Source: Minisyncoccota bacterium (GTDB lineage: Bacteria > Patescibacteriota > Minisyncoccia > Phycocordibacterales > UBA918). Taken from it: DNA of 64,000 nt. The first letter of the stretch is position 1. Each line of letters starts with the position of its first letter. A program made the position numbers and the translations under genes. The notes below the pieces were generated by a model. That model was given only the letters and a program-made list of their open reading frames with translations, was not told where the DNA came from and made no database searches. This document shows, in pieces, positions 1-64,000 of the stretch. Location of the stretch: positions 4,078 through 68,077 of the forward strand of contig JALHRC010000004.1 of the NCBI GenBank assembly GCA_022841645.1, in the 5' to 3' direction.

Positions 1-2
1 GG

Positions 3-98
3 GTGAGAAATGGGGTGGGACCCATTTCGCAAGACTCATTGAGAGTCTTTATGAGCTGGCGATATAAAGAATCCAATGAGTGGACAGAATCTGTAAGA
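3..98. repeat. Copy 1 of a ~95-nt structured repeat (cut by the window start): GTGAGAA + 7-bp hairpin + CGCAAGACTCATTGAGA ... TCCAATGAGTGGACAG ... CTGTAAGA
   Basis: Near-identical to 61513-61606. Internal 8-nt inverted repeat ACTCATTG/CAATGAGT. The 5' hairpin (AAATGGG/CCCATTT) occupies the same position as the GAAGTGAC/GTCACTTC hairpin in copy 2. Confidence 0.5.
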
Positions 99-260
99 TT
101 CGCGAGCACTTAGCGGATTTAAGCGAAGCGTAAAATCTGCTTAGTGACTCGTGTGGACAAGGCGTGCCTTAATACTAGCCGCGTCCAACGTTCTTATAAG
201 CGTAGCGAGTTAGCACCACAAGAGTATTTCCATTTTCATAGTCGTTTCACTCCTTGAAAA

Positions 261-695
261 TTGGTCAAAAAGCGGGACGATTCTGGGCTGGGTCGTAACA
301 ATGACTGCTATACTAACCTCATCATGCTCGACCACCTCACCCTCCGCGTTCCAAACATTGAAAAAACCATCACTTTTTACTCGGCCACCCTAGCCCCACT
401 TAGGTATACCCTCTCCTTCGATCAAACATTTGATGGTGTCCGCGTGGTTGGTTTTGGTAAGGATGGAAAAGTTGATACCTGGTTTACCACCGACACTCCT
501 GTAAGTGCACACTGCCATATTGCCTTTAAAGCAGACTCACCTGACGCCGTTGACACGTTTTACAAAGCTGCGCTAGCAGCCGGTGGCAAGGATAACGGTG
601 CACCTGGACTACGACCGGAATATCACGAGAGGTATTATGGTGCTTTTATTTTTGACCCCGACGGTCACAATATTGAAGCCGTGTACGGAAACTAG
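261..695 (+). CDS. VOC-family (glyoxalase/bleomycin-resistance fold) protein; the true start may be the internal Met near 324
   Basis: 144-aa ORF with a VOC-like beta-alpha-beta-beta-beta pattern (HLTLRVPNIEKTITFY ... GAFIFDPDGHNIEAV). Confidence 0.55.
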   Translation: MVKKRDDSGLGRNNDCYTNLIMLDHLTLRVPNIEKTITFYSATLAPLRYTLSFDQTFDGVRVVGFGKDGKVDTWFTTDTPVSAHCHIAFKADSPDAVDTFYKAALAAGGKDNGAPGLRPEYHERYYGAFIFDPDGHNIEAVYGN

Positions 696-802
696 CGTGG
701 GTTGATTAGAGCAGTATTGAGTTATGCTGAAGTAAGTCTATTTGAGGATGGTCAGTCAGTATTGTCTCGCCACCTCTCTAAAAATCCCTTACAATTACCC
801 TG

Positions 803-1564
803 ATGAATCTCATTACTCTTAACACCTGGGGTGGTCGTGGCGGGCATGCCGGCCTCATGAGGTTTTTTCACGATCACTCTGGTACTGATGTTTTCTGTCT
901 GCAAGAAATCTGGGCTGGGGGCAACAACGAAATGGTGGGTGTTGTGGCTGGGGGGCAGCCGCTTATTGGTGTCACCACCACACTTCTGGAAGACATCCAG
1001 GCTGTCCTAACTGAGCATCACGTTGTATTTCATCCACATTTCCGTGACTACTACGGACTAGCTGTTTTTGTAAAAAATAAGTACTCCCTTCTGGCTGAAG
1101 GAGAAGTGTTTGTGTATCAAAAAAAGGGTTACGAGTCGACTGATGAGCCAGGCAATCATGCTCGAAACCTTCAGTACGTTACCCTAGAAACAACATCCGG
1201 ACCGCTGACTATCATCAATTTTCACGGGCTTTGGAACGGTCAGGGTAAAACCGATACCCCCGAGCGAATACAACAATCCGTTAACATCTTTGAATTTACT
1301 AAGACACTCACCACTCCCTTTATCATAGCTGGTGACTTCAATCTGCGCCCCGACACTGAAAGTCTTGCTCTCTTAGAGCGCGCTGGTATGAGAAACTTAA
1401 TCACCGAATATAACATCACATCGACCCGCACGAGCTTGTACCAAAAAGACGAACGGTATGCTGATTATGTACTTGTGAGCGAAGGTATTTCGGTAACTGA
1501 CTTTGCGATTCTCCCAGAAGAAGTATCTGACCACGCTGCTCTCTCGCTGACTTTTACACTCTAA
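803..1564 (+). CDS. Endonuclease/exonuclease/phosphatase (EEP) family protein
   Basis: 253-aa ORF. Start MNLITLNTWGG, later FCLQE and a C-terminal SDHAALS motif, typical of the EEP fold. Confidence 0.55.
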   Translation: MNLITLNTWGGRGGHAGLMRFFHDHSGTDVFCLQEIWAGGNNEMVGVVAGGQPLIGVTTTLLEDIQAVLTEHHVVFHPHFRDYYGLAVFVKNKYSLLAEGEVFVYQKKGYESTDEPGNHARNLQYVTLETTSGPLTIINFHGLWNGQGKTDTPERIQQSVNIFEFTKTLTTPFIIAGDFNLRPDTESLALLERAGMRNLITEYNITSTRTSLYQKDERYADYVLVSEGISVTDFAILPEEVSDHAALSLTFTL

Positions 1565-2255
1565 GCACCCACCGTTCCAACCCCACCGCCATCTCCCTCT
1601 TCCCAGCGTGCGCGTCGTGGTAGAGCGTAAGGAGTTCACTCGAGAGCTGCTCCACTTCCTCAAGGGAATATTTCCGTAGCGCCGCTTTCGCCTTTTTATA
1701 GGGAAACTCCTTCATTCCGGCTTCCTCAGCGCTTTTCGTAATCGCGGCGAGGCGCATAGCCTTAAGCTGATACCACAAAGACCCGACAATTGCCTCGGCC
1801 GCCATCCCACCCTGAAGTTCCTGTACCAGCACGATCCATAATGTCTTTTTATCACGCACCGCAAACGCGTTTCCGAGCGCAAACGGGTCGCTTTTTTCTT
1901 TGGCGCCAGCTTTGTATTCGTTGAAAGAGGCTGCGTGTTTTTCCAGCTGCTTGCGGTAGGCGGCAAGGGGCGCCTCGTCGATGAGAATGAACGTGTTGGA
2001 CGAGGCGGCTAGTTCTGGCAGGGCGTCTGCTACGGTAGTAGCAAAAAGCTCGTCGACTGACGGGGTGTCGAGAAGACAGACCATTGCCTCACCAAACAGT
2101 GAGACGCCGCTAAGGAGCTGCCCGAGTGCCCCCTCTTCATACTGCTCTGCCTCTAAACGAACGGGTGCGACGCCGGCTTCTTCAAAAGGCGCGAGTGCAG
2201 CGAGCGCCTTTGTACGGACAGTGACTGTATCGCTACCACAAAAAACGTGAAGCAT
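1554..2255 (-). CDS. holA: DNA polymerase III delta subunit-like (HolA-like)
   Basis: 233-aa ORF with a HolA-like pattern (LFGE..VCLLD, LW.QLKAMRL, C-terminal LLTLYHDAHAGK). Lies next to polA. Confidence 0.45.
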   Translation of the reverse strand: MLHVFCGSDTVTVRTKALAALAPFEEAGVAPVRLEAEQYEEGALGQLLSGVSLFGEAMVCLLDTPSVDELFATTVADALPELAASSNTFILIDEAPLAAYRKQLEKHAASFNEYKAGAKEKSDPFALGNAFAVRDKKTLWIVLVQELQGGMAAEAIVGSLWYQLKAMRLAAITKSAEEAGMKEFPYKKAKAALRKYSLEEVEQLSSELLTLYHDAHAGKREMAVGLERWVLRV

Positions 2256-2262
2256 AGGATAT

Positions 2263-4671
2263 TTAGGAGCGGGAAATCTCGTAATTGGTCAGCTCCGCCC
2301 AATTATTCCCCACCGCCGCTTCAACCCTTAGTGGCACGCCATAGGTCTCCCGGTCACGCAGTACCCCTTCCATAACTGCGACTAGGTGCGGGAGTTCAGC
2401 CGCCACAACGTCCTCCTTCACTTCAAATACTAATTCGTCGTGTACTTGAAGAAGCATCCGCACCACGTCTGTCTTGTTGTTTTTTTTGAGATAATCGTAC
2501 ACTTCGTTCATGGCAACACGCATGACATCGGCAGCCGTACCTTGGACCGGCGCATTGATTGCCATGCGTTCGGCACTGGCTCGAATGAAGGGCTGGCTGG
2601 AAGTAATGCCCGGAAACTGCCGGCGGCGACCAAACAACGTTTCGGTGTACCCATGTTTGCGCGCGTATTCCTTGGTCTCTTCAAGATACTCCGCCAGGCG
2701 CGTGAAGGTATTGAAGTAGGCATTGAGGAACTCTTGTGCTTCTTCGCGACTGGTCCCTTCGCCTAAGTTGCCCCGCAGTGCCACTACCCCCATACCATAG
2801 AGAATGCCAAAGTTGATCACCTTGGCCTTGCGGCGCATTTCCTTAGTAACCTCGGTGGCGTCCACGCCAAACACGCGAATGGCCACCCCGGTATGAACAT
2901 CCTCGCCGCGGCGGAAGATGTCGATGAGTTTCATATCGTGGGATAGAATGGCCGCAATCCGTAGCTCGATCTGCGAGTAGTCGATCGAGACGATGCGGTA
3001 GCCGGGCGCCGCCACAAAAGCCTGACGGATAGCGCGACTTTCAGTTGTACGAATGGGGATGTTCTGTAAGCCAGGATTTTGCGTGGCCATACGACCTGTT
3101 GCCGCCCCGGTTTGAATGAAGGTGGTATGAAGACGGCCATCGGGTGCGACAAAGCCGGGGAGGTTGTCGACGTAGGTAGAGACGAGCTTTTGGAGTTCGC
3201 GGTAGCGCAAAATCTGTTCGATGACCGGGTGTTCGCCCTTCAACTTTTCAAGCTCCGATTCCTTCGTCGAGCGCTGTCCACCGGCCGTCTTTTTTTGGTT
3301 TTTTGGTTTGAGACCAAGGGTATCAAACAGAATGTCGCCAAGCTGCTTAGGGGAATTGAGATTAAACACCACTCCCGCATGACCATAAATGGCGGTTTCG
3401 AGAGTTTCAAGTTCAGCATGCATAGTGACCGATAAGGTCTTTAGATAATCAGTGTCGAGGAGAATGCCATTCTCTTGCATGTGGTCAAGAACCGTCATTA
3501 ACGGTTCCTCAATATCGAGGAACAACTGCCATAACCCCACACTTTTAAGTCGCTCTTCTAAGAGCGCAATGATTTGTGACACATCCATGGTGTCGAGAAA
3601 CGCCCGACCGTATTCCATAATATCTTCGACTGAGGCGTTGGTGCGCTCACTTTCAAGGAGCCAAAGAAGGACGGCGGCGCGACGCACGAGTGTGGGACTA
3701 ATCTCACCCGCACTATGCCGCGCTGCCTCTGCCTCCATAACACCAAACAAAGTCTTCACTCTCCCGGTAAGGGAGCGGAACCCAAGCTCGGTAAAAAGTG
3801 CCAGTATAGCTGGTGGGTCGGCGTGGGTGCGCCAGGCAGTTTTTTCAAGCTCGAAGTTAATCGGCGCGTCGGTACGAATCGTCGCCAGCATTTTGGAAAA
3901 CCGCGCCTCTTCTTCTCCGTTTTTGAGGAGCTCGATAATGCGTGGCTTGATACCGGCCGCCAGAAAGGCTTCGTCACCCTTCTTTAATTTTTTATAAATA
4001 GTGTCAAGGTCGCCAAAATGCGTAAGGAGGTCGGTGGCAGTTTTCTCACCAATCCCGACAATACCAGGAATGTTGTCACTCGTGTCGCCACGCAGACCTT
4101 TGTAGTCGGGTACGTGTTTGGGCGGAAATCCAAAGCGTTCTTTAACGGCCACTTCATCATACAAAATAGTGTCCTTAATTCCCTTCTTGAGGGTATAAAC
4201 CGCCACCCGCTTACCGTCAACACACTGCAGTGTATCCATATCTCCCGACGCAATAATAACGCGGATTTCTTTTTGGGTGCGCAATTCGTGGGCGATGGTC
4301 CCAAGAGCGTCGTCGGCTTCAAAGCCCGGGTGTTCGTAGATAGGAATGCCGAAGCAAGCAAAAATAGCGCGCGATCGCTCAATCTGCGCAACCAGTCCAT
4401 CGTCGGTTTTCTCCCGTTTTCCTTTATAGGCCGCAAAGGCAGTGTGACGATAGGTGGGCTCGGGTAGGTCGTAACAGGCGGCGATATAGTCGGGCTTAAA
4501 TTCCTCGATGATGCGCAAGAGCATAGTTACTACACCATAGAGCGCCCCTGAAGGTTCGCCGGCCGGCGTCGTAAAGTCCGGAAGGGCGTGAAATGCCCGA
4601 TGTAAAATAGCGTGAGCATCTAGGAGCACTAGGGTCTTTTGGTCATTCCCTTTCCCGGCGGATTTTGCCAT
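2263..4671 (-). CDS. polA: DNA polymerase I (5'-3' exonuclease + polymerase domains)
   Basis: 802-aa ORF. N-terminal FEN/5'-nuclease motifs (LLDAHAILHRAFHA, GIPGI.GIGEKTA). Family A polymerase motifs (RRxAKxxNFGxxYG; VHDELVFE). Confidence 0.9.
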   Translation of the reverse strand: MAKSAGKGNDQKTLVLLDAHAILHRAFHALPDFTTPAGEPSGALYGVVTMLLRIIEEFKPDYIAACYDLPEPTYRHTAFAAYKGKREKTDDGLVAQIERSRAIFACFGIPIYEHPGFEADDALGTIAHELRTQKEIRVIIASGDMDTLQCVDGKRVAVYTLKKGIKDTILYDEVAVKERFGFPPKHVPDYKGLRGDTSDNIPGIVGIGEKTATDLLTHFGDLDTIYKKLKKGDEAFLAAGIKPRIIELLKNGEEEARFSKMLATIRTDAPINFELEKTAWRTHADPPAILALFTELGFRSLTGRVKTLFGVMEAEAARHSAGEISPTLVRRAAVLLWLLESERTNASVEDIMEYGRAFLDTMDVSQIIALLEERLKSVGLWQLFLDIEEPLMTVLDHMQENGILLDTDYLKTLSVTMHAELETLETAIYGHAGVVFNLNSPKQLGDILFDTLGLKPKNQKKTAGGQRSTKESELEKLKGEHPVIEQILRYRELQKLVSTYVDNLPGFVAPDGRLHTTFIQTGAATGRMATQNPGLQNIPIRTTESRAIRQAFVAAPGYRIVSIDYSQIELRIAAILSHDMKLIDIFRRGEDVHTGVAIRVFGVDATEVTKEMRRKAKVINFGILYGMGVVALRGNLGEGTSREEAQEFLNAYFNTFTRLAEYLEETKEYARKHGYTETLFGRRRQFPGITSSQPFIRASAERMAINAPVQGTAADVMRVAMNEVYDYLKKNNKTDVVRMLLQVHDELVFEVKEDVVAAELPHLVAVMEGVLRDRETYGVPLRVEAAVGNNWAELTNYEISRS

Positions 4672-4745
4672 GCCACCAGTATACTCGTTCGCACTATAAG
4701 CGGCCAGGAGAGGGCTTATGACCTATACCATAACGCCACCCTGCG

Positions 4746-5186
4746 CTATTCGCTTGAGCTAATCGTCCTCGTGCCGTCAGGCCGGAGCGTTAATTCAAAG
4801 TAGCGTGTATGAGGAGGCAAAACATCTTTGATACGATCGGCCCACTCGATACACACCAAGGTGCGGGACTGGCCAAGGACTTCGGAGAAACGTAAGGGGG
4901 CGAGCTCGGCAAGCGATTCAATCCGATAGGCATCAATATGCACGAGAGTAGCAAACTGGTCGTGTGTTGTAGCGTACGAGCGCATGATGAGATAAGTAGG
5001 GCTCGTCACGACGTCTGTCACGCCCAAAAGTTTTGCCACGCTCTGCGTGAAGGTAGTTTTGCCAACCCCCAAATCGCCGATAAGCGCCACTACCGTAGCG
5101 CCCTGTGGGTGTGGTGAAAGACTCGCGAGCGTCGCCTCTACGTAGTCAGCGAGGGCGGCAAGCGTCGGTAGTTGAGTAGTCGACAT
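4746..5186 (-). CDS. tsaE: tRNA t6A biosynthesis ATPase TsaE (YjeE). Start placed at the internal Met to avoid overlap with divergent pilB
   Basis: P-loop GDLGVGKTTFTQ followed by SPTYLI, diagnostic of TsaE. The ORF track runs to 5309. Confidence 0.65.
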   Translation of the reverse strand: MSTTQLPTLAALADYVEATLASLSPHPQGATVVALIGDLGVGKTTFTQSVAKLLGVTDVVTSPTYLIMRSYATTHDQFATLVHIDAYRIESLAELAPLRFSEVLGQSRTLVCIEWADRIKDVLPPHTRYFELTLRPDGTRTISSSE

Positions 5187-5255
5187 TGGTACCATAACAG
5201 TACTATCGGCACCAGCATCTGTCACGTCGCGCATGCTACAATTTTTTATATCATC

Positions 5256-6944
5256 ATGGTGCAATTTAACGACCATCTCGCGAACGAACGTCTCTCCGAA
5301 CTTCGTCATGAGGAAGAGGAGCGGGTAATCGCTACCCAGGCAGCCCAGTACGGTTACCCGTATATCAACTTAAACGGCTACACGATTAATCCCAATGCCC
5401 TCTCCGAAATCCCGGAGGCCGTAGCGCGGGGAGCTAGCGCAGTAGCCTTTGAGCGCGCTGGCGCCCAGATCAAGGTGGCAGTGAAGAATCCCAGCCTACC
5501 TGAGGTGGCTACCATGCTGACGCAGCTCCAAAATAAGAAACTCGTTCCAGCCATCTATATGTGTTCGAGCAAGAGCCTCGATCACGCCTGGGAGCGGTAC
5601 CGTGACCTTTCTATAACCAGTGCTAAAAAACGTGGGGTGTTTGACTTTGACCCTGAGAACATCGCTCGCTTCTCTACAGCCGTACGGGCGGCTACCGATG
5701 TCGCAGACATCATGAAAAGCATCGGCACCATCAACAATGCTCGCCGTATCACCGAAACCCTCGAGCTCACGTTCGCCGGAGCACTTTCACTCGGCGCTTC
5801 TGACATCCATATCGAACCCGAGGACGGCGGCATTCGCCTCCGCTACCGCCTTAATGGCGTGTTGCGTGACATAGTTGACATCGACGCCGGGCTCTATAGC
5901 CGCCTCATGTCGCGCCTCAAACTGCTGGCGGGGATGACCCTCAATAAAAAACTGGGGGCGCAAGACGGTCGCTTTACTTTCTCAATGGGCGAACATGAAA
6001 TTGAGGTGCGCGTCTCAGTGATTCCCGCCGCCCTTGGCGAATCGGTGGTGATGCGTCTTCTCGATCCTTCCGTGGCGAGCTTTAGCCTCGATAAACTACA
6101 GCTCTCCGACATCATGCTACGCGTGATGAAAGTGGAACTCAAGAAAAAAACCGGCATGATCATCACTTCTGGTCCTACTGGTTCGGGCAAGACCACTGCC
6201 CTTTATGCCTTTTTGCGCGAGAAGCACACCGAGAACACCAAAATTATTACCATCGAAAATCCGATCGAGTACAAGCTCGACGGTATCGTACAAACACAAG
6301 TAAGCGAGGACTACACCTTCGCCTCGGGTCTCCGCTCGATCCTCCGCCAAGACCCGAACGTCATTATGGTGGGCGAGATCCGCGATAGCGAAGTGGCTGA
6401 AACGGCAGTGCGGGCTGCGCAGACAGGTCACCTCGTGTTCACTACCCTGCACACCAATAACGCAGTGGGTGGGTTTGCCCGCCTCACCAACTTGGGTGTC
6501 GACCCCCGTATTTTTAAAAGCGCAATCAATATCATGCTTGGGCAGCGCCTCATCCGTCTTTTGTGCCCGCAGTGCAAAACGACGAAACCAGCGAGCGAAA
6601 ATGAACGAACGATTGTCGAACGTGTGCTCTCCGACCATCCGGAACCACCGACTATTCCCTCGCCGCTTACGCTTCACATTCCTGGCCCGGGTTGTGCGCT
6701 CTGTAGCATGAGCGGTTATAAGGGCCGCATCGGTATTTTTGAGGCTATCCTGATGGACGACGCCGTCGAGGAAGCGATTTTGCGTGACCCACGCGAGCAA
6801 GTTATTTTAGAAGCCGCCATGCCACAAAAAATTCCCTCCATGACGCACGATGGAATGGTGAAAGTACTTTGTGGCGATACCTCATTTGAAGAGCTCGAGC
6901 GCGTGGTCGAACTTCCAAGGCGCGCTGATGACCCACTGCCGTAA
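5256..6944 (+). CDS. pilB: Type IV pilus / type II secretion ATPase, PilB/GspE family
   Basis: Walker A SGPTGSGKTT, Asp/His boxes, C-terminal tetracysteine CPQC...CALC. The ORF track begins at 5172; 5256 is the first Met after the tsaE start. Confidence 0.85.
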   Translation: MVQFNDHLANERLSELRHEEEERVIATQAAQYGYPYINLNGYTINPNALSEIPEAVARGASAVAFERAGAQIKVAVKNPSLPEVATMLTQLQNKKLVPAIYMCSSKSLDHAWERYRDLSITSAKKRGVFDFDPENIARFSTAVRAATDVADIMKSIGTINNARRITETLELTFAGALSLGASDIHIEPEDGGIRLRYRLNGVLRDIVDIDAGLYSRLMSRLKLLAGMTLNKKLGAQDGRFTFSMGEHEIEVRVSVIPAALGESVVMRLLDPSVASFSLDKLQLSDIMLRVMKVELKKKTGMIITSGPTGSGKTTALYAFLREKHTENTKIITIENPIEYKLDGIVQTQVSEDYTFASGLRSILRQDPNVIMVGEIRDSEVAETAVRAAQTGHLVFTTLHTNNAVGGFARLTNLGVDPRIFKSAINIMLGQRLIRLLCPQCKTTKPASENERTIVERVLSDHPEPPTIPSPLTLHIPGPGCALCSMSGYKGRIGIFEAILMDDAVEEAILRDPREQVILEAAMPQKIPSMTHDGMVKVLCGDTSFEELERVVELPRRADDPLP

Positions 6945-7056
6945 TGGTAACGGGTACACTACTGCTTTGGAGATAGAAACTTCGTATGGTCAAGGCGACA
7001 GGCAGCACGGCTGTGCTATAGTCGGCTCGTACCGATGTTCTTCTCACTTCCAGAAT

Positions 7057-7179
7057 ATAACTCTCTAAGCAAAACTTCGGAGAGAAGGTGAATGCCGCGC
7101 TAAGAAAATTGGTCGCACTCTCACTCGAGGTGAGCGCCACCAGTCCCTCGCAACGCACTCGCGTTGCTTAGAGAGTTAT
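7057..7179. repeat. Perfect 16-bp inverted repeat (ATAACTCTCTAAGCAA / TTGCTTAGAGAGTTAT) enclosing ~91 nt with internal hairpins
   Basis: Arms at 7057-7072 and 7164-7179. Interior has CTCAC-TCGAG-GTGAG and other stems. Lies downstream of pilB in a 580-bp ORF-poor interval. Confidence 0.6.
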
Positions 7180-7525
7180 CGTCTGGAAGAAATATAAAGC
7201 TTTCGTGTCGTTCTCCTGGTTACAGAAGAGGAGCACGCGAGCGCGCTAAAAAGAGCAATAAAAAGTCGTGTCGAGTCCGACACGTGAGAACAGCTATTTA
7301 CCTATCTATCTTAGCATACTCTTAATAAATTGTCAATGCCTCGGCTTTTTACCCTCCCTTCACAACACCCTACGCTATTCCTTCAGCCCCCCCACCCCAA
7401 CATTACGCCCTCCAGGAACAGCGCAGTGTGTCGTTTTGGGATAACATCAGCTCAACTTTGCTGCTTACTCACAGCATGAGACAGCGCCCCGGCGTAGGCC
7501 GGTTTTTGTTATACTAAGGCCACTT

Positions 7526-8518
7526 ATGGAGCCTTCCACCACCCCCATCACTCGCGAGGATGCCGGCAGCCTCGACCGCACGCTGCGGCCGGAGCGCTGG
7601 GAAGAATATGTCGGTCAAGCCAAGATTAAAGAAAATCTGCGGATTTTGCTTACCGCTGCTAAAGGTCGCGGCCACGCCGCGGAGCACATTCTCCTCTACG
7701 GCCCGCCGGGTCTCGGGAAGACCACCTTGGCGCACCTAATCGCGCGCACACTTGGCACCACCATGCGCACCACCTCGGGCCCCGCGATCGAACGGGTGGG
7801 CGACTTGGCGGCTATCCTCACCAACCTCTCCCCGGGCGATGTTCTTTTTATCGACGAGATCCATCGGCTTTCAAAAACCATCGAGGAAGTGCTCTACCCT
7901 GCCATGGAATCGGGTGTGCTCGACATCATTATTGGTAAAGGGCCATCGGCCCGTACCGTGCAGCTCGATCTACCACCCTTTACACTAGTGGCGGCCACCA
8001 CGCGTATCTCTCTCCTCTCCGCCCCTTTGCGTTCACGCTTCTCCGGCGGTACGTTTCGACTAGAGTTTTATACTGATGAAGAGATCGGGCAGATTCTCAG
8101 TCGTTCCGCCGGTCTTTTGGGTGTCGAGGTGCCGGCGCCGGTCGTTGCCGACATCGCAACACGTGCACGGGCCACGCCGCGAACAGCAAACTACCTCCTC
8201 AAGCGCTGTCGGGACTTGGCCCAACTTGAAGGTGGAGCTTTGAATGAAACAATTGTTGAGCGTACCTTTACCCTACTTGAAGTCGACCGTTTGGGCCTCG
8301 GGGCTCCCGACCGTGCAGTGCTCGATGTCATCATCAATAAATTTAACGGCGGGCCAGTGGGCCTTACCACCATCGCGGCCGCCACCGGTGAAGAACAATC
8401 AACCATCGAAGACGTGATTGAGCCCTATCTCATCCGTCAGGGCCTTATCGAGCGCACCCCGCGTGGTCGCGTGGCGAGCCCCGCTGCCTACAGTCACTTA
8501 CAAAGCTTTTCAAAATAG
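7526..8518 (+). CDS. ruvB: Holliday junction branch migration helicase RuvB
   Basis: AAA+ Walker [10 protein letters not shown], Walker [10 protein letters not shown], sensor motifs. 330 aa. Confidence 0.92.
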
Positions 8519-8524
8519 ATCGCC

Positions 8525-9061
8525 ATGTCCGGACACAACAAATGGTCAAAGATCAAACGCAAGAAAGCCACTGGCGACGCTCACAAGAGTCGGCTCTTTA
8601 CCAAGCACGCCGCAGTGATTGCGATGGAATCACGTAAAGCCGGCGGCAACCTCGCCTCACCCGGACTTGCTGCCGCCATCACCCGCGCCAAAGCCGACGC
8701 AATGCCCAAAGATAATATCGACCGAGCAGTGGCTAAAGGCAAAGGTGCCGACGGAGCAGCGCTTGAGGCAGTGTTGTTTGAAACGTTTGGTCCTGGTGGT
8801 ACCGCCATCCTCATCACGGCGGTTACCGACAACAACAATCGGACCAGTCAGGAGATCAGACACCTTCTCACCAAGGCTGGCTACAGCCTTGGTGCACCAG
8901 GCTCGGCGGCATGGGCCTTCCAGAAATCTAGTGAGGGTTACACACCCACCTCGCCACTCACCCTTTCCGACAGTGACGGTGAAGCGCTCGCGGGGCTTAT
9001 TGAAGCACTGGAAGAACACGACGACGTGCAGGATATTTACACCACTGCCGATGGCGACTAA
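8525..9061 (+). CDS. yebC: YebC/PmpR-family transcriptional regulator
   Basis: Starts MSGHNKWSKIKRKKA, the canonical YebC N-terminus. Confidence 0.85.
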   Translation: MSGHNKWSKIKRKKATGDAHKSRLFTKHAAVIAMESRKAGGNLASPGLAAAITRAKADAMPKDNIDRAVAKGKGADGAALEAVLFETFGPGGTAILITAVTDNNNRTSQEIRHLLTKAGYSLGAPGSAAWAFQKSSEGYTPTSPLTLSDSDGEALAGLIEALEEHDDVQDIYTTADGD

Positions 9062-9069
9062 TCCTTCCT

Positions 9070-9549
9070 ATGCGTGTTTTAGCAATTGACCCTGGGTTCG
9101 ATCGACTCGGCGTGGCGGTACTTGAGCGTGGGGAGGGCCGCGAGCGCCTCATGTATTCGGCCTGTCTCGGGAGTCAGCGCGGCACCCCACTACCCGAGCG
9201 CCTCCACGAACTCGGCGTGGCGCTCGCGGCCCTTTTCAAAACACACCAGCCCACCCACCTCGCGATCGAAACTCTGTTTTTTAACAAAAATGTTAAAACT
9301 GCCATCGATGTAGCGCAGGCACGCGGCATGGTGCTCTATTTGGCCCGGGCGGCGGGCGCGATAGTCTGCGAGTACAGTCCCCAAGCAGTAAAGATTGCGG
9401 TTACCGGCTACGGCAAAAGTGACAAAGCCTCTATGACCGCTATGGTACGTCGGCTTCTGCCTGAAGCGCCCACCTTGGCACAGGATGATGAATACGACGC
9501 CATCGCTGTCGGGATTACCTGCCTTGCACATGTGGGCCGAGGTAGGTAA
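9070..9549 (+). CDS. ruvC: Holliday junction resolvase RuvC
   Basis: MRVLAIDPG...; catalytic Asp/Glu pattern (IETLFF; DAIAVGI). Confidence 0.85.
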   Translation: MRVLAIDPGFDRLGVAVLERGEGRERLMYSACLGSQRGTPLPERLHELGVALAALFKTHQPTHLAIETLFFNKNVKTAIDVAQARGMVLYLARAAGAIVCEYSPQAVKIAVTGYGKSDKASMTAMVRRLLPEAPTLAQDDEYDAIAVGITCLAHVGRGR

Positions 9550-9616
9550 AATCCTCGGGACCTCGCTGGTTGCCCGGTGAGTTATTTCTACCAACGCTAA
9601 CCTTCACTATTCATAT

Positions 9617-9892
9617 ATGGTATTTCGCGCAGATGAGGATGTTCTCGCCGAGGATGAGGAAATGGACGACGAGGAAGCCACCCTCGCCGACGATATTCTC
9701 GATGAAGTGGGCGAAACCGAAGATGATGCGGGGCCTGAGGATATGGAAGGCTTTGGTCACCTCTCGGACGACGCCGCTGAAGAGCCTGAGGAAGAGACTC
9801 CCGCTGAAAAAGCTGAAGACGAGGCCACGCCTTTAGAAGAAGATGCTGAGGACGTAGACTTTGACACCTTTGACGACGTAGACGAACTCTAG
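9617..9892 (+). CDS. Highly acidic low-complexity 91-aa protein
   Basis: About 45% Asp/Glu. Followed directly by a strong terminator. Function unknown. Confidence 0.35.
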   Translation: MVFRADEDVLAEDEEMDDEEATLADDILDEVGETEDDAGPEDMEGFGHLSDDAAEEPEEETPAEKAEDEATPLEEDAEDVDFDTFDDVDEL

Positions 9893-9913
9893 ACGGGAGT
9901 GGGTAGTAATAAA

Positions 9914-9950
9914 CAGCAAAAGGGCACGCGATACGCGTGCCCTTTTGCTG
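9914..9950. terminator. Bidirectional intrinsic terminator between convergent genes (17-bp perfect stem)
   Basis: CAGCAAAAGGGCACGCG-ATAC-CGCGTGCCCTTTTGCTG. Confidence 0.75.
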
Positions 9951-9964
9951 ACCTGGGTTTTTAT

Positions 9965-11203
9965 TTAGGTCAGTGCAATCAGTGCCACTTGCTTCTTGCC
10001 CCGACGGATATGCACCACCTCTCCGTGTGTCTCACGATCAAAAGCCACTTCGAGGTCGGTTACTCGCTCTCCATTTAAGGCAATGGCTCCACTTTCAATA
10101 AAGGTTCGGGCTTCACGCTTACTTTGCGCGAGTCCCGAGGTTACGAGCGCCTCAACAAGTGGAGTGCCCGACGGCACAGTAGTCACAGGCGCGTTCTGTA
10201 GTAGGAGCGCCTTTTCTTCGCTTGAGAGACTACTGAGTGTCGCCACCCCAAAAAGCACGTCGGACACCGCACTGGCCTGGGCAGCTGGCCCCTCACCATG
10301 CACGAGCGTTGTTACCGCCTCGGCCAAGCGTCGCTGGGCCGTCCGCTCTTCAGGCGCTTTATAATGGTAGGTAATGATGTCATCGATCTCTGCAAGCGGC
10401 AACAACGTAAACAACTTGAGGTAATCGAGGACGTTTTCGTCCGCGACGTTGTACCAAAATTGATAGAAGGCATAGGGCGATGTTTTCTCTTCATTAAGCC
10501 ACACCGCATTACCTTCACTTTTACCGAACTTTTTGCCGGTAACTTTGTCGATGATGAGGGGGACAGTGAGAGCGTGAACAGCCTTGCTTTCAAGACGGCG
10601 CACTAGATCAACTCCGGCCACCATATTTCCCCATTGATCAGAGCCACCGACCTGGAGGGTGCAGCCGTGCGTGCGGTAAAGCGTGAGGTAGTCGTAGGCT
10701 TGGAGAAGTGGGTAGGCAAATTCGGTATAGGAAAGGCCTATTTCACTCTGGAGCCTCGTCGCTATCGCGTCTTTCTTTATAAGTTCGTTGACCGTGAAGT
10801 GCTTGCCGATATCACGCAAAAAGGTAATGAGGTCGAGGTTATGGAGCCAGTCGTAGTTATCAACAAACTCTACCGCTCCCCCCAATATGCGCTCTGCCTG
10901 AGCGCGCAGCTTTACGACCCGCGCCGCCACTTCTTCACGGCTTGTGAGCACGCGCTCGATCTCTGGCTTGGGGTCACCAATCATCCCGGTGCCTCCCCCT
11001 ATCAAAAAGACGACTCGGTGCCCCGCCTGTGACAGGTGCCGCAGGAGCACCCAATTAACAAAATTACCCGCATGGGCCGAGTCGTCGGTCGGATCAATCC
11101 CGTGGTAGACCACGAGCGGCGGACCATCCAGCACCTCGGCTGGATTATCGGCCGTACAATGCTGGATAAAGCCTCGGGCGGCTAGTTCGGTAGCAAGCGA
11201 CAT
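9965..11203 (-). CDS. tyrS: Tyrosyl-tRNA synthetase
   Basis: HIGH-type motif (YHGIDPTDDSAHAGN), KMSKS-type KFGKS, C-terminal S4 domain. Confidence 0.9.
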   Translation of the reverse strand: MSLATELAARGFIQHCTADNPAEVLDGPPLVVYHGIDPTDDSAHAGNFVNWVLLRHLSQAGHRVVFLIGGGTGMIGDPKPEIERVLTSREEVAARVVKLRAQAERILGGAVEFVDNYDWLHNLDLITFLRDIGKHFTVNELIKKDAIATRLQSEIGLSYTEFAYPLLQAYDYLTLYRTHGCTLQVGGSDQWGNMVAGVDLVRRLESKAVHALTVPLIIDKVTGKKFGKSEGNAVWLNEEKTSPYAFYQFWYNVADENVLDYLKLFTLLPLAEIDDIITYHYKAPEERTAQRRLAEAVTTLVHGEGPAAQASAVSDVLFGVATLSSLSSEEKALLLQNAPVTTVPSGTPLVEALVTSGLAQSKREARTFIESGAIALNGERVTDLEVAFDRETHGEVVHIRRGKKQVALIALT

Positions 11204-11256
11204 GAAATAACTCTAGCACAGATGCGTACTCATACGACTAGACAATTTGTGCTACC

Positions 11257-13554
11257 ATGGGCTATACGGTAAGAGCTATGACCCGAGTAAAAAAGTGGGT
11301 GCGGAGCCTTAAACGGCTGCCAATGAAAGAGATTCTTATCGATATCAGTATCGTGCTATTTGCCGTGGGAGTACTCGGTACAGCCGGCCTACTGATCTGG
11401 ATTTCAACTCTCGACATTCCCGACCTTTCCGCTTTCGAAGAGCGGCGAGTACTCCAGTCCACCAAGCTCTACGACCGGACCGGCGAAATTCTCCTCTACG
11501 ACCTTGGTAAGGACGTACGACGCACGGTGGTTCCTATTGATGCCATTTCCCACCACCTTAAAAACGCGACCATCGCTATCGAAGACGACCAGTTTTACAA
11601 CCACTTTGGCGTACAACCAAAAGCCATTCTCCGCGCCGGCTGGGCCAACTTTACCGACGGTGACCTCCTCGGTGGCCAGGGTGGTTCAACTATCACGCAG
11701 CAGGTAATAAAGAACTCCGTTCTCCAGCGCGACAAAACGCTCACGCGAAAAATTAAAGAAGCCATTCTCGCCATCAAGCTTGAGCGGGTGCTTTCTAAAG
11801 ACGAAATTCTTTCAATTTACCTCAACGAATCACCCTATGGCGGCACCATTTACGGTGTAGAGGAGGCAGCGCAGGCATTTTTTGGCAAGAAAGCCACCGA
11901 CCTAACTCTTAACGAGGCAGCATACCTCGCTGCCCTTCCCCAGGCCCCCACCTATCTCTCCCCTTATGGAAACAATCGCGAGCGACTCGATGCGCGGCAA
12001 CGACTCGTCCTTGAGCGGATGAAGATAAACGATTTTATTACCGAAGAGGAATATAACGCCGCCATTTCCACCACCACAGAATTCTTGCCCCAAGCAGTGT
12101 CTGGTATTCGTGCACCCCACTTTGTCATGTACGTACGTGAGCAGCTCGTCGAAAAATTTGGCGAGGAGGCACTCTCTGAGCGCGGACTACGTGTCATCAC
12201 GACACTCGACGCTGAGCTGCAAGAGGAAGCTGAGCGAATTGTGGCTGAGCATGGTGCGACCAACGTCGAGCGCTTCAAGGCTGATAACGCTGGCATGGTA
12301 GCCACCGACCCACAAACCGGTGACCTCCTCGTTATGGTGGGATCGCGTGACTATTTTAGTGAGGAGATCGACGGTAACTTCAATATTACAACCGCCGATC
12401 GACAACCAGGCTCTGCCATCAAGCCTTTTATCTACGCGGCTGCATTTAGTAAAGGCTACTTACCAGACACCACTGTTTTTGATCTGCGCACACAGTTTTC
12501 TCCTAGCTGTCCACCCGATAGTCAGAGTTCAGAATCTCCCTGTTATTCACCCAACAACTACAACAATAAATTCCTCGGCCCTATTAATTTGCGCAATGCC
12601 CTCGCTCAGTCACTCAATATCCCAGCGGTAAAGGTATTGTATCTGGCTGGACTACGTGATTCACTGAAGCTCGCAGCTGACATGGGTCTCACCACCCTCA
12701 ACGACCCCGATCGTTACGGACTAACGCTTGTTCTCGGTGGTGGCGAAGTTAAGTTGGTCGACATGACCTATGCCTACGGTGTCTTTGCAAACGAAGGGGT
12801 GCGTGTAAAACCGCGTACTATTTTACGCATCGAAGACAGCCGTGGTCTGATTGTCGAAGAAGCACCCATTGAAGAGACGCGAGTACTTGATCGCAACGTT
12901 ACCCTCATGATTAGTGACGTTCTTTCCGACAACGTCGCTCGTACACCACTATGGGGAGCCAACTCACTGGTTAACTTTCCCAATCGTTCGGTAGCCTCTA
13001 AAACCGGTAGCACTAACAATCTCCGCGACGCTTGGCTTATGGGGTATGCGCCCAATCTCGCCGTTGGTACCTGGGTAGGTAACAACGATAACTCACCGAT
13101 GGGTGGTGGTCTTTCGGGTCTCATCGTCACCCCGATGTGGCGTGACTTTATGGATTTTGCCTTGGAGCGACGCGATGAGCAAAGCTTTGCTCAACCCGAA
13201 GTTAATTTGAGTAACGTAAAACCCGTGCTGCGTGGCGACTACATCGACCTCACCCAATTGCAGGTAGCTGCCTCGAGCTCCAATGCCACCGCGGTGTCTC
13301 TCATCTACGACAACATCCACACCATTCTCCACTACGTTAATAAAAACGACCCACAAGGACCCTACCCAACGAATCCAGGAAACGACCCACAATATGAGAA
13401 TTGGGAATGGGCAGTGACACGCTGGAAGGAAGAAGCGCTTGGTCCGATAGTCGCAGCTGCCGCCGCGGCAGCTGCGGCCGAGGCCGATCTTGAGGAAGAA
13501 GAGGAGGAGGCAGAGGACGAAGAGGACACTCCACGTCGGCGCCCACGACGATAG
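11257..13554 (+). CDS. Class A penicillin-binding protein (transglycosylase + transpeptidase) with an acidic/poly-Ala C-terminal tail
   Basis: GT51 motifs (EDDQFYNHFG, GGSTITQQ), transpeptidase SxxK/KTG (SKTGST), N-terminal TM anchor. The true start may be the Met near 11323. Confidence 0.85.
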   Translation: MGYTVRAMTRVKKWVRSLKRLPMKEILIDISIVLFAVGVLGTAGLLIWISTLDIPDLSAFEERRVLQSTKLYDRTGEILLYDLGKDVRRTVVPIDAISHHLKNATIAIEDDQFYNHFGVQPKAILRAGWANFTDGDLLGGQGGSTITQQVIKNSVLQRDKTLTRKIKEAILAIKLERVLSKDEILSIYLNESPYGGTIYGVEEAAQAFFGKKATDLTLNEAAYLAALPQAPTYLSPYGNNRERLDARQRLVLERMKINDFITEEEYNAAISTTTEFLPQAVSGIRAPHFVMYVREQLVEKFGEEALSERGLRVITTLDAELQEEAERIVAEHGATNVERFKADNAGMVATDPQTGDLLVMVGSRDYFSEEIDGNFNITTADRQPGSAIKPFIYAAAFSKGYLPDTTVFDLRTQFSPSCPPDSQSSESPCYSPNNYNNKFLGPINLRNALAQSLNIPAVKVLYLAGLRDSLKLAADMGLTTLNDPDRYGLTLVLGGGEVKLVDMTYAYGVFANEGVRVKPRTILRIEDSRGLIVEEAPIEETRVLDRNVTLMISDVLSDNVARTPLWGANSLVNFPNRSVASKTGSTNNLRDAWLMGYAPNLAVGTWVGNNDNSPMGGGLSGLIVTPMWRDFMDFALERRDEQSFAQPEVNLSNVKPVLRGDYIDLTQLQVAASSSNATAVSLIYDNIHTILHYVNKNDPQGPYPTNPGNDPQYENWEWAVTRWKEEALGPIVAAAAAAAAAEADLEEEEEEAEDEEDTPRRRPRR

Positions 13555-13557
13555 CCT

Positions 13558-13854
13558 TTAAAGAAGGGTGGTGGGACTTTCGTTCGTTCCTAGACGATCT
13601 TTAATGGCCGACAGTATCTCTTCTCGGCGGAGTAGTATTTCGCTCCGGAGCGCCGCCGGTGCTTTTATATAAATAGCTCGAGTGGATGGGGTGTACGCGA
13701 AATACTCGACCCGAACCGGAAAGGGTACCAGTTCCTCCACTACCCGGCAGACCTCTTTTTCTACTGATTTCTGTGGTGGTTTAAGGAGTGTCGCATATTT
13801 AGAGAATAGCGAGCTTACCTTCATGAGCTCCCCTCGTCGCTTGGCCATGATCAC
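13558..13854 (-). CDS. DUF721/DciA-like small protein; its start overlaps the dnaN stop by 4 nt
   Basis: 98 aa. The pattern VCRVVEEL..VRVEY.AYTPSTRAIYIKAPAALRSEILLRREEIL resembles the DUF721 family commonly found beside dnaN/recF. Confidence 0.4.
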   Translation of the reverse strand: MIMAKRRGELMKVSSLFSKYATLLKPPQKSVEKEVCRVVEELVPFPVRVEYFAYTPSTRAIYIKAPAALRSEILLRREEILSAIKDRLGTNESPTTLL

Positions 13855-14945
13855 TTATTCATCGGCATTACCAAATATCGCAGTGAGCTATCGCTGCCGC
13901 CGCTCATAACCAGTGGTCGACCAATACCAGCAAATTTCATCGTTAGACTTTCATCGGACATGTGCGGTAATGGCTCTACTACGTATTGCTGATTAAAATT
14001 GAGTCGTAGTTCTTCACCTGTCACTTGGGCTTTTAGAGTATCGGTAGTGTGTCCCACATCATTGTTGGTAGCTGAGACAGTGAGGTGCCCTTCGGTAATC
14101 GTAACGGTTACTTGGAGGAATTTATTGAGAAACACGTTCGTCTTTTTGAGAGCTTTCTGAAGATCATCCTTAAGTACCACCACCGTCGTAACATATTCTT
14201 TCGGAATAATCTGCTCATAATCAGGAAACGACCCCGTAACGAGACGTGACGTGATATAGACTCCAGAACTGAAAGCGAGGCTACACTGGTTTTCGGTAAT
14301 TAGGAGCGTTGGTGAGCCTCCTACGAGCTCACAAACCCGTGCGAGTTCAAGAGCGTTGCGGTGAGGCACTAAAAACGAATGATCAAGTGCAACGCCTTTT
14401 TGGGGAACGGTTTTTTCCATCAAACGAAATGAGTCGGTCGCCACAAACGTGAGTGAATGCTCACGTTTTTGCTGTACAAACACGCTCCCCAGCTCTGGCT
14501 TTATTGATGTGTGTGAAGCCGCGAGCGCTACTGTCTTGATACCAAACGCAAACATCTCAGCATTTACCACTACCCCCGTGCTCGTCACTCGCGCAATCGT
14601 GGGAAATTCGTCGTGGGGAATAGCTTTGATTGAAGTTTCTGTGTGAGCCCCTTCGATAGTCACCACTCCCTCATCTACTCGCAATACCACTTCTCCAGTG
14701 GCCAAAAACTGTACCGTCTGAAGGAGGGTCTGCGCCGGCACCGCTACCACCCCCACTTCCTCAACCTTTCCCTCAAGAATAATTTCGACACTAATCTCGA
14801 GGTTGGTGGCACGAAGAATAATTTGGTCCTTCGTTACTTCTATCAGCACACACTGCAGTACGGGCAGCGTGACGTGTTTGGTACTTATGCGACTAACGAT
14901 CTCGAGTGCGCTTAGCAGTTTCTGGTGGGGAGTAGTTATTTTCAT
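13851..14945 (-). CDS. dnaN: DNA polymerase III beta sliding clamp
   Basis: Three-domain beta-clamp length. Begins MKITTPHQKLLSAL at the internal Met; the ORF track runs to 14990. Adjacent to dnaA. Confidence 0.85.
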   Translation of the reverse strand: MKITTPHQKLLSALEIVSRISTKHVTLPVLQCVLIEVTKDQIILRATNLEISVEIILEGKVEEVGVVAVPAQTLLQTVQFLATGEVVLRVDEGVVTIEGAHTETSIKAIPHDEFPTIARVTSTGVVVNAEMFAFGIKTVALAASHTSIKPELGSVFVQQKREHSLTFVATDSFRLMEKTVPQKGVALDHSFLVPHRNALELARVCELVGGSPTLLITENQCSLAFSSGVYITSRLVTGSFPDYEQIIPKEYVTTVVVLKDDLQKALKKTNVFLNKFLQVTVTITEGHLTVSATNNDVGHTTDTLKAQVTGEELRLNFNQQYVVEPLPHMSDESLTMKFAGIGRPLVMSGGSDSSLRYLVMPMNK

Positions 14946-15228
14946 TATCAACATTTTACTCCTTATTATTAGTGCTGTGGAAGTGTGCACAACTGAAATC
15001 CATGTTGTACTTCAAGGATCTTTTTTTGGGTCATTCTTGTGTGTAATAGGTAACAGGGTGTGTTTAGCTGGGGACGGTGTTGTTTATAAGTGGAATGGAT
15101 TATTCCGTGGGGAAAAACTGCCTGGTTATACTCCTCCCTTAAGTTACTGTACGTGGTTTTGTGGGGTGCTTATCGGGTGGCTTACACAACGTTTTCCCCA
15201 GTGTTTTTGACAGTCTCGTCGCGCTGAT

Positions 15229-15264
15229 AAAAACAAAACCCTCTCTTTTGAGAGGGTTTTGTTT
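15229..15264 (-). terminator. Intrinsic terminator downstream of dnaA; the hairpin overlaps the dnaA stop codon
   Basis: AAAACAAAACCCTCTC-TTTTG-AGAGGGTTTTGTTT. Confidence 0.6.
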
Positions 15265-16648
15265 ATTTGAGTAGAAGACGAATTTGGGTGATCTCTTCTT
15301 CTAATTCGGGGTTGTCCTTGATTTCTCCCTTTATTTTTTCGCAGGAGTGGATGACAGTGGTGTGATCGCGTCCGCCCAGCTTCTTGCCGATGGCGGGATA
15401 GGATACTTGGAAGTCCTCGCGCAGGATGTACATAATGATCTGTCGGGGGCGGACGACTTCCTTGCGGCGGGTCTTTTCGTAAATACTAGCCTGATCAATG
15501 TCGTAATAGCGGGCTACCTTATCGACAACGTCTGAAATAGCCAAGGTTTTTCGTGGTCGGGAGTTGTTTTTAATGATCGACTTTACTTCATCAAGGGCGA
15601 GCGTGCGGCCAAGCAGCTGAGTCTGACACATGATGGTGTTGAGAGCTCCTTCAAGTTCGCGAATGTTTCCTTCAATCGTGTGAGCGAGGTGCTCAACCAC
15701 GTCATCAGATAAGGTAATACTGTTTTGGGCCGCCTTGGCACGCAAAATTGCTACCCGTGACTCGGGATCGGGACTCGGAATGTCAACAATCATTCCTTGG
15801 ACAAAACGTGACCGCACGCGCTCCTCGAGGCCTTGGAGCAAAGCGGGGTGTTGATCGCTTGAAAAAACGATCTGCTTATTGGTGTCGTGGAGTGTGTTGA
15901 AGAGGTGAAAGAGTTCCTCTTGCGTCTTTTCTTTGGTAGCCAAAAACTGCACGTCGTCCATGATAAGTACATCGTACTGACGGTATTTATCCTTAAAACT
16001 ATTGGCAGTACCACTCTGCAGCGAGTTCATATAATCAACCGCAAAGCGCTCGCTCGTAACGTAGAAGACCTTTTTCCCGGTCTTTTTGATTTGGTTCCCT
16101 ACCGCTTGAATCAGGTGAGTTTTGCCGTGACCGGTCTTGCCATAAATAAAGAGCGGGTTGTAGGCAATACCAGGGCGTTCGGTAACTGTTTTGGCAGCAG
16201 CGTGTGCTAGGGCATTGTACGGCCCTACGACAAAGGTTTCAAAGGAGTAGCGGGGGTTTAGATTGTCGCTTTTATTGATGTAGTACTCCTCAAGGGGCAG
16301 CGCAGCATTAACAGTTTGGGTTTTAGAACCCTCGTGTTTGCGTTCTGAGCGCTGTACCACAGCGTATTCAACGCTACGTACAAAGGGGGAGAGATCACGC
16401 AGTGTCTTAAGGATCATGGAATGAAACTTATCCGACAGCCAATCGCGCACAAACACACTCGGTACTCCTACCGTCACGGTGCTGTCTTCGATAGTAACGA
16501 TGTGTGTGTCACGGAACCACGTCTTAAAGTTGGCCGGAGTGATGGCGAGTTCAATCTTTACGAGCGCATCATCCCATAACTTCTTAACATCAATATGTTC
16601 AGTGCGAACAATGCTACTAGTAGGAGTGGGATGAGAAAGTGGATTCAT
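15263..16648 (-). CDS. dnaA: Chromosomal replication initiator DnaA
   Basis: AAA+ Walker A GKTGHGKTHL, Walker B VLIMDDVQFL, C-terminal DNA-binding helix (GGRDHTTVIH). Confidence 0.95.
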   Translation of the reverse strand: MNPLSHPTPTSSIVRTEHIDVKKLWDDALVKIELAITPANFKTWFRDTHIVTIEDSTVTVGVPSVFVRDWLSDKFHSMILKTLRDLSPFVRSVEYAVVQRSERKHEGSKTQTVNAALPLEEYYINKSDNLNPRYSFETFVVGPYNALAHAAAKTVTERPGIAYNPLFIYGKTGHGKTHLIQAVGNQIKKTGKKVFYVTSERFAVDYMNSLQSGTANSFKDKYRQYDVLIMDDVQFLATKEKTQEELFHLFNTLHDTNKQIVFSSDQHPALLQGLEERVRSRFVQGMIVDIPSPDPESRVAILRAKAAQNSITLSDDVVEHLAHTIEGNIRELEGALNTIMCQTQLLGRTLALDEVKSIIKNNSRPRKTLAISDVVDKVARYYDIDQASIYEKTRRKEVVRPRQIIMYILREDFQVSYPAIGKKLGGRDHTTVIHSCEKIKGEIKDNPELEEEITQIRLLLK

Positions 16649-16995
16649 GAGTACAATATCCAGCTACAGGTACAGAGCATTATACTGGCAAGTAGTGGAC
16701 TGTAAACTCGTGCACCAATTTTAAAAAATAATGAGAGAGATTTTTCAACAAAGCGTGCAACTGTGCATAACGTGTGAATAAGTGGCAAGGCTCTAAGCAC
16801 TTTTGTACTGAAAAGGTAACAACGAGTGTCGTTGTGTTGTGCGCTCCACTATTTCCTCCTTTGCGACATCGTGTAGTGTTGTTTTAGACTCCGCCCCAGC
16901 AGATACGACACGGCATAGTGTTATAGAGCCCATCAGTAAATGAAGGCTTGAACTACTGGTTATTTCCTGTATAGTGTGGCAACTAACCAATAGTC
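16649..16995. promoter_or_regulatory. Putative oriC / dnaA promoter region between dnaA and rpmH
   Basis: Classic rpmH<>dnaA divergent organisation. AT-rich stretches and DnaA-box-like 9-mers (e.g. TGTGAATAA around 16768). Boxes were not mapped exhaustively. Confidence 0.4.
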
Positions 16996-17148
16996 ATGTC
17001 AAAACGAACCTATCAGCCGAAGAAGCGTAAGCGCGCCACTACCCACGGCTTTCTTGTGCGCAGTGCGACCACGAGCGGCCGCAAGATCTTGCGCGAACGC
17101 CGCCGCAAGGGCCGTGCCCAACTTACCGTTAAGAAGAAGGTCCGGTAG
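16996..17148 (+). CDS. rpmH: 50S ribosomal protein L34
   Basis: Hand translation gives [50 protein letters not shown]. Not in the ORF track (below 60 aa). Confidence 0.9.
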
Positions 17149-17155
17149 TTGTTTC

Positions 17156-17181
17156 CAAAAAAGCTCGCGAGAGCTTTTTTT
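17156..17181 (+). terminator. Hairpin plus T-run between rpmH and rnpA (possible attenuator)
   Basis: AAAAAGCTC-GCGA-GAGCTTTTTTT. Confidence 0.55.
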
Positions 17182-17199
17182 GCTCTATACTGAGTAGGT

Positions 17200-17529
17200 A
17201 TGCTTCCAAAGTCGCTGCGGCTATCGCGGACAGAATTTACGCAGGTTTTTGGAGTGGGTCGACGTATTCATAGCCCCGAACTAACCTTGATTTATAAGCC
17301 CCAGGCCACCTTTAAGGCCGCTGTGGTAGTAAGCAAAAAGGTAGGTAAGCGTGCCCATGAACGGGCGACCATTCGCCGCCGTCTCTATACGGAGCTTGCC
17401 GAGGTCGCCAGGACTGGCGCCACCAGTGCTTATATTGTACTTACGAAGCCCCCGTTGGTGGCCCTAAGCCGCGCCGCTCAGCGCTCAGCCCTCCGTAGCC
17501 TCCTTGGCCGTACCACAAAAGAACGATAG
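17200..17529 (+). CDS. rnpA: RNase P protein component
   Basis: 109 aa, basic. LRLSRTEFTQVF ... position downstream of rpmH. Confidence 0.85.
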   Translation: MLPKSLRLSRTEFTQVFGVGRRIHSPELTLIYKPQATFKAAVVVSKKVGKRAHERATIRRRLYTELAEVARTGATSAYIVLTKPPLVALSRAAQRSALRSLLGRTTKER

Positions 17530-17538
17530 AATACGCCC

Positions 17539-18267
17539 ATGTTTTCTTATCTGTGGCACACTTTCTTTTTTGATCCGGTCTATAACGGACTGGTTTTTTT
17601 TATCGATATTCTTCCCGGCGGTGACGTCGGTTTTGCCATTATTGCGCTCGTGGTGGTGGTAAAAACCATCCTCCTCCCGCTGTCCATTAAAGCGGTAAAA
17701 ACCCAGCGCATCATGCGCGAAATTGGTCCAAAGTTAAATGAAATTAAGGAAGCGCATAAGGATAACCGTGAAGAACAGGCGAAGGCGATGATGGCGGTCT
17801 ATCGTGACGCCGGCCTTAATCCGTTTGCGGGTATATTTGTGGTACTCCTTCAAATTCCCATCCTCATTGCCCTTTATTTTGCTGTTTATAGCGGTGGTGG
17901 TGTGGCGCTGCCGGCGATTAATGTTGAACTCCTGTATGGTTTTATCCCAGTGCCACAGATAGTGAATATGAACTTCCTTGGCCTCCTTGATATTACGGAG
18001 GCTAGTGTGCTCCTGGCCGTCCTTGCCGCCGCGACGCAGTTTCTCCAGGTAAAGTTTGCTATGCCACCCTTGCCTGCCCCCGAGCCAGGTAAAACCCCCG
18101 ACATGAAAGACGACATCATGCGCATGATGCAAGTGCAAATGAAATACCTCCTTCCACCACTGATTTTCTTTGTTAGTTACACCACTTCAGCGGCTATTGC
18201 GCTCTACTTTGTAGTGAGCAACCTGGTGGCAATTGTGCAGGAATTAATCATTAAGCAGCACCGGTAA
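17539..18267 (+). CDS. yidC: Membrane protein insertase YidC (short Oxa1-like form)
   Basis: 242 aa, 5 TM. Conserved position after rnpA. YidC/Oxa1 core motifs. Confidence 0.8.
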   Translation: MFSYLWHTFFFDPVYNGLVFFIDILPGGDVGFAIIALVVVVKTILLPLSIKAVKTQRIMREIGPKLNEIKEAHKDNREEQAKAMMAVYRDAGLNPFAGIFVVLLQIPILIALYFAVYSGGGVALPAINVELLYGFIPVPQIVNMNFLGLLDITEASVLLAVLAAATQFLQVKFAMPPLPAPEPGKTPDMKDDIMRMMQVQMKYLLPPLIFFVSYTTSAAIALYFVVSNLVAIVQELIIKQHR

Positions 18268-18270
18268 ATC

Positions 18271-18810
18271 TTAAGTTGGAGGTTGAGTTGGTGTTATACA
18301 GCGCCCACCTCCAGCATTTACCTCCCATGTCCCCCCACCTCGAGCACATGCCTCAGCTCTTGGACGTTGTCCTAAAGGTATAGGGTTGCCCCGAGGTTGC
18401 TGGGGTGGTGGCGCAGGCGCAGCCACTGGTCGAATTATTGGCTGGCTCTCAAAAATGCGCAGACGGGTTAAGTTTGGGTTGATGGTCTGTAGGATGATAA
18501 ATGTTGAAACAATCAGCAGTAAACCCAAAAGCGCCCCCCAAATATCCTTCTTAGCGTCAGCTTTGCTGGTCACTATGTCAGTGAGCATCCACTTCACCCC
18601 TGCCAAAATAATCTTTATAACTGCCAGGAGGGCAGCGATGCTGATAGAAAGAAAGTAGAGTTGGTTGATATAGTCACCAAAGTTTTGGGCGGCGTTACTC
18701 ACCCCAGGAATACCTACCAGCGGCTGATACTGCAGTACGGTCGGTTGTTGCGCCAACACATCGAGTGGTACAGCAATAATGAGGACCACGACAAGTGGCA
18801 GGAGAAACAT
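18271..18810 (-). CDS. VirB2/TrbC-like pilin candidate (signal peptide + two hydrophobic helices)
   Basis: Signal peptide MFLLPLVVVLIIAVPLDVLAQ, then two TM segments separated by a short loop (FLSISIAALLAVIKIILAGVKWM ... ALLGLLLIVSTFIIL). Last gene of the T4SS-like operon. Start set at the internal Met to avoid overlap. Confidence 0.4.
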   Translation of the reverse strand: MFLLPLVVVLIIAVPLDVLAQQPTVLQYQPLVGIPGVSNAAQNFGDYINQLYFLSISIAALLAVIKIILAGVKWMLTDIVTSKADAKKDIWGALLGLLLIVSTFIILQTINPNLTRLRIFESQPIIRPVAAPAPPPQQPRGNPIPLGQRPRAEACARGGGTWEVNAGGGRCITPTQPPT

Positions 18811-18823
18811 CCGCCCACGTTGG

Positions 18824-20026
18824 TTATTCGTTAAGTGCATACATCCACAAAGTACCATCATAACGATTTTTAAAATAGAAGCGGTCTTCCGAAGAGTTTA
18901 TGAGAACATCAACAGCATCCACAAGACGGCCGCTATAGGCCAAGAGGTCAAGTACGTAACTTGTTTCATACGCTGTCTCAGTCACTTCTATTTTTACCAA
19001 GCTGTCACTGTCTTTAAGATCACCCCGATACCAGCTATCGGGGAAACCAAAAGCCACCTCCTGATTAGAAACGGCGCACCAGAGTGTGTCGGTAGTGAGT
19101 GCAGCAGCACACTTCTCAGGCAGAAAAACAGCTGGCACCACTCCGGTGGTTTGGCGGGCCGTATCAAATATAAGTGACTCGTACGGAACTTGGTCAAATT
19201 GACCACTGGCAGCCACTCGACTCCCAGCCAGTACTGCCGTCAGCCCGTATCCCTCTAAAGGTAACCGCTTGAGGCGACCATTAGTGAGCTCATAGAGATA
19301 GCCTTCTAGCAAGTACGATGGCTTTGGGTAGACAAGGTGTGGCCCAGACGCGGTATCACCCCACACGACCACGACGTCTCTAAATGGTAGAGTGTACAGT
19401 ATGCGCGACGCGCCTCGGGGCAAAGTCATGGCGTGGAGGGAAGTGGTCTGTCCGCGAACGGCATAGAGAAGCTCGCCACCAGTGGTCACTTGAAAATCAG
19501 TAACTGGGCCACTAAGGGTAAACTGTCGCAACGGTTCACTAGCTTCACCTAAAGTACCAATGGTGGTTGTTTTGGTAGTACCGTAGCCAGACTGAATAAC
19601 CACGTACTGCCCGTCAGCTGAAAAGTCGGCTCGAAAGGCTTCAAATACTGTCGTTCCGGAGAGTCGCTCCTCGATAGCGTTGTCTAGGTTAATCTCATAG
19701 ATGTGGCCCGTTCCCGCCTCTACGTAGCGTACTCGGGAACCAGTGCTTGTACCGGTACCTGCGGGCACTAGTTCACGGAACCCTACCACAGGACGAGTTG
19801 TGAGTTGTCGTAAACGATTGGGCGTCGAAGTGGCGGTGCTAACACCAGCACCAGTGTCAGGTGGTACTGGTGCCAGGGAATTTGTTGGTGAGCCGTCACC
19901 AAAGTTAAAATCAGTGAGAAGTTCATCAACTGATTCGGGAGTCCCAAAAAACATAACGTACGCCCACACTACAACCAAAAGAATGAGAATGATTATTGAT
20001 CCGAGTAGGATAAGTAGTCTTTTCAT
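18824..20026 (-). CDS. Secreted or membrane-anchored protein of the T4SS-like operon
   Basis: N-terminal TM. 400 aa with repetitive beta-rich composition. Confidence 0.5.
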   Translation of the reverse strand: MKRLLILLGSIIILILLVVVWAYVMFFGTPESVDELLTDFNFGDGSPTNSLAPVPPDTGAGVSTATSTPNRLRQLTTRPVVGFRELVPAGTGTSTGSRVRYVEAGTGHIYEINLDNAIEERLSGTTVFEAFRADFSADGQYVVIQSGYGTTKTTTIGTLGEASEPLRQFTLSGPVTDFQVTTGGELLYAVRGQTTSLHAMTLPRGASRILYTLPFRDVVVVWGDTASGPHLVYPKPSYLLEGYLYELTNGRLKRLPLEGYGLTAVLAGSRVAASGQFDQVPYESLIFDTARQTTGVVPAVFLPEKCAAALTTDTLWCAVSNQEVAFGFPDSWYRGDLKDSDSLVKIEVTETAYETSYVLDLLAYSGRLVDAVDVLINSSEDRFYFKNRYDGTLWMYALNE

Positions 20027-20028
20027 AC

Positions 20029-21000
20029 CTAGAAACTGACGACCACATCAGATTGTGCGCCCTGCAAGACATTTGTGGTATTACGAACATGGAATGATAC
20101 ATTACTAGAGCCCTCTACATTGCTGCGACTGATTGTTATCGCGTAAGGGTTGTTATCACTACCAATACTAGGTATGCCACCGATACTCCACTCAGCTATA
20201 TCAGGTTCGTTAAAAGTTAAGATATCTAGATAGTAGGGGTGGGCAGTAATAGTGGTGCTTTGCGAGATCAAATTGAGATCAGTGATCGGCCACGGACTAA
20301 GGCCAAGCAAACTGCTCTCCTCATGGAAACGTAGTTCAGGATCACTATTTGTAAGATAGATTGTTCGTTCTGCAATGACCCCTACACCAATTTTTTCAAC
20401 CTCAAGTTCGACATAGGCATCCCCCCACGGCATAACAAATGACACCATTGATCGCCCACGTACTGGGCCGTCAAACAGTATTTTGTTGTTGACACGCCAG
20501 GTATAGACCAGTTCAGCTAGATCGCCACCACTTTCCATGCGTGCAGTAACATTGACTTGGCTGCCGTGGCTCGGAACAGCTCGCGCCCCATAAAACGAGG
20601 GGACGTATGTTTGTGGTTCAACAATTAAGTCGAGATAGCGAGGCGTGATAGTTTGTCGGGCCTCATTGATAAGACCGTTACCGTTTTCAGTATAGCTTAC
20701 TATCTGAAGCGACTGACCGTCGTCGGGCGCCGTGAGTGTTATTTTCCGTTCGTTCTGCCATTCGCGGCGTTCAACGCTGTTAACAAACCAACGAATACCC
20801 CCACCGCTTCCACCAGCAGCATAGTCATCAATCTGGGCAGTGAAAGCAGTATGCGGCGGCGGAAGTGCAGGTGAAATGATAATTTTTGGTGCACCGTCAT
20901 TTACTTGCTGCGTCAATTGCGCAACCACAGATTGATGGGGGAGAAATATGCCACTAACAACAAGGTAGAGAATACCTAAGCGTTTCATTGGTCTAATCAT
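20029..21000 (-). CDS. Secreted protein of the T4SS-like operon
   Basis: Signal peptide. 323 aa. Confidence 0.5.
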   Translation of the reverse strand: MIRPMKRLGILYLVVSGIFLPHQSVVAQLTQQVNDGAPKIIISPALPPPHTAFTAQIDDYAAGGSGGGIRWFVNSVERREWQNERKITLTAPDDGQSLQIVSYTENGNGLINEARQTITPRYLDLIVEPQTYVPSFYGARAVPSHGSQVNVTARMESGGDLAELVYTWRVNNKILFDGPVRGRSMVSFVMPWGDAYVELEVEKIGVGVIAERTIYLTNSDPELRFHEESSLLGLSPWPITDLNLISQSTTITAHPYYLDILTFNEPDIAEWSIGGIPSIGSDNNPYAITISRSNVEGSSNVSFHVRNTTNVLQGAQSDVVVSF

Positions 21001-21040
21001 AGCAAAGTCAGGGGGCTAAGTGTGCAGTACTTACCCCCTA

Positions 21041-21856
21041 CTACCGCGGATAGCGTAGCATCGCAAGAAGATAAAAAATGAGCCAGGGAAACAGATTTGC
21101 TATAGGCACCGCGTACCCCACGATGCTAAGTAGCAGTAAACCGATTTTTAAACTACTCTTCTCACCAAATAGCGGCCGCTGGTGGCATAAAATATAAACG
21201 ACCACTACAGTAAATAGTATAAACAAAAATATACCTAATAAAACAATCTGGACTGCCATTGCAGCGCCCAGAAACCCACCAGTAAAGTTGGTTCCAAAGA
21301 TACCATTAAACAGGCTGGTCGCGGAACCAAGGACACTGAGCGTTAGCCGTCCGAGCCACGAGGCATTGAGTGATATTTCAAGTGCCAGAAACGCAAGAGC
21401 AATTCCCGCGATTGTTATCTGTACACTTGCCCAAAACGACAAATAGAGCGTTATTATAAGGCGTGTCAGGCTTTGATAGTGGAGTCGATTGAGGGCAACA
21501 GTTCGCGGAACAACACCCTGACTGTACTCGTGGGTAGTCAGGTCCGCAATCAGCGCCGCCTCTTCTTGTTGACGTAAGGCAGCCTTCCGCGCCTCTAGGT
21601 GGGCGCGCTCCTGCGCCAGCTCGATCTGGTAGCGTCTGCGTTCCTCCACTTCCGCTTCTGCTACCGTTTGTGCGTAAACATTTTGTTCACTGCTTAGTAA
21701 ACGTTCCCCCGTGAGGCGTTTGCTCTGGTCCTCAGTAAAACGCTTGTTCGTAGGTGTACCAGTGGGGGCACGTTTTCCGCGATCAACCGTTACCGTATTT
21801 TGCCAATCAGGCACGGCCTTTTTTTCTAGCTCTGCTTTGGAGAGTGGCCTAGCCAT
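21041..21856 (-). CDS. Coiled-coil + 4-TM membrane protein of the T4SS-like operon
   Basis: N-terminal charged coiled coil (ELAQERAHLEARKAALRQQEEAA), then four hydrophobic helices. Confidence 0.5.
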   Translation of the reverse strand: MARPLSKAELEKKAVPDWQNTVTVDRGKRAPTGTPTNKRFTEDQSKRLTGERLLSSEQNVYAQTVAEAEVEERRRYQIELAQERAHLEARKAALRQQEEAALIADLTTHEYSQGVVPRTVALNRLHYQSLTRLIITLYLSFWASVQITIAGIALAFLALEISLNASWLGRLTLSVLGSATSLFNGIFGTNFTGGFLGAAMAVQIVLLGIFLFILFTVVVVYILCHQRPLFGEKSSLKIGLLLLSIVGYAVPIANLFPWLIFYLLAMLRYPR

Positions 21857-21881
21857 GTCCTCATTGTACTACGAACGACTC

Positions 21882-23678
21882 TTAGCCCCGACTAGCGCGT
21901 AGCTCGTCACGCGATTTGCGGATCTGGAGGAGTTGTGAGGGGTCAGAGGTGATGATTTGATCCTCGGTATAAGAAGCTTCGATCTTGATCGCAATGTGTT
22001 TGAGGCCAGCAAAAAAGATGCCCTCCCCCACACCACTTTCAAGGAGCAAGTACTTCTCTTCGTCCGTCAGATTAAAGGTTTTTTGAATGTTATCAATCGC
22101 TGTCGGGGATTGTTTCATGAGAAGCTGGAGGCTCGAGTTTGTAATCATCGGGACCCCGTAAGGTGAGCGCAAGAAATCGTCCACGTCCTGAGTAATGGTT
22201 GCTATACCAAGGTAGTATTTACGGCCGCGCTTCGCGAGACTAAAAAGGAACGAAGCTGTATCTTCAGATTTCATCATCCACCATGCCTCGTCGATAACGA
22301 GAAGACGTTTGGTGAGTCGGCGGCGCACTGCGCTCCAAATGAAGTTCGTCACGATATACATGGCGATGGTTTTAAGCTCGTCCTCCATGTCGCGGAGCGA
22401 GAACACCACAAACTTTTGGTTGATGTCGACGTTGGTAGGTTGATTCATAAAGCCCGACCAGGTGCCTGAGGTGTATTTTTGTAGTCGTGAAATGAGTGAA
22501 GCGCTTCCTTCCATGCCAGCCAGTACCATTTCAAAATCGGAAAGGAGAGGTGGTTCTTGTCCCGCAAAGTCAGCGTCACCCGTGATGTCCTTAAGGGCGT
22601 AGGTTTCGTTAATAGCGAGGTCAACAATCGTTTCCTCTTCCGGCGAAAGACCGCCAAGCATGAGACGGAAGAGACCAATGAGTTCAATCACATGGCTACG
22701 CAATACGTCTTTAGGGTTTTCATCGGCCTGGGGTGCTGGCAGGTCAAACGGATTGATATGGTGGTCAGAGGAAAGCGAGATGTTGAAAAAGCGTCCGCCA
22801 GTCGCTTCGGCCAGATACTCATACTCGCGCTCGGGGTCAAGCACAATCACTTCGGTGCCGAACATAAGAGAGCGGAGAATTTCGAGCTTGAGTGCATACG
22901 ACTTCCCTGCCCCTGAGGTAGCAAACGTAACCGAATTGTAATTGGTAAGGCTAAAGCGATCAAAAATAACCAGCGAGGAGTTGTGACGATTGATCCCGTA
23001 CATAATGCCGGTGTCGGAGGTGAGGTCAAATGAGGTAAAGGGAAAGAAGCTTGATAGCGGTGAAGAATTGAACTTGTTGTGAACAAGCAGCCCGTCGCTG
23101 GCTAAGGGAACAATACTCTGCATACCTTTTTCTTGTTCAAAATAGCCTGGTTTAACGTAAATAAGGCGGGAATCCAAGAGACCCTTGAGGTCATTTTCGG
23201 CGATATTGAGTGCTGCTTCGTCAGTGCCATAGAGGCAAATGTACAGGCCGACGTCAAAGATTCTTTCTTCCGATTGTTGCAATCGGTCACGCATATCTTC
23301 GATATTTTGGTAGGCGGCTTCGAGTTGGGGGTCACGCACTTCCCCCCGCTCGGCCTTGATGCTGATTTGACTCTGCACCTCGGCTACTTTCTTTTGGAGC
23401 TTCTTCAGCATGTCGGCGGTATTGATGGGGTGAATGAAGATCGAGATGTCGAGCTCGCGTTCGAGGTTGGTGACGGGCTGTAGCCAACCATCGGTAAGGG
23501 TGCGCGGGTAGGAAATGGTGTAAAACACCCGAGCGCTGACACCACCCAAATTGATGTTGCGGGGACTAATCTCCACCACTGATGGAGCAATAACGTCGGT
23601 AATTGTAAGGAGGTGGCCAGCTGGGTCAGTAATACCCTCGCTGATCTTTTTGCTTCTGAAGATGTCAAAGAGTCCCAT
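21882..23678 (-). CDS. virB4: VirB4/TrbE-family type IV secretion ATPase (C-terminal 598 aa)
   Basis: Walker A TSGAGKSY, Walker B LLVIDEAWWMM, VirB4-like flanking motifs. Confidence 0.8.
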   Translation of the reverse strand: MGLFDIFRSKKISEGITDPAGHLLTITDVIAPSVVEISPRNINLGGVSARVFYTISYPRTLTDGWLQPVTNLERELDISIFIHPINTADMLKKLQKKVAEVQSQISIKAERGEVRDPQLEAAYQNIEDMRDRLQQSEERIFDVGLYICLYGTDEAALNIAENDLKGLLDSRLIYVKPGYFEQEKGMQSIVPLASDGLLVHNKFNSSPLSSFFPFTSFDLTSDTGIMYGINRHNSSLVIFDRFSLTNYNSVTFATSGAGKSYALKLEILRSLMFGTEVIVLDPEREYEYLAEATGGRFFNISLSSDHHINPFDLPAPQADENPKDVLRSHVIELIGLFRLMLGGLSPEEETIVDLAINETYALKDITGDADFAGQEPPLLSDFEMVLAGMEGSASLISRLQKYTSGTWSGFMNQPTNVDINQKFVVFSLRDMEDELKTIAMYIVTNFIWSAVRRRLTKRLLVIDEAWWMMKSEDTASFLFSLAKRGRKYYLGIATITQDVDDFLRSPYGVPMITNSSLQLLMKQSPTAIDNIQKTFNLTDEEKYLLLESGVGEGIFFAGLKHIAIKIEASYTEDQIITSDPSQLLQIRKSRDELRASRG

Positions 23679-23686
23679 ACAAATAA

Positions 23687-24319
23687 TTAACGATCAGCCA
23701 CTGGGGCGTGGGCGGTTGGCTCCCCTGGGTTGTAGACGTGGAAAAAGAACTCCACCAACTCGTCGTTACCGAGCGCAATCGTACGGATGCCCATTTGTAG
23801 CAATCCTTGCTCGATAATGGCAGTTCGTTGGTCGAGTTGCAGTCGCTGCTCTTCAAAACGCAGTTCGCCGGTTACCGCGCCCTTTCCTTTGGAAAGGATG
23901 GCACCAAAATTTTTAGAAATATTGAGGGGAGCAGCTGTATAAGGTACCACCACAAAAAAGCTTTTTGCCATCACGTTGTTGTCAGTGGTAAATTTTTTGA
24001 TGTACAAAAGATATTCACGTAGCTGCACGCGCATGAGGTCGTTGTCTTGCTTCTCCTCAAGCGCCCGTAGAGTATCAAGGTAGGGATCAATATTCATGCG
24101 TCGCGATTGAATGTAAATCTGGAGGCTAAAGTCGAGGGTATTAAGAAAGTTTTGAAACTGGAGCAGAAGCGCTTGTTGTTCGTCCTGCGATTTTAGGGCA
24201 AAGTTGACCGAAGAGGCTAATAAAATGCGACACAACTGCCCGCTTTTTAGGATCACTACCCCATCACGAATATCGCGAATGGTGACAAAGTCTTGGCTGG
24301 CGGGAGTAGCTTTTGGCAT
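23687..24319 (-). CDS. 210-aa protein that may be the N-terminal domain of a split VirB4, or a separate T4SS subunit
   Basis: Ends 8 nt before the VirB4 ATG. 210 + 598 aa is roughly canonical VirB4 length. Confidence 0.45.
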   Translation of the reverse strand: MPKATPASQDFVTIRDIRDGVVILKSGQLCRILLASSVNFALKSQDEQQALLLQFQNFLNTLDFSLQIYIQSRRMNIDPYLDTLRALEEKQDNDLMRVQLREYLLYIKKFTTDNNVMAKSFFVVVPYTAAPLNISKNFGAILSKGKGAVTGELRFEEQRLQLDQRTAIIEQGLLQMGIRTIALGNDELVEFFFHVYNPGEPTAHAPVADR

Positions 24320-24321
24320 GG

Positions 24322-24741
24322 TTATTCTTTTTTCTGGAGCGCTTGCATTTCAAGCGAGCGGGCAAGTGAGGTGATAGAGAGTCGTGGTCGGTGTGATGCC
24401 GGTATATCTTTAAGGAGGAGATCTTCCTCGCTGTGGTTTGGTGCAGCGGTGTACATCACTTCACCACGGCGTCGCCAGAGGTAGAGACGGGCTTGGCTGA
24501 AATAGAGGAACATTGCTTCGAGGAAATATTCTAAACGACGATTATTGACTTGGTAAAAGGCTAAAGCTAGGGCAAAGCTTCCAAGCGGTATGCCTAAAAG
24601 TACGAACACCCAAAAGGGGGTAGTAAGAAAGAGTACTACTCCCATCCCTATTCCGCCACCTAGATAGATAAACTGCCGCCAGGTGAAGGGGCCAAAGACC
24701 TTGTCTTCGATTTCAATGAACTGTGGCACGTCAAAACGCAT
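24322..24741 (-). CDS. VirB3/PrgI-like small membrane protein
   Basis: 139 aa with a hydrophobic hairpin (GGGIGMGVVLFLTTPFWVFVLLGIPLGSFALALAFY), immediately upstream of VirB4 as in other T4SS. Confidence 0.4.
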   Translation of the reverse strand: MRFDVPQFIEIEDKVFGPFTWRQFIYLGGGIGMGVVLFLTTPFWVFVLLGIPLGSFALALAFYQVNNRRLEYFLEAMFLYFSQARLYLWRRRGEVMYTAAPNHSEEDLLLKDIPASHRPRLSITSLARSLEMQALQKKE

Positions 24742-24821
24742 ACGACTACATTATACACGGGCGGCAGTGAGGTATCTGCCTCACCGTCGCCCGTGTATCC
24801 CCAACCACGTAGCTTTGTTAC

Positions 24822-25424
24822 CTATTTTCGTTCAGCACTTTCCCACTGTGGTACGTCGCCTCCCTTACGTGGTGTCCCTGGGCGCAGCAGGGTTGGCTGT
24901 TCTGAAACATGTACCGATGCGTCGTGGTGCTCTTGGCTCTGGAGATCCTCCATGTCCCGCGCCATGGTGCGGGATGGTGCAATGCGTGCCAGTGCTTCTT
25001 CAGCCTCAGCTATATCATTTTCCATTACGGTAGTGGTCGCCACGGGAGTGGATGGTATCGGCGGTACCGCAGTCACTGTAACCGATGCCTTATTATCAGC
25101 AGTTCTCTCTTCTTGCGGCGGTTGCCAATTAGAATCATTGAGGGGCTCCAAAGAATCCAGTAAGTCGGCAGTTATACGCAAAGCTTGTACATCAGAAATA
25201 GCCAGACTTTCCTTCAGAAGTCGAGGCAAATCCGTTTGAGGATAAAAGCCTAGAATAACGTCACCGATAATTAAGGCGTATGAGCTATATTGATCTTCAG
25301 TCAATCCGTTTTTTACAAAAATTTCTCGTAGTTTTTTTCCAGCACCAACATGCCCATACAAATATTTTTGTGCGGGTGTTCCATTTGTGTGGCGTTTATG
25401 GCGCTCTTGTTCTGTTGGTGACAT
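24822..25424 (-). CDS. Hypothetical soluble protein of the T4SS-like operon
   Basis: 200-aa ORF, no recognisable motif. Confidence 0.45.
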   Translation of the reverse strand: MSPTEQERHKRHTNGTPAQKYLYGHVGAGKKLREIFVKNGLTEDQYSSYALIIGDVILGFYPQTDLPRLLKESLAISDVQALRITADLLDSLEPLNDSNWQPPQEERTADNKASVTVTAVPPIPSTPVATTTVMENDIAEAEEALARIAPSRTMARDMEDLQSQEHHDASVHVSEQPTLLRPGTPRKGGDVPQWESAERK

Positions 25425-25429
25425 AAGAG

Positions 25430-27634
25430 CTAGAAGCTACGGCCTTGAGGAGTGTTAGTAAGCCAGTCATGTGCAATGTGTCCCGCAGGTGTGGCGGCCG
25501 CCGCTATAATATGGTCCCTTATTTCCTTTCTTTCTTTAGCATTAAGTACTTTGGCAATTTCGCCCAGTGCCCCACCAGTCAAGTGATTACGAATTTCAGC
25601 ACGATTGAGGATGGATTTTGGTAATTTAGCAATTTCTTCATTGTTTTTAAATTTGTTTAAGAAGGCCGGTATGCCACCCATACTGGCAGCTGTGTTGAAT
25701 GCGCTTACTAAGCCGGCAGTGTGAATATTAATAATTCGTTCCTTCTCAGTTTCAGTAAAGTCGTTACTCTTTTTAATGTCGTCAATTTGGCTAAAGGTGA
25801 GTTCGGTGGCGAGTGGTAACATGCCTGCGGCGCGGTCCTCTGTAAGTTTCCGTTCCCCAAGAACTTTAAGTTGACTAGAACTGGCCTTCTTAAGTCCTTT
25901 ATCAAGCGCAGCGTCGTCGCTCATGCCAGTGCGTGCAGCTGCCGCCGCAGCTTCCGCAGCGGCAGCTGTACCACCAGCAGCAATAACAGTATCTCGAGCC
26001 TTGTTGGCTTCTTCTGTACGAGCCCGCTCCTGCAGGGAGCCTGTAATAGATTCCTGGCGGGCAGTAGTTATGGCTGCCTTTTGTCCATCATTTAGATCCT
26101 CGTCCTTTGCTTTCATTAGAGCGTCATACTGGGGGGCAGAGAGACTAGCAATAAAAGCTTTGTATTCCGGAGAGCCTTCCTTCATGCCACCAAGCACTTT
26201 AAGGACCTGTTCGTTAGAGGCACTAGAGATTGCCCGTTCCATGGCAACTTTCTGATCAGGGGTAGCTCCGCTTGCTGAACCTGCTGTAACGGCACTTGAA
26301 ATAGTGCCGACTGCCTTCTTCCGGGCCATAAATCTATCGCGTTCATCGGAAGCATCACTAGCAGATTTCCAGGATGTAGATCCACCAAACTTTGCTTCTT
26401 TGGCAGATTTGGCAATACCTCGAAGGGAGCTGTCGCTTCGTACGCCCCAACCCTCAAGTTTTCCGTCAGCATATTTTCCAAACCGACCGACGCTATTTCT
26501 TCCCACAAAACTTTGTGCACTACCACGCATTTTATTCCCAAGATTAATCGCAGTACTCGCGCCGGCAATACTGAGCTTATTTGCAAATATCACCGAAGCC
26601 AGTAGGAAACCGCAGGCAATGAAGAATGTGGCAAATGCTTGAATGCCCCCAGCCGCCGCCGGGTCGCCACTGATTCCCGCCGAGCCGGTGATAGCGTCAA
26701 ACAGGCTGCTACGATTGGCTCCTTGTTGCGTGTTCTGGGCAGCCTGCATGGCTTGCATGACGCGCAAGGCCATATAGATCATCAGCAAAAAAACCGGTGC
26801 GAAAAAAATGTACGAAAAAAGCTGCTTGACGTATTTATCGGTCATCCCGCCCAGGCTGGGGAGCACTAATTTGAGGAACAAGAGCGGCGAGAGAATCATA
26901 AAAATATTGAGGGCAATAAAGCGTACAAGCAGGAGCACTCCGCCGACCGCAAAGCTGAAAGCTGCAATAATAAAAAGAATCAGCACGAGAAAAACGTACG
27001 AGAAGTGAGGAGTGTCGCGCTGCCAAAAGTTACCCCCCTGCCACACTGTCTGTAGCCCCATGCTGTCAAGAAACGCCAGCGACACGTTGGCGCGCCCAGC
27101 ACTGTCTACGAGGCCCAGCTGGGCTATTTGGACAGCGGCAATATTGGTGAAGTCAATGGCTGCCTTGACAAAAAAGAGGCTAAAATTTACCAGGAGGGCT
27201 GCAATCACTAGGTTGATCAAGGCTTTCTTAGCCGAGGCACTCTCCGCATCCCAAATGAGGCGCAACGCAATGTAAACGAGCCCAAAAATAAACGTTAGGT
27301 TGAAGATATCACGAACAAATTCCCATAGATTATTGACCGCTATGCCAAGTCCGCCGCCGGAGAAGCTTCGCCCAAAATCGACGATGTAGTTGGTAATTGA
27401 CCAATCCAAGAAGCTGCCCGTGATCCAAACAAGCAGGCCGAAGACTTGCACTACGAGTGACCACAAAAGGGCAGCAATGAAGTCATAGGCGACACCAAGA
27501 GGGTTCGGGGTGCCGGTACCCTGCGCAAATACCTCAACGGGCAGTAAGGACAGTACCACAGCAGCCGCAAGCAAATACGCCACAGAGCCGATACTGCCAA
27601 AAAAGAAGCGGCGGCGATGGAAACGTGTAACCAT
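25430..27634 (-). CDS. VirB6/TrbL-like polytopic membrane protein with a ~400-aa hydrophilic Ala-rich C-terminal extension
   Basis: Signal peptide plus at least 6 TM helices in residues 1-340. C-terminal half is charged and coiled-coil. Confidence 0.5.
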   Translation of the reverse strand: MVTRFHRRRFFFGSIGSVAYLLAAAVVLSLLPVEVFAQGTGTPNPLGVAYDFIAALLWSLVVQVFGLLVWITGSFLDWSITNYIVDFGRSFSGGGLGIAVNNLWEFVRDIFNLTFIFGLVYIALRLIWDAESASAKKALINLVIAALLVNFSLFFVKAAIDFTNIAAVQIAQLGLVDSAGRANVSLAFLDSMGLQTVWQGGNFWQRDTPHFSYVFLVLILFIIAAFSFAVGGVLLLVRFIALNIFMILSPLLFLKLVLPSLGGMTDKYVKQLFSYIFFAPVFLLMIYMALRVMQAMQAAQNTQQGANRSSLFDAITGSAGISGDPAAAGGIQAFATFFIACGFLLASVIFANKLSIAGASTAINLGNKMRGSAQSFVGRNSVGRFGKYADGKLEGWGVRSDSSLRGIAKSAKEAKFGGSTSWKSASDASDERDRFMARKKAVGTISSAVTAGSASGATPDQKVAMERAISSASNEQVLKVLGGMKEGSPEYKAFIASLSAPQYDALMKAKDEDLNDGQKAAITTARQESITGSLQERARTEEANKARDTVIAAGGTAAAAEAAAAAARTGMSDDAALDKGLKKASSSQLKVLGERKLTEDRAAGMLPLATELTFSQIDDIKKSNDFTETEKERIINIHTAGLVSAFNTAASMGGIPAFLNKFKNNEEIAKLPKSILNRAEIRNHLTGGALGEIAKVLNAKERKEIRDHIIAAAATPAGHIAHDWLTNTPQGRSF

Positions 27635-27636
27635 AC

Positions 27637-29385
27637 CTAATTTGAATAGAGCGGTGTTTGGTTAGTTTTCTTGCTCAAACTGTCAAGTGGTATGCCCCAG
27701 CGGTCGGCGGCGGCCTGTACTTCGTTTGGGGTGTGCAAGTCCGCCTTAATCTCAGGGTACTCTTCCATTAGCACAGCCTCGCGCTCGGCTCGCGTTGTAG
27801 CCTCATCGTAGTCTAGAATTAGATTTTGGAGATCAATGACATTATTTTGGATATCCGGTCGTAGTTCGCGAGCTTCAGCATAGGCCGCTCCGCTGCTACC
27901 TCCTTGGTCGTTCGTATAGCGCGCAATAACGGCGTTCGTGAGTTCAAGGTAGCTTTTTTCATTTTCAAGAGCAGTCATGAGCGTGCCGCGGTGGGAACCG
28001 CCGTCACTTTTTAGACGCATACCTTCAAGACCATATGACCAACGAATGGCCTGTGTCTCAACCTCGTCATCGCTTGGTAACTCGGCTGCCTTAGCAGCGA
28101 GATCTTTTAAGATGGTCACCCGTTGTTCGTCGGTCTTTGCATCTTGCAGCGCGAGGCTGACTTCCTCTAGTGCTAAAGCAATTTTTTCTAGTTCGAGGAC
28201 CTTTTCAGCAGCTTCTTTAAAGGTCGCATCAGCCCGTTTTTGCACCTCGGGATCATTGGTGTACGAGTCGAGATAGCGGTCAATAGTAGTTTCCGCCAGA
28301 TCAAGATAGCGTTTTGTTGCACGTAGTGATTCGTCGAGTAGTTGGACCGCTTGATTGATATTGACTGCCCCATAGAGTTCGTCTTGGAACATATCAATGT
28401 TAAACGATGGATTTTTATACCGACTGTTACCGCCGAGACCCAAAAGCCCGCGCACGCCACTTAGTGCTTGGAGAGCCACTTGACTCATAAAAGCACCAAT
28501 GAGTTCATTGATTTCATCAGCCTCTACCAACGACTCATTACCCAGCTGTAGCGTCTGATTGATTTGGCTGCTAATTACCTGCCCGGGGGTAACAATGCGG
28601 CAGACTTGTGGAGCTACACCCCCGCCGGGCACTGTGCGCGGTGGATCGCAAACTCGTGATGACAAGAAGCCTGCTCCCCACCCGCCGATTGTTAGTTGTT
28701 GTCCACGGGCATTTACAATTCGTGCGTGCAACCCTACGGTTGCTGAAATGCCGGCTCCGTACGGCGTATACACACTGGGGTTAAGAACCACACTGCGCCA
28801 GGCGGGCCACCCACCGGCATTAACATCCCCCCGGATGAAACCCTCTAAATTTTGGAGCATACCACTTAACGTACAGCGCCGCTGTCCTTTGTATCCCCGC
28901 TGGTAAGCAATCGAAACAGCCATTTGCACATCGAGTCGGAAAGGCGAGCAAATAATGGAAAGTTCACCATTCCATAGACTGGTTAGATAAGCAGCTGCTT
29001 CTTCATCGGCCACATCAACTAAAAACTGCCCGAGGTCCTGAATATAGGCGGGGCTGCCTTGAAATCCCGTATTCACCCAGCGAATGGTTTCTCGCATGAT
29101 CTGGGAAATCACAGCCTTAGCAAGGTGCCAGCCAACCGGTCGAATAACGGTGTCCCACCACCACTGCCGAGACGTGAGTGCCAACTGGGCGACGCCGGTG
29201 TAGGCACTGATAGTGCTCTCGATGGAGGTTCTGACCGACGCTAGCCAGGTCATTAAGTCGAACGTCGGCAGCTGCGCCAGTGCGACTTTTGGCTGTAGGC
29301 GTTCGACGGGTTGAGGCACGTACACTGCTACCGTGACAAACACGAAGGTGAGCAACGCAATGAGTGATGTGCTAAGTATCTTCAT
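27637..29385 (-). CDS. Large secreted protein of the T4SS-like operon
   Basis: N-terminal TM/signal. 582 aa. 4-nt overlap with the upstream gene. Confidence 0.5.
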   Translation of the reverse strand: MKILSTSLIALLTFVFVTVAVYVPQPVERLQPKVALAQLPTFDLMTWLASVRTSIESTISAYTGVAQLALTSRQWWWDTVIRPVGWHLAKAVISQIMRETIRWVNTGFQGSPAYIQDLGQFLVDVADEEAAAYLTSLWNGELSIICSPFRLDVQMAVSIAYQRGYKGQRRCTLSGMLQNLEGFIRGDVNAGGWPAWRSVVLNPSVYTPYGAGISATVGLHARIVNARGQQLTIGGWGAGFLSSRVCDPPRTVPGGGVAPQVCRIVTPGQVISSQINQTLQLGNESLVEADEINELIGAFMSQVALQALSGVRGLLGLGGNSRYKNPSFNIDMFQDELYGAVNINQAVQLLDESLRATKRYLDLAETTIDRYLDSYTNDPEVQKRADATFKEAAEKVLELEKIALALEEVSLALQDAKTDEQRVTILKDLAAKAAELPSDDEVETQAIRWSYGLEGMRLKSDGGSHRGTLMTALENEKSYLELTNAVIARYTNDQGGSSGAAYAEARELRPDIQNNVIDLQNLILDYDEATTRAEREAVLMEEYPEIKADLHTPNEVQAAADRWGIPLDSLSKKTNQTPLYSN

Positions 29386-30305
29386 GGTGTAGGTGTCGCC
29401 ACGGGCATTTGAATGTCACTAAAATTAGCAAAATACAAACCAGGGTCGTTGGCGCTAAAGCTCGGCGCATTATCTTCAAGTGCGTCGTACATTGCCTTCA
29501 TTCCCTGAGCGAGAGCCTCGACACTCACCTCGTAGCGATTGAGGTGAATGAGTGACCGAATCGGGTCGGCCTCGACCATCGTAAAGGCATCAATGTCGTT
29601 AGCCAGCACGTTGAAAACATTAACAAGCTGCAGGTGCTCATCTGCCAGCGATGCTGGTACCGGCAAGGCCAAAAACTGGTCACGATAGCGACGATAAATA
29701 TCGGCTTTAGCACGCAGCGCCGCTGCATCATCGGGGCTACTAGTTTGAACAAATTTTTGTAGTAAGAGTAACTCGTGTGTCATCTGGCTACCTTCACTTG
29801 AAGTGATAGCCAGAGCAGCTGCGTTGGCGTAGTCGCGGATACTGGCGGGGGTTTCAATGGTGGACACTATAACATCAAAACGGTCATACGGTTGCTCTTG
29901 TATCTGAGCTGCCAGTTCTGATGACACACTACCAACCAGCGCTTCGTCTGATTCACCGAGAGAGCCCGAGGCACGTGATAGTAAGTAGCGCTCCATCAGA
30001 CTAATTCCCGCTCGCTCAGTCAGCGTACCACTGCGGGAACTTGAGCCCACATCGTCACTCAAAATAACCGGTGAGGCCGTCAAAAAAGGCTCTTTCCAGT
30101 CTTCGATACCGTCGCGATTGCGGTCTGTTACAGTAATACCGGATCGAGTAGCCACAATGCCAGTTGCGACCGCTGGGTTGTTTTGGGCGGTAGCGTTTAA
30201 GGTGTTGAGCCACCAAGCGGCACAGACAAGTCCAACGCCGACTACAGTCGCACCGAGCACACGGACGTTGATGCCGCGTAGCATGTGTGTAGTATAGCAG
30301 CTCAC
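29382..30305 (-). CDS. Membrane-anchored protein; first gene of the T4SS-like operon
   Basis: N-terminal hydrophobic segment. 307 aa. Confidence 0.5.
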   Translation of the reverse strand: MSCYTTHMLRGINVRVLGATVVGVGLVCAAWWLNTLNATAQNNPAVATGIVATRSGITVTDRNRDGIEDWKEPFLTASPVILSDDVGSSSRSGTLTERAGISLMERYLLSRASGSLGESDEALVGSVSSELAAQIQEQPYDRFDVIVSTIETPASIRDYANAAALAITSSEGSQMTHELLLLQKFVQTSSPDDAAALRAKADIYRRYRDQFLALPVPASLADEHLQLVNVFNVLANDIDAFTMVEADPIRSLIHLNRYEVSVEALAQGMKAMYDALEDNAPSFSANDPGLYFANFSDIQMPVATPTP

Positions 30306-30342
30306 GCTAAGTGCAAGACAGACTCTCCCCCAGGACCGTGTA

Positions 30343-31197
30343 TTAAGGGCCTAAAAGTGTTGTAGCGAGCGCATGCCACGCCTGAAATGATAGATCTTCA
30401 GCACGAATGGTGAGCGATAGGTGAAGGGCAGAAAAAATCTGCTCTAGCTCACTGCGCTCGTAGTGTTTGGCTAGGTTGCCAAGCAGCTGCTTGCGTTTTT
30501 GTCCGAAACCGAGATGAAGCAGGGTAAAAAACTCTTTTGAAGAAAGGCCGGCGAGTCGTTCGCGCGAAATATTCCTGACGGCAATGATCGCCGAATCGAC
30601 CTTAGGTGGCGGGCTAAAGTTGCCTCGCTTTACCGTACATATATATGAAGGGTCACCATAGGCAGCTACTCCAAGCGATAGGAGGGATGATTTAGGGTCG
30701 CGGGCAATGCGCTCTGCTACCTCTCGTTGTACGAGAAAAACCAAGGTCGCGGGCTGAAGAGCGTGCTCGAGGAAGGTGCGAAAGAGTAGTCCGGAGAGAT
30801 AATACGGAATATTAGCAACTACCTTATACCTGTGGTCCGTAAGGCCAAGACCCTGGAGGTCCAGTTCCCGGGCGTCTTGTTCCGATATAACTAGCTTTTC
30901 GGCTCTAATTTCACCAGAAAAGCGTTCTTTAAGGTGGGTGATAGCGCGCTCATCAGTCTCGATGGCGACCACCTTGGCGCCCCTGGCTAAGAGTACTTCG
31001 GTGAGTACGCCTGTACCCGGGCCAATTTCAACCACAAGATCGCCCTCCCCCACCGCAGCCGCGGCGCACATCCGTTCGGGAATGACGGGACTCGTCAAAA
31101 AATGCTGCCCCAGGGACTTTTTCGTGATAAAGCGCTCGGCTGCCATATTCCTCATACTACACGTACTGCCGGTGTCGTGCGAGGAGTGGAAATGCAA
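30343..31197 (-). CDS. rsmA: 16S rRNA (adenine1518/1519-N6) dimethyltransferase
   Basis: SAM motif VVEIGPGTGVLT; KsgA signature NIPYYLS. Confidence 0.85.
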   Translation of the reverse strand: MHFHSSHDTGSTCSMRNMAAERFITKKSLGQHFLTSPVIPERMCAAAAVGEGDLVVEIGPGTGVLTEVLLARGAKVVAIETDERAITHLKERFSGEIRAEKLVISEQDARELDLQGLGLTDHRYKVVANIPYYLSGLLFRTFLEHALQPATLVFLVQREVAERIARDPKSSLLSLGVAAYGDPSYICTVKRGNFSPPPKVDSAIIAVRNISRERLAGLSSKEFFTLLHLGFGQKRKQLLGNLAKHYERSELEQIFSALHLSLTIRAEDLSFQAWHALATTLLGP

Positions 31198-31209
31198 ATA
31201 ATTTGCATT

Positions 31210-33177
31210 TTAGTCAAGATAAATGGTGGTTTCGTAACCTGAGCTATTCCCCCACCGCCTACCCTCATCAAGCTGTACATGCTCGGGGCTAATATCCGAA
31301 AGAAACGATGAGGGCACGTTTACGCGCTGTGACCCATAGACAGTGCGTAGGTGGGCGTAGGTGAGGTGGAGTTGGTGCTTGGCGCGGGTGAGAGCAACAT
31401 AAAAGAGACGACGTTCCTCCTCGCGGTCGATACGAGCGTCGTCGAGCCGTTCGTGCGGAAAAAGCCCTTCTTCGAGGCCGGTGATGTAGACATGTTCGAA
31501 CTCGAGCCCTTTGGCGGCGTGGACGGTCATGAGGCGCACCGCGTCGGCTTCACTCTTGTCTTTCAGTTCATCTTGATCACTCTCAAGCGCCGCGCGCTCA
31601 AGGAGCGCCGTCACCGCCTCCTCTACCGGTAGACCATCGTAACGGGTAGCCACCGACACGAGCTCGCGCAGGTTCTCGAGCCGTTCGAGGCTTTCCTCGG
31701 TCCCCTCGTCTTTGAGCATGCCTTCAATGCCCGAGCGCTTCATAATAAATTTTATTACTTCCGATGGCCGCTCGCTTTTTGCCGCTTCAGTGATGCTCTG
31801 CATGATGGTGTAAAAGCTTTCGACCTTCTCACGCACTGAGCCCGAGAGTTCCTCACGTCGTCCCTCGAGGAGTTTAAGGAGCGTCACTTTACCAATGCCG
31901 CGGGCGGGTTCATTCACCACCCGACCCAAATCCCCTTGGCTGTCGGGGTTGAGGGAGAGACGCAAATACGACAGCACATCCTTCACCTCCTTCCGTTCAA
32001 AGAATTTGGTCCCCAAGAGTTGATACGGGATGGCGTTACGCAGAAAGGCTTCCTCGAGCACACGTGACTGAAAGTTGGTGCGGTAGAGCACAGCTATTTC
32101 CGAGGGAGCAGTACCAACTTTGATGAGGTCGGCGGCACTACGCGCTACGTAGTCGGCCTCGTCCCCTCCCCCCATCGCGGCAAAGAGACTAATTTTCTCC
32201 CCGATCTTGTTGTTAGTAAACACTTCTTTTTCAATGCGATTTTTGTTCTTGGCGATAATTTCATTGGAGGCCGCAATAATGATTCCCGTAGAGCGATAAT
32301 TTTCAGCCAAAATAATGGTGCGCGCGCCCGGAAATTCCCGTTCGAAAGTGAGCACGTTTTTGATGTCGGCTCCGCGCCAGGAATAAATGTTTTGATCGAT
32401 GTCACCGACCACGCAGATATTATTACGTTCGCCCGCAAGCAGACGCATGATGTCAAACTGCAGCCGGTTGGTGTCTTGATACTCGTCGACATGAAGATAG
32501 CGGTAACGGGCAGTCAGGGCGTCGCGGACGGGTGGATGTTCGCTAAGGAGACGATAGGTCTTCCCTAAAAGATCGTCGAAGTCGAGTGCGTGTTCGCTCG
32601 CAAGAATGGCATCGTATTTCTCCCACACGGTCGCCGCCACTTCTTCGGGGTACGAGCTCGCCGCATCTTTAAAACGAAGTGCCGTGAAGCCATCTCCCTT
32701 GGCGCGTGAGATCATGCCGAGAATACGGCGTGGTTCAAATTCTTTAGGGTTATACTGGGCAGCTTCGAGTGCCTGTTTGATGGCGCGTAAACTGTCACTA
32801 CGATCGAGGATGGTGAAGTGTCGGCGCAGCCCCATGACGTCGTGAAATTCCCTAAGTAGCCGTACTCCAAGGGCGTGGAAGGTGGTCACTACCGGCGCGC
32901 TATCGAGGAGAGCCCGATCACTTGGAGGGTACTTCGCTAGGAGTGCCGTGGCTCGCTCACGCATTTCACTGGCCGCTTTGTTAGTAAACGTGACGGCCAA
33001 GATAGCATGGGGTGGCACGCCGCGGTGTACGAGGTGCACGATGCGGTGCGTGATAACGCGGGTCTTTCCAGAGCCAGCACCAGCCAGGACCAAGACCGGT
33101 CCTTCCATCGCTAAGACCGCCGCTTTTTGTGCGTCATTAAGACCCGTGAGGTATGGTGCTTCGCCAGGCTCGCTCAT
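31210..33177 (-). CDS. pcrA: UvrD/PcrA-family ATP-dependent DNA helicase
   Basis: Motif I AGAGSGKTRV, motif II VDEYQDTN, the other SF1 motifs and a C-terminal extension. Confidence 0.85.
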   Translation of the reverse strand: MSEPGEAPYLTGLNDAQKAAVLAMEGPVLVLAGAGSGKTRVITHRIVHLVHRGVPPHAILAVTFTNKAASEMRERATALLAKYPPSDRALLDSAPVVTTFHALGVRLLREFHDVMGLRRHFTILDRSDSLRAIKQALEAAQYNPKEFEPRRILGMISRAKGDGFTALRFKDAASSYPEEVAATVWEKYDAILASEHALDFDDLLGKTYRLLSEHPPVRDALTARYRYLHVDEYQDTNRLQFDIMRLLAGERNNICVVGDIDQNIYSWRGADIKNVLTFEREFPGARTIILAENYRSTGIIIAASNEIIAKNKNRIEKEVFTNNKIGEKISLFAAMGGGDEADYVARSAADLIKVGTAPSEIAVLYRTNFQSRVLEEAFLRNAIPYQLLGTKFFERKEVKDVLSYLRLSLNPDSQGDLGRVVNEPARGIGKVTLLKLLEGRREELSGSVREKVESFYTIMQSITEAAKSERPSEVIKFIMKRSGIEGMLKDEGTEESLERLENLRELVSVATRYDGLPVEEAVTALLERAALESDQDELKDKSEADAVRLMTVHAAKGLEFEHVYITGLEEGLFPHERLDDARIDREEERRLFYVALTRAKHQLHLTYAHLRTVYGSQRVNVPSSFLSDISPEHVQLDEGRRWGNSSGYETTIYLD

Positions 33178-33560
33178 AGTGCGGCCACTATAGCATATGC
33201 ACCTTTGTAGCCTGAGTTAGGAAGGCCCAGTATATCCCGATACTATTTTGAAGTAATGTCAATAGAGTAAAAGAGCCCGCATCGTAAGGCTTTAAAGTCG
33301 TCGTGAGGGATGCAGTGGAAAAGTCGCTCCTCGTCAATTGCCCCCCTCTGTGGGTGCGGTAAAATTACCGCGTACCAATAGACGGTATCGAAATGAGCGT
33401 TCGCGCTCTTTTTGTTTCTGACATTTCCGTAGCGGTTGAGTGGCAGTGAGTCCATAAAGCATTTCGTATTCAACCTAGTTTTCAAGAGTCAGAACCCGTA
33501 CCTCCCGCTCCATCGGCACATCTGACGTCATATATCCCCGATCACCGGGCCGCGCCAGCG

Positions 33561-34535
33561 GTGTTACCGCTTATGGTGATGCTGAGTATCGCGATTCCAC
33601 TGACCGTCCAGGCCGGTGTGCTGTCCTCTTTTTTTACTGAAGTGCGCCACGTTCAACCACCTGACCCTTCCCCGCAAACGGCTGCCGTTGATCTCCCGCT
33701 TCTCTCAGCCGAACCCAACCCAAACCCCGTCGGTCCCTTCGGCGGAGCAGAAATCATGGTTGATAACGGAGCGCTCGTAGCATCGGGCCCGGTAGGTGAA
33801 GACGAGGTGTCTTCCCTTTCGCTTACGAGCGGTGAGATCAGTGTCTACACTGTACGCGAGGGCGATAGTCTTTCGATGGTGGCCGAAATGTTTGGCGTGA
33901 CCACCAACACCATTTTGTGGGCCAATGATTTAGCGAGCGCCAAGTCTATCAAGGCCGGTGACACGCTTATTATCCTGCCGATTCCTGGTGTGCAGTACAA
34001 GATTAAGAAGGGCGACACCATTGCTTCGATTGCTAAAACGTACAGTGGGGATGCCGATGAGATCCTCGCTTACAACCAGCTTACGGCCGCAGAGCTCCAG
34101 TCAGGTCTTACGATCATCATTCCAGGTGGTACCGTGCCAGCTCCTAAGACAGTGGCGAGTGCTGGTGGTAAAGCCGCGTCGGGCGGTAGTAGCGCGGGCT
34201 TTGTGCACCCCCTTCCTGGTGCGCTACGTACCCAAGGCATCCACGGCTTTAATGCAGTAGATTTGGCTGCTTCCGCGGGCGCCGCTATCCGCGCTGCCGC
34301 TGCCGGTGAAGTAATTGTTTCAAAGACTGGTGGTTGGAATGGTGGCTACGGTAACTACATTGTGGTGAAGCACAGTAACGGTACCCAGACGCTCTACGCA
34401 CACAATAGTAGCAATGCCGTTGGTGTGGGTGCCTATGTCGCCGCCGGTGAAACTATTGGCTACGTCGGTAACACCGGTCGATCGACTGGCAGTCATCTCC
34501 ACTTTGAGGTGCGTGGAGCCAAGAATCCGTTCTAA
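33561..34535 (+). CDS. LysM-domain M23 (lysostaphin-like) peptidase
   Basis: Two LysM repeats (YTVREGDSLSMVA; YKIKKGDTIASIA). M23 motifs HxxxD and C-terminal HLHFEVR. Confidence 0.8.
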   Translation: MLPLMVMLSIAIPLTVQAGVLSSFFTEVRHVQPPDPSPQTAAVDLPLLSAEPNPNPVGPFGGAEIMVDNGALVASGPVGEDEVSSLSLTSGEISVYTVREGDSLSMVAEMFGVTTNTILWANDLASAKSIKAGDTLIILPIPGVQYKIKKGDTIASIAKTYSGDADEILAYNQLTAAELQSGLTIIIPGGTVPAPKTVASAGGKAASGGSSAGFVHPLPGALRTQGIHGFNAVDLAASAGAAIRAAAAGEVIVSKTGGWNGGYGNYIVVKHSNGTQTLYAHNSSNAVGVGAYVAAGETIGYVGNTGRSTGSHLHFEVRGAKNPF

Positions 34536-34587
34536 CCGGCTTGCATCTCATCGCTTTTAACCAAGCCTTCTTTACATAAAGAGACAT

Positions 34588-34619
34588 GAACAACGCGGCC
34601 CTAAAAGGGGCCGCGTTGT
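34588..34619. terminator. Bidirectional terminator (13-bp stem) between convergent genes
   Basis: AACAACGCGGCCC-TAAAAG-GGGCCGCGTTGTT. Confidence 0.7.
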
Positions 34620-34637
34620 TTTCAACATTATTACCAC

Positions 34638-36152
34638 CTATGTCCTCACCCGATACTGCAAAGCCTCAAGGAGATGTGGCACTTCGACATCGTCTTTATC
34701 GTCGAGATCAGCAATCGTGCGGGCCACTTTAATAACGCGGTGGAAACTGCGGGGTGAGAGATTGAGTTTTCCGGCGGAGGTGACGAGAAGGTCTTTGACT
34801 GCCGCACTGAGTGGTACGGTCTCCTCAATGTCGCGTACGGACATGGCGTGATTGGTGCTGATACCACGGCCGGCGAGGCGCTTCCCCTGCCGCTCTCGCG
34901 CTGCACGGATGTTTTCGCGCAGGGCTGCGGTGTTGTCCTCTCCGGCAATGCTCTTCTCAGTCAGGGCAGTGTGGCTTACGTGAAGGACGGGCAACCACAA
35001 ATCGATGCGGTCGAGAATTGGCCCGCTCACCTTCCCTTTGTAGGTGTCTGTCATGGCGCGCGCGAGGTCCTTCGTACCGTCTTCGCTGCCGCGGTAAGGA
35101 TTGAGTGCCGCGATGAGAATAAAGTCGGCGGGAAATACCGCGGTACCGTTGACGCGGGAGACAGTAACAACACGATCTTCGAGCGGTTGGCGCAGGGCAT
35201 CGAGCGCCTGCCGTTGAAATTCTGGAAACTCGTCCATGAAAAGCACACCACGATGAGCGAGGGTGACTTCGCCCGGGCGTGGATTAGTGCCACCACCGAC
35301 GAGCGCCGTGTGTGAGGCGGTGTGATGGGGGCTGCGGAAGGGCGGCACGGTGGTCGGGGCAGTCAGTGGCGCCACGAGCGAATGAATCGCTAGCACTTCG
35401 AGTGCTTCGTCGCGCGAAAGGGGCGGCAGAAGGCCGCGCATGGCGCGGGCCAGCATCGTCTTCCCCGTGCCGGGTGGCCCAACGAGGAGCGCATTGTGTC
35501 GGCCCGCGGCAGCAATGAGGAGTCCGCGTTTGGCACTTTCTTGACCACGGACGTCAGCAAAGGTGACAGCAGTTTCAAACCATTCTTCCCCGAGAGTTGT
35601 TGGAGGTGTGGTAGGTAGTGGGTGCGCCGCAGGGTCAAGCAAAAAATTCACCACTGCTTCAAGAGTACTCGCCGAGAGTACGGTGAGGTCATCAACGAGC
35701 GCCGCCTCGGCAGCATTCTCCTTTGGGACGACGAGCGTGCGGTAGCCTGCTGCGCGCGTTGTGAGCGCCACCTGCAACACGCCACGTACTGGTCGAAGCG
35801 TACCGTCGAGTCCAAGTTCTCCGACAAAAAGCGGCGCCTCCTTGGGGAGCGTGAGTACTTCGCTCGCCGCTAGATAGGCAATCGCGATCGGTAAATCAAA
35901 CAGCGGCCCCTCCTTCTTCAGGTCAGCCGGTGAGAGCGAAATAGTAATCTTTTGATTTTGGCTTTTTGGTGAAGTGTGCCCGCTGTGCTTTAGTGCCGCA
36001 CTCACACGATCGCGCGATTCTTCTATCGCCTTCCCAGCCAAGCCCACCACCGAAAAAGCGTGGAGCCCCGGAGCAATGTCTGCCTCTACCGTGACGATGG
36101 TCCCACCGAGCACACTTGGTTGAACTGTCAGTGTGTGGGCAATCGTCGACAT
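34638..36152 (-). CDS. comM: YifB/ComM-family Mg-chelatase-like AAA+ protein
   Basis: N-terminal Lon-like domain, Walker A GPPGTGKT, C-terminal Mg-chelatase ChlI-like region. Confidence 0.85.
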   Translation of the reverse strand: MSTIAHTLTVQPSVLGGTIVTVEADIAPGLHAFSVVGLAGKAIEESRDRVSAALKHSGHTSPKSQNQKITISLSPADLKKEGPLFDLPIAIAYLAASEVLTLPKEAPLFVGELGLDGTLRPVRGVLQVALTTRAAGYRTLVVPKENAAEAALVDDLTVLSASTLEAVVNFLLDPAAHPLPTTPPTTLGEEWFETAVTFADVRGQESAKRGLLIAAAGRHNALLVGPPGTGKTMLARAMRGLLPPLSRDEALEVLAIHSLVAPLTAPTTVPPFRSPHHTASHTALVGGGTNPRPGEVTLAHRGVLFMDEFPEFQRQALDALRQPLEDRVVTVSRVNGTAVFPADFILIAALNPYRGSEDGTKDLARAMTDTYKGKVSGPILDRIDLWLPVLHVSHTALTEKSIAGEDNTAALRENIRAARERQGKRLAGRGISTNHAMSVRDIEETVPLSAAVKDLLVTSAGKLNLSPRSFHRVIKVARTIADLDDKDDVEVPHLLEALQYRVRT

Positions 36153-36162
36153 AGGCTATTGA

Positions 36163-36537
36163 TTACAGTGAAAGGAGATCTTCCTCTTCACGATGAGCAG
36201 TACACGTGCGGGCGGCCGGACTTGCGAGGAGACGCGCCTCTTCAATCGGTTCGCCAGAAACTTCGCAAATACCGTAGGTACCGATTTTGATTTTACTCAG
36301 TGCACGCTTCACGTTACGGTATTCGGTTTCGAGGACGGCCACTGTAGCGCGTCGCTCATTCCAATCCTCTACCACGTCCGCTCCGTCGTTGTGGTCTGGT
36401 TCAGAAGTCTCTCCCCCTACCGGAGCTGCTTCCCAATTGTCCGTGGCGTGATCGTAAGTGGCGATCCCTCGTAGCTCGTCCTCTAAGCGGGCAAGTTCGG
36501 CCTGAAGTGTGGCAGTTTGTGTGGCGATGTCTATCAT
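36163..36537 (-). CDS. DksA/TraR-family C4 zinc-finger protein
   Basis: C-terminal CEVSGEPIEEARLLASPAARTC, an acidic coiled-coil N-terminus. Confidence 0.6.
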   Translation of the reverse strand: MIDIATQTATLQAELARLEDELRGIATYDHATDNWEAAPVGGETSEPDHNDGADVVEDWNERRATVAVLETEYRNVKRALSKIKIGTYGICEVSGEPIEEARLLASPAARTCTAHREEEDLLSL

Positions 36538-38324
36538 ATGTCAGTAGTATACGGCGTTTCAGTACTTACGACGAGTGCGCGCAGCGCAGCAAAGGTAGCT
36601 TGATTGGTCGTGATAACAATGGTCGTGTCATTGGCAAAGCCGTACACCATTGTTGTCACCTCATCATCGTTTGAAAAGAGTCGTAAGTCTCGCCCATCCA
36701 GGGTTACATCGCGCCAACTTTGGCGGGCGGTGGGCTCGGAAACTATAAACGGAGAAAGCGCCGAAGGCAGCGTGGTTTCCCAGCGCAGCATGCCACCAAG
36801 TGCCGCCCGCGCGTCACTCACGCGCACCACGACAAACGGTGTTCGTCCTTCGTACCAACCAAAGGCAATAGCGGTGGCAGTTTGGGCCAGGTTTTGATCG
36901 ATGCCGCGATCGAGGAGGGTGAGGAGGCTGGGTGCTACTAGGGCGCCGGTAGGAGTGGTGACGGAAAGTTCGGTAGTGCTCTCTCCCGTATCGGCAGCGG
37001 TGAGAGCATTCATAAGCGCGTCGCGCTCAAGGACGGAGAGCGCGACCACACCCTGCGGTACGTTAAGTAGACCGTTACTTGTGTTCGTAAGAGCTGGTTC
37101 AGTATCTCCTTGCCACAGCGGCAGGAGATAGAACGTTGCGGTCCCAATTATAATGACGATGACAATTGCGGCAGCAATGTGCGAGGTAGTGAAAAATGTT
37201 CGCCAACTGCGTGCGGGCTCGGCCGCTGCGTAGCGACGTGGAGGAAACTCTACTGGTGCTATCTCAGGCTCAGGTAGTGCTTCTTCCTCTACAGCACTCG
37301 TCACTGGTATAGGTTCCGGAGTTACTTCTTCGCGGACGTACTCGACGGGCACGGGCGTAGCAACTGGCGGACTGACCGGTGGTTCTTCTACATAGACTGC
37401 GACCGGTTCTGGCTCAGGCTCTGGTGTTGGGGCAGGGGCGGGAGCTGGTGGTGTCTTCTCGACTTCTTCTACCACGGGAGAGGTTTCACTTTCATCCTCT
37501 TCACTTTCCCAACGCGGCGTCGGCGAGAGGCCACGACGTGGACGCGTGGTGACCTGCACATTGCTAAAGCCAGTCGTGGAAGTACCAGGCAGCAAAGGAA
37601 AAACACTTTCGGTATTCGGCGTCCAGGTGGTGTGCAGTTCTTCCTCGGGGGGTGGGTCAACCCGTCGTTGAATTTCACCACGGAGGTCGGACTCGTCTTC
37701 AGTTACTTCGCGGCCCGTCTGTGAGGTAGCTCGCTGAATAATGTCGCGCCGTGTCTCGGCGGCGGGCACTACCTTGGTGGTGGCCGTTTTGGCAATCTTC
37801 GCTTCGCGACGGCGCTTCCGCCACTTGCGCAGACCCTCGCGTACGCGGGCAAAAAACGACAAGCCACTTTTTTTGGTGTCAGTAATGATAGTTCCAGCAC
37901 TGTCGTCCTCTTCAATCACGACACGCGATTCGCTTGGGGGTGAGGGCGAACGATTCACTGTCGTGATGCCCTTTCGTAGTTCATGAAAGGGCAGTACAAC
38001 GGTGGGCATCGCACTCAGGTGTTCCGTGAGCGCCTCTTGGGCCGAGGCAGCGCGCTCTTCTGGTGGGTCGTCGCGCACCACTGCCCGTGGTGTCACGGTG
38101 CGCGGTCTTTCCTCCACTTCCTGCGGTGGCGGAAGTGTCTTCGGACGCGCTGCAACTACCCGTGACGGCACCACAATCGGCGCAGTCGAAAGGGGTGGCG
38201 TGGGTGTGGTGGGCTCATCGCTCACGGGTGCCGGCGCTAGCCCACGACGGGCACGCTCGGTTTCCAAATCACGAGCGTAGGTGCGCAGAGCGGGCAGCGA
38301 ATTTGGAGTTGGAGTATCCATCAT
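36534..38324 (-). CDS. Pro-rich, disordered membrane protein with a single TM near residue 370
   Basis: 596 aa. Long PxP-rich N-terminus, TM AAIVIVIIIGTATFYLL, C-terminal extracytoplasmic domain. 4-nt overlap with the DksA-like gene. Confidence 0.5.
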   Translation of the reverse strand: MMDTPTPNSLPALRTYARDLETERARRGLAPAPVSDEPTTPTPPLSTAPIVVPSRVVAARPKTLPPPQEVEERPRTVTPRAVVRDDPPEERAASAQEALTEHLSAMPTVVLPFHELRKGITTVNRSPSPPSESRVVIEEDDSAGTIITDTKKSGLSFFARVREGLRKWRKRRREAKIAKTATTKVVPAAETRRDIIQRATSQTGREVTEDESDLRGEIQRRVDPPPEEELHTTWTPNTESVFPLLPGTSTTGFSNVQVTTRPRRGLSPTPRWESEEDESETSPVVEEVEKTPPAPAPAPTPEPEPEPVAVYVEEPPVSPPVATPVPVEYVREEVTPEPIPVTSAVEEEALPEPEIAPVEFPPRRYAAAEPARSWRTFFTTSHIAAAIVIVIIIGTATFYLLPLWQGDTEPALTNTSNGLLNVPQGVVALSVLERDALMNALTAADTGESTTELSVTTPTGALVAPSLLTLLDRGIDQNLAQTATAIAFGWYEGRTPFVVVRVSDARAALGGMLRWETTLPSALSPFIVSEPTARQSWRDVTLDGRDLRLFSNDDEVTTMVYGFANDTTIVITTNQATFAALRALVVSTETPYTTDI

Positions 38325-38381
38325 CTACTAGTATCGCATGGTTTACGGAGAGCCTTCCCACTCCTCGTTAATAAAGTTTTG

Positions 38382-40499
38382 TTACATGTTTCCAGTGCGA
38401 CGAGTGTAGAAATCGGGGTCGGCTTGCTTGATAGAGAGACCAATTTTTCCATCTTCCACTTTGCTTACCACGACTGGCAGTACTTCACCGACGGTAAGGA
38501 GTCCCTCAACTGTTTCAATACGCACGTTCGCGATTTCAGAGATGTGAATGAGTCCCTCGTTGTAGGCGTCGAGTTTTGCAAATGCCCCAAAAGGAGCGAG
38601 GCGGGTGATGGTGGCCTCTACACGCTCGCCAATTTCATAGCGTTTGGTGAGGGTGGTAATACGCAGGGCCGCCGCGCTCGCGGTACCCCCTTTCCCGGTG
38701 ATGAAGACTTGGCCATTTTCTTCGATAGTGATTTCATCGACACCAGTGTCGGCTTTAATGCCGTTGATGGTCTTGCCACCACCACCGATCACGAGGCCAA
38801 TTTGTTCAGGCAAAATGGTGAGCGTAACAATCTCGGGGGCGCGCGGGGAAATGTGTGCGCGCGGCGCGGCGATTGCCTTCTCCATGGCGCCGAGGATAGT
38901 GTGCCGCGCCGCGCGCGCCTTCTCGAGCGCTTCACCCAAGACTGCGACCGGGATGCCGCCGACCTTCACGTCCATCTGAATGGCGGTGACCCCTTCGCTC
39001 GTGCCGGCTACTTTAAAGTCCATGTCGCCAAACTCGTCTTCGGGACCTTGGATATCGGTAAGGAGCGCGTACTTCCCTTCGTGGAACATAACACCTGAAG
39101 CGATGCCGGCGACGGCCCGTGTGATGGGTACGCCACCATCCATAAGTGCGAGACTCGAGGCACACACTGAGCCCATTGAACTCGAACCGTTGCTCGAGAG
39201 TGTCTCTGACACGAGGCGAATGGTGTAGGGAAATTGTTCGACGGGAGGAATGACGGGAACGAGCGCTTTTTCGGCGAGTGCTCCGTGCCCTACCATGCGC
39301 CGGTTTTGTCCACCAACTCGCCCCACCTCACCAACGGAAAACGGTGGGAAATTGTAGTGGTGCATGAAACGCTTTTTGACCGCTCGCTCTTCCATGGTGT
39401 CGACAAGTTGCGCGGCGTCCGGGCCGCCGAGGGTCAGGGCAGAGAAGATGTGCGTCTCTCCACGATAGAAGATGCCGCTGCCGTGTAAGACCGGCGAGAT
39501 TCCCCCGGCCTGTGTGTAGAGGGAGCGCACCTCGTCGAGTCCTCGTCCGTCTGGTCGCCTGCCTTCTACCACTGCCCCGTAGTGAATGAGTTCGTCGATC
39601 TTGCCTTCAAAAAAATCAGCGGCCACCGAGGGAGGGACGTCAGGCAGGTTGGCCGTAGTGGCAGCGAGGAACGCTTCTTTGACTGCGTAGAGATGCTGCT
39701 TCCCGGGCGTACCGGAGAAGAGCGCCTCATGCAGACGGGTGTGAAACTCTGAGGTAAAGAGTTCGCTCAGCGCTGGCAAAATGCTGGGCGCAGTGGTGGC
39801 ACGTTTGGAAACTCCGCGTTCAGCGATAATCTGCTTCTGCCAGGCCTCGAGGGTGGCGTGTACCGTGCGGGCTTCCTCAAGCAGAGCGACAATGGTGGCC
39901 TCGCTCACTTCAAAGGCAGCCGTCTCTATCATATTAATGGTGCCGTCTTTACCGCATGCCAAGAGCTCGACATCGTTACGCTCGTCACCTCGTTCACTGT
40001 AGGGAGGATTTACGAGAGGTGCGCCATCACTCCGCCTGCGCCCGATACGCGCTACGCCAACTGGACCATCCCACGGAATGTCCGAGACTCCGAGCGCGAG
40101 TGAGGCGCCGATCACTCCAAGAATATCTGGGTCTTCGTCGCCGATCGCTAATACAGTCACAACCACTTGTACCTCTTGGCGAAGGTGCTGGGCAAAGAGC
40201 GGGCGAATAGTGCGGTCGACAATGCGCGCCGAGAGAATCGCCTCGTCGCTTGGTCGTCCTTCGCGGCGTACAAATCGACTACCCAAGATAGCGCCAGCGG
40301 CATAAAACTTCTCTTCAAATTCTACTGACAACGGGAAGTATGGCAGTGAAACAGATTTCTCGCTCATCACCGCGGTCACCAGCACGACCGTCTCGCCGTA
40401 GCGGAGCATCACGGAGCCATTGGCCTTGGGTACTAGATCATTAAACTCAGCTGTCAGTACTTTCCCTCCGACCTCTACCTCGTAGGTTTTTTTCTGCAT
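38382..40499 (-). CDS. pnp: Polyribonucleotide nucleotidyltransferase (PNPase)
   Basis: Two RNase PH domains plus KH and S1 domains (C-terminal GLIHISE). 705 aa. Confidence 0.92.
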   Translation of the reverse strand: MQKKTYEVEVGGKVLTAEFNDLVPKANGSVMLRYGETVVLVTAVMSEKSVSLPYFPLSVEFEEKFYAAGAILGSRFVRREGRPSDEAILSARIVDRTIRPLFAQHLRQEVQVVVTVLAIGDEDPDILGVIGASLALGVSDIPWDGPVGVARIGRRRSDGAPLVNPPYSERGDERNDVELLACGKDGTINMIETAAFEVSEATIVALLEEARTVHATLEAWQKQIIAERGVSKRATTAPSILPALSELFTSEFHTRLHEALFSGTPGKQHLYAVKEAFLAATTANLPDVPPSVAADFFEGKIDELIHYGAVVEGRRPDGRGLDEVRSLYTQAGGISPVLHGSGIFYRGETHIFSALTLGGPDAAQLVDTMEERAVKKRFMHHYNFPPFSVGEVGRVGGQNRRMVGHGALAEKALVPVIPPVEQFPYTIRLVSETLSSNGSSSMGSVCASSLALMDGGVPITRAVAGIASGVMFHEGKYALLTDIQGPEDEFGDMDFKVAGTSEGVTAIQMDVKVGGIPVAVLGEALEKARAARHTILGAMEKAIAAPRAHISPRAPEIVTLTILPEQIGLVIGGGGKTINGIKADTGVDEITIEENGQVFITGKGGTASAAALRITTLTKRYEIGERVEATITRLAPFGAFAKLDAYNEGLIHISEIANVRIETVEGLLTVGEVLPVVVSKVEDGKIGLSIKQADPDFYTRRTGNM

Positions 40500-40508
40500 A
40501 GGGTGTGT

Positions 40509-40570
40509 GGGAGGCGCGCGCGTATAAAAGCGCGAATCATTTCGGCGCTCTCTCTACGCGCGCGCCTCCC
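40509..40570 (-). promoter_or_regulatory. pnp leader: 16-bp GC-rich stem (GGGAGGCGCGCGCGTA / TACGCGCGCGCCTCCC) with an inner hairpin
   Basis: Immediately 5' of the pnp start on the transcribed strand. Analogous in position to the RNase III-processed pnp leader of E. coli. Confidence 0.5.
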
Positions 40571-40674
40571 CGTCAAACATTAAATTAATAACTCTCCGAG
40601 CATAACAAACTCGCTGCCGACCGCAAGGCGGTCGGCAGCTTTGGGGACTCCTGAACATGCGAGTGTAAAGAAAC

Positions 40675-40716
40675 GTACACGCGCGGCGGCACCAGAGGTG
40701 CCGCCGCGCGTGTACA
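40675..40716 (-). terminator. 19-bp perfect hairpin downstream of the NYN gene
   Basis: GTACACGCGCGGCGGCACC-AGAG-GGTGCCGCCGCGCGTGTAC, followed on the - strand by GTTTCTTT. Confidence 0.5.
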
Positions 40717-40735
40717 CTACTTTCTCTACCACCCG

Positions 40736-41374
40736 CTATTCCAGATAATCGGTATCAGTACCCACTACCTTTTTAATTTGTGAGCGCAGTTCAGCCTTGG
40801 CGCCGCGCGTCGTACTTCCGGTGGCTGATGAGGCGCGACGCGTTCCACCACCGCCACCACCTCCACCGCGGTAGCTAATCAAAAACTCGTTGGGTGATTC
40901 GTCCATATCAATAAAGTCGTCGACCACTTCACGCAGCTTACCTGAAGAGGAGCGGCCAAACGAAATTGCTTCTACCTGACAGCCTTGGCTCTTTACGTAC
41001 TCCACCATCGGGACAAAGTCGCCGTCGCCAGAGGCGAGGACAATAGCATCAACTTTTTGTGCGAGCTTGATGGCGTCGATCGCGAGCCCTACGTCCCAGT
41101 CGGCTTTCTTGGCGCCGCCGTAGAAAATTTGCAGGTCCTTGGTTTTAATTTCGATACCAACTTTTTCCAGGGCTTCAAAGAATGGCTGCTCCTCGCCACT
41201 TTCAGTGTTTACCACGTACGACAAGGCACGAATAAGTTTGCGTCCCCCGAGGGCACGCTTCACAACATTGCCAAAGTTTACCTTCGACTTGTAGAGATTC
41301 TTCCCGCTGTGATAGAGGTTTTGCGTGTCAATTAAAATGGCGACGCGTTGGTCGGGGTGTCTGATGACTCCCAT
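40736..41374 (-). CDS. NYN/LabA-like domain protein with a Gly-rich C-terminal tail
   Basis: NYN-like pattern (VAILIDTQNLYHS ... VDAIVLASGDGDF) and a G8 tract. Located between rpsO and pnp. Confidence 0.55.
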   Translation of the reverse strand: MGVIRHPDQRVAILIDTQNLYHSGKNLYKSKVNFGNVVKRALGGRKLIRALSYVVNTESGEEQPFFEALEKVGIEIKTKDLQIFYGGAKKADWDVGLAIDAIKLAQKVDAIVLASGDGDFVPMVEYVKSQGCQVEAISFGRSSSGKLREVVDDFIDMDESPNEFLISYRGGGGGGGGTRRASSATGSTTRGAKAELRSQIKKVVGTDTDYLE

Positions 41375-41446
41375 ATTTTATGAAAATAAATTACGTCAGT
41401 ACTTTTAAAAATCATCCCCTGCCTAGTACTATACCCCACTAGCAAA

Positions 41447-41471
41447 CATCGCTCCAGAGACTGGAGCGATG
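41447..41471 (-). terminator. Hairpin immediately downstream of rpsO
   Basis: CATCGCTCCAG-AGAC-TGGAGCGATG. Confidence 0.55.
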
Positions 41472-41479
41472 TAAGTGGT

Positions 41480-41746
41480 TTACTTCTTGAGGCCCAACTT
41501 CTTCACGACTGCCTGGTACTTCTTAGGGTCCTTCCCTTCGAGGTACTTTAGGTGTGTGCGTCGGTCGGCGACGAGCTGCAGAAGTCCACGGCGTGAGTGA
41601 AAATCTTTCGCATGCTTTTTTAGGTGCGTCGAAAGCTCTTCGATCTGACGGGTGAGAAGTGCAACCTGTGCTTCAGGCGATCCGGTATCACTGTCGTGAC
41701 GGCGAACACCCTTAAGGACGTTCTCTTTAACTCGTTTTGTTAACAT
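41480..41746 (-). CDS. rpsO: 30S ribosomal protein S15
   Basis: 88 aa. HSRRGLLQLVADRRTHLKYL is an S15 signature. Confidence 0.9.
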   Translation of the reverse strand: MLTKRVKENVLKGVRRHDSDTGSPEAQVALLTRQIEELSTHLKKHAKDFHSRRGLLQLVADRRTHLKYLEGKDPKKYQAVVKKLGLKK

Positions 41747-41845
41747 AGAAATGAAAGTAAGTGCTGCGTTCTGCCCCGTAGATACGCACCCTACATGGGT
41801 GAGGCAAGGAGAACGGCAGCGGTATAACCAGCGAAGGTTGTTTCT

Positions 41846-41874
41846 ACTATAGCATATATTAATAAAAAAAGCAA
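41846..41874 (-). promoter_or_regulatory. Putative sigma-70-type rpsO promoter (TTGCTT -17 nt- TATAGT on the - strand)
   Basis: Read from the reverse complement. 17-nt spacer. About 100-nt leader to rpsO. Confidence 0.35.
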
Positions 41875-42097
41875 GTCACACCCAGGTTTCGACGACCTGT
41901 CAAACCCGTGGGCTGTTATGTTACTCCCGTGGGCTTGACCCCTTCCCTCTAAGGCCAAAACTCGGGCCAGTGGCGTAGTGGTGAGTTCGGCTTTCATCAC
42001 TCATATCTATTACAGTCACCGCCGCAGTGAAACACTCCGTCGCCGTCCGTATTCTCCTCCGCCCTGCTTTGCTGCAGGGATAATGTGGCGGATGATT

Positions 42098-43228
42098 TTA
42101 CCGCGAACCCACCTTGATCGTGATGGTGCCGATGACTTCCTCGCGCGAATACCAGGCGGCACAGACCGTTTCTTCGGTGGGCTCGCAGGTATTGAAGACA
42201 GTTTCGGTGAGTGTCGCAGTATAGGTACCAGTACGTCGGTAGGTGTGTGGCACCGACTTCACTGGTGTCGTACAGGGGGTGGTGATGCAGCGAATGCCTG
42301 GGACAACTACGCGCTTGGTTTGTCCGTCACCAAAGTCGAGGGTAAATTCACCTTCTTTGCCAATGAGGAATTCTGTGACGAGTGGAGCGGTGCCGGTAGC
42401 GCGCGTGACGGTAAACTCATCGCCTACTGTTCCCACCATATGAAACGTACTACTCATCGCCTTGGCAACAATGGTGGTTGTAGTGGTAGTCGGGGCGCAG
42501 AAGCCAAAGCAGGTATCTTTGGGAGTGAAGAGCGCAGCATACATTTTCATCGGACGTTTGCCGTCTACAAGGAGCTCGTCAAGATTTTCGCAGTTCCCGA
42601 AAATGGCGTCAGAAAAGTTGCCGTTACAAAACTCATCAGTAGTGAGCGTGGCGGTGCCACTGGCGTAATTTACAAACTCCGACTTCACAACTTCTTTGGT
42701 GTCGGCGGTAACAAGTTGTACAAACATACCGAGTGTCGGCGCGGTACTCGCCACATTCCAATTCACCACAATGTCATCGCCGGCGGCAAAGACTGCTGTG
42801 CCGTGGGGACTACTAATCGAGAGAGTTGGTCCGACGGGTAAAGTGGCACAGACCTTTTCAATAACACTGCGGGTGAGCGGTCCCACGAGACCAAGTGCTG
42901 GCACGCCGTGCTCGGTTTGAAATCGCTTCACGAGACTTTCGGTAACAGGCCCAAAGTAGCCGGTCACGAGATCACTCTCGGCGTAAGTGTAGTGACGCGC
43001 GAGAAATGATTGCAGTGCGCGCACCTGGGCCTCTTCGCGCATACCGCGGGAGAGCCCGCGTGTCAGTTGGGGGCACATACGGCTACTGGAAGAAGTGCTC
43101 TCACTAATATCGGTAATGACGGGCGGGGCGTTTTTTGCTTCAGCCGGTGAAGGTATACTAAAAACTCCTAATAATAAGAGTGCGGCGACAAAAGCGCAGC
43201 CAATACTATGCTTGATGGTGGTAGTCAT
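42098..43228 (-). CDS. Secreted protein with a PG_binding_1 peptidoglycan-binding domain
   Basis: Signal/TM. Motif ALQSFLARHYTYAESDLVTGYFGPVTESLVKRFQTEHGVPALGLVGPLT. 376 aa. Confidence 0.6.
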   Translation of the reverse strand: MTTTIKHSIGCAFVAALLLLGVFSIPSPAEAKNAPPVITDISESTSSSSRMCPQLTRGLSRGMREEAQVRALQSFLARHYTYAESDLVTGYFGPVTESLVKRFQTEHGVPALGLVGPLTRSVIEKVCATLPVGPTLSISSPHGTAVFAAGDDIVVNWNVASTAPTLGMFVQLVTADTKEVVKSEFVNYASGTATLTTDEFCNGNFSDAIFGNCENLDELLVDGKRPMKMYAALFTPKDTCFGFCAPTTTTTTIVAKAMSSTFHMVGTVGDEFTVTRATGTAPLVTEFLIGKEGEFTLDFGDGQTKRVVVPGIRCITTPCTTPVKSVPHTYRRTGTYTATLTETVFNTCEPTEETVCAAWYSREEVIGTITIKVGSR

Positions 43229-43271
43229 AGTAGTTATGACGGATTCGAGCCGACTTTATTACTAGTTTGTC

Positions 43272-43311
43272 CACTAACCCCCGTCCCGTTAGGACGGGGG
43301 TTAGTGGACGC
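43272..43311. terminator. 18-bp perfect hairpin between the PG-binding gene and the PEP-utiliser gene
   Basis: GTCCACTAACCCCCGTCC-CGTTA-GGACGGGGGTTAGTGGAC. Confidence 0.5.
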
Positions 43312-43391
43312 ATAATTAGTAACGGCGGATCGCCCTGCTTTGTTGCGGGGTGAGCCGGGCGGATTTTTACTTGCTGTCGTGGAGGGGTAGT

Positions 43392-44939
43392 TCAGGATGC
43401 TTTGGCAACCGTGCCGGCTGCCAGATCCAGTATCACTCTATCCCCCGTTACAAACACCTTGCTGCCGAGTCGCGTACCAATCACACAGGGTTTTTTAAGT
43501 TCGCGCGAAACAATAGCAGCATGGCAGGTGATGCCGCCTTCGTCGGTTACGATGGCCGCCGCTTTTTTCATGTAGGGCACGAGATGTGGATGGGTTTGGG
43601 TAGCGATAAGTATGTCACCTTCAGCAAAACCCAGCAGCTCGTGGTCGTTATTAAAGGCGCTCGTAAGAACAAAGACTCGACCGGCTACTGTGGACGTGGT
43701 GCGGTCGGGCCACGAGGCCACTGCTCCACTAACAGACTGTGTGCTTTTTATTTCTCCAGCGCGCGCTTCAAGTACAGCAGCGATGCGTCCCGTCGCCTCG
43801 CCCCCGGTGTAGTGGGTGACCCCGTCACGTTGGTAGATGGTAAGTAAGCCACGTTGGCGGTCACGCAGGAGTGCTGTGGGAACGGTTGTTCCGGTTTCAA
43901 TTAATGAGAGTAGCTCGTCGGCCGTGTACGACTTCATGTCGACGTCACTTACCCCGTAGTGCGACTTCATGGCGACGATGATAGTGTCGACATATTTTAG
44001 GAGGCACAGCATATAGGTCTGTAGGTCAAAACGCATCACCGACACGTGACCCATGATGTCAGCATGGCGGTAGACCTCCGAGGTTTCTTTCTCCAGCAGA
44101 AGAGTGCGTGCTTCGATGCGTTCTTCAAGTTCGATGAACTTGGTTCGTTCGCTTTGCAGGAACTCGGGATTATTGAGTAATACAGCAATCCGAGACTGGG
44201 CGTGTGCGTGGTCGATGTAGTCGCCACCAATTAATCCCCAAAATAAAAACCCGTAGCGCTCGACCGCATCCCTCAAAGTCGTTTCAAACACTGTGCTGTC
44301 GGAAAAGAGTGTCTCGGGTGGGCGGCACTGTTCGGCAAAGTCGTGAGCGCAATGGGCGAGACGACTGTCGATGGTGCCTAGATACGTGAGGCGTCGACCG
44401 GTCGAGGAGAGAAGTTCGAGATCGGCGTGCGGGAGGTGGTCGGCCAACAGTCGTTCAAATTGCCAAAAGCGCTGTGGCTGGGTCTGCAGGTAGTACGACA
44501 TAATAAATGTCGTGAGTGTACGAACATCCCGTATGAATTTTGCGAGTGTTGACGGGTTTTCTATGAGCAGTAATGACTCCCGAGTAGCGATTTCGGCAAA
44601 GTAGCGGTCGTGCAAGCCTTTCGTTTGTTCATAGGCGTGGTCAATGGCGTCTTCAAATCGAGCAACAAATGTTGGGTCACTGAACGTAGCAAATCCCACC
44701 CCCGCTTCTTCTTCTAAGCTGTCTTCGGGAAACGCGCCAAAGAAACATGAGGTCGGACTGTTTTGTGTGTAGGTGATCCAACCCTCAGGGGCGTAGCCAG
44801 AGAGGTCGCGCATGGCAAAGTAGCTGGCTTCATTGATCCACAACCCAGCACGATCTTGAAACCATACCGGACTGTACTGTGTCTGGTCGTACATAATCCG
44901 CACGTCAGCGGAGAGGGCTTGTGGGTGTCGTGCATTCAT
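43392..44939 (-). CDS. PEP-utilising-enzyme mobile (phosphohistidine swivel) domain protein with an unrecognised ~400-aa N-terminal region
   Basis: C-terminal GGITCHAAIVSRELKKPCVIGT (PEP-utilisers phospho-His motif). N-terminus lacks the PPDK_N ATP-grasp RSS..ED signature. Confidence 0.6.
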   Translation of the reverse strand: MNARHPQALSADVRIMYDQTQYSPVWFQDRAGLWINEASYFAMRDLSGYAPEGWITYTQNSPTSCFFGAFPEDSLEEEAGVGFATFSDPTFVARFEDAIDHAYEQTKGLHDRYFAEIATRESLLLIENPSTLAKFIRDVRTLTTFIMSYYLQTQPQRFWQFERLLADHLPHADLELLSSTGRRLTYLGTIDSRLAHCAHDFAEQCRPPETLFSDSTVFETTLRDAVERYGFLFWGLIGGDYIDHAHAQSRIAVLLNNPEFLQSERTKFIELEERIEARTLLLEKETSEVYRHADIMGHVSVMRFDLQTYMLCLLKYVDTIIVAMKSHYGVSDVDMKSYTADELLSLIETGTTVPTALLRDRQRGLLTIYQRDGVTHYTGGEATGRIAAVLEARAGEIKSTQSVSGAVASWPDRTTSTVAGRVFVLTSAFNNDHELLGFAEGDILIATQTHPHLVPYMKKAAAIVTDEGGITCHAAIVSRELKKPCVIGTRLGSKVFVTGDRVILDLAAGTVAKAS

Positions 44940-44981
44940 AAGAAAAGTATACGCGTTCTGATAAAAGTATAAATAATTTGA

Positions 44982-45010
44982 GGGGCGGCGATCCAGAGAC
45001 CGCCACCCCC
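44982..45010 (-). terminator. Terminator hairpin of histidine-phosphatase-like copy A (GGTGGCGGTCTCTGGATCGCCGCC on the - strand, with a U-G wobble)
   Basis: Paralogous to the hairpin at 45834-45860. A complete stem forms only on the minus-strand RNA. Confidence 0.5.
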
Positions 45011-45020
45011 CGATCGTTCG

Positions 45021-45710
45021 TCAGTCGAGTTTGATATGCGACCACCAGAGGTGGTTGCCGCTCGGGATGCTGGCGATGATCCCAGCGTCCAAGTAGTTGA
45101 TCATGATGGTGGGACCTCCGCAGAAATCCACCAGCCCGCCGATCTCCTCGACCCCCACCTTGGTCTGGTCCGGAATCCAGGTCCGGCATGCCAGGTAGTA
45201 GAGCTTGAGGAGGTACTCGATCACGCCCGAGTGGCTGATTGCCACCACGAGCGGCCGCTCATCCGCCGGACGATTGGCAGCGATTGCTCGGATGAACTTG
45301 TTGACCTCAAGCGCGTGGTCACGGCCCGTGAAGAGAGCGCCCGGCAGGAGCTGCTCGAAGTGCTCCTCGACGAGCAAACTCGTGGCGGCCGCCTCGGTGT
45401 ACCCGCTCCCGAGTCGCTCCCTGAGGAAATCCCCCATCACGTCTCCGTCGATGTGGTTCATCAGTCCGACGAGGTGCGGATTGGTCTTGACCTCGCAATC
45501 GACGCCGATGGTCTGCGCAAAGCGCTGGAGCGCCGGGATGCACTGCTCCCCGCGCTTGTGGCCGCTGACGAAGAGACGGAGCGAGGTGAATTCACCGCTT
45601 CGCCACTCCTTCACGAGCTGGTCGTGGAGGGCCTGCAGACCCTCTTCCGTGACGTCGCCGTCCCGGTCCTTCGGCGGGTGACGACGTAAAAGAACTTTGA
45701 TCAATCCCAT
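45021..45710 (-). CDS. Histidine-phosphatase-superfamily-like protein, paralog A
   Basis: N-terminal LLRRHPPKD (RHG-like) and C-terminal VVAISHSGVIE (the hSHg motif of PGAM/SixA-like enzymes). Clearly homologous to 45884-46630. Confidence 0.4.
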   Translation of the reverse strand: MGLIKVLLRRHPPKDRDGDVTEEGLQALHDQLVKEWRSGEFTSLRLFVSGHKRGEQCIPALQRFAQTIGVDCEVKTNPHLVGLMNHIDGDVMGDFLRERLGSGYTEAAATSLLVEEHFEQLLPGALFTGRDHALEVNKFIRAIAANRPADERPLVVAISHSGVIEYLLKLYYLACRTWIPDQTKVGVEEIGGLVDFCGGPTIMINYLDAGIIASIPSGNHLWWSHIKLD

Positions 45711-45747
45711 GACCGTCTGGCCCTCCTTTGCTTGGGATAGCGCAACT

Positions 45748-45766
45748 ACTATACACTTCTGTCAAT
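45748..45766 (-). promoter_or_regulatory. Conserved 19-nt motif ACTATACA-N4-TGTCAAT upstream of paralog A (duplicated with the gene)
   Basis: Same 8+4+7 motif sits at 46670-46688 upstream of paralog B. Confidence 0.4.
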
Positions 45767-45833
45767 TATTTACAAGGCCAGAGATAATCCCGTCGATGTT
45801 TGGAAGATAGCTGTGTTGTGCAAATAAAAGAAG

Positions 45834-45860
45834 GGTGGCAGTCCGGAGACCGCCACCCCC
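45834..45860 (-). terminator. Terminator hairpin of histidine-phosphatase-like copy B, followed by a T-run on the - strand
   Basis: GGTGGC-A-GTC-CGGA-GAC-C-GCCACC. Minus strand continues CTTCTTTTATTTG. Confidence 0.55.
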
Positions 45861-45883
45861 CCTCGTCTGCCTCTGCCCGCTCG

Positions 45884-46630
45884 TCAGTCGAGCGAGACCT
45901 TGAGGCCCCGCAAGTGCCGGCGGTCGAGTATCGCACTCGCTTCCCCGTCACTGTCGTAGGTGATGGTGATCATCGGCCCCTCGCAGAAGCCCAGGAGCCC
46001 GCCGAGCTCCTTGGCGCCCACCTTCGTGGCGTCGGTGATGTTGGGGTGGTTCTCGAGGTAGACGGTCTTGAGCCAGTCCTCGACGACCCCGGAGTGGCTG
46101 ATCGCCACCACGAGTGTCTTCTCGCCGATCGGCTCTTCCCGCGCGACGGTGCGTACCATTTCACCGATCTGCGCTCCGTGCTCCCGCCGCGTGAACGGGC
46201 AGCCGGGAAACTCCTGGTCGTAGTACTCCTTGATGAGCAGGTGGTTGCCTTGCTTTTCAAAGTCGGCACTCGGCGGTTCGTACTTTGGACGACCGTCAGT
46301 GACCGCCGTCACCGCGGTTCCCAGCTGCTGGTTCAGCTCCGCGATCATCGCCTCCCCGTCGATCCGATCGGCCAACCCCTGGAGGAGCGGGCTCGTGCTC
46401 ACCGTACACGTGATGACGATCGTCCGCGTGAAGCGCTCGAGTACCGAAATGCTCTGCTGACCACGCGGCAAAGGGCTCACGAGGAGCTTGAGCGAATCGA
46501 AGCCGCCGATCCGCCACAGGGTGGTGAGGAAGTCGTGCAAGGTGTTCTTGCCGCTCCCCTTCAAGTTGCCGGTCGCCGGATCCTTCTCCGGATGCCGGAG
46601 GAGGAGAATCGTCGTCGTGCGTGTGGCCAT
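45884..46630 (-). CDS. Histidine-phosphatase-superfamily-like protein, paralog B
   Basis: LLLRHPEKD ... LVVAISHSGVVED. Shares extended blocks with paralog A (TKVG..ELGGL..FC.GP.I.I.Y ... LD end). Confidence 0.4.
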   Translation of the reverse strand: MATRTTTILLLRHPEKDPATGNLKGSGKNTLHDFLTTLWRIGGFDSLKLLVSPLPRGQQSISVLERFTRTIVITCTVSTSPLLQGLADRIDGEAMIAELNQQLGTAVTAVTDGRPKYEPPSADFEKQGNHLLIKEYYDQEFPGCPFTRREHGAQIGEMVRTVAREEPIGEKTLVVAISHSGVVEDWLKTVYLENHPNITDATKVGAKELGGLLGFCEGPMITITYDSDGEASAILDRRHLRGLKVSLD

Positions 46631-46669
46631 CTGGCCCTCCCGTTGTTGCCGTCAAAGAACGACGCAATC

Positions 46670-46688
46670 ACTATACAAAACTGTCAAT
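46670..46688 (-). promoter_or_regulatory. Conserved ACTATACA-N4-TGTCAAT motif upstream of paralog B
   Basis: See 45748-45766. Confidence 0.4.
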
Positions 46689-46718
46689 CGTACGCATGTT
46701 TTTTAGGCAACTACCTAC

Positions 46719-46778
46719 AGTAACGTTACTGTAAGCCATGTTGTTAAGGTTTATATAACGAGAGAATTCGTTATATGG
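46719..46778. promoter_or_regulatory. Two palindromes in the divergent promoter region: AGTAACGTTACT (perfect 12-mer) and TTATATAACGA-GAGAAT-TCGTTATATGG
   Basis: Both lie just upstream of the 46791 regulator gene and are candidate operator sites. Confidence 0.4.
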
Positions 46779-46790
46779 TATGGTGAGAGT

Positions 46791-47570
46791 GTGAAAGTCA
46801 GTCGCCATGAGATAAAGTTGCTCGATCTGTCTCCACGCGAAGTGGTGGTTTTGCGCGCACTGGAGGAGTGTGATGATGACGGCCTACAAATCTACGAACT
46901 CTCTGACGTGCTCTCGCTTCCCCACTCGAGTCTCACCTACACCCTTGGTCAATTGTATGAACGCAACCTGGTGGCGTATGAGCTTCGCGGTCGACGCAAG
47001 ATCTGGCAGTCGCGCCTGGGTGACGTAGCCTTTCGCAAGCGCCTCGGGTCACTGGAAAGTGTGGCGGGTGACATGCGGATTGTCGAAGGAACCGAAGCTA
47101 TCAAGGCCCTCTACCTTTCGGCACTTGAACTTCATCCGCACGAACGACTCACTATCCTCGAAGGCAACGCGGCGGTTCACACACTGCGCGTGAAGGTGGG
47201 GCATGAGTTTATGCGGGAGTGGCACACGCTGGCTATCAAGCGCGAGATTATCGCCGAAAGTATTTTAGGGGAGTCGGGCTTTGCAGATATCCGCGCGGCA
47301 CGTATTCACCCTGCGGTGGTCGAAAGTCTCACCCGTTTCAAGCTCTGGGTAGGGTACGTCGTACCCGATGCGTTTATGAAAATAGATGTGGCCGTCATTG
47401 CTTTCCGCGAAGTGATTATTATTGTTGATTGGGCAAGCGAACGCGCGGTCGTGATCAATACCCCCGAGCCGGTACGCCTCATTCGTGGTTTCCTCGACGC
47501 ACTCGTGATGACCGGCAGAAAAGTAGATCTGGTAAAGGAAGTGAAACTGGCGGCAGACAAACTGAAATAG
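46791..47570 (+). CDS. Winged-helix transcriptional regulator, TrmB-like architecture (GTG start)
   Basis: N-terminal wHTH (VVVLRALEECDDDGLQIYELSDVLSLPHSSLTYTLGQLYERNLV). C-terminal domain resembles that of 47638-48396. Confidence 0.5.
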   Translation: MKVSRHEIKLLDLSPREVVVLRALEECDDDGLQIYELSDVLSLPHSSLTYTLGQLYERNLVAYELRGRRKIWQSRLGDVAFRKRLGSLESVAGDMRIVEGTEAIKALYLSALELHPHERLTILEGNAAVHTLRVKVGHEFMREWHTLAIKREIIAESILGESGFADIRAARIHPAVVESLTRFKLWVGYVVPDAFMKIDVAVIAFREVIIIVDWASERAVVINTPEPVRLIRGFLDALVMTGRKVDLVKEVKLAADKLK

Positions 47571-47637
47571 TTTCACTATGGGAAAATGAAAACGGCGACT
47601 CTGGGAAGATGCTGTCGCCAACTGGTGAGCTAGTTCC

Positions 47638-48396
47638 CTATCCGCTCGCCAGGCGCCAAAGAGTGTCGAAGTAGTGGGCTTGGCTTTTAGCTACGGCGCT
47701 GTTTTTGATACTGAAGGTGAGGTGTGGTTCGCCGTAGATATAGAAGGCGACCGTGTCGTCGTAGATGACGGTGTTAACCAGATTGTTTTCGAGGCCCGGA
47801 AGGACGCGGTAGGTGGTGTCCTTACGTCGTTGCGCCGCATCCTTTAGTTGTGGGTAGAGGGTCTGAGGACCAACTAGTTTAAAGGCGATGTGTTTCTGGT
47901 TGCGAATACGTTCCCACTCTTCATGTACACTTTCTCCGACCCGACTAAAGTACTGTTGCCACTCGCCGCAGATCATCCGTACCACCGATTGTGCTGGAGT
48001 GGCACGAATATGATCGAGCATGGCTCCACGAAACGCCGCCTGCCCTTCCGCTACATCAAATTCTTGCGCTGCGGTGGTTTTGCGTAGTGGGGCGAGTAGT
48101 GCACTTAGGGTGCGGGCTTTTTCTTCGTGCGCTTCGGCGAGCGTGAGGAGGGTGCGGGGATGTTGGGCTTCCCAGAGGGGACGCTTTCCCGTTACGCGCA
48201 CCACCAACCCCTTTTCTTCTAAGGTGGCGAGAGCGTTGTAGACAAACTGGCGGTGCAGGTCGAGTCGCTTGCTGACGGTGATAGCGGTTGCGTTCCCGCC
48301 ACGTAGCAGGTCGATGTATACCTGCCCGGCCTTTTCATCAATACCAAAGGCCACCAGGTCGTTTGAAATACTTAAGAGGTCAATATTCTTTGACAC
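47638..48396 (-). CDS. TrmB-family transcriptional regulator
   Basis: N-terminal GIDEKAGQVYIDLLRGGNATAITVSKRLDLHRQFVYNALATLEEKGLV is the TrmB wHTH. 252 aa. Confidence 0.55.
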   Translation of the reverse strand: MSKNIDLLSISNDLVAFGIDEKAGQVYIDLLRGGNATAITVSKRLDLHRQFVYNALATLEEKGLVVRVTGKRPLWEAQHPRTLLTLAEAHEEKARTLSALLAPLRKTTAAQEFDVAEGQAAFRGAMLDHIRATPAQSVVRMICGEWQQYFSRVGESVHEEWERIRNQKHIAFKLVGPQTLYPQLKDAAQRRKDTTYRVLPGLENNLVNTVIYDDTVAFYIYGEPHLTFSIKNSAVAKSQAHYFDTLWRLASG

Positions 48397-48543
48397 GTGT
48401 ATATACTACACTTACTCAACAAATATATAGTGTCAGTATACTATGTCGTAACAGTATTGTCACTTTGTAAAGCTCGTGTCACTATTAATGACAGAAGAAC
48501 GTTAACAACGCAACCCGCGCCAGAGGGCGCATAGGAGAGAAAG

Positions 48544-49311
48544 ATGACCAAGAGCCACAAGGGCTGGAAGCAGTACGAGGGTGGTGTCGCCAAGACCTAC
48601 TGCGAGCTGCGCGATCGGCACGAGAACCCGGGCCGGCAATTGCTGCGGAAGTTCGTCGACTCCCTGATGCCCGATTGGCGTTATCGGGGATACGCACGTG
48701 AAGGACATTCTCTACTTGACGTGGGCTGTGGTGATGGGCTCGATCTTGTGTTCTATCACAAGGAACACAAGAGCCTGGATGCTCACGGTCTGTGGGTCTA
48801 TGGTATCGAGCCATGTCGTACCATGGCAAAGCTCGCCGAGCGGCGGCTTCAGAGTGAACGGATGCGTAACACGGTCTTCGAAGGATCATGGGATGATTTT
48901 TCACAGGTGCGTGAAGAAAAGAGGGGCTTCGACGTGGTGACGGCATGTTTCTCGCTTCACCATGCAACTGACCTAGTGGCTGCCTTTCGGAATGTCTACA
49001 GCTGTCTGCATCGCGGGGGTCATTTCGCCTTTGTTGTGCCGGCACTGGCACCGACCGTGGATCAGCGCGTGGTCAATGCGTCGCTGTTTGGGGGCGAACT
49101 GACCGTCCGGTACCCTGTCCGCACGGTCCAGGCGTGGTACGAGGCGATTGACCGCAGTGTTAGCGAACGTTGCGTTTGGAAGAGTGTGGATGAGATGGAG
49201 TCCCCTCCCGGTAAGTGGAAGTGGGTGCACCATACTACCTTCTCGATGTCGGGAGACGAGAATGGTGAGAAGGACGGCTGGTTCGTTGTCTTAAAGAAGT
49301 TGAGGTGGTAG
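48544..49311 (+). CDS. Class I SAM-dependent methyltransferase
   Basis: Motif I LLDVGCGDGLDL. Good RBS (GGAGAG). A hairpin with T-run lies at about 49345-49390. Confidence 0.65.
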   Translation: MTKSHKGWKQYEGGVAKTYCELRDRHENPGRQLLRKFVDSLMPDWRYRGYAREGHSLLDVGCGDGLDLVFYHKEHKSLDAHGLWVYGIEPCRTMAKLAERRLQSERMRNTVFEGSWDDFSQVREEKRGFDVVTACFSLHHATDLVAAFRNVYSCLHRGGHFAFVVPALAPTVDQRVVNASLFGGELTVRYPVRTVQAWYEAIDRSVSERCVWKSVDEMESPPGKWKWVHHTTFSMSGDENGEKDGWFVVLKKLRW

Positions 49312-49442
49312 TGCTTCCCTACTGCCACCAGCAATACGTGCCGCCCCCAACGAAAACCGTTGGAGGGCGGTTTTCTGTTGGATTGAATAAGTGTGTGTTT
49401 GGTGCGCACTTCGTAGAAATGTTTTAGTATAAATTCACCCCA

Positions 49443-50455
49443 GAGTTAGGACACCACCACTTTAAATACTGTCCATCATACCACTTCGCTGCGCCACCTC
49501 CCGCGCACTGCGATAGCCCAGGATCTTCCTGGGCTTTTCGTTTATTAAGTGGACCGCCAGGTCCACCGCTGCCTGAGTCACCGTACTGAAGTCGGTCCCC
49601 TTGGGAAAGTAGCGTCTCAGCATCTTGTTGGCATTCTCCACCCCACCTTTCTGCCACGAGGCATAGGGATGACAGAAGAAGGCAGGTATACCAACGCGCG
49701 CATGGTCACGATTTTCAATACCGTTATCTCTCGTGATGGAACGAGCCTTGAGGGTGCTCGTGAGGGTCACTTCAACGGCCGCGTGCTCGGCTGGTTTCAT
49801 ACTTCTGACTTTCTTCGCTCCGATCAGTCGACTCTTGCGTTCTGAGACGACTTTAAGGCCACCCTTAGTACCCCACCGTCCCACGATAGTGTCACTTTCA
49901 AGGTGACCGTACCGTGTGCGGTGGTTAGCCCCCTTGGAGCGCTTAGATATATCAATGCGGTGTGGGATCACTGACCGTTTGGCTTTGGGGCGATGCTTCT
50001 TCACGCGTTTTCGACCAGAATAGAGGTGAGCGCAGTACCGCTCACCTCGTGCCGTACGCAGCCACTCATAGATGGCGGTCTTGGAGACGTAGCCGGGACA
50101 CCGTCTCGGGTGTTGCTCCATGTACCCAGCAATCTCGTCAGGGTTCCAGTGGCTTTGGAGCTTAGCAATGATAAAGGCTTTGAGTGCTGGGGTGGCTTCA
50201 ATCTTGGCGTACTGGAAACGCCGCAGTCGTTTGCGTACCCGTACCTTAGCGTCGGCTTTAAGTGGCTGGTACACACCAGCCACACTGTTCTTGGTGATTT
50301 CATAGGCGATGGTGCTTTTGCCCCGTCCAAGGGCCGTCGCAATAGCGCGACGGGAATAGCCCCGCGCGTGCAAGATCCCAATTTCTAAACGTTCCGCTCG
50401 ACTCAAATCCTTGATGCCTTTCATAGTACTGCTGATTATGCAGTGTCCTAACTCA
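49443..50455. mobile_element. IS30-family insertion sequence (~1.0 kb) with short 12-bp terminal inverted repeats GAGTTAGGACAC
   Basis: IR at 49443-49454 and its reverse complement at 50444-50455. Encloses a single transposase ORF. Confidence 0.55.
49462..50424 (-). CDS. IS30-family DDE transposase
   Basis: N-terminal HTH (LSRAERLEIGILHARGYSRRAIATALGRGKSTIAYEI). Catalytic region with HLESDT and further acidic residues. 320 aa. Confidence 0.8.
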   Translation of the reverse strand: MKGIKDLSRAERLEIGILHARGYSRRAIATALGRGKSTIAYEITKNSVAGVYQPLKADAKVRVRKRLRRFQYAKIEATPALKAFIIAKLQSHWNPDEIAGYMEQHPRRCPGYVSKTAIYEWLRTARGERYCAHLYSGRKRVKKHRPKAKRSVIPHRIDISKRSKGANHRTRYGHLESDTIVGRWGTKGGLKVVSERKSRLIGAKKVRSMKPAEHAAVEVTLTSTLKARSITRDNGIENRDHARVGIPAFFCHPYASWQKGGVENANKMLRRYFPKGTDFSTVTQAAVDLAVHLINEKPRKILGYRSAREVAQRSGMMDSI

Positions 50456-50488
50456 TTACGGAATTTTTCTAGGGTCTATCTTCAATCC

Positions 50489-50767
50489 CTACTCAAACAA
50501 ATCAGAGTGGCTTCCAATATCAACGAGGAGTAACACGAGCTCGTTTTGGAATATCTGATATACAAGCAGGATGTCACTTTTGATATGGCACTCACGGTAG
50601 TTTTTCATTGAGCCAATAAGTTGGTGGTCACGGAACTGCGGGGGCAGAGGCTGTCCTTTGGAAAGTAGGTCTACTACTTGTTCTAGGCGAGATTGATCAA
50701 AATCTTTGTGACGACATACGCGCTTGAGTGAGGACTTGTACTTTCGTGATAGAACAACGTCGTACAT
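50489..50767 (-). CDS. yafQ: Type II toxin, YafQ/RelE family
   Basis: DHQLIGSMKNYRECHIKSDILLVYQI is the YafQ signature. Confidence 0.75.
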   Translation of the reverse strand: MYDVVLSRKYKSSLKRVCRHKDFDQSRLEQVVDLLSKGQPLPPQFRDHQLIGSMKNYRECHIKSDILLVYQIFQNELVLLLVDIGSHSDLFE

Positions 50768-50770
50768 AGT

Positions 50771-51043
50771 TTATTCACTGAGAATATCGCGGTGCGCCTC
50801 TTGAATCGTCTTATAGCGTTTGCCATGCTTGAGTGCGTGTTTAGCGTCGCGAATGAGCGCCTGTTTCTTTTTTTCTGAAACGTTGTCGTAGGTAAAGAGC
50901 TCAAACGGGATTGACTGCGTGCGCACGACTTGGGTGAGAAAGAGTTTTACCCCCGTCGAAAGATCAAGCCCCATTCGCTCGAGGGTCTTTTTAGCATCTT
51001 TTTTTAGCTTTGCATCAATGCGTGTTTGCAGGGTGGTGTTCAT
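50771..51043 (-). CDS. dinJ: Type II antitoxin, DinJ/RelB family
   Basis: MNTTLQTRIDAKLKKDAKKTLERMGLDLSTGVKLFLTQVV. Positioned immediately upstream of the toxin. Confidence 0.75.
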   Translation of the reverse strand: MNTTLQTRIDAKLKKDAKKTLERMGLDLSTGVKLFLTQVVRTQSIPFELFTYDNVSEKKKQALIRDAKHALKHGKRYKTIQEAHRDILSE

Positions 51044-51087
51044 AGCACTAGTATAGACAACGTCATTACGTTGTCAATCCTAGTGCT
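51044..51087 (-). promoter_or_regulatory. Palindromic operator-like site upstream of dinJ
   Basis: AGCACTAG-TATAGACAACGTCATTACGTTGTCAATC-CTAGTGCT, with the nested palindrome GACAACGT/ACGTTGTC. Confidence 0.45.
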
Positions 51088-51092
51088 CGTTA

Positions 51093-51129
51093 AGAAAACA
51101 GCGAGGTGGCGTAACCACCTCGCTGTTTT
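51093..51129 (-). terminator. Intrinsic terminator downstream of the cold-shock gene
   Basis: GAAAACAGCGAGGTGG-CGTAA-CCACCTCGCTGTTTTC. Confidence 0.65.
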
Positions 51130-51145
51130 CTTTTAGGATTGGCAA

Positions 51146-51349
51146 TTAGCCAATGATGCGAACGTTCGCTGCAGCTGGACCCTTAGGACCCTGCTCTACA
51201 TCGAAGCTCACCTTAGCACCGTCTGGCAGGTCGTCAAAGGCGACACCGTCAGCGAGGGCCTGAGCGTGGAAGAAGACATCCTTACTTCCATCGTCTGGCT
51301 TGATAAATCCGTAGCCATTTGGCTGCTTGCGTACTACTGTACCGGTCAT
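51146..51349 (-). CDS. cspA: Cold-shock protein (CspA family)
   Basis: RNP motifs NGYGFI and VFFHAQAL. 67 aa. Confidence 0.85.
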   Translation of the reverse strand: MTGTVVRKQPNGYGFIKPDDGSKDVFFHAQALADGVAFDDLPDGAKVSFDVEQGPKGPAAANVRIIG

Positions 51350-51589
51350 GTTTGAAACTGACTTAATTTTTTTAACAACAAAACGTTCCTACACCTCTTC
51401 AATATTTACTTGCTTCAAGGGAGTTAGTTTCGCTACTTCTATTAAAGCATAGTTTGGGGAAAACACAATGCATCTCCACAGGGGTGGGGAAAGGGCTGGA
51501 GGGAGGCAAGTGGTGGCCGGTTTTTGAAAAAGAGAAGCACCGTCCCGTCAGGCGGCGGGACGGTGCTTCTTCTTCCATCAAAATGCTCC

Positions 51590-51976
51590 TTAAATAGGAA
51601 GATGCTGGGCCAAGCCTCCTACCAGCGGCAGTTCCTTCTCCTGCTTTTTCACTGCGTTTACGATACCGATGATGGCGAGTACCAAGATACCAAGATTAAT
51701 GAGATTAAGGAGTGGGTAGAACATACCGAGAAACATCCAGGCGTAGTTACCAATGGCCCATAGTCCTACCTGCATAATGAAGAGCACGAGACCCTGGCGG
51801 ATGTGGAATTTGACTACCGGATCATCCTTGGCGGCAAGGAGGGGGATGAGCACGAGAATACTAATATACGCAAGCACGCTCATCACAACGGTATTTGACG
51901 GCTGGTTTGGTGGGGTCGGTGCACTGTTAGTGGGCTGCGGCATGGGAATCGGGGCCTGCGGTGTCATATCGTTCAT
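51590..51976 (-). CDS. DUF4870-family membrane protein (start placed at the internal Met)
   Basis: Pro-rich N-terminus, then AYISILVLIPLLAAKDDPVVKFHIRQGLVLFI. ORF track starts at 52270; that start would overlap the divergent gene. Confidence 0.5.
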   Translation of the reverse strand: MNDMTPQAPIPMPQPTNSAPTPPNQPSNTVVMSVLAYISILVLIPLLAAKDDPVVKFHIRQGLVLFIMQVGLWAIGNYAWMFLGMFYPLLNLINLGILVLAIIGIVNAVKKQEKELPLVGGLAQHLPI

Positions 51977-52128
51977 GGTGAAAATAATTGAGTGGTTAAA
52001 CCAAAGAGTAATCACCAATAATTGTATGCCGTTTCTCTGGAGGAACAACTGTGAGCGGCGGATAAGTGTTGACGTAGCTAGGCGGGCGCGGTAGGGTGAG
52101 GGTCGCAATTTGTTCGGGAGGAGAAAGT

Positions 52129-52608
52129 ATGTCGTCTGATAACGGCTTTCTGCAGGTAGACATCTCGGCGATTCCGAGCGTGCCAGAGACAAGCTTGGCG
52201 AAAATGTTCGGAGTACAAGTCGAACAGCAGACCAACGACGCCATCTGTGTCCGCGTGACGCTGACGGCACCAGCCCTCAATTACCTCTGCCAGTTTTCCA
52301 GCGATGCGAATGCTGGATTTCATGCGGAGACGGGGTTGGTGCAAGGGAGTCTGTGGATGTTGCTGATTCAGCTGGTGGTGTCCGAATGGATTCCACGGCA
52401 TGGCCCGCATACGTTCAAGGGGGAGTTCCCCGCGGCATCTGTTATCCCCTCTGGCGAACAGCGGGGATTTAGAATCACCATCACAAAGACCGGGAAGCGT
52501 TCCCTGTGTTGCGTGGTGGGAGGGCCGTTTGGGGGCGAAAGTCCACCCGAAGTCTTTCGCTTCGACTGCCAGATTTTTCCGATGGTGGCAGCGTTGCGTG
52601 GACGGTAG
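52129..52608 (+). CDS. Hypothetical protein (start at the Met preceded by a GGAGGAGA RBS)
   Basis: Followed by an intrinsic terminator at 52624-52660, which supports + strand expression over the antisense ORF. Confidence 0.45.
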   Translation: MSSDNGFLQVDISAIPSVPETSLAKMFGVQVEQQTNDAICVRVTLTAPALNYLCQFSSDANAGFHAETGLVQGSLWMLLIQLVVSEWIPRHGPHTFKGEFPAASVIPSGEQRGFRITITKTGKRSLCCVVGGPFGGESPPEVFRFDCQIFPMVAALRGR

Positions 52609-52623
52609 TACTGCGATGTGCTT

Positions 52624-52660
52624 TGCTCGGCGGCCACTTTGGCCCGCCGAGCAGTTTTTG
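52624..52660 (+). terminator. Intrinsic terminator (TGCTCGGCGGCC-ACTTT-GGCCCGCCGAGCA + GTTTTTGTTT)
   Basis: Stem and T-run read on the + strand. Confidence 0.6.
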
Positions 52661-52722
52661 TTTACTAGTCCGTCCATAAACATACTTCTGGCTTTGCCGC
52701 GTGTGATCCGGGCGGATGTTTT

Positions 52723-53634
52723 TTACTGCGCTTCCGAATAAAGTGAAAAGAGCGCCGTCACTGCTGGCCAATTGCGTTCCCATTCAGTACTTTGCCAGCC
52801 CTCGAGCTCGACCGTCACAGCGGGAATACCGATAGATGCAAGCCAGCCTTCAGCATCACCAGTAACAGGATAGGCGTCAAAGCTTTCTACCGCACCATAC
52901 TTCCCTGCTGCAGCGTAGGTGCGCATCAGGGAAAGGGTCTCAGGCAATACGCCATTCTCGCACTCAGAAGCATACACATTATTCGCTTGGCTATGCCAGA
53001 AGACCACTCCTTGTGGACGGGTCGCGAGCACGTAGTCGCGCAACGAGGCCGCCTCAGGTTCGGAGAACGGTGCACTGCCAGCACTCACCGCTGCACCACG
53101 CCAGGTGGAGGTTGATTGCCACTTACAGTCGAAGTTGCGGTTGAGGTCAACCTCGCGCGCGTTGAAGCGGCCCTCCGCCACACGCTCGCTTTGTATGGTG
53201 ACATCGTCGATGGTAAAGCGACCAGAGGAGGCGACTACCGTAGAGAGGCCGTCGGGGTTAAGTACAGGAATGATGTGGATGGTAAGGTCGGGTGGAACGA
53301 GTGTGGGGTCGGCAGCCAGTATGTCCATCACTTGGTAGGCGAGTAATGAACTGTTCCACTCATAGCCGCCATGAATACCACCGACAAACAGAAGTGAGGT
53401 AGAACCGTTCCCAAACGTGTGTGCTTCAATCGCTCGTCCTTCGACTGAGGAACCGATGACGCGCATGGTTTGCCACGGTAACGCTGGCGGTGCTTCGGGT
53501 AGGGTGGGTACAGAGGGAGTCTCTACAACCGGCGCCGGCCGTAGCAGGAGGAAGAGGCCCGCGGCGACGGCGAGACAGGCGATAAAGAAAAGTACCGAGA
53601 AAGCCTTAAGAGAAGACTGAGGGCGAGGCGGCAT
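52723..53634 (-). CDS. Membrane-anchored M14-family zinc carboxypeptidase-like protein, paralog 1
   Basis: N-terminal TM. GGIHGGYEWNS (compare the M14 HxxE zinc motif) and VFWHSQ (compare M14 HSYSQ). Confidence 0.5.
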   Translation of the reverse strand: MPPRPQSSLKAFSVLFFIACLAVAAGLFLLLRPAPVVETPSVPTLPEAPPALPWQTMRVIGSSVEGRAIEAHTFGNGSTSLLFVGGIHGGYEWNSSLLAYQVMDILAADPTLVPPDLTIHIIPVLNPDGLSTVVASSGRFTIDDVTIQSERVAEGRFNAREVDLNRNFDCKWQSTSTWRGAAVSAGSAPFSEPEAASLRDYVLATRPQGVVFWHSQANNVYASECENGVLPETLSLMRTYAAAGKYGAVESFDAYPVTGDAEGWLASIGIPAVTVELEGWQSTEWERNWPAVTALFSLYSEAQ

Positions 53635-53647
53635 GGGGGTCGGCTAG

Positions 53648-54586
53648 CTACTGCGCTGCCACTGCCTTCATAGCAGCTTCAAGGCCGCGGCGATTCTTTT
53701 CCCACTCAGTTGACTGGTGGTCGGTAAGGAGGATGCTGATGGCGGGGATGTCCTGCTTAGCAAACCAGTTCATCATGTCGCCAGTAATTTCATAGTAATT
53801 AAACTCATCATGGGCGGTGTATCCCGAGGCGGTCGCGAAGGTCTGCATCAGGGCCCTCGTCTCGGCAGAAACGCCATCGCCACAGTTGGAAGCGTAGACG
53901 CCGCCGGCGGCACTGTACCAGCCAATGACAGCTGTTGGTGGGTAATCGGCTACATAGTCACGGAGCGCGGCTGCCTCAGGCTCTGAGAAAGGTGCACTAC
54001 CGCCACTTACATTGCGACTCCGCCAGGTGCCCTGTGCTTCCCACTCACAATCGAAGTTGCGGTTGAGGTCGACGGTGTTGGCGTTAAAGCGGCCGGCGAT
54101 ACGAGCGGCTTCGCTCGTGGGGACTGCCGCCGTGGTAAAGCGGCCAGTGGTCTTTACTGTTTCCATAAGTCCGTCAGCGTTAAAGGCTGGGATAACGGTT
54201 ACCATCACTCCTTCCGGTATAACGTCTGGGTTGTCACCTAGGTAGTCGACAATGTCGTGACCAAGGAGCGCGGTGTTCCATGAGTAGCCGCCGTGGATGC
54301 CGCCTACGAGTAGAATTTCTTTGGTACCCGTACCGAAGTGGTAGGCGGTGATCGCTTCCCCACCGGCCGAAGTGCCGATGACCGTACTCTCACCACGGAC
54401 GGCGGGAGTGACGTCAGTCGTCGTGGTAGCTACTGGCTCGGGAGTAACCACTGGTGTCGAAGGTGTGTCAGAAGGGTCTGGTGTATCGGTAGTGAGTTCG
54501 GTCGAACGACTCATAAATAGATAAAGACCACCAATAACTACGATAATCAAAGCTCCGATAAGCAACAGCGGGGTTTTTGTTTGCAT
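53648..54586 (-). CDS. Membrane-anchored M14-family zinc carboxypeptidase-like protein, paralog 2
   Basis: Same motifs (GGIHGGYSWNT; GWYSAAG) and same architecture as the adjacent paralog. Confidence 0.5.
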   Translation of the reverse strand: MQTKTPLLLIGALIIVVIGGLYLFMSRSTELTTDTPDPSDTPSTPVVTPEPVATTTTDVTPAVRGESTVIGTSAGGEAITAYHFGTGTKEILLVGGIHGGYSWNTALLGHDIVDYLGDNPDVIPEGVMVTVIPAFNADGLMETVKTTGRFTTAAVPTSEAARIAGRFNANTVDLNRNFDCEWEAQGTWRSRNVSGGSAPFSEPEAAALRDYVADYPPTAVIGWYSAAGGVYASNCGDGVSAETRALMQTFATASGYTAHDEFNYYEITGDMMNWFAKQDIPAISILLTDHQSTEWEKNRRGLEAAMKAVAAQ

Positions 54587-54637
54587 ATACTAATTATACG
54601 CCACTTGGGATGGCTTAGCGAGGAGTGCGAGTATCGT

Positions 54638-54862
54638 CTACAGTTTCTCGATTTCTTTGAGGTCGTGGTCGGGCAAGTACAGAATGAGGAAGCCCACCAC
54701 GATGCCAGCCAGTGCCGTATAGAGATGGCTACCACCGAACAATAGTATGTCGAGCTCATCAAGGACATACCAAATACCCCGCCAAATAAGCACTATGCCG
54801 ACGATAATCCCGAGGTTTTTAGCAAAATAGCGCAGAATGTGATGACGGTGGGTGGTTTTCAT
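54638..54862 (-). CDS. Small two-TM membrane protein
   Basis: 74-aa hydrophobic ORF. Confidence 0.4.
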   Translation of the reverse strand: MKTTHRHHILRYFAKNLGIIVGIVLIWRGIWYVLDELDILLFGGSHLYTALAGIVVGFLILYLPDHDLKEIEKL

Positions 54863-55034
54863 AAATTGAACGTAGAAGAGGTGTTTTGTGCGGTCATCGT
54901 CCCACGATGACCGCAGGACTGGCCTAGCGGCCCTGGAGCGCGGTCGGCAAGCGATGTGGCAGCGCGAGAAATGGCTCGAGCGACAACGGTAATTCTAGCA
55001 CGTGGCATTTGCCCACGGTATACTAGCTCTGCGT

Positions 55035-55826
55035 ATGAAAATCTACTCATGGAACGTCAACGGCCTGCGGGCGGTGCAGAAAAAGGGTGCTCTGCAAGAC
55101 TTTATCGAGCGGCACCAGCCTGATATCATCTGTTTCCAAGAAACCAAGGCCCAACGGGAGCAAGTAGAGGTAGATTTGCCTGAGTATGAAGAATATTGGT
55201 ACTCGGCTGAGCGTAAAGGCTATTCGGGCACGGCCATTTTTACCAAAGAAAGCCCAGTGGATGTTGTCTACGGTCTCCCTGAGGATATTGTGGAACAGTA
55301 CGAACTTACCGACAGCTACGGTGACACCACCCGCGAAGGGCGGGTAACCACCGTTGAGTTCGAAGGGTTTTTTGTGAGCACGGTGTATACCCCGAACGCC
55401 AAAGACGATCTCTCACGCATTCCGATGCGCCAGCACTGGGACCCGGCGTACGTGGCGTACATGAAACGTCTTGAGGAGCAAAAACCGGTTATTTTTTGTG
55501 GTGATTTCAACGTGGCACACACGGAACTCGATTTAGCCCGACCCAAGGAGAATGTCGGGAAGAAAGGCTTTACGGCCGAAGAACGGGCTGGATTTGATGC
55601 GTTCATCAAAGCGGGCTTTGTAGACACGTTTCGACTGTTTGAGAAACGCGATGGTTTCTATACTTGGTGGTCTCACTTTGGCGGCGCGCGTGAGCGCAAT
55701 GTCGGCTGGCGTATCGACTACATTATGGCCTCCCCTACCCTCATGCCACTTATCAGGTCGGCCCGCATTCACCCTGAAGTGATGGGCTCCGACCACTGCC
55801 CGGTTTCAATTGAGATTTCCTTGTAG
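55035..55826 (+). CDS. xth: Exodeoxyribonuclease III (AP endonuclease)
   Basis: MKIYSWNVNGLRA start, QETK, and a C-terminal SDHCPV. Confidence 0.88.
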   Translation: MKIYSWNVNGLRAVQKKGALQDFIERHQPDIICFQETKAQREQVEVDLPEYEEYWYSAERKGYSGTAIFTKESPVDVVYGLPEDIVEQYELTDSYGDTTREGRVTTVEFEGFFVSTVYTPNAKDDLSRIPMRQHWDPAYVAYMKRLEEQKPVIFCGDFNVAHTELDLARPKENVGKKGFTAEERAGFDAFIKAGFVDTFRLFEKRDGFYTWWSHFGGARERNVGWRIDYIMASPTLMPLIRSARIHPEVMGSDHCPVSIEISL

Positions 55827-55886
55827 AAAGGGCTCTCTGCAAGCAGCGAGTGGACAGGTGTTACCTAAAAACGTAGGAAATAGAAA

Positions 55887-55908
55887 GTTGTCCTTTATAA
55901 AGGACAAC
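55887..55908. repeat. Perfect 22-bp palindrome GTTGTCCTTTATAAAGGACAAC
   Basis: Located 60 nt after the xth stop. Confidence 0.6.
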
Positions 55909-56273
55909 TATCCCCAGCTATCCACACACTTGTCCTTTACACACTACTATAAAAGACATACTATCTATGCAGGCCCAGAAAGGGCGCGCAGTCATTCCAT
56001 AGTTCTCGGCTGAAGCAACTTGAGCCAAGAACCGTGGAATGAACCGTAAAGAGTTCGTTCCACAATCCAACTAGTTTATTACCTCCAACTAGTACGTTCA
56101 CACACCACCCACAAAAGTAGCGAAGCAATGGAAGTATCCATACAAGGCCTGATAAAAAAGCCCTTGCATGAGAAATCTACTTCCAACAACGTGGAGAGCA
56201 TATAGGTCGGTTAGCTCACGTAGCGCCACCTCGGGTCAAAAGACCCTAACAAAAAAGCTCTCACCCACCCTAA

Positions 56274-56332
56274 GAGCCTGGGGAATCGGCAGACAAGCAC
56301 CACTTGCCTCTCGATTCCCCAGGCTCTTTTTT
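56274..56332 (+). terminator. Strong intrinsic terminator: 15-bp perfect stem (GAGCCTGGGGAATCG / CGATTCCCCAGGCTC) + TTTTTT
   Basis: Ends a ~500-nt ORF-free + strand interval downstream of xth. Confidence 0.7.
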
Positions 56333-56634
56333 AAACATAAATAACGAGCCACAAAGTGGCGACTATATTTTGTTTATGCAGGCGCCTCGCTACTTTTGCG
56401 CCTCAAAGTGCTTAAAGTAGCGGCGGCGAGCTGCAAAGGAAGATCATTTGCAACATGTGCCCTATTTTGACCTACCGATGGGATAAGCAGAAACAAAGAG
56501 GGACGGAGTAACGACTATGTTTTGCTTAGACAAACACTTCACCAGGTTTGACCTATAGAGGGAGAACATGGTGGTAGTGTTTGAGAAAATAGTGGCAGCG
56601 CTCCGCCAAGGCACACAAAAGTGTTCAAAAGCTA

Positions 56635-58107
56635 CTACCCTACCTTATGCTCCCGCGCGATTTCTTTCAGCGCCGCGGCCTCTTCCTCGGCCTGTTTCTC
56701 TTTGCCGGCTTCACCAAGCGCCAAAAGTTCCGTCTCGGACATGGCAAATAACTCTATTACACGGCCTTCTAGATAGGCTTCGGTGTTTTTCCCCGGGTCT
56801 ACCAACACCTCTTCGAGCAGTGCATGCAGTGCATATCCTAACTTTCTCCCCGGCTTTTCCCCAGTAATGGCCATGATGCGATCGCCATTGATCTTCAGCA
56901 TTTTAACAGAAATAGGGTCGCGTAACGCCTCGTCCACCATCGCCTTATATTTACGGAAGCGAAATGGCTGTTCTTTGGGCCGTCCTGTACCAATACGATC
57001 GCAGACCCGCAAATTAAGGAGGCTTTCGATCTGGTCCTCCCCTACCCGCACGATAGTCCGGCGGACAGCCGCCAGGGTGATGAGATCGGGATCAGAGAAA
57101 AACATGTGCCAGCGCACCAAGTTAACCACCGTGTCGATGAGTTCTCGGGGCAATTTAAGCCGTTCCAGGATGGTTTTGGTCATGCGCGCCCCTACTACTT
57201 CGTGTCCAAAGAAGGTGTAATGCTTGTTTTTTCCGCCCGTGCGACGGGTGGCCGGCTTTCCAATATCATGAAACAGGGCCGCCAGACGCAGTTCGGTACT
57301 GAAGTCTTTATCGGCAGCGGCTTGGAGGGTGCGCAAGAGATGCTCAAAGACATCAAAGGCGTGAATACCTCCCTGTTCGCAACCAACGGCCGCCACAAAT
57401 TCTGGAATGATCTCCTCGAGGAGACCGAGCTTGTGAAGGAGAGCGATGCCGTGCATCGGGGCACTTGAATCGATAAGGCGAATGAATTCGGCTGCTACAC
57501 GCTCGATCGCGATACGAGAAATAAGCTTGCTGTTTCTAGTGATTCCAGCCATGGTGGCGCTCTCGATGACAAAGTCGAGTTCGGCAGCCAGGCGCACGGC
57601 CCGCATCATGCGCAGCGCATCTTCCCCAAAGCGTTCGTCGGGGTCCCGGACGGCCCGCAGGCGCTTTTCGTGTAGGTCGGCCATTCCTTCGTAGAGGTCG
57701 ACCATAGAACCGTCCTTAGGCCGAAAAGCGATAGCATTAATCGTAAAGTCACGACGGGCGAGGTCTTCCTCGAGACTTACGCCAAATTGGACGGCATCGG
57801 GCCGTCTAGCGTCACTGTAGCCGCTTTCAGTGCGGTACGGAGTGACTTCTACGACCGCAAGGCGCAGATCGTCTTCCTCGCCGGTCTTTACGCCTACCGT
57901 GCCGTAGTCGTTATTACAAAAACTGTCTGGAAATAAGGCTTGAATCTGGTCGGGGTGGGCACTCGTCGTATAGTCCCAGTCCTTAGGGGTTTTGCCCAAA
58001 AGAAGGTCGCGCACGCAGCCACCCACGAGGTAGGCGGTAAAACCGGCATTCTCTAGCGTCTCCCCCACGACGCGGACCGGGAGTGGGATTTTGGTTAGTG
58101 GGATCAT
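56635..58107 (-). CDS. cca: CCA-adding enzyme / poly(A) polymerase family protein with an HD domain
   Basis: N-terminal nucleotidyltransferase GGCVRD...DxD. HD motif FHDIGK. 490 aa. Confidence 0.8.
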   Translation of the reverse strand: MIPLTKIPLPVRVVGETLENAGFTAYLVGGCVRDLLLGKTPKDWDYTTSAHPDQIQALFPDSFCNNDYGTVGVKTGEEDDLRLAVVEVTPYRTESGYSDARRPDAVQFGVSLEEDLARRDFTINAIAFRPKDGSMVDLYEGMADLHEKRLRAVRDPDERFGEDALRMMRAVRLAAELDFVIESATMAGITRNSKLISRIAIERVAAEFIRLIDSSAPMHGIALLHKLGLLEEIIPEFVAAVGCEQGGIHAFDVFEHLLRTLQAAADKDFSTELRLAALFHDIGKPATRRTGGKNKHYTFFGHEVVGARMTKTILERLKLPRELIDTVVNLVRWHMFFSDPDLITLAAVRRTIVRVGEDQIESLLNLRVCDRIGTGRPKEQPFRFRKYKAMVDEALRDPISVKMLKINGDRIMAITGEKPGRKLGYALHALLEEVLVDPGKNTEAYLEGRVIELFAMSETELLALGEAGKEKQAEEEAAALKEIAREHKVG

Positions 58108-58174
58108 ATCGGGGCTATTGTAGCAGAATTGCTTTGCTTTTTGCGCGCCGCCACCGTATCATGCACAGGCAATT

Positions 58175-58246
58175 GCACCCGTGGTGAAGTGGATATCATT
58201 ACTGTCTTCGGAACAGTCGTCCCAGGTTCGAGTCCTGGCGGGTGCA
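58175..58246 (+). tRNA. tRNA-Arg (anticodon TCG), no encoded CCA
   Basis: Hand-folded cloverleaf: acceptor GCACCCG/CGGGTGC, anticodon loop CTTCGGA, T-loop TTCGAGT. 72 nt. Confidence 0.75.
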
Positions 58247-58254
58247 CAAACAGC

Positions 58255-58282
58255 CGATGCCGACACGAAAGTGTCGGCATCG
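58255..58282 (+). terminator. Hairpin (12-bp stem, GAAA loop) followed by a T-rich run after tRNA-Arg(TCG)
   Basis: CGATGCCGACAC-GAAA-GTGTCGGCATCG + TTGCTGTTT. Confidence 0.6.
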
Positions 58283-58292
58283 TTGCTGTTTG

Positions 58293-58313
58293 GCACCCGC
58301 CAGGACTCGAACC
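58293..58313 (-). repeat. Perfect inverted copy of the 3'-terminal 21 nt of tRNA-Arg(TCG)
   Basis: GCACCCGCCAGGACTCGAACC is the reverse complement of tRNA positions 58225-58245. Upstream tRNA-like structure is absent. Confidence 0.7.
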
Positions 58314-58504
58314 CCTCCACCGGGACCCAACATGTAGCGAAAGCGTAGTGGTGGTGATGGAGGGGCGGGGTCGCGACAGCGAGCCGAAATGGAGCAAAGT
58401 GAACATTTTGGCCGCTGTGGTGACCGAGTATTTCCATAGCGAAGAAATATGGTTAGTAACTCGTGACCACTGCGTTCATGATTTTTTGCTACAATCCTTG
58501 CGTC

Positions 58505-58576
58505 GCTCCCATAGTTTAATGGATAGAATGCAGGTTTCCGGTACCTGCGATCCAGGTTCGATTCCTGGTGGGAGCA
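58505..58576 (+). tRNA. tRNA-Arg (anticodon CCG), no encoded CCA
   Basis: Acceptor GCTCCCA/TGGGAGC, anticodon loop TTCCGGT, T-loop TTCGATT. 72 nt. Confidence 0.75.
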
Positions 58577-58587
58577 CAAATCGGCCC

Positions 58588-58611
58588 ACTGAAATGCGAA
58601 GGCATTTCGGT
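58588..58611 (+). terminator. Hairpin (GAAATGC-GAAG-GCATTTC) after tRNA-Arg(CCG)
   Basis: Sits in the same position as the hairpin after the first tRNA-Arg. Confidence 0.5.
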
Positions 58612-58625
58612 CGTTGTCGTTTGTA

Positions 58626-58646
58626 GCTCCCACCAGGAATCGAACC
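58626..58646 (-). repeat. Perfect inverted copy of the 3'-terminal 21 nt of tRNA-Arg(CCG)
   Basis: GCTCCCACCAGGAATCGAACC is the reverse complement of tRNA positions 58555-58575. Confidence 0.7.
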
Positions 58647-58765
58647 GAGGCGCGGCGAAGCCCGCAGGCGAAATGAAATGGAGCCGAGGAACGCGCCGAG
58701 TGGGGGTCGAGCGAGTGCGGTAGTTTATGAGCGGAGCGAAGTAAACTACCCACGAGAGTGACCGG

Positions 58766-58783
58766 TTCCTGGTGGGAGCACCA
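58766..58783 (+). repeat. Direct partial copy of the tRNA-Arg(CCG) 3' end (TTCCTGGTGGGAGCA + CCA)
   Basis: 15-nt identity with the tRNA acceptor/T-stem 3' strand, about 190 bp downstream of the tRNA and just upstream of the HAD gene. Confidence 0.6.
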
Positions 58784-58807
58784 GTTTATGATTATTTTAC
58801 GGCGTAA

Positions 58808-59404
58808 ATGACCCACCCCACTCTCTTTATCGACTTTGATGGCACCCTCTGTCATGGGCGGTTTTGGCAAAGTCTGCCGGAGGACGCATATAAAAAAGTA
58901 CAAACAGCCTTGTTTCTCGAGCGAAAGGAGGTAGTGAAGAATTGGATGCGTGGCTTGCATACAGCAGAGGCCGTTACAGAAGTGGTGGCGGAGGCAACTG
59001 GACTCTCCTATTCCCTTCTCTGGTCTATCCTCGTGCGTGACTCACAGTCGTTCACCATAGCGGAAGAATTACTAGAACTAGTTGATGAGCTTCGCCAGCA
59101 CCACCACACTGTTCTTATGACTGACAATATGGATACATTTACGCGCTTTACCGTGCCAGCACTGCATCTCGAGCAGCATTTTGATGTTATTGTGAATTCC
59201 TTTGACCAGAAGCGCTGCAAAAAAGACGAAAATGGCCAAATATTTCGTGATTTCTGCGTCGGACCACTTGAACAAGCGGTTCTAATTGACGATAGCGAAA
59301 ATGGCTGCCAACTATTTACTGAGCTAGGCGGCACTGCATACATGGTAACGAACGAAGAGCCCACGCTAGGTCACCTAAAAAACCTGTTACATAGCGTAGT
59401 ATAG
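58808..59404 (+). CDS. HAD-superfamily hydrolase
   Basis: Motif I FIDFDGTL. 198 aa. Confidence 0.6.
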   Translation: MTHPTLFIDFDGTLCHGRFWQSLPEDAYKKVQTALFLERKEVVKNWMRGLHTAEAVTEVVAEATGLSYSLLWSILVRDSQSFTIAEELLELVDELRQHHHTVLMTDNMDTFTRFTVPALHLEQHFDVIVNSFDQKRCKKDENGQIFRDFCVGPLEQAVLIDDSENGCQLFTELGGTAYMVTNEEPTLGHLKNLLHSVV

Positions 59405-59408
59405 ATAT

Positions 59409-59693
59409 ATGGAACTCTCCGAACGTTGCATTCAAACCCTAGAAAAAGAAGGTTGGCCACACATTTACGAGTGGTCTGACGCCCCTGGTACGACCTACCC
59501 CGAACACCAACATCAAGACAAAGTAGTGCTATTTATCACCGAAGGCTCGCTAGAGCTAACAATGGGTGGCCAAACCCACGAACTTCGCCCGGGAGATCGT
59601 TTAGATATTCCACCAGAGACTCCCCACCTAGCCACGGTGGGACCTGAAGGCTGCCAATATGTGGTCGGAGAGATGGTCGAAGGTGATTCGTAA
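59409..59693 (+). CDS. Small cupin-domain protein
   Basis: 94 aa. Conserved His/Glu pattern (YPEHQHQDKVVLFITEG ... GDRLDIPPETPH). Confidence 0.5.
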   Translation: MELSERCIQTLEKEGWPHIYEWSDAPGTTYPEHQHQDKVVLFITEGSLELTMGGQTHELRPGDRLDIPPETPHLATVGPEGCQYVVGEMVEGDS

Positions 59694-59792
59694 TTGATTT
59701 ATTTTAGATGGTATTGTACGGTACTGACAGTTTCAGTTCTGGCTCTGGTCCGACATGGGCCTAGTTGCACTCCAAAAAGAAGGAACTGCAAG

Positions 59793-60347
59793 ATGAAACC
59801 GACCGAAATGCTACGCAATGGCATGTGGGGTGATAAGTTTGTCATTACCTACAGCGACCCGGAGCTGCCTTCCGACGATCTCGTTAGTCTGGCGGGAGGA
59901 TCGGTCTTTCTCGCCGGCCCGACGTCACGAGAGCAGGCGATTAATGATATGTGGCGGTGTGTGGCGGTACGCCAGCTCCGCGCCGCAAGCTTTAATGGTT
60001 ACATCGTCATACCGGAACCACGAGGCCTCACCGAAGACGTTTCGGCCATCATTGCCAATCGTCCTAGGTGGGAGGGTGATCGCCTCGTCTGGGTGCAGCG
60101 AGTGCTCTTCTGGATACCGCGCTCGAAAACCCTGCCTGGTAGCAACACCAACACTGAAATCGGGATGCACCTCGGTCCCCCGGGCCAGCCGTTGCCCGAG
60201 GGGATGAGTAAACGCCTTTTTGTTGGTTGGCCGCCGGGCACGCCCGATATGGGTATTTTGAGGCATCACTGCGAGAAGAAGCGGGTGGAGGTGTTCTCGG
60301 ACTTGCAGACACTGTGCGGTGTAGTGGCGGCCAGTTTCCGACGTTGA
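59793..60347 (+). CDS. Hypothetical protein (start at the Met after an AAGGAA RBS). Weak FLAGP...IPEP pattern
   Basis: ORF track begins at 59694. Function unknown. Confidence 0.4.
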   Translation: MKPTEMLRNGMWGDKFVITYSDPELPSDDLVSLAGGSVFLAGPTSREQAINDMWRCVAVRQLRAASFNGYIVIPEPRGLTEDVSAIIANRPRWEGDRLVWVQRVLFWIPRSKTLPGSNTNTEIGMHLGPPGQPLPEGMSKRLFVGWPPGTPDMGILRHHCEKKRVEVFSDLQTLCGVVAASFRR

Positions 60348-60437
60348 TCGAAGGACCCCGGCATGGCGACATGCCGGGGCTTATCGGGGATAAAATCGAA
60401 TAGATGTCAGTGTATATAATATATACTCCTTACAATT

Positions 60438-61118
60438 ATGACTTCACGCCAGCGGTATAAGGAAGCGCAGTACGAAGAGGCAAAAAGCCTTCGTTTGCGA
60501 GGTTTTTCCTACGCTGCTATTGCTAAGATCTGTGCTATCGCGCCCTCTACCGTACACGCCTGGTTCGCAAAGGATACTTTTTCTCAAGCGGTGACCGCCA
60601 GTAACCGGAAGCGCGCCGCCAAGGAAAATAAGGTACGTATTGGCGTTATCAACCAGGCAAGAAAGAAAGAACGGGCGGTGCAGTACGCGGCAGTAGTAAA
60701 GCTGGCAGAAACTGAATACAAGCACTACCGGACTTCCCCGTTATTTATGGCGGGGCTCATGGTGTACGTGAGCGAGGGTGACACTCAGCATCCACGACTG
60801 ATTCGTATGGCAAACAGTCGTCCAGAGCTCCACCGGGTGTTCATTCGCTTCTTGCATGAGTTTATGGGGGTGGAACGCAACCAGGTGCGGTTTTGGCTGC
60901 TCCTCTACCCCGACCTTGATGAAACCACCTGTATGAAGCACTGGATTAAAAAAATTGGCGTTTCTGCCGGACAATTTTATAAAAACCAGTATATCCAGGG
61001 TCGTAGCCAGAAACGTACGTTGCATTTTGGGGTTGGCAATACTATAATCGGCAGTACTCTTTTGAAAAAGAAGCTGGTTCGCTGGATTGAATTGGCCCTC
61101 AAAGAGCTACAAAAATGA
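60438..61118 (+). CDS. HTH + possible single-motif LAGLIDADG-like domain protein
   Basis: N-terminal HTH (GFSYAAIAKICAIAPSTVHAWF). Later FMAGLMVYVSEGD...ELHRVFIRFLHEFMGVERNQV resembles the LAGLIDADG dodecapeptide plus the following ..LL..I...FG.G.I block. Ends 5 nt before tRNA-Gly. Confidence 0.3.
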   Translation: MTSRQRYKEAQYEEAKSLRLRGFSYAAIAKICAIAPSTVHAWFAKDTFSQAVTASNRKRAAKENKVRIGVINQARKKERAVQYAAVVKLAETEYKHYRTSPLFMAGLMVYVSEGDTQHPRLIRMANSRPELHRVFIRFLHEFMGVERNQVRFWLLLYPDLDETTCMKHWIKKIGVSAGQFYKNQYIQGRSQKRTLHFGVGNTIIGSTLLKKKLVRWIELALKELQK

Positions 61119-61123
61119 CGTTG

Positions 61124-61194
61124 CGGCCATGGTTAAGTGGTATAACATATCGTTGCCAACGATAGGTCGGGAGTTCGATTCTCCCTGGCCGCAC
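61124..61194 (+). tRNA. tRNA-Gly (anticodon GCC)
   Basis: Acceptor GCGGCCA/TGGCCGC, anticodon loop TTGCCAA, T-loop TTCGATT. 71 nt. Confidence 0.75.
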
Positions 61195-61241
61195 AAACGC
61201 GTTTAAATCCCTGCCCTGCGGCAGGGATTTAGCGTTTGTGA
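61195..61241 (+). terminator. Long imperfect hairpin immediately after tRNA-Gly
   Basis: CAAACGC-GTTTAAATCCCTGCC-CTGC-GGCAGGGATTTAG-CGTTTGTG. Confidence 0.5.
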
Positions 61242-61391
61242 ACCGCAGCGATGTTTCTGGCTTAACAAAAAGCCAGAAACTGCGAGGTGGGGCCGAGAAC
61301 ACTTAGTAGATTTGGAGTAAAACGAACAAATATACTTAGTGATTCGTGGCCAAGTACAAAAATGAGCGCCTCCGGGCGCCATTTTTGTTCG

Positions 61392-61437
61392 TGCGGCCAG
61401 AGCACTGCCTTTGCAGGCAGTGCGTGGAGAATCGAAC
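61392..61437 (-). repeat. Inverted copy of the tRNA-Gly 3'-terminal 21 nt, split by a 25-nt hairpin insertion (TGCGGCCAG / hairpin / GGAGAATCGAAC)
   Basis: Reverse complements match tRNA-Gly 61186-61194 and 61174-61185. Between them lies GCACTGCC-TTTGCA-GGCAGTGC. Confidence 0.55.
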
Positions 61438-61512
61438 GGCGGAGCGTTGCTAAACGCGCCTTTCCTAGCGCGTTTAGCCGCGAGCCGCGGCCGGCGTTCT
61501 TATGAGCGAAGT

Positions 61513-61606
61513 GTGAGAAGTGACTAAATGTCACTTCGCAAGACTCATTGAGAACTTTTGTGAGTTTACGAACAAAAGATCCAATGAGTGGACAGTTTCT
61601 GTAAGA
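61513..61606. repeat. Copy 2 of the ~95-nt structured repeat (see feature 3-98)
   Basis: GTGAGAA + GAAGTGAC-TAAAT-GTCACTTC + GCAAGACTCATTGAGA ... TCCAATGAGTGGACAG-TTT-CTGTAAGA. Confidence 0.5.
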
Positions 61607-61623
61607 AATTAGAAAAAGCGGGC

Positions 61624-61638
61624 CGATTCTCCCTGGCC
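61624..61638 (+). repeat. Direct partial copy of the tRNA-Gly 3' end (CGATTCTCCCTGGCC)
   Basis: 15-nt identity with tRNA-Gly 61178-61192, about 430 bp downstream of the tRNA. Confidence 0.55.
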
Positions 61639-61894
61639 ATATACAGAACAAGCACCCCTCCGGGCGCTTGTTCTGTGCCTAAGGGTAACTAGGGTAAGTT
61701 TGTCTGAGGAGGCCCTGAGCATGTTAAAATGGTAAAGACAGCTGTGGATAACTAAGTGAATAGGTGGATAAAGGACAACTGTCTTTTAAAACTATGGCTC
61801 AACATATAGAATCTTGCCCAGAGCTTTCGGTAAGTGCCGAGTCCAACGTGTTTGATTTTACTGTGCTTAGAAACTGCCACGTGGAACATTTCAC

Positions 61895-62308
61895 ATGAAA
61901 CAAGCCGATAAGCTGGGAAAGCGTAATCAAATTGGTGCCTGGGGAGAGGAGATTGCGGCCGGTGCCATTATTCGAAGAGGAATGACCATTTTGGAAACCA
62001 ACTACCTTAAAAAGTGGGGTGAAATCGATATTGTTGCACGTGAAAAGGATATTTTGCACTTTGTCGAGGTAAAAACAGTTTCATATGAAACAAAACCTCG
62101 ATTACAGTGGGCAATTTCACATGAAACCTGGCGTCCCGAGGATAATGTCCACCGGGCCAAGCTCCTCCGTCTCTCAAGGACAATCGCCACCTGGATTGCT
62201 GAGCATCGTTACACGGGAAACTGGCAGATTGATGTGGCGGTTGTGCGGCTAGTTGAAATTGAAAAATACGCAACGGTTAATTTTATTTGGAATGTGATTA
62301 TGGACTAA
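61895..62308 (+). CDS. yraN: YraN-family (UPF0102) endonuclease-like protein
   Basis: GAWGEEIAAGAIIRRGMTILETNYLKKWGEIDIVAREKDILHFVEVKT matches the YraN core. Confidence 0.6.
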   Translation: MKQADKLGKRNQIGAWGEEIAAGAIIRRGMTILETNYLKKWGEIDIVAREKDILHFVEVKTVSYETKPRLQWAISHETWRPEDNVHRAKLLRLSRTIATWIAEHRYTGNWQIDVAVVRLVEIEKYATVNFIWNVIMD

Positions 62309-62435
62309 GGTTCCATGGGAAACACCCTTAGTAGTGTTTCACGTGAAACACTGATTAAGTGTTAGTAAATGGTCTTTTTTTTATCCTTATGGTACTATCA
62401 TCGAGCTAAAAGTAATACGAAGGCAAAATATATTT

Positions 62436-62506
62436 CGGGGCGTAGCATAATGGTAGTGTACGCGGTTTGGGACCGCGTGGCCCGGGTTCGATTCCCGGCG
62501 CCCCGA
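62436..62506 (+). tRNA. tRNA-Pro (anticodon TGG)
   Basis: Acceptor CGGGGCG/CGCCCCG, anticodon stem CGCGG/CCGCG with loop TTTGGGA, T-loop TTCGATT. Confidence 0.7.
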
Positions 62507-62541
62507 CAGGCAAGGTAAAGACATAGTAACCACGTTATTCC

Positions 62542-62964
62542 ATGGCAAAAGAAGAGCATTTTGTTGGAAAGGTGGCCCAAAAAGCCCTTATTAGGCGTGG
62601 TGATGAGGTGTTAATTGTGCGTGACATTGGTGATGTAGATACGTGGGAACTGCCAGGTGGTAGGCTCAACGTGGGTGAGGACCCCAGGAGTGGTTTGGCA
62701 AGGGAAATGCGTGAAGAGTTAGGAATCGAGATAGAGGTGGGAAATGTGATTTTTCTTGAGCAGTTTATCCAGCTGCGTTCAGGTGAGCCTCACTTGGCAC
62801 TAATCTACGAAGCTGCACTGCGGAGTCCTCACGCTGATCTTTTTTTGCAACCGGATGAGGTGGCAGAGATAGCCTGGGTAAATGCAGAAAATTGGCAAGA
62901 ATATCGTTACTTTGCTGAGTACAAGCGTGCTTTAGCAAGTTATTTTGCCAAAACGACAGCGTGA
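62542..62964 (+). CDS. NUDIX hydrolase
   Basis: NUDIX box GGRLNVGEDPRSGLAREMREELGIE. Confidence 0.8.
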   Translation: MAKEEHFVGKVAQKALIRRGDEVLIVRDIGDVDTWELPGGRLNVGEDPRSGLAREMREELGIEIEVGNVIFLEQFIQLRSGEPHLALIYEAALRSPHADLFLQPDEVAEIAWVNAENWQEYRYFAEYKRALASYFAKTTA

Positions 62965-63569
62965 AAAAACAAGTATTTTACATCCACGGTGGGGAAGCCT
63001 TCTCAAACTACGAGGCATTTTTAGCGTCTTTGCGCACCAAACCAGTGCGTGACCTGCCCGGGCAGGAGCGTACCTCAATCTGGACTGATACGCTGCGGGC
63101 TGACCTGGGTGACGACTTTGAGGTGTTTATGCCATCGATGCCGAATAAACAAAACTCAAAGTATCTTGAGTGGAAGCTTTGGTTTGAGCGCTATTTTCCC
63201 CATCTGCGCGACGGAGTACACCTCGTCGGCTGGTCGCAAGGAGGCTATTTTCTGGCCAAGTACCTCACCGAGGAAACCCCGCCGTGGCGGATTGGCACGC
63301 TTATTCTCATTGCTGCCCCCATTGGCCCGGATGAGTTTGGTGGGGAAGACGGCGGAGACTTTAATTTTGACGTCACAAAACTTTCGCTTTTGGCAGAAAA
63401 GGCTGAAAATATAGCTTTATTTCACTCTACGGATGACCCTGTCGTCCCTTTTTCTCATGCCGAGCGCTATAAAGAGGCATTGCCACTGGCTCACCTGGTC
63501 CGCTTCTCGGATAAAGGACACTTCATAGTGGAGACCTTGCCAGAATTAATTGAACAGTTGCGCGGGTAG
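62961..63569 (+). CDS. RBBP9/YdeN-like alpha/beta serine hydrolase
   Basis: Nucleophile elbow GWSQGG. 202 aa. 4-nt overlap with the NUDIX gene. Confidence 0.6.
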   Translation: MKKQVFYIHGGEAFSNYEAFLASLRTKPVRDLPGQERTSIWTDTLRADLGDDFEVFMPSMPNKQNSKYLEWKLWFERYFPHLRDGVHLVGWSQGGYFLAKYLTEETPPWRIGTLILIAAPIGPDEFGGEDGGDFNFDVTKLSLLAEKAENIALFHSTDDPVVPFSHAERYKEALPLAHLVRFSDKGHFIVETLPELIEQLRG

Positions 63570-63675
63570 GGAGGTGGGGCGCCGGCTGCTCTTCCGGCGG
63601 CCTCCCGCCACCAGGGCGGGCATCCCCGCGTAAGAAGTCGGTATTTTGAGCGTCTACGTATATAATGGTGTCCAC

Positions 63676-64000
63676 ATGGCGGGTCCTAATAAGACAACAC
63701 GGCAGGTGGAGGACCAGGAAGTTCGCTTCACTGCCGCCTTCGACGAGTATAGTGACGCTTTGTTTCGTCACGCTTCTTTACGTATCGGCAGCCGCGAGCA
63801 AGCCATTGATCTTGTTCATGACGCGTTCGCCAAAGTCTGGACCTATGTCCGCTCGGGACACGAGGTCGACAATTTTCGCCCCTTTTTATATAAAGTGCTC
63901 AATAACTTGATCATCGACGAGTATCGTAAGTCGCGCGAGGTATCACTCGACGCGCTCTTGGAGAAAGACGGCGTTGATGAAGGAGATTTTGAGGGACTGT
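63676..64000 (+). CDS. ECF-type sigma-70 family sigma factor, 5'-partial (runs off the window end)
   Basis: Region 2 motifs (FDEYSDALFRHA...DLVHDAFAKVW; FRPFLYKVLNNLIIDEYRK). A TATAAT lies at 63661. Confidence 0.6.
   Translation, partial: MAGPNKTTRQVEDQEVRFTAAFDEYSDALFRHASLRIGSREQAIDLVHDAFAKVWTYVRSGHEVDNFRPFLYKVLNNLIIDEYRKSREVSLDALLEKDGVDEGDFEGL

Follow-up and report, generated by a model that had tools for sequence, protein, structure and literature searches.

The two copies of an element of ~96-100 nt that we found in the window (the whole stretch of DNA analysed here, 64,000 nucleotides in length) belong to a large, uncatalogued, Patescibacteria (CPR)-wide set of three-hairpin non-coding cassettes. 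The fold of the element, formed by a single strand, is real and strongly constrained. The cassette is also multi-copy, sharply bounded, nested, present in both orientations and filled or empty at equivalent sites, and its relatives are non-syntenic. Judging from these sequence comparisons, we give roughly even chances to the reading that the element, as a member of this family, is a non-autonomous mobile or recombining cassette with a selected fold.

Copies of the element in the window

The original prediction of two copies of ~95 nt was borne out: both were present where it had placed them, on the plus strand, and their refined limits are given in Table 1. Copy 1 starts at the window edge, its upstream sequence being outside our view. 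CGCAAGACTCATTGAGA and TCCAATGAGTGGACAG each occurred twice in the 64 kb when up to three mismatches were allowed (chance means 0.14 and 0.42, respectively), and a repeat finder retrieved the same pair of copies (families D6 and D13). A third, degenerate relative contained a P2-type hairpin (GGUAGUUUAUGAGCGGAGCGAAGUAAACUACC), with canonical P1 and P3 absent, and was framed by an inverted and a direct 3′-end copy of tRNA-Arg(ccg). Three copies in 64 kb correspond to a density of about one unit per 20-30 kb. The gene content of the window looked chromosomal, with PolA, housekeeping genes and four tRNAs, and its coding DNA was 65-72% identical to that of Kaiserbacteria-like MAG loci, which makes a patescibacterial genome probable.

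Table 1. Units, modules and tRNA-derived segments in the window. CM, covariance model; z, folding z-score against dinucleotide shuffles.
Feature	Position	Strand	Description
Unit copy 1	1-100	+	CM R1 89.3 bits, E 1.5e-22; fold z -4.4
Copy 1, G-GUGAG	1-7		
Copy 1, P1	8-27		AAAUGGG/CCCAUUU, loop GUGGGA
Copy 1, CGCAAG	28-33		
Copy 1, P2	34-81		base ACUCAUUG/CAAUGAGU, covarying middle stem, apex GAGCUGGCGAUA
Copy 1, GGACAG	82-87		
Copy 1, P3	88-100		AAUC-UGUAA-GAUU
Module B	101-155	+	long hairpin CGCGAGCACUUAG ... CUUAGUGACUCGUG, GCGAAGCG-type apex, directly 3′ of copy 1
Backbone D without unit	177-295	+	AGCCGCGUCCAACGUUCUUAUAAGCGUAGCGAG-UUAG 177-213, 53-nt unrelated insert, AAAAAGCGGGA 267-277, tRNA-3′-like tail CGAUUCUGGGCUGGGUCG 278-295
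Inverted tRNA 3′-end copy	58293-58313		
Inverted tRNA-Arg(ccg) 3′-end copy	58626-58646		
Degenerate (type-2) relative	58684-58779	+	CM R1 27 bits, E 1.7e-5
Direct tRNA-Arg(ccg) 3′-end copy	58766-58781		
tRNA-Gly(GCC)	61123-61194	+	followed by terminator-like hairpin 61195-61239; mosaic adjoins
Module C′	61244-61292	+	abuts module B, no unit between
Module B	61293-61351	+	
Terminator-like hairpin	61366-61379		upstream of copy 2
Inverted tRNA-Gly 3′-end copy	61391-61400 and 61426-61437	+	split by hairpin 61403-61422
Module C	61440-61484	+	hairpin, loop CUUUCCUA; 3′ of inverted tRNA-Gly copy
Backbone D with copy 2	61483-61638	+	left arm 61483-61512 (AGCCGCGGCCGGCGUUCUUAUGAGCGAAGUG), unit, UUAG 61609-61612, AAAAAGCGGGC 61613-61623
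Unit copy 2	61511-61608	+	CM R1 86.9 bits; fold z -4.9
Copy 2, GUGAG	61513-61517		
Copy 2, P1	61518-61536		AAGUGAC/GUCACUU
Copy 2, CGCAAG	61537-61542		
Copy 2, P2	61543-61589		
Copy 2, GGACAG	61590-61595		
Copy 2, P3	61596-61608		UUUC-UGUAA-GAAA
Direct tRNA-Gly 3′-end copy	61624-61638		CGATTCTCCCTGGCC, T-loop-to-acceptor segment, end of backbone D

Fold and covariation

Copies 1 and 2 each folded as three hairpins, designated P1 to P3. Since the opposite strand folded about equally well in both window copies, folding energy alone was uninformative on the strand. In the family CM alignment, G-U pairs outnumbered A-C mismatches by 69 to 28, which marks the given strand as the one that folds, be it as RNA or as one DNA strand.

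In the same alignment, paired cells amounted to 95.5%, compared with 69.8% in shuffles, double (compensatory) changes occurred at 29 of the 29 modelled base pairs, and the covariation score was 0.576 as against 0.14 for shuffles and 0.04-0.11 for slid controls; this alignment was fitted to the CM, and two structure-naive checks were concordant. Structure-naive MAFFT combined with RNAalifold recovered P2 and P3 with many compensatory pairs. For P1 on its own, with 79 distinct sequences, the terminal stem averaged 6.0 bp versus 0.7 bp in shuffled ones, and the compensatory exchange in the 5′ hairpin to which the original prediction had drawn attention (AAAUGGG/CCCAUUU in copy 1, AAGUGAC/GUCACUU in copy 2) is general across them. 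P3 showed 30 different 5′ strands, and 55 of its 61 distinct sequences were fully paired. The double changes at every modelled pair uphold the earlier claim of a selected structure with true covariation. The third hairpin was misassigned: conservation lies not in GGACAG-NNN-CUGU but in the covarying helix NNNC/GNNN around UGUAA, and variants like CUCU-CGUAG-AGAG retain this helix yet disrupt the GGACAG/CUGU pairing. The choice between an RNA structure and a DNA repeat, in which the prediction had been framed, was a false one, as the element is also a dispersed, multi-copy, cassette-like repeat.

The consensus opens with G-N-GUGAG, followed by P1 and (UU)CGCAAGA. P1 has a variable 6-8-bp stem and loops that are mostly UGGGA-like, GAAUACUUGGA or UAAAU. 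The base of P2, ACUCAUUG-A-G / C-CAAUGAGU, shows covariation of its own where copies are more divergent; above it come a variable middle stem and the cap UGA-[NN-GAA-NN]-GAAA (also written GAGC-GAA-GCGAAA), in which the 2-bp mini-hairpin covaries. The 3′ part consists of UGGACAG and P3, NNNC-UGUAA-GNNN. Five blocks are unpaired or non-canonical and invariant, namely G-GUGAG, CGCAAGA, the GAGC-GAA-GCGAAA cap, GGACAG and the UGUAA loop; the unpaired nucleotides were nearly invariant across very divergent lineages. Identity of the unit between genomes was 82-89%, as compared with 65-72% for their coding DNA. Together with the invariance of unpaired positions, this difference hints at a function at the RNA level.

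Family size, host range and database searches

An exact-pattern scan of one genome per species with CGCAAGACTCATTG-N(25-55)-CAATGAGTGGACAG yielded at least 118 loci, nearly all of them in Patescibacteria MAGs. Host labels among the matches listed were Kaiser-, Taylor-, Zambryski-, Nomura- and Roizmanbacteria, Paceibacteria, Minisyncoccia and Parcubacteria, together with many TPA records named Saccharibacteria. Two exceptions among these matches, Chromatiaceae and Azotimanducaceae, were short contigs that may be mis-binned. Several loci from one genome were frequent among the matches listed. Covariance models A3 and R1 were built on 15 homologues, and CM units numbered 137 in 758 kb (the window plus 99 of the loci listed), with two or more units in 26 of these 100 sources. 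Building a covariance model and searching related genomes, as had been proposed along with the prediction, thus produced many homologues, with covariation present. All alignments consist of MAG-derived sequences.

The motif had been described as unrecognised, and indeed no Rfam 15 family was found at either copy with E up to 10; only the four tRNAs reached threshold in the window. The group I signal RF00028 was absent at both copies. The 23S gene of locus L055 served as a positive control, its genuine group I intron being detected by Rfam (92.8 bits). A known repeat family was matched neither in Rfam 15 nor in the literature searched, where we found no description of the motif. The tRNA group I introns of Patescibacteria have been described with no mention of the units (Nakagawa et al. 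2026, PMC13011429). The exact pattern had 0 matches in IMG/VR, and there was no match in GenBank phages, in near and distant modes, or in PLSDB plasmids; the unit is therefore not evidently phage- or plasmid-borne, and no vector is evident.

Modules and filled and empty sites

As originally noted, copy 2 sits amid hairpins and tRNA fragments, and the latter are 3′-end copies of tRNA-Gly, one inverted and one direct (Table 1). The unit was found to be one module among several. Module B stands directly 3′ of units not only at copy 1 but also in loci L026, L100, L035, L099 and L030. In L026, L100 and L035 the unit (A) lies exactly between modules C and B, and this C-[A]-B site is empty at 61292/61293, where the B module is ~95% identical to that of L026. 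At window positions 1-155 the site is presumably also filled. Backbone D, with the consensus AGCCGCG.CC..CGUUCUUAURAGCG.AGYG / UUAG ... AAAAAGCGGGMCGAUUC, could be read directly from the sequence as filled at 61511-61608 and empty at 177-213. Presence and absence at equivalent sites were in this way found for two host sites within the window.

In the model, the inverted and direct tRNA-Gly copies at 61391-61437 and 61624-61638 can close a branched domain of ~250 nt that would hold copy 2. The mosaic at 61388-61648 had a predicted fold of -123 kcal/mol (z -8.9), which is a thermodynamic prediction only, and is predicted to fold like the domains of the type-2 relatives. In these relatives (L038, L053, L093, L023 and the degenerate copy of the window), a core of P2 - GAUACUG - P3(UGUAA) lies between inverted and direct tRNA 3′-end copies, which, as modelled, can pair and close the domain.

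Association with stable-RNA genes

About a third of the units had a tRNA or rRNA gene no further than 500-800 nt away. Of 120 canonical units, 32 were at most 500 nt away from a tRNA, 23 of the 32 on the strand of that tRNA. Approximately 13 further units, of mixed orientation, had a 5S or 16S gene nearby; near 5S genes, 8 of 13 units were antisense. The units themselves were not called as tRNA, tmRNA or cloverleaf by ARAGORN or RF00005, and the resemblance to tRNA belongs to the flanking fragments and not to the unit. The idea of a tRNA-derived setting for every unit was rejected: orphan T-loop motifs were seen near 8 of 137 units, compared with 5% of random positions, and tRNA-derived flanks are therefore limited to units adjoining tRNA genes.

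Independently of the unit, for 23 of the 78 tRNA genes in these loci the 3′-terminal ~20 nt of the gene recurred in inverted form in the 150 nt downstream, as against 4 of 78 in the upstream control. These inverted copies lay just beyond a terminator-like hairpin, and a direct copy often came next.

Insertion behaviour and relationships between units

The edges of conservation were sharp: it starts at position -2 before GUGAG (G in 72/92) and stops right after P3. In four loci (L005, L037, L011 and L089), the unit followed ...GGTAGAG in an upstream, partial second copy of the 5′ half of the intact tRNA gene next to it. These insertions were clean, with two nucleotides lost; across the four loci the loss was within 0-3 nt. 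In five other loci (L055, L018, L077, L033 and L059), the unit was located within partial or tandem duplicates of 5S rRNA, just 3′ of an intact 5S, the identity of which was confirmed with Rfam. A single 5S duplicate in L059 held two units, one per orientation. Junctions of the 5S insertions showed microhomology to the GGNGAG start of the unit itself. A possible GNNAG repeat was present on both sides of the 5S insertions, whereas tRNA insertions had none and had lost 2 nt instead. No clear target-site duplication was seen at the insertions examined, and removal of the unit would not rebuild the host sequence, 2-3 nt being missing at the junctions. There were no terminal inverted repeats of the kind that bound a classical MITE; the ends are GUGAG... 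and ...UGUAAGNNN, and P1 and P3 are unrelated hairpins.

Units also occurred in the spacers of ribosomal-protein operons (L030, L099) and as tandem or inverted neighbours, head-to-tail in L031 and L083. They were found nested in the apex of P2-like hairpins and, conversely, extra hairpins were found within the P2 apex. Several contigs terminated exactly at a unit, and these are true contig ends.

In one MAG, four copies were identical in the CM alignment and ~95-98% identical over 150-260 nt when flanks were included. The nearest relative was in the same genome for 21 of 93 units from multi-copy genomes, compared with 1.9 by chance, and some local duplication has therefore taken place. For the remaining 72 of 93 it was found in another genome, at 85-100% identity, a measure that uses ~40 variable positions and to which convergence could contribute in part. 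Median identity was lower within genomes (0.67) than between genomes (0.71). Retention of orthologues was rejected as a source of the closest inter-genome relatives, as there was no synteny: a flanking gene family was common to 1 of 84 inter-genome nearest pairs, compared with 1.2% of random pairs. At the orthologous 5S-VWA-FtsW locus, copy number and orientation varied between genomes. The pattern points to several coexisting sub-lineages that would be moving or exchanged, and not to fixed orthologous RNA genes.

Genes for a transposase, an integrase or a reverse transcriptase were absent within 3 kb of each of the ~137 units, and no Y1, TnpB, IscB or RAYT genes were found in these same neighbourhoods. 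An autonomous version, with an ORF between the core halves, did not occur among the loci examined, a search limited by locus sampling.

Gene context

The original prediction had placed copy 1 in the 5′ region of a VOC-family gene. An ORF with a Glyoxalase domain (VOC) is indeed located 3′ of copy 1 on the same strand, with a likely ATG at 301, but the link is incidental. The end of copy 1 is ~200 nt away from this ATG, and module B, an unrelated stretch and a tRNA-3′-like fragment intervene; copy 2 precedes a gene unrelated to VOC. Orientation in the family was random with respect to flanking ORFs (51:48 upstream, 50:48 downstream), and inside co-directional gene pairs 28 units were sense and 22 antisense. 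When the 580 ORFs lying up to 3 kb from units were clustered all-versus-all, no recurrent neighbour protein family emerged, and the largest real cluster, with 7 of ~100 loci, was accounted for by synteny. The top ORF "cluster" was rejected; it consisted of spurious ORFs that read through the unit and were chained to TsaD, and ORFs crossing units are artefacts. Neighbours were housekeeping and translation genes such as those for ribosomal proteins L2, L3, L4 and L23, EF-G, release factors, aminoacyl-tRNA synthetases and FtsW. The element does not serve as a dedicated regulator of the VOC gene. No sigma-70-like promoter was found 5′ of copy 2.

Discussion

If the element is a non-autonomous mobile or recombining cassette, new copies would arise at G-rich, GGNGAG-like sites, made by an enzyme that is encoded elsewhere and acts in trans, or by recombination guided by microhomology or driven by transformation. 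Selection would be maintaining the conserved fold, as the form recognised in propagation or as one active in carrier transcripts, where it might serve in stabilisation, processing or protein binding. Some of our data do not fit easily with this reading. The genes for mobility, the terminal inverted repeats and a clear target-site duplication all remained unseen near the units. Near-invariant unpaired bases and an identity exceeding that of coding DNA are unusual for purely selfish repeats, the tRNA-proximal units are mostly on the tRNA strand, and the nearest-neighbour identities may in part reflect convergence.

Some of these features also bear on the main rival, which we regard as possible though not probable: the unit would primarily be a functional structured RNA, that is, an sRNA gene family or a module such as a protein- or tRNA-binding platform, with its scatter being secondary. 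In this view its expression would come from stable-RNA operons or their vicinity, followed by processing from scaffolds of tRNA or 5S origin. The strong covariation with invariant junction nucleotides, the conservation beyond that of coding DNA and the proximity to tRNA and rRNA genes, with the shared strand near tRNAs, speak for it, as does the presence of several divergent paralogues per genome and not of one homogeneous burst. The type-2 P2-P3 core, predicted to be enclosed in a closed domain by a helix of tRNA 3′ end and antisense copy, is in line with such a role. A further point in its favour is that both hairpin loops, UGGGA in P1 and UGUAA in P3, appear to fit the T-loop pattern UGNRA. 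However, a functional RNA is difficult to reconcile with random orientation, even inside co-directional operons, with the antisense majority next to 5S genes and with a 5S duplicate that carries a sense and an antisense unit. The position of copy 2 behind a terminator-like hairpin, with no promoter found upstream, and the non-syntenic nearest relatives also argue against it.

An unlikely explanation would be a REP/RAYT-like or IS200/IS605-derived miniature, the single-stranded DNA hairpins of which would be read by a HUH (Y1) transposase encoded once elsewhere per genome. A linked gene is not expected for a non-autonomous element of this kind. Its hairpin-rich, strand-specific structure with tolerance of G-T pairing, its clean insertion by a short G-rich motif with no obvious target duplication, and the nested units and inverted doublets are all consistent with single-strand transposition. 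The sequence GCGAAGC, present at the apex of P2 and of module B, is a famously stable DNA mini-hairpin, and we counted it on this side. On the other hand, Y1, TnpB and RAYT were missing around all ~137 units, and P1 and P3 are dissimilar, unlike the left- and right-end hairpins of IS200/IS605. No orientation bias was seen with respect to gene direction, taken as a proxy for replication direction, and phylum-wide conservation is atypical of REPs.

We consider a mobile catalytic RNA highly improbable. In this case a new small self-cleaving ribozyme or intron-like element would reverse-splice into stable RNAs, followed by recombination of the cDNA. The compact, highly conserved three-helix core and the head-to-tail units would suit such an element, tRNA and 5S are classic targets of reverse splicing, and group I introns abound in Patescibacteria (PMC13011429), L055 harbouring a real one. 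Against this stand the antisense unit in the same 5S copy of L059, the 2-3 nt by which the host falls short once the unit is removed, the pseudogene-like nature of the duplicated host copies and the fact that no ribozyme or intron model of Rfam 15 matched. A riboswitch or cis-regulatory leader of the VOC/glyoxalase gene, suggested by the same-strand position of copy 1 upstream of the ORF, is effectively refuted by the context statistics, namely the ~200-nt gap with its intervening segments, the unrelated gene at copy 2, and random orientation with no recurrent gene family over 137 units.

Comparison with known elements

The properties of a dispersed structured repeat were all found: the units are multi-copy, intergenic, orientation-independent and non-coding. 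They share these with BOX elements of Streptococcus pneumoniae and BIME/REP elements of enterobacteria, which likewise are dispersed, combine a few hairpin modules variably (as the unit does with modules A, B, C and D), occur in either orientation within and between operons and encode no protein. Unlike these, the unit folds as three hairpins in ~96 nt, with unpaired blocks that are invariant, is conserved superphylum-wide whereas theirs is a species or genus range, often resides within duplicated tRNA or 5S pieces and has no RAYT-type partner that we could find nearby. ERIC/IRU and Correia (NEMIS) elements are structured repeats as well, of ~100-150 bp and transcribed within host mRNAs, and ERIC resembles the unit in its fairly broad host range. 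They are, however, long imperfect palindromes with terminal inverted repeats, neither of which applies to the unit, and Correia elements come with a TA duplication. Architecture, breadth of conservation and the duplicated tRNA/5S sites set the unit apart from BOX, BIME/REP and ERIC.

Miniatures of IS200/IS605 (PATEs) and omega/RE RNAs have in common with the unit strand-specific hairpins and insertion by a short motif; they insert without target duplication, and for the unit no clear one was seen. They likewise have non-autonomous copies in which a conserved structured RNA scaffold is kept. In contrast to them, tnpA, tnpB and iscB were missing near our copies, the end hairpins are dissimilar and no obvious guide segment adjoins the canonical unit. 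The tRNA group I introns of Patescibacteria are structured RNAs of the same phylum that also interrupt stable-RNA genes; they exceed 200 nt, match RF00028, occupy position 35/36 in the anticodon loop of functional tRNAs and are self-splicing (PMC13011429). The unit differs from them in its ~96 nt, its lack of an RF00028 match, its location in spare gene copies, its occurrence in either orientation and the failure of its removal to restore the host. Riboswitches and 5′-leader RNAs are, like the unit, compact folds of ~100 nt whose stems covary and whose junctions are invariant, but the unit has no consistent position, strand or downstream gene family.

Implications

A bolder interpretation, quite unlikely in our estimate, would see in the family a new CPR-specific mobile structured RNA: either a small ribozyme or an RNA-guided or RNA-templated element that colonises stable-RNA genes, or a tRNA-elbow-binding module with two T-loop-like pentaloops whose expression comes from captured tRNA/5S scaffolds. 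If true, either version would account for both the phylum-wide invariance and the residence in duplicated tRNA and 5S genes.

Whichever reading holds, the covariance model is an addition for RNA family libraries, and the units are one cause of contig breaks in CPR MAGs. The inverted and direct tRNA 3′-end copies point to a wider, undescribed architecture at CPR tRNA genes. Patescibacteria account for a large part of bacterial diversity; their genomes are tiny, and their RNA biology has hardly been studied. A near-invariant fold of ~96 nt across this radiation must do or exploit something fundamental, which could be a conserved host enzyme, the competence/recombination system or the processing of stable RNAs.

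Results and discussion

The unit, a non-coding cassette of about 96 nt with three hairpins (P1 to P3), was found in variable combinations with other conserved hairpin modules, here called B and C. Module B has the sequence CGAGNNCACUUAG...CUUAGUGAYUCGUG with the apex GAGCGNAGCGAA, and module C consists of CGGAGCNAUG followed by a hairpin with a CUUYCCUA loop and then CGAGG. In a Kaiserbacteria locus (L026), module B was about 95% identical to the window's copy at 61293-61351, against only about 70% for coding DNA. In the window, a bidirectional terminator-like hairpin separates this copy of module B from the mosaic around copy 2 of the unit.

Immediately beyond a terminator-like hairpin 3' of a tRNA gene, we observed an inverted copy of the gene's own last 20 nt or so, from T-loop to acceptor end, often interrupted by an inserted hairpin and often followed further on by a direct copy. 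Among CPR (Patescibacteria) loci, the inverted copy was present downstream of 23 of 78 tRNAs, compared with 4 of 78 upstream, which served as the control. Palindrome extension, an att-like duplication and functional pairing are among the possible origins of these copies.

Type-2 relatives lack P1 and the GUGAG and CGCAAG blocks; what they retain is P2, the UGUAA hairpin and, as linker, GAUACUG. They are bracketed by two copies of the 3' end of the adjacent tRNA, one antisense and one sense. The closed domain that results resembles a cloverleaf and has a 3' tail like that of a tRNA.

Features in the window and in loci (L-numbers) from other genomes
Feature	Location	Remarks
Module B	window 101-155
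Module B	window 61293-61351
Module B	window about 58440-58470
Module C	window 61244-61292
Module C	window 61440-61484
Terminator-like hairpin	window 61366-61379	GCGCC-UCCG-GGCGC; flanking A-tract and T-tract
Inverted tRNA 3'-end copy	window 58293-58313
Inverted tRNA 3'-end copy	window 58626-58646
Inverted tRNA 3'-end copy	window 61391-61437
Direct tRNA 3'-end copy	window 58766-58781
Direct tRNA 3'-end copy	window 61624-61638
Type-2 relative	window 58684-58779
Type-2 relative	L038 5265-5475
Type-2 relative	L053 4940-5080
Type-2 relative	L093 ~3950-4050	minus strand
Type-2 relative	L023 3960-4080
Intact 5S plus module-filled second copy	L059 1-470
Intact 5S plus module-filled second copy	L055 3384-3830
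Intact 5S plus module-filled second copy	L018 6290-6962
Intact 5S plus module-filled second copy	L077 6040-6401
tRNA gene	L055 2795-2912	RF00005, 37.7 bits; CCA encoded
Group I intron in 23S rRNA gene	L055 1557-1832	RF00028, 92.8 bits

At many loci (L013, L025, L049, L089, L095 and L098, for example) the 3' half of P3 and the next bases read GUAAGGAGG, a perfect Shine-Dalgarno sequence, which pairs with CUCC of the 5' strand of P3. Since no consistent start codon follows it across these loci, the match may be coincidental.

In L055, from a Paceibacterota MAG, the D-loop and the anticodon loop of a tRNA gene that is canonical in other respects are each longer by about 23 nucleotides. Both additions are far below the length needed for group I introns; they may represent small inserts, and the bacterial tRNA gene that holds them is possibly functional. 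The group I intron in the 23S rRNA gene of this locus is consistent with the abundance of such introns reported for the phylum.

Contigs of several MAGs end precisely at a unit or within one (the starts of L058, L032 and L103; the ends of L073, L066, L048 and L115). The repeat is evidently a recurring source of assembly breaks in CPR genomes.

Behind intact 5S rRNA genes we found second copies, partial or complete, full of inserted hairpin modules; among these is the unit, in either orientation. These module-riddled copies suggest that spare copies of stable-RNA genes serve as landing pads.

Follow-up and report, generated by a model that had tools for sequence, protein, structure and literature searches.

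The cluster at 18271-30305 of the 64 kb window (the whole stretch of DNA that was analysed, 64,000 nt) is a genuine type IV secretion system (T4SS)/pilus locus, fixed in the chromosome beside the origin genes of an ultra-small bacterium of the Patescibacteria (Paceibacteria). It very probably represents the Paceibacteria arrangement of the Patescibacteria-clade T4SS, an MPF_FATA-derived apparatus that is now inherited vertically as part of the core genome. Since the system, its missing conjugation genes and its proximity to dnaA were published in 2023-2025 (PMC12102498, PMC10633639, PMC12857230), the observation, although right, is not novel, and the window provides one more instance. The Patescibacteria T4SS is of interest in itself: no T4SS before it had been shown to be essential to its own carrier bacterium, VirB2-type pilins occur in no other monoderm system, and it is among the leading candidates for the means by which ultra-small epibionts exploit their hosts. 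Added here are a subunit map of the Paceibacteria arrangement including the conserved accessory proteins and their folds, the conservation of VirB4 above DnaA, DnaN and YidC in this lineage, and sequence evidence for leaderless internal promoters. Given a tractable Paceibacteria co-culture, these additions can guide structural and genetic work.

Eleven co-oriented, tightly packed minus-strand ORFs exactly fill 18271-30305 in the ORF map. The gaps between them range from -4 to 80 nt with one exception, the 400-aa gene and the pilin gene, which overlap by 38 nt if the longest ORF of the latter is used. The original prediction had counted 12 genes; the number is 11, and every intergenic gap is too small to accommodate another. 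Its placement of the cluster between rsmA/pcrA and yidC was confirmed by Pfam and the ORF map: rsmA (30343-31197) and pcrA/uvrD (31210-33177) lie upstream, and the convergent yidC (17539-18267) is separated from the end of the pilin gene by 3 nt and followed by rnpA, rpmH (16996-17148), dnaA (15263-16648) and dnaN (13851-14990). Location at oriC, also proposed, holds in part: the origin genes and the minimum of the cumulative GC skew (about 13-15 kb of the window) adjoin the cluster, but the window shows no enrichment of DnaA-box matches, and the dnaA-rpmH spacer contains just two DnaA boxes with 1 mismatch each. A predicted replication origin within the dnaN-yidC block fits the skew minimum. 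A LysM-M23 peptidase gene is situated 3.2 kb from the cluster. The features of the locus are:

29382-30305, minus strand: g1, membrane-anchored extracytoplasmic protein (TM helix, motif, four-helix bundle)
27637-29385, minus strand: g2, TM/signal segment, Cys-containing domain and helical half (no family match)
25430-27634, minus strand: VirB6/TrbL-like polytopic membrane protein (PF04610 in orthologues, TrwI profile match)
24822-25424, minus strand: g4, small soluble protein (position conserved, no family)
24750-24755, minus strand: -10-like TATAAT box upstream of prgI (conserved in related loci)
24322-24741, minus strand: PrgI-family (VirB3-like) small membrane protein (PF12666, 4.6e-11)
23687-24319, minus strand: TrsD-like protein of 210 aa, detached VirB4 N-terminal segment (NCBIfam)
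21882-23678, minus strand: VirB4 ATPase, remaining N-terminal domain and C-terminal motor domain (NCBIfam, Pfam, PDB)
21041-21856, minus strand: g8, coiled N-terminal half and 3-4 TM helices (no family; hydropathy, position)
20029-21000, minus strand: g9, secreted Ig-like protein (profile against PDB, orthologue Pfam matches)
18824-20026, minus strand: g10, TM anchor and TolB-like beta-propeller (profile against PDB)
18271-18861, minus strand: VirB2-like T4SS pilin, PF18895 (orthologue Pfam matches, alignment)
13851-18267, mixed strands: origin-region housekeeping block of dnaN (-), dnaA (-), rpmH (+), rnpA (+) and yidC (+) (Pfam, ORFs, GC skew)

The VirB4 ATPase matched the NCBIfam model conju_CD1110 at 3e-104 (349.8 bits against a cut-off of 325, model positions 183-733) as well as the Pfam TraG P-loop and AAA_10 families, and in searches against the PDB its match to the Firmicute VirB4 4ag5 (6e-42) ranked far above that to TrwK of the MPF_T type (7e-5). 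Walker A (SGAGKS) and Walker B (LLVIDEAW) read in the translation are intact. Upstream of it, the TrsD-like protein gave NCBIfam matches to VirB4_plasma (4.4e-9, model positions 114-243), CD1110 (1.2e-6, positions 8-130) and TrsD (1.9e-5), and its gene adjoins virB4 in all 80 related loci (80/80). It is the N-terminal piece of a split VirB4, so that the suspicion of a split gene voiced in the original prediction is borne out by the profile searches. The small TM protein described there as VirB3-like is indeed a PrgI/VirB3 protein, scoring 43.6 bits in Pfam against a PF12666 cut-off of 27, and PrgI is present in 76 of the 80 related loci.

The identities of VirB6 and the pilin, both proposed previously, stand on their orthologue families, the window proteins being individually under the Pfam gathering scores. 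For VirB6, the window protein reached PF04610 at a sub-threshold 2e-4, 9 of 32 orthologues match this family (best 6.5e-7), and the family profile has TrwI, the VirB6 of R388, as its top PDB match (E 1.2e-3). A hydropathy count gave a signal peptide and about 7 TM segments, followed by a variable C-terminal extension of ~375 aa rich in Ala, Ser, Gly and Lys. In Agrobacterium the C terminus of VirB6 is cytoplasmic. By analogy, the tail is more likely cytoplasmic, and surface exposure is not supported. The window pilin showed sub-threshold Pfam matches to PF18895 (17 bits), DUF4134 and TrbC, and a likewise sub-threshold NCBIfam match to Mbov_0395 pilin-like at 2e-3; 26 of its 29 orthologues match PF18895 (best 2.4e-10) and 5 match TrbC. 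According to the alignment, a signal peptide precedes two hydrophobic helices, and the C-terminal tail, which contains Pro and Cys, is variable, ranging from 122 to >550 aa in relatives. The probable translational start of the pilin is Met18 at 18810.

Six conserved accessory proteins complete the cluster, of which four are membrane-anchored or secreted, one is a polytopic membrane protein and one is soluble. The g1 product (307-aa ORF, probably starting at the ATG at 30284 to give 300 aa) has an N-terminal TM helix and a DxDxDGxxDW (TSP3-like) motif, and its structure model is a four-helix bundle and not an NTF2 fold. The protein encoded by g2, just upstream of the VirB6 gene, has a TM/signal segment at its N terminus, a helical C-terminal half and a conserved domain of ~250 aa that contains Cys (WINSGFQGSPAF... 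motif). It had no sequence match in Pfam, NCBIfam or the PDB; its AF2 model is of low confidence in the N-domain and confidently helical in the C-terminal half, and Foldseek returned generic helical matches only. All 105 homologues of g2 are unnamed Patescibacteria proteins, and 2 of 65 orthologues weakly match DUF4141. The g9 protein is predicted to be secreted with Ig-like beta-sandwich domains: it carries a signal peptide, its family profile matches the Hoc Ig-like domain in the PDB (4e-4), and 9 of 31 orthologues match BiPBP_C and 2 match Ig_3. An N-terminal TM anchor was found by hydropathy in g10, whose family profile matches about ten TolB sequences in the PDB (1e-6 to 1e-5) and whose orthologues weakly match PD40.

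The remaining two accessory proteins evolve fast at fixed positions in the related loci examined. No match at all was obtained in Pfam, NCBIfam or a further search for g4, which lacks a TM segment, or for g8 (271 aa), which consists of a charged, coiled N-terminal half and 3-4 TM helices according to hydropathy; a soluble ORF fills the slot between VirB6 and PrgI in the related loci examined. Hence, of the extra proteins earlier deemed unassignable, g10 and g9 do have recognisable folds, a TolB-like propeller and an Ig-like fold, whereas g2, g4 and g8 are indeed without a family. The TolB-like, Ig-like and four-helix-bundle proteins are conserved accessory subunits of related loci. The only grounds for the roles proposed for g1, g2, g4, g8, g9 and g10 are location and fold. 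Among the testable subunits (structure model of g1; profile/fold search of g2, g9 and g10) none resembled VirB8, and no VirB1-like subunit was identified inside the cluster.

The Patescibacteria-clade T4SS comprises TrsD, VirB4, PrgI, VirB6 and PF18895 pilins, lacks a relaxase, rarely has a T4CP nearby, and in Paceibacteria is located near dnaA, dnaN, rnpA, ksgA and rpmH (Quinonero-Coronel et al. 2025, PMC12102498). The window locus belongs to the same host phylum and shares these traits: its VirB4 groups with this clade by similarity ranking (best 80 relatives, CD1110, PDB order) and has the TrsD-like gene beside it; PrgI (above cut-off), VirB6 (via orthologues and TrwI) and a VirB2-like pilin of the PF18895 or PF04956 type (via orthologues) are encoded near virB4; and window Pfam scans and the gene map revealed no relaxase or T4CP nearby and a dnaA-side position beside dnaA, dnaN, rnpA, rpmH and ksgA. 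It differs in having neither a lysozyme nor a peptidase gene immediately downstream of virB4. The Saccharibacteria locus SEML1_0006-0019 of S. epibionticum, essential for epibiotic growth in Tn-seq (Wang et al. 2023, PMC10633639), has the same local order prgI-trsD-virB4. However, it possesses a 6-gene pilin array where the window locus has a single pilin gene, and SEML1_0012 has an NTF2/VirB8-like fold, which none of the testable subunits of the window locus shows. The accessory set (four-helix bundle, Cys-domain, Ig-like and TolB-like propeller proteins) recurs throughout the related loci of Paceibacteria type that were examined; PMC12102498 and PMC10633639 do not describe it.

With the MPF_FATA systems (pCF10 Prg/Pcf, pGO1 Trs, C. 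difficile CTn2 CD1110) the cluster shares a VirB4 above the CD1110 cut-off, PrgI, the TrsD/TrsE-style VirB4 split of pGO1 and the lack of the outer-membrane core genes VirB7, VirB9 and VirB10. Unlike them, it has no relaxase, T4CP or adhesin such as PrgB, contains a VirB2-like pilin, which is missing from Gram-positive systems, and is chromosomally fixed and vertically inherited. None of the canonical VirB/D4 (MPF_T) parts VirB7, VirB8, VirB9, VirB10 and VirB11 was detected in the cluster by Pfam and NCBIfam. Bordetella Ptl and Brucella VirB likewise have VirB2, VirB3, VirB4 and VirB6 without a cognate coupling protein (PMC12857230, PMC12102498), but these are diderm MPF_T systems with VirB7-VirB11 and known protein cargo, whereas the window cell is monoderm and those parts are absent.

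Judged from sequence, the VirB6-like protein, PrgI/VirB3 and the split VirB4 make up a cytoplasmic-membrane platform, joined by one VirB2-like pilin. VirB4 would provide the energy for extracting the Sec-processed pilin and polymerising it into a short pilus or conduit that crosses the monoderm wall, and the extracytoplasmic accessory proteins may replace VirB8, VirB1 or adhesin parts, which went undetected. The machine would act where the epibiont touches the host cell it depends on, and might move macromolecules without the relaxase/coupling-protein route, by protein export or by import of host material, e.g. nucleic acids. Conjugative DNA export is unlikely because neither T4CP nor relaxase is encoded in cis. 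The Patescibacteria T4SS has been reviewed as a pilus-forming monoderm T4SS (PMC12857230), and a preprint describes tubular structures, possibly T4SS pili, where a cultured Microgenomatia strain, which takes up host RNA, meets its host (10.64898/2026.06.21.733656). Essentiality (Saccharimonadia) and pilus images (Microgenomatia) come from classes other than Paceibacteria. A bolder proposal, which we consider rather improbable, is that g1, g2, g9, g10 and the tailed pilin constitute an undescribed wall-spanning and pilus-tip module replacing VirB8, VirB1, VirB5 and adhesins, and that this T4SS without a cis coupling protein is an importer of host macromolecules (e.g. RNA, DNA), not an exporter.

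ComB-type systems also operate without VirD4 and relaxase. A T4SS dedicated to DNA uptake (competence), comparable to Helicobacter ComB or archaeal Ced and importing environmental or host DNA to feed a cell unable to make nucleotides, would share with the cluster this absence and, in the case of the H. pylori and Sulfolobales systems, chromosomal residence. The window VirB4 has a weak partial CedB match (5.8e-8), the window also carries a ComM-like Mg-chelatase gene (34638-36152) and ruvABC- and polA-type DNA-processing genes, and in the ABY1 class T4SS loci occur together with comF, recG and radA (PMC12102498). Nevertheless, we regard this reading as unlikely. The subunit sets differ, and a functional link to ComEC was not seen in the one tested Patescibacterium (PMC12857230): according to PMC10633639 as outlined in that review, S. 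epibionticum deleted for comEC is no longer transformable yet stays viable, whereas its T4SS is indispensable, which implies that the essential role of the T4SS is not ComEC-dependent DNA uptake. Moreover, competence of S. epibionticum depends on type IV pili, and the window contains a separate PilB-like ATPase gene (5172-6944).

Alternatively, the locus could form only an adhesive VirB2-type pilus for host attachment, with nothing translocated. By analogy with F and T pili, a pilin tail as variable and Cys-containing as that of the relatives would decorate the outside of the pilus, and the Ig-like and beta-propeller proteins encoded beside the pilin gene and the absence of a coupling protein in cis are compatible with such a function. 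To this reading, too, we give little credence, as type IV pili are held responsible for adhesion of Saccharibacteria (PMC10633639, PMC12857230), the locus has kept a conserved VirB6 channel subunit, and both Patescibacteria studies favour macromolecule transfer.

The preferred reading, a resident translocation apparatus, is underpinned by the conservation of the locus. VirB4 relatives at 66-88% identity were found in at least 564 species genomes; the best 80 of them are all from MAGs, mostly named Patescibacteria, Paceibacteria or Kaiserbacteria. The synteny check suggested earlier showed that the same flanks and order, pcrA-rsmA-[g1..g11]-yidC-rnpA-dnaA-dnaN, recur in many related species. 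VirB4 identity correlates with that of DnaA, PcrA, RsmA and YidC (rho 0.66-0.87), and VirB4 is more conserved than any of these four, its median identity being 70% compared to 58% for DnaA, 44% for YidC and 40% for DnaN. As the divergence of VirB4 tracks that of DnaA and PcrA, this points to a vertically inherited core locus and not to an integrative conjugative element (ICE). Among the main non-overlapping ORFs (150 aa or longer) of the 64 kb window, Pfam scans detected no relaxase (MOB), no T4CP (VirD4/TcpA), no integrase and no recombinase, in agreement with the original prediction. Neither an att-like direct repeat pair nor a tRNA gene flanks the cluster, and the flanks are the same across species, with no sign of a variable insertion site. 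Inverted repeats are present within 13-36.5 kb. An integrated conjugative element, or its decayed remnant, inserted by chance beside the origin is therefore highly improbable and already largely refuted, although monoderm conjugative elements use these same VirB4, PrgI and TrsD families and the cluster GC of 0.499 is slightly under the 0.532 of the remaining window, the adjacent dnaN-yidC block being lower still (0.482). Together, dnaA-side synteny, VirB4 co-divergence, flank-like GC and the lack of mobility genes and att-like repeats in the window support the view, put forward before, of a resident locus. The absence of a coupling protein applies to the window: VirD4-like genes sit elsewhere in most Patescibacteria genomes (PMC12102498), and a T4CP may be encoded elsewhere in this one, which would bring canonical-route export of DNA or effectors back into consideration.

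The transcriptional organisation probably departs from the single operon assumed originally. A TATAAT box at 24750-24755 on the minus strand ends 8 nt before the prgI ATG, and in 44 of 72 related loci a TATAAT/TATACT box ends 6-8 nt upstream of the aligned prgI start, compared to 0 of 72 at a control offset. SD-like motifs are near-absent. From this we infer that the box may act as an internal promoter giving rise to a leaderless prgI-trsD-virB4 transcript. Similarly, a TACAAT box ends 6 nt before the g8 ATG. The conserved -10 boxes 6-8 nt ahead of the g1, prgI and g8 starts suggest at least three leaderless transcription units, so that the cluster probably comprises more than one operon.

The interval 18271-30305 is filled by 11 co-oriented minus-strand genes in the ORF listing, here numbered g1 to g11 in transcriptional order. 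Twelve had been claimed in the original prediction, but the spacers are too small for any further gene. They range from -4 to 80 nt with one exception, a 38-nt overlap of the 400-aa gene with the pilin gene, which holds if the longest ORF is taken for the pilin.

Genes of the T4SS-like cluster and its neighbours (window coordinates)
29382-30305, minus strand: g1, 307 aa
27637-29385, minus strand: g2, 582 aa
25430-27634, minus strand: g3, 734 aa, VirB6-like
24822-25424, minus strand: g4, 200 aa
24322-24741, minus strand: g5, 139 aa, PrgI/VirB3-like
23687-24319, minus strand: g6, 210 aa, TrsD-like VirB4 N-terminal piece
21882-23678, minus strand: g7, 598 aa, VirB4 ATPase
21041-21856, minus strand: g8, 271 aa
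20029-21000, minus strand: g9, 323 aa
18824-20026, minus strand: g10, 400 aa
18271-18861, minus strand: g11, 196 aa, VirB2-like pilin
30343-31197: rsmA/ksgA, upstream of the cluster
31210-33177: UvrD/PcrA helicase gene, upstream, beyond rsmA
17539-18267: yidC, convergent with the cluster, 3 nt from the pilin gene end
Past yidC, downstream of the cluster: rnpA
16996-17148: rpmH, downstream past yidC
15263-16648: dnaA, downstream past yidC
13851-14990: dnaN, downstream past yidC

Profile matches of the cluster proteins and of their orthologue families upheld all four proposed subunit assignments (VirB4, VirB3-like, VirB6/TrbL-like and VirB2/TrbC-like), the VirB6 and the pilin being individually sub-threshold and supported through their orthologues. 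The PrgI/VirB3-like g5 matched PF12666 at 4.6e-11, exceeding the gathering score. The ATPase g7 matched the NCBIfam model 'VirB4-like conjugal transfer ATPase, CD1110 family' at 3e-104 (349.8 bits versus a curated cut-off of 325) over model positions 183-733, and among PDB entries the Firmicute VirB4 4ag5 at 6e-42 and R388 TrwK at 7e-5; its translation contains Walker A (SGAGKS) and Walker B (LLVIDEAW) motifs, both intact. Directly upstream, g6 aligned to positions 8-130 of the CD1110 model and 114-243 of a Mycoplasma VirB4 (4.4e-9) and matched the TrsD model (1.9e-5). Since g6 thus covers the N-terminal part of complete VirB4 models and resembles TrsD, VirB4 is split in the TrsD/TrsE fashion, which bears out the earlier suspicion.

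The polytopic g3 scored 2e-4 against the Pfam TrbL/VirB6 family, slightly under threshold; nine of 32 orthologues matched this family (best 6.5e-7), and the top match of the g3 family profile among solved structures was TrwI, the R388 VirB6 (1.2e-3, about 250 residues). Hydropathy analysis showed a signal peptide and about seven TM segments. In Agrobacterium VirB6 the C terminus is cytoplasmic, and by this analogy the VirB6 tail is more likely to be cytoplasmic than surface-exposed. The pilin g11 gave sub-threshold matches to PF18895 (T4SS_pilin), DUF4134, TrbC and the NCBIfam Mbov_0395 pilin-like model, while PF18895 was matched by 26 of 29 orthologues (best 2.4e-10) and TrbC/VirB2 by 5 of the 29. 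In the pilin alignment a signal peptide precedes two hydrophobic helices, and a conserved 'TINP' end and a variable tail follow; the family profile had no match in the PDB.

Seven additional proteins had been described as lacking a recognisable family. Six remain (g1, g2, g4, g8, g9 and g10), and two of them can now be given folds. The 400-aa g10 combines a TM anchor at the N terminus with a TolB-like beta-propeller, its family profile matching about ten TolB sequences in the PDB at 1e-6 to 1e-5 and its orthologues giving weak PD40 matches. In g9 a signal peptide is followed by Ig-like beta-sandwich domains; the profile matched Hoc at 4e-4, and BiPBP_C was matched by 9 of 31 orthologues. The description stands for g2, g4 and g8. 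The soluble g4, the polytopic membrane protein g8 and their positional orthologues (75 proteins) matched no Pfam family. Across the related loci the slot between VirB6 and PrgI holds a soluble ORF and the slot after VirB4 a polytopic membrane ORF, both fast-evolving and conserved in position. For g1, a single-sequence homologue search yielded only 5 proteins and was redone with a profile. The 582-aa g2 opens with a TM/signal segment, continues with a Cys-containing domain that is strongly conserved, and is helical in its C-terminal half. Sequence and profile searches of the PDB returned only coiled-coil noise, Foldseek against the PDB only designed helical bundles, and neither gave an assignment; AF2 modelled the conserved N-domain poorly. 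The sole family lead was a weak DUF4141 match in 2 of 65 orthologues. The pilin (18271-18861) and g2 (27637-29385) show a faint likeness to Bacteroidetes conjugative-transposon families, DUF4134 and DUF4141, respectively. This likeness and the site of g2 just upstream of VirB6 raise the idea of a VirB5/TraI-like tip protein, which is too weak to claim. Local HMMs found no second copies of the pilin, VirB6, g1, g2, g9 or g10 families in the window.

That the cluster is an integrated conjugative element can be rejected for lack of mobility genes among the Pfam-scanned ORFs of the window and of bounding repeats and an adjacent tRNA, and by its synteny and the co-divergence of VirB4 with housekeeping proteins. 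Pfam scans of the main non-overlapping window ORFs of at least 150 aa detected no coupling protein (VirD4), relaxase or integrase, as originally reported; these ORFs were housekeeping genes, among them polA, tsaE, a PilB-like T2SSE ATPase, PBP1A, ruvB, yebC, ruvC, tyrS, the CCA-adding enzyme and PNPase. The cluster is not bounded by direct repeats, and the closest tRNA genes lie at 58-62 kb of the window. A scan with one genome for each species found at least 564 loci with VirB4 relatives. The best 80 of these (66-88% VirB4 identity) come from MAGs mostly named Patescibacteria, Paceibacteria, Kaiserbacteria or similar, and in them the order pcrA-rsmA-[g1...g11]-yidC-rnpA-dnaA-dnaN recurs, so that the same arrangement is found beside dnaA in relatives; more distant loci show a minor pilin/propeller inversion. 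Across loci, VirB4 identity correlated with that of DnaA, PcrA, RsmA and YidC (rho 0.66-0.87), with median identities of 70% for VirB4, 58% for DnaA, 44% for YidC and 40% for DnaN. GC content is 0.499 in the cluster, 0.532 in the rest of the window and 0.482 in the dnaN-yidC block. The fixed gene order and this co-divergence support the proposal of a resident apparatus, and these comparisons indicate that the cluster is a vertically inherited core locus under strong constraint. Two ORFs far from the T4SS may be small mobile-element remnants: an HTH_38/HTH_32 (IS30-like) ORF at 49462-50424 (minus strand), 19 kb off the cluster, and a Terminase_5-like HTH ORF at 60438-61118 (plus strand) amid four tRNA genes (58175-62507).

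Cumulative GC skew is lowest at about 13-15 kb, consistent with a putative origin in the dnaN-yidC block. Consensus DnaA boxes were not enriched in the window, and the dnaA-rpmH spacer holds only two, each with one mismatch. With an origin in the dnaN-dnaA-rpmH block, the 15-kb T4SS-rsmA-pcrA block (18271-33177, minus strand) would be transcribed head-on to the replication fork that moves rightward. Relatives keep the convergent orientation of cluster and yidC.

The cluster had been taken for a single operon. A sigma-70 promoter consensus scan of 17-34 kb returned sites at chance level, and terminator-like sites in the same region numbered 30 against 17.2 expected from shuffles, none of them at a cluster gene boundary. 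However, alignment of the related loci at the prgI ATG revealed TATAAT or TATACT ending 6-8 nt 5' of the start codon in 44 of 72 loci, compared to 0 of 72 at a control offset, and the bases around this hexamer were not conserved. In the window, such boxes directly precede three genes:

24755-24750, minus strand: prgI -10-like box TATAAT, ATG at 24741
30291-30296, minus strand: g1 -10-like box TATACT, ending 6 nt before the ATG at 30284
21863-21868, minus strand: g8 -10-like box TACAAT, ending 6 nt before the ATG at 21856

A -10-like hexamer stands at the same spacing before yidC in 42% and before g9 in 39% of loci, and SD-like motifs are nearly absent 5' of all genes examined. Leaderless mRNAs from actinobacterial leaderless promoters show such -10-to-ATG spacing. 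This spacing leads us to infer three or more leaderless transcription units instead of one operon; the pattern also suggests that leaderless transcription is widespread in this lineage. A GC-rich hairpin of 19 bp in the g4-prgI spacer (24753-24798, minus strand; centroid about -35 kcal/mol, z -4.6) lies directly 5' of the prgI -10 box and lacks a U-tract. We rejected it as a conserved terminator or attenuator, as the prgI upstream regions of 71 relatives fold like random 65-mers (p = 0.36); similar hairpins occur in a few close relatives, with no overall enrichment.

Every element of the original prediction has already been published, and the cluster is one more member of the Paceibacteria arrangement. 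In a survey of 3,035 Patescibacteria genomes (Quinonero-Coronel et al. 2025, PMC12102498), the VirB4s form a monophyletic clade nested in MPF_FATA, the monoderm conjugative type, with TrsD, PrgI/VirB3, VirB6 and PF18895/PF04956 pilins near virB4, VirB8 and VirB1 homologues very rare, relaxases in only 103 genomes, and coupling-protein homologues present and mostly distant from virB4; in Paceibacteria and Microgenomatia the clusters lie near dnaA, dnaN, rnpA, ksgA and rpmH, which was read as a gene-dosage effect. A homologous cluster of Southlakia epibionticum (SEML1_0006-0019), without recognisable coupling or relaxase proteins, is essential for epibiotic growth by Tn-seq (Wang et al. 2023, PMC10633639). 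According to a 2025 FEMS review (PMC12857230), the Patescibacteria systems are the only monoderm T4SSs with VirB2-like pilins, and a conduit for host exchange or uptake from the host is speculated. The present analysis adds the folds of accessory proteins, conserved promoters of the leaderless type and the orientation of the cluster, head-on relative to the inferred origin.

Secretion signals or membrane anchors were found on 7 of the 11 products (g1, g2, VirB6, PrgI, g9, g10 and the pilin), and g8 is polytopic. VirB6, PrgI and TrsD/VirB4 would form a membrane platform, on which VirB4 would power the building of a pilus or conduit from Sec-processed pilin. No VirB8, VirB1 or adhesin component was detected in the cluster, and the extracytoplasmic g1, g2, g9 and g10 might supply wall-spanning or tip functions in their place. 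Such an apparatus would work where the epibiont contacts its host. Since neither a relaxase nor a coupling protein is encoded in cis, conjugative export is unlikely. Going by the S. epibionticum system, the essential role is probably not ComEC-dependent DNA uptake.

Several other genes lie in the window. A PilB/GspE-type ATPase gene (5172-6944, plus strand; T2SSE 2e-104 and an MshEN domain) suggests that this genome encodes a type IV pilus or competence-pilus system besides the T4SS. PNPase (38382-40499, minus strand) and an adjacent NYN-domain, RNase-like protein (40736-41374, minus strand) are encoded 8-11 kb from the T4SS. A 2026 preprint (10.64898/2026.06.21.733656) on a cultured Microgenomatia strain acquiring host RNA, with tubular structures at the host interface that are possibly T4SS pili, ties PNPase and VirB4 to host-RNA feeding; the closeness of PNPase to the T4SS in the window may be coincidental. 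Upstream of g1 by 3.2 kb, a secreted LysM-LysM-M23 peptidase (33561-34535, plus strand), co-located in 10 of the 80 related loci, may be a wall-hydrolase (VirB1-like) partner of the kind the literature counts near virB4 in Paceibacteria. The product of the gene at 36534-38324 (minus strand) is Pro-rich and 596 aa long, carries a single TM helix and ends in a domain of about 190 aa; it has no Pfam family. Two tandem paralogous M14 zinc-carboxypeptidase genes occupy 52723-54586 (minus strand).

Follow-up and report, generated by a model that had tools for sequence, protein, structure and literature searches.

The locus occupies the minus strand of the window, by which we mean the whole 64-kb stretch of DNA analysed, and comprises a gene for a swivel-domain protein, two paralogous genes (A and B) and their associated signals, with two genes for regulators next to it on the paralog B side:

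43246–43332, strand unassigned: imperfect 41-nt inverted repeat just 3′ of the swivel gene (78% complementary, 5-nt loop), a possible terminator
43392–44939, minus: swivel gene, encoding the 515-aa subunit (HpeH/PpsA-like) that binds the substrate and carries the phosphate in a two-component dikinase of RPH type, from the open reading frame, homologues, AF2 model and RPH match
43413–43625, minus: PEP-utiliser swivel (phospho-histidine) domain
43740–44912, minus: N-terminal, mostly helical domain (aa ~10–400), structurally like the RPH rifampin-binding domain; presumed second-substrate site
44946–44973, minus: promoter-like site TTTATA-16-TATACT, located after the terminator of paralog A and before the swivel gene, called from its consensus match (9/12)
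44980–45011, minus: GC-rich hairpin downstream of paralog A (14-bp stem, −28.7 kcal/mol), followed by a weak U-tract
45021–45710, minus: paralog A, 229-aa divergent histidine-phosphatase-fold protein, sub-type A; codons of R10 and H11 at 45678–45683, R53 at 45552–45554, E106 at 45393–45395 and H160 at 45231–45233
45748–45766, minus: ATTGACA-N4-TGTATAGT, the promoter-region element, upstream of paralog A
45830–45861, minus: GC-rich hairpin downstream of paralog B (17-bp stem, −33.2 kcal/mol), followed by the U-tract CUUCUUUUAUUU
45884–46630, minus: paralog B, 248-aa histidine-phosphatase-fold protein, sub-type B, by homology to paralog A and to genes of L098, L010 and L013; codons of R12 and H13 at 46592–46597, R56 at 46463–46465 and H179 at 46094–46096
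46670–46688, minus: the promoter-region element in its second copy, here upstream of paralog B
46791–47570, plus: winged-helix (MarR/TrmB-like) regulator divergent from paralog B, a candidate regulator of the module
47638–48396, minus: TrmB-family regulator (PF01978, E 1.6e-12)

The C-terminal domain of the 515-aa protein is a genuine phospho-histidine swivel domain, matching PF00391 (aa 439–509, E 2.2e-22) and PEP synthase 8a8e (E 8e-31). All sequence features of the initial annotation are found at the positions it gave, among them the phosphocarrier motif near the C-terminus: the segment GGITCHAAIVSRE (aa 468–480, nt 43500–43538) sets the catalytic His473 (codon 43521–43523) in a GG-x-T-(S/C)-H-AAI context, with Thr471 two residues N-terminal of it. 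Across 42 homologues, D466–E480, including T471 and H473, is invariant with the exception of C472, which is at least 90% conserved. We observe at least 57 full-length homologues with 36–73% identity. The same annotation saw no recognisable ATP-grasp or TIM-barrel partner domain, and profile searches of the protein indeed return no match to PPDK_N or PEP-utilizers_C; in structure, however, a partner domain can be recognised. The sole PDB match to the AF2 model (pLDDT 93.1) that extends beyond the swivel domain is RPH (RPH-Lm; PDB 5HV1, 5FBS, 5FBT, 5FBU; 13–16% identity), and the N-terminal ~400 aa match its rifampin-binding domain, placing an RPH-type second-substrate domain N-terminal to the swivel domain.

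Two other swivel-domain enzymes were considered and rejected. PEP synthase and pyruvate phosphate dikinase need an ATP-grasp (PF01326) and a PEP/pyruvate TIM barrel (PF02896) in the same chain, while here PF00391 alone matches and the NCBIfam PEP synthase models cover only aa 417–511 (92 bits against a cut-off of 598). For PTS Enzyme I, the model TIGR01417 reaches 21.7 bits where 341.7 are required, in the swivel domain only; structural matches to this enzyme are confined to ~105 aa, and its HPr-binding helical subdomain and C-terminal PEP-binding barrel are absent.

An ATP-grasp (PPDK_N) domain adjoins or is fused to the swivel protein in 13 related lineages. It is a stand-alone gene of ~315 aa in 11 of these, typically with a 4-nt stop/start overlap, whereas in L018 it is fused to the swivel protein and in L014 it lies within a neighbouring 1163-aa protein. 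These separate or fused domains establish a two-component dikinase architecture of the PpsAB/CreHI/HpeHI type (PMC12167813), which is that of a substrate-phosphorylating enzyme and thus displaces the phosphorelay first proposed for the locus. The 515-aa protein is the substrate-binding/phosphocarrier subunit of a split dikinase of the rifampin-phosphotransferase family. Throughout the 64-kb window, neither tblastn nor an HMM search with filters off detects an ATP-grasp gene, and none is seen near the swivel gene on the short contigs of the closest relatives (L005, L007, L098).

When compared to HpeHI, CreHI and PpsAB (phenylphosphate synthase), the protein shows the same split, with one chain carrying both a substrate-binding domain of RPH type and a His swivel at the C-terminus; in HpeH these are the swivel domain and the rifampin-binding one, and the ATP-grasp resides on the separate protein HpeI (PMC12167813). 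The swivel motif is common to all of them. The known systems also have a separate ATP-grasp protein of ~35–40 kDa, with a counterpart in the 13 lineages above but none in the window. The swivel protein here is ~100 aa shorter (515 aa versus ~71 kDa for HpeH), and no sequence similarity to PpsA-like models can be detected in its N-terminal domain, PRK08296 covering only aa 401–512. It occurs in CPR bacteria and DPANN archaea, whose metabolism is minimal, rather than in degraders of aromatic compounds. RPH itself differs in having its ATP-grasp in the same chain and in lacking a cognate phosphatase.

The two paralogs (41% identity over 241 aa, E 3e-58) both contain the motifs first noted, RHPPKD/RHPEKD and VVAISHSGV. 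Their proposed resemblance to the histidine-phosphatase superfamily is borne out by the structure model (pLDDT 90.8), which has the α/β fold of the superfamily and finds its top matches in GpgP (14.4), PhoE (14.1) and phosphoserine phosphatase (13.9). The predicted catalytic core appears complete, with an Arg-His after strand 1, a second Arg, an acidic residue and a second His; among 19 family members, R53 is invariant, while conservation of R10, H11, E106 and H160 is 90% or higher. In the family profile, the RH and S-x-x-x-R align to RHGES and SQLKRTIQTAE of fructose-2,6-bisphosphatase. When compared to branch 1 of the superfamily (PF00300: PhoE, GpgP, phosphoserine phosphatase, CobC, fructose-2,6-bisphosphatase, SixA), the most evident difference is RHP-E-K-D in place of RHG-E/Q-T/S. 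Neither paralog matches any Pfam or NCBIfam model, and PF00300 gives no match even at E ≤ 1. Three family members do exceed its cut-off of 21.7 bits (P0126, P0138 and P0139 with 22.3, 35.1 and 35.3 bits) and the paralog profile finds them with E-values of 1.8e-36, 2e-4 and 7e-4, respectively. With 17 representatives among 1.84 billion, this is a tiny family, and its profile has no match as good as E 1e-3 among the millions of ordinary His_Phos_1 proteins. The paralogs, with catalytic residues intact, belong to a branch of the histidine-phosphatase superfamily that is rare and very divergent. None of the PADLOC defence-system models matches the swivel protein, the two paralogs or the proteins encoded as partners in relatives.

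The initial annotation read the pair as a tandem duplication of a promoter-gene-terminator unit. Its components are present in two copies: the 19-nt element occurs exactly twice in the 64-kb window with 0 mismatches (minus-strand reading; ~0.09 expected by chance), once upstream of each paralog, and each gene is followed by its own hairpin, the two being 32-nt copies with 84% identity (z of −4.75 after A and −4.77 after B, from folding energy versus shuffles). Nonetheless, the pair is not a recent tandem duplicate, as paralog A groups with the single copies of L005 and L007 (54–58% identity) and paralog B with that of L098 (60% identity). Paralog B also matches the 278- and 284-aa genes that overlap the start of the swivel gene in L010 and L013 (E 1e-35 to 1e-37). 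The element precedes the homologous gene in L007 and L098 and, in a variant form, in L005. From these signals, the swivel gene and both phosphatase genes each appear to have their own transcription signals, and the phosphatase genes share a conserved promoter-region element. The higher-GC patch noted earlier is real but limited to the paralogs (GC 0.62 and 0.64, GC3 0.83 and 0.86), with a GC3 of 0.57 for the swivel gene and 0.48–0.66 for other neighbours.

That the adjacency of swivel and phosphatase genes should persist in relatives had been set beforehand as a point on which the proposal could fail. Every informative lineage, 26 in number (28 clusters at 90% identity), carries a phosphatase-fold gene no more than 100 nt from the swivel gene. 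Paralog-family genes fill this place in 15 lineages (16 with L007); 4 others have a canonical His_Phos_1-like gene, and 6 have a gene of low-molecular-weight tyrosine-phosphatase (LMW-PTP) type with C-X5-R-S. The partner types are interspersed on the swivel tree. Adjacency kept across three partner types points to the replacement of one type by another. Conversely, a paralog-family gene stands beside a swivel gene in every locus examined, and this branch is, in DPANN archaea and in Patescibacteria (CPR bacteria), the conserved genomic partner of the dikinase subunit. Most loci with a paralog-family partner show overlaps of 4–11 nt, often suggesting translational coupling, and the partner gene comes first, then the swivel gene and PPDK_N, their stops and starts overlapping. 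Where the partner is of canonical His_Phos_1 type, it is invariably encoded on the opposite strand, while those of LMW-PTP type are divergent, convergent or co-directional.

The constancy of this pairing bears on the idea that the swivel protein is an RPH-like resistance kinase, directed at a rifamycin-like or phenolic compound of neighbouring or host microbes, with functionally unrelated phosphatases nearby. RPH is the closest solved structure, RPH-like genes are reportedly tallied as resistance genes in CPR genomes (PMC8651080), and the patch looks accessory, with an IS30-like gene and a RelB/YafQ pair in its vicinity. We nevertheless regard this explanation as very improbable: identity to RPH is just 13–16%, adjacency in 26/26 lineages through several partner replacements cannot be coincidence, and a phosphatase undoing the inactivation would defeat resistance.

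We favour, with moderate confidence and by analogy with RPH, PpsAB and HpeHI, a self-contained dikinase-phosphatase module that would phosphorylate and then dephosphorylate a hydroxyl-bearing substrate. A separate ATP-grasp protein, encoded next door in most relatives though not in this window, would present ATP; His473 would attack the β-phosphate, with the γ-phosphate lost as Pi and AMP released; the swivel domain would carry the phosphate to the N-terminal domain and onto a hydroxyl group of the substrate; and the phosphatase-fold partner, here in two copies of sub-types A and B, would remove it from the product or a downstream derivative. A precedent exists in the Hpe pathway, where the two-component dikinase HpeHI is accompanied by a phosphatase of its own, HpeD (PMC12167813, PMC9618137), although HpeD has a HAD fold whereas the partners here have a His-phosphatase or LMW-PTP fold. 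Against the module stand the lack of an ATP-grasp gene in the 64-kb window and on the short contigs of its closest relatives, and the missing sequence link between the N-terminal domain and the PpsA-like models. Moreover, a kinase and a phosphatase that are co-transcribed, often translationally coupled, and act on the same compound would run a futile, ATP-burning cycle, which would be avoided only if an intermediate step, regulation or a different specificity separated the two.

No such small-molecule cycle would arise if the paralogs instead acted on the swivel protein itself as phospho-histidine phosphatases, removing phosphate from His473 (or Thr471) and so resetting or throttling the dikinase. 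SixA and PGAM5 are phospho-His phosphatases of this superfamily, the latter acting on NDPK-B; SixA dephosphorylates the HPt domain of ArcB and NPr of the nitrogen PTS, a documented instance in which a phospho-His carrier tied to a swivel system of Enzyme I type is the substrate of a histidine-phosphatase-fold enzyme. Tight and often translationally coupled adjacency suits a protein–protein partnership, and the fold and the apparently intact catalytic set also favour this role. SixA, however, is a compact ~160-aa domain that lacks a cap insertion and has an active site open to protein substrates, whereas the paralog family has proteins of 229–284 aa with a ~50-residue helical insertion (aa ~78–128 in the model). 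This insertion, together with the LMW-PTP-type replacement in six lineages, whose known substrates are aryl-phosphate, phospho-Tyr and phospho-Arg, lowers the likelihood that the paralogs act like SixA. Small-molecule phosphatases (GpgP, PhoE, phosphoserine phosphatase) give the best structural matches, and no characterised RPH-family dikinase requires a reset factor (PMC12167813, PMC4844700). On balance, we consider this role unlikely.

The overlapping order of partner, swivel and PPDK_N genes resembles that of subunits of one enzyme, and a third possibility is that the phosphatase-fold protein is a catalytic subunit or relay. Its nucleophile (His11, or the Cys of LMW-PTP) would take the phosphate from His473 to the final acceptor or, in the subclade of the window, which has no adjacent ATP-grasp gene, would donate a metabolite phosphate to the swivel. 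Histidine-phosphatase and LMW-PTP folds both act through covalent phospho-enzyme intermediates. HpeH can by itself shuttle phosphate between substrates (PMC12167813). Yet the opposite strand of His_Phos_1-type partners and the variable orientation of the LMW-PTP type are not what obligate subunits would show, an acceptor-binding domain of RPH type is already part of the swivel protein, and the family has no known precedent for such a role, all of which leave a third subunit distinctly improbable.

A broader proposal, which we hold to be speculative and quite unlikely, is that CPR bacteria and DPANN archaea have a new ATP-driven phosphotransfer machine rather than a small-molecule kinase and clean-up phosphatase. 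It would pass phosphate from the swivel His to a phosphatase-fold nucleophile (His/Cys), or place phosphate reversibly on a phenolic hydroxyl of a protein or peptide, for instance that of tyrosine, with the ATP-grasp-less subclade using another phosphate donor. The phenolic version, if true, would be a dikinase-based pair of tyrosine kinase and phosphatase.

To our knowledge, two-component dikinases come so far only from pathways of aromatic-compound breakdown. With the dikinase-phosphatase module, their range would come to include symbiotic bacteria and archaea of ultra-small size with almost no metabolism of their own, in which the dikinase is always accompanied by a phosphatase; because the partner is swapped among three phosphatase types, the pairing itself is what selection keeps. 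The analysis also defines a previously unmodelled and very rare branch of the histidine-phosphatase superfamily. Consisting of two or three genes and no other conserved neighbours, the module is compact enough for experimental testing, and the identity of its substrate could show what these organisms take from their hosts or defend against there. The significance is moderate for now, as the family is rare.

Among the related lineages compared, no other enzyme recurs in the neighbourhood of the swivel gene, be it a carboxylase, a P450 or another pathway enzyme. The only other recurrent neighbour is a regulator of the type encoded at 46791–47570, which is confined to the subclade of the window. 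Its product matches MarR_2 (E 4e-5, below the Pfam cut-off), and the gene has a TrmB-like homologue in L007 (E 9e-11), also next to the module, which it may control. The TrmB-family gene at 47638–48396 may likewise be tied to it; TGTCA/TGACA half-sites are repeated in the intergenic region upstream of this gene (48397–48543). Together, these adjacent TrmB-like regulators probably control the module.

The swivel gene, whose product ends in a PEP-utilizer phospho-His domain with the putative carrier residue His473, is adjoined in the window by two histidine-phosphatase-fold genes, paralogs A and B, of what we term the RHPEKD family:

43392-44939, minus strand: swivel gene, 515 aa
45021-45710, minus strand: paralog A, 229 aa
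45884-46630, minus strand: paralog B, 248 aa

Related loci were gathered by exact-protein look-ups, one genome scan, and one metagenome scan, and their neighborhoods were annotated with HMMs trained locally on the recovered sequences. The generic swivel pattern overwhelmed the scan of species-representative genomes, which returned a single full-length relative (L018); the metagenome scan that followed used an N-terminal-only alignment. Clustering at 90% identity sorts the swivel proteins into 28 groups, two of them on contigs too short to inform. Each of the 26 remaining lineages has a phosphatase-fold gene no more than 100 nt from its swivel gene, and the adjacency seen in the window is thus conserved across relatives. 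The identity of this partner varies. By clustering, it belongs to the RHPEKD family in 15 lineages (16 counting L007), while it is a canonical His_Phos_1-like gene in four (PF00300 in L012 and L015) and an LMW-PTP-type gene with a C-X5-R-S signature in six (PF01451 in L014; the L017 match has an E-value of 4e-5). These types are interspersed on a neighbor-joining tree of the swivel proteins, which argues that the partner has been exchanged several times. RHPEKD genes are always directly upstream of and co-directional with the swivel gene, mostly with overlaps of 4-11 nt; canonical His_Phos_1-like partners are always divergent, and the orientation of LMW-PTP-type partners varies.

In 11 lineages, a stand-alone gene for an ATP-grasp domain (PPDK_N, PF01326; ~315 aa) adjoins the swivel gene, usually with a 4-nt overlap at the swivel stop codon. 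L018, a Woesearchaeota MAG, encodes ATP-grasp domain and swivel protein as one fusion (375-2873, 832 aa), a single-chain enzyme resembling rifampin phosphotransferase (RPH), and has an LMW-PTP-type gene beside it. The best match to ATP-grasp in L014 falls inside a 1163-aa protein with PPDK_N and PEP-utilizer domains (903-4394), which adjoins the LMW-PTP and swivel genes. No ATP-grasp gene was found in the 64-kb window, and none was seen on the short contigs of its three closest relatives (L005, L007, and L098). Among the module neighborhoods, there were no other recurrent enzymes, and PADLOC defense models matched neither the swivel protein, the paralogs, nor the partner proteins of relatives. 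The only other recurrent neighbor is a TrmB-like regulator, which is confined to the subclade of the window and these three relatives. In the window, just past the regulators and a methyltransferase, 49462-51043 encodes a RelB/YafQ toxin-antitoxin pair and an IS30-like protein of 320 aa (HTH_38), which fits the picture of a mobile, accessory neighborhood.

As the initial annotation had proposed, the swivel protein carries a phospho-carrier motif (GGITCHAAIVSRE, aa 468-480) and has no recognizable ATP-grasp or TIM-barrel domain in the same chain: PF00391, the PEP-utilizer mobile domain, matches aa 439-509 (E = 2.2e-22), with no other Pfam match, and matches to NCBIfam PEP-synthase-type models are confined to the C-terminal ~100 residues. 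PF00391 is likewise the sole domain in the precomputed annotation of all ~57 full-length homologues (36-73% identity). In a Foldseek search with a confident model of the swivel protein (pLDDT 93.1, built on 42 homologues), six RPH entries ranked at the top (E = 2e-11 to 5e-10, TMq up to 0.50). RPH combines an ATP-grasp domain with a large domain that binds rifampin, and its C-terminal His swivel shuttles between the two sites (PMC4844700). Given this layout and the Foldseek ranking, the swivel protein corresponds to RPH without its ATP-grasp domain. Searched as a profile against the PDB, the N-terminal domain returned only coiled-coil noise and did not match RPH by sequence, and PpsA-like NCBIfam models (PRK08296) fail to reach it; its likeness to RPH is one of structure only. 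HpeH is reported to have this architecture, with the ATP-grasp domain on a separate partner protein, HpeI, and the same split is reported for PpsA/PpsB and CreH/CreI (PMC12167813). One collected sequence, P0050 (709 aa), was considered as a fusion protein and rejected, as its extra N-terminus is devoid of domains and has the look of a gene call extended too far.

Paralogs A and B are 41% identical (E = 3e-58) and share the RHP-x-KD and VVAISHSGV motifs by which they had been recognized as a pair. Pfam and NCBIfam contain no model that matches either one, the only hit of a single-sequence PDB search was due to chance, and hhalign gave no significant alignment between the family and the canonical partner of L012. 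Exhaustive HMMER searching of 1.84 billion cluster representatives recovered only 17 relatives at E ≤ 1e-3, and the family is rare and also distant from ordinary His_Phos_1 proteins. In a 19-sequence family alignment (paralog A numbering), R53 is invariant and R10, H11, K14, E106, H160, G162, and E165 are at least 90% conserved. This set (Arg-His, a second Arg, an acidic residue, and a second His) corresponds to the catalytic core of the superfamily, and the catalytic residues are kept in both window copies. The RH and S-x-x-x-R of the family profile align with RHGES and SQLKRTIQTAE of fructose-2,6-bisphosphatase, and the PF00300 scores of three family members lie above the gathering cut-off. 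The histidine-phosphatase fold first suggested from the motifs is correct; PF00300 itself matches those three members and not the two paralogs. The AlphaFold2 model of paralog A is also confident (pLDDT 90.8, pTM 0.88), with an input of only four sequences. The His-phosphatase partners have a helical insertion after strand 3, whereas SixA is compact and has none, and their closest structural matches are small-molecule phosphatases. Long antisense ORFs at 45036-45689 and 45800-46723 (plus strand) were treated as shadows of the GC3-rich paralog genes.

While the domain identities, conserved catalytic residues, and conserved gene pairing are established computationally, the reaction can be proposed by analogy with RPH, PpsAB, and HpeHI. 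An ATP-grasp protein would bind ATP and transfer the β-γ pyrophosphate onto His473, with hydrolysis of the γ-phosphate and release of AMP; the swivel domain would then carry the phosphate to a substrate hydroxyl held by the N-terminal domain. We favor a role for the partner as a phosphohydrolase acting on the phospho-product or a later derivative, because three different phosphatase types occupy the same genomic slot and because the His-phosphatase versions have the insertion that SixA lacks and most closely resemble small-molecule phosphatases. The LMW-PTP-type partners also point this way, as LMW-PTP enzymes prefer aryl phosphates. Characterized two-component dikinases produce such aryl phosphates (PMC12167813), and the Hpe pathway offers a precedent in which a dikinase is accompanied by a cluster-encoded phosphatase, HpeD (PMC9618137). 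The main weakness of a product phosphatase is energetic, in that a co-transcribed kinase and phosphatase acting on one compound would create a futile cycle. This objection keeps alive two alternatives: that the partner resets the carrier as a phospho-His (or phospho-Thr471) phosphatase, or that it is a subunit taking part in the transfer itself.

The module crosses the boundary between bacteria and archaea, occurring in both CPR bacteria and DPANN archaea. This distribution is indicated by the window PNPase, which is 69-80% identical to proteins named Patescibacteria, Paceibacterota, Parcubacteria, and Kaiserbacteria, by the Woesearchaeota assignment of L018, and by an aIF2-γ-like GTPase gene directly after the module in L017 (6549-7730) and L116, which marks both as archaeal. 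Downstream of the PNPase gene, 36534-38324 encodes a 596-aa Pro/Glu-rich protein with one hydrophobic segment and no Pfam family on record. Split RPH-type dikinases and histidine-phosphatase-superfamily phosphatases are already known. We found no published description of this module in CPR or DPANN organisms, and what appears to be new is the invariable dikinase-phosphatase pairing, its distribution in these organisms, the exchange among three partner types, and the RHPEKD family itself, whose window proteins no Pfam or NCBIfam model recognizes.

Within the family, the single copies of L005 and L007 cluster with paralog A (54-58% identical), and the single copy of L098 clusters with paralog B (60% identical), which is nearer than A to the large outgroup clade; the two window genes are old paralogs. 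The higher GC of this region, described initially as a patch, is real but limited to the two paralogs: GC3 is 0.83 and 0.86 in these, 0.57 in the swivel gene, and 0.48-0.66 in other neighbors. All four members of the window subclade show this excess (partner gene 0.74-0.86, adjacent swivel gene 0.53-0.58), in the following phosphatase-fold genes:

Window, 45021-45710 and 45884-46630
L005, 1734-2426
L007, 2858-3565
L098, 2965-3711

In other clades, the partner, swivel, and ATP-grasp genes have one common composition. The excess could reflect an old xenologous replacement that was never ameliorated or selection on composition. Where the window has paralog B, L005 (1238-1557) and L007 (2330-2644) have a conserved ORF of ~104 aa 5′ of the partner gene, with the motif LAT-x-x-GQPC-x-W-x-ADLRPATPPG and no Pfam match.

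Each paralog is preceded by a 19-nt element, ATTGACA-N4-TGTATAGT, which occurs exactly twice in the 64 kb (45748-45766 and 46670-46688; 0.09 expected). The initial annotation took it as the trace of a promoter-gene-terminator duplication. Since all members of the window subclade have TTGACA-N4-T(G/T)TATAGT 5′ of the partner gene (in variant form in L005), the element is instead an ancestral regulatory feature and not a mark of recent duplication. It cannot be a sigma-70 -35/-10 pair, as a spacing of only 6 nt separates TTGACA from TATAGT; a -10 box joined to a regulator site is a possible reading. The terminator hairpins assigned to each paralog held up as 84%-identical copies (-28.7 and -33.2 kcal/mol; z about -4.8 against shuffled controls). 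Between paralog A and the swivel gene lie a strong hairpin and a promoter-like site, which place the two genes in apparently separate transcription units; in L005, by contrast, the gap is 9 nt. An Rfam scan of 43000-48600 detected no RNA family, riboswitch, or leader. Between the TrmB-family and SAM-methyltransferase genes, 48397-48543 contains five TGTCA/TGACA half-sites and TATAGT/TATACT boxes, one of which matches, in inverted orientation, the element that precedes paralog A; this region may be a common operator for the TrmB-like regulators. Finally, a 41-nt imperfect inverted repeat (43246-43332; 78% complementary, 5-nt loop) between the swivel gene and the downstream gene for a peptidoglycan-binding/PKD protein is a candidate terminator or protein-binding site.
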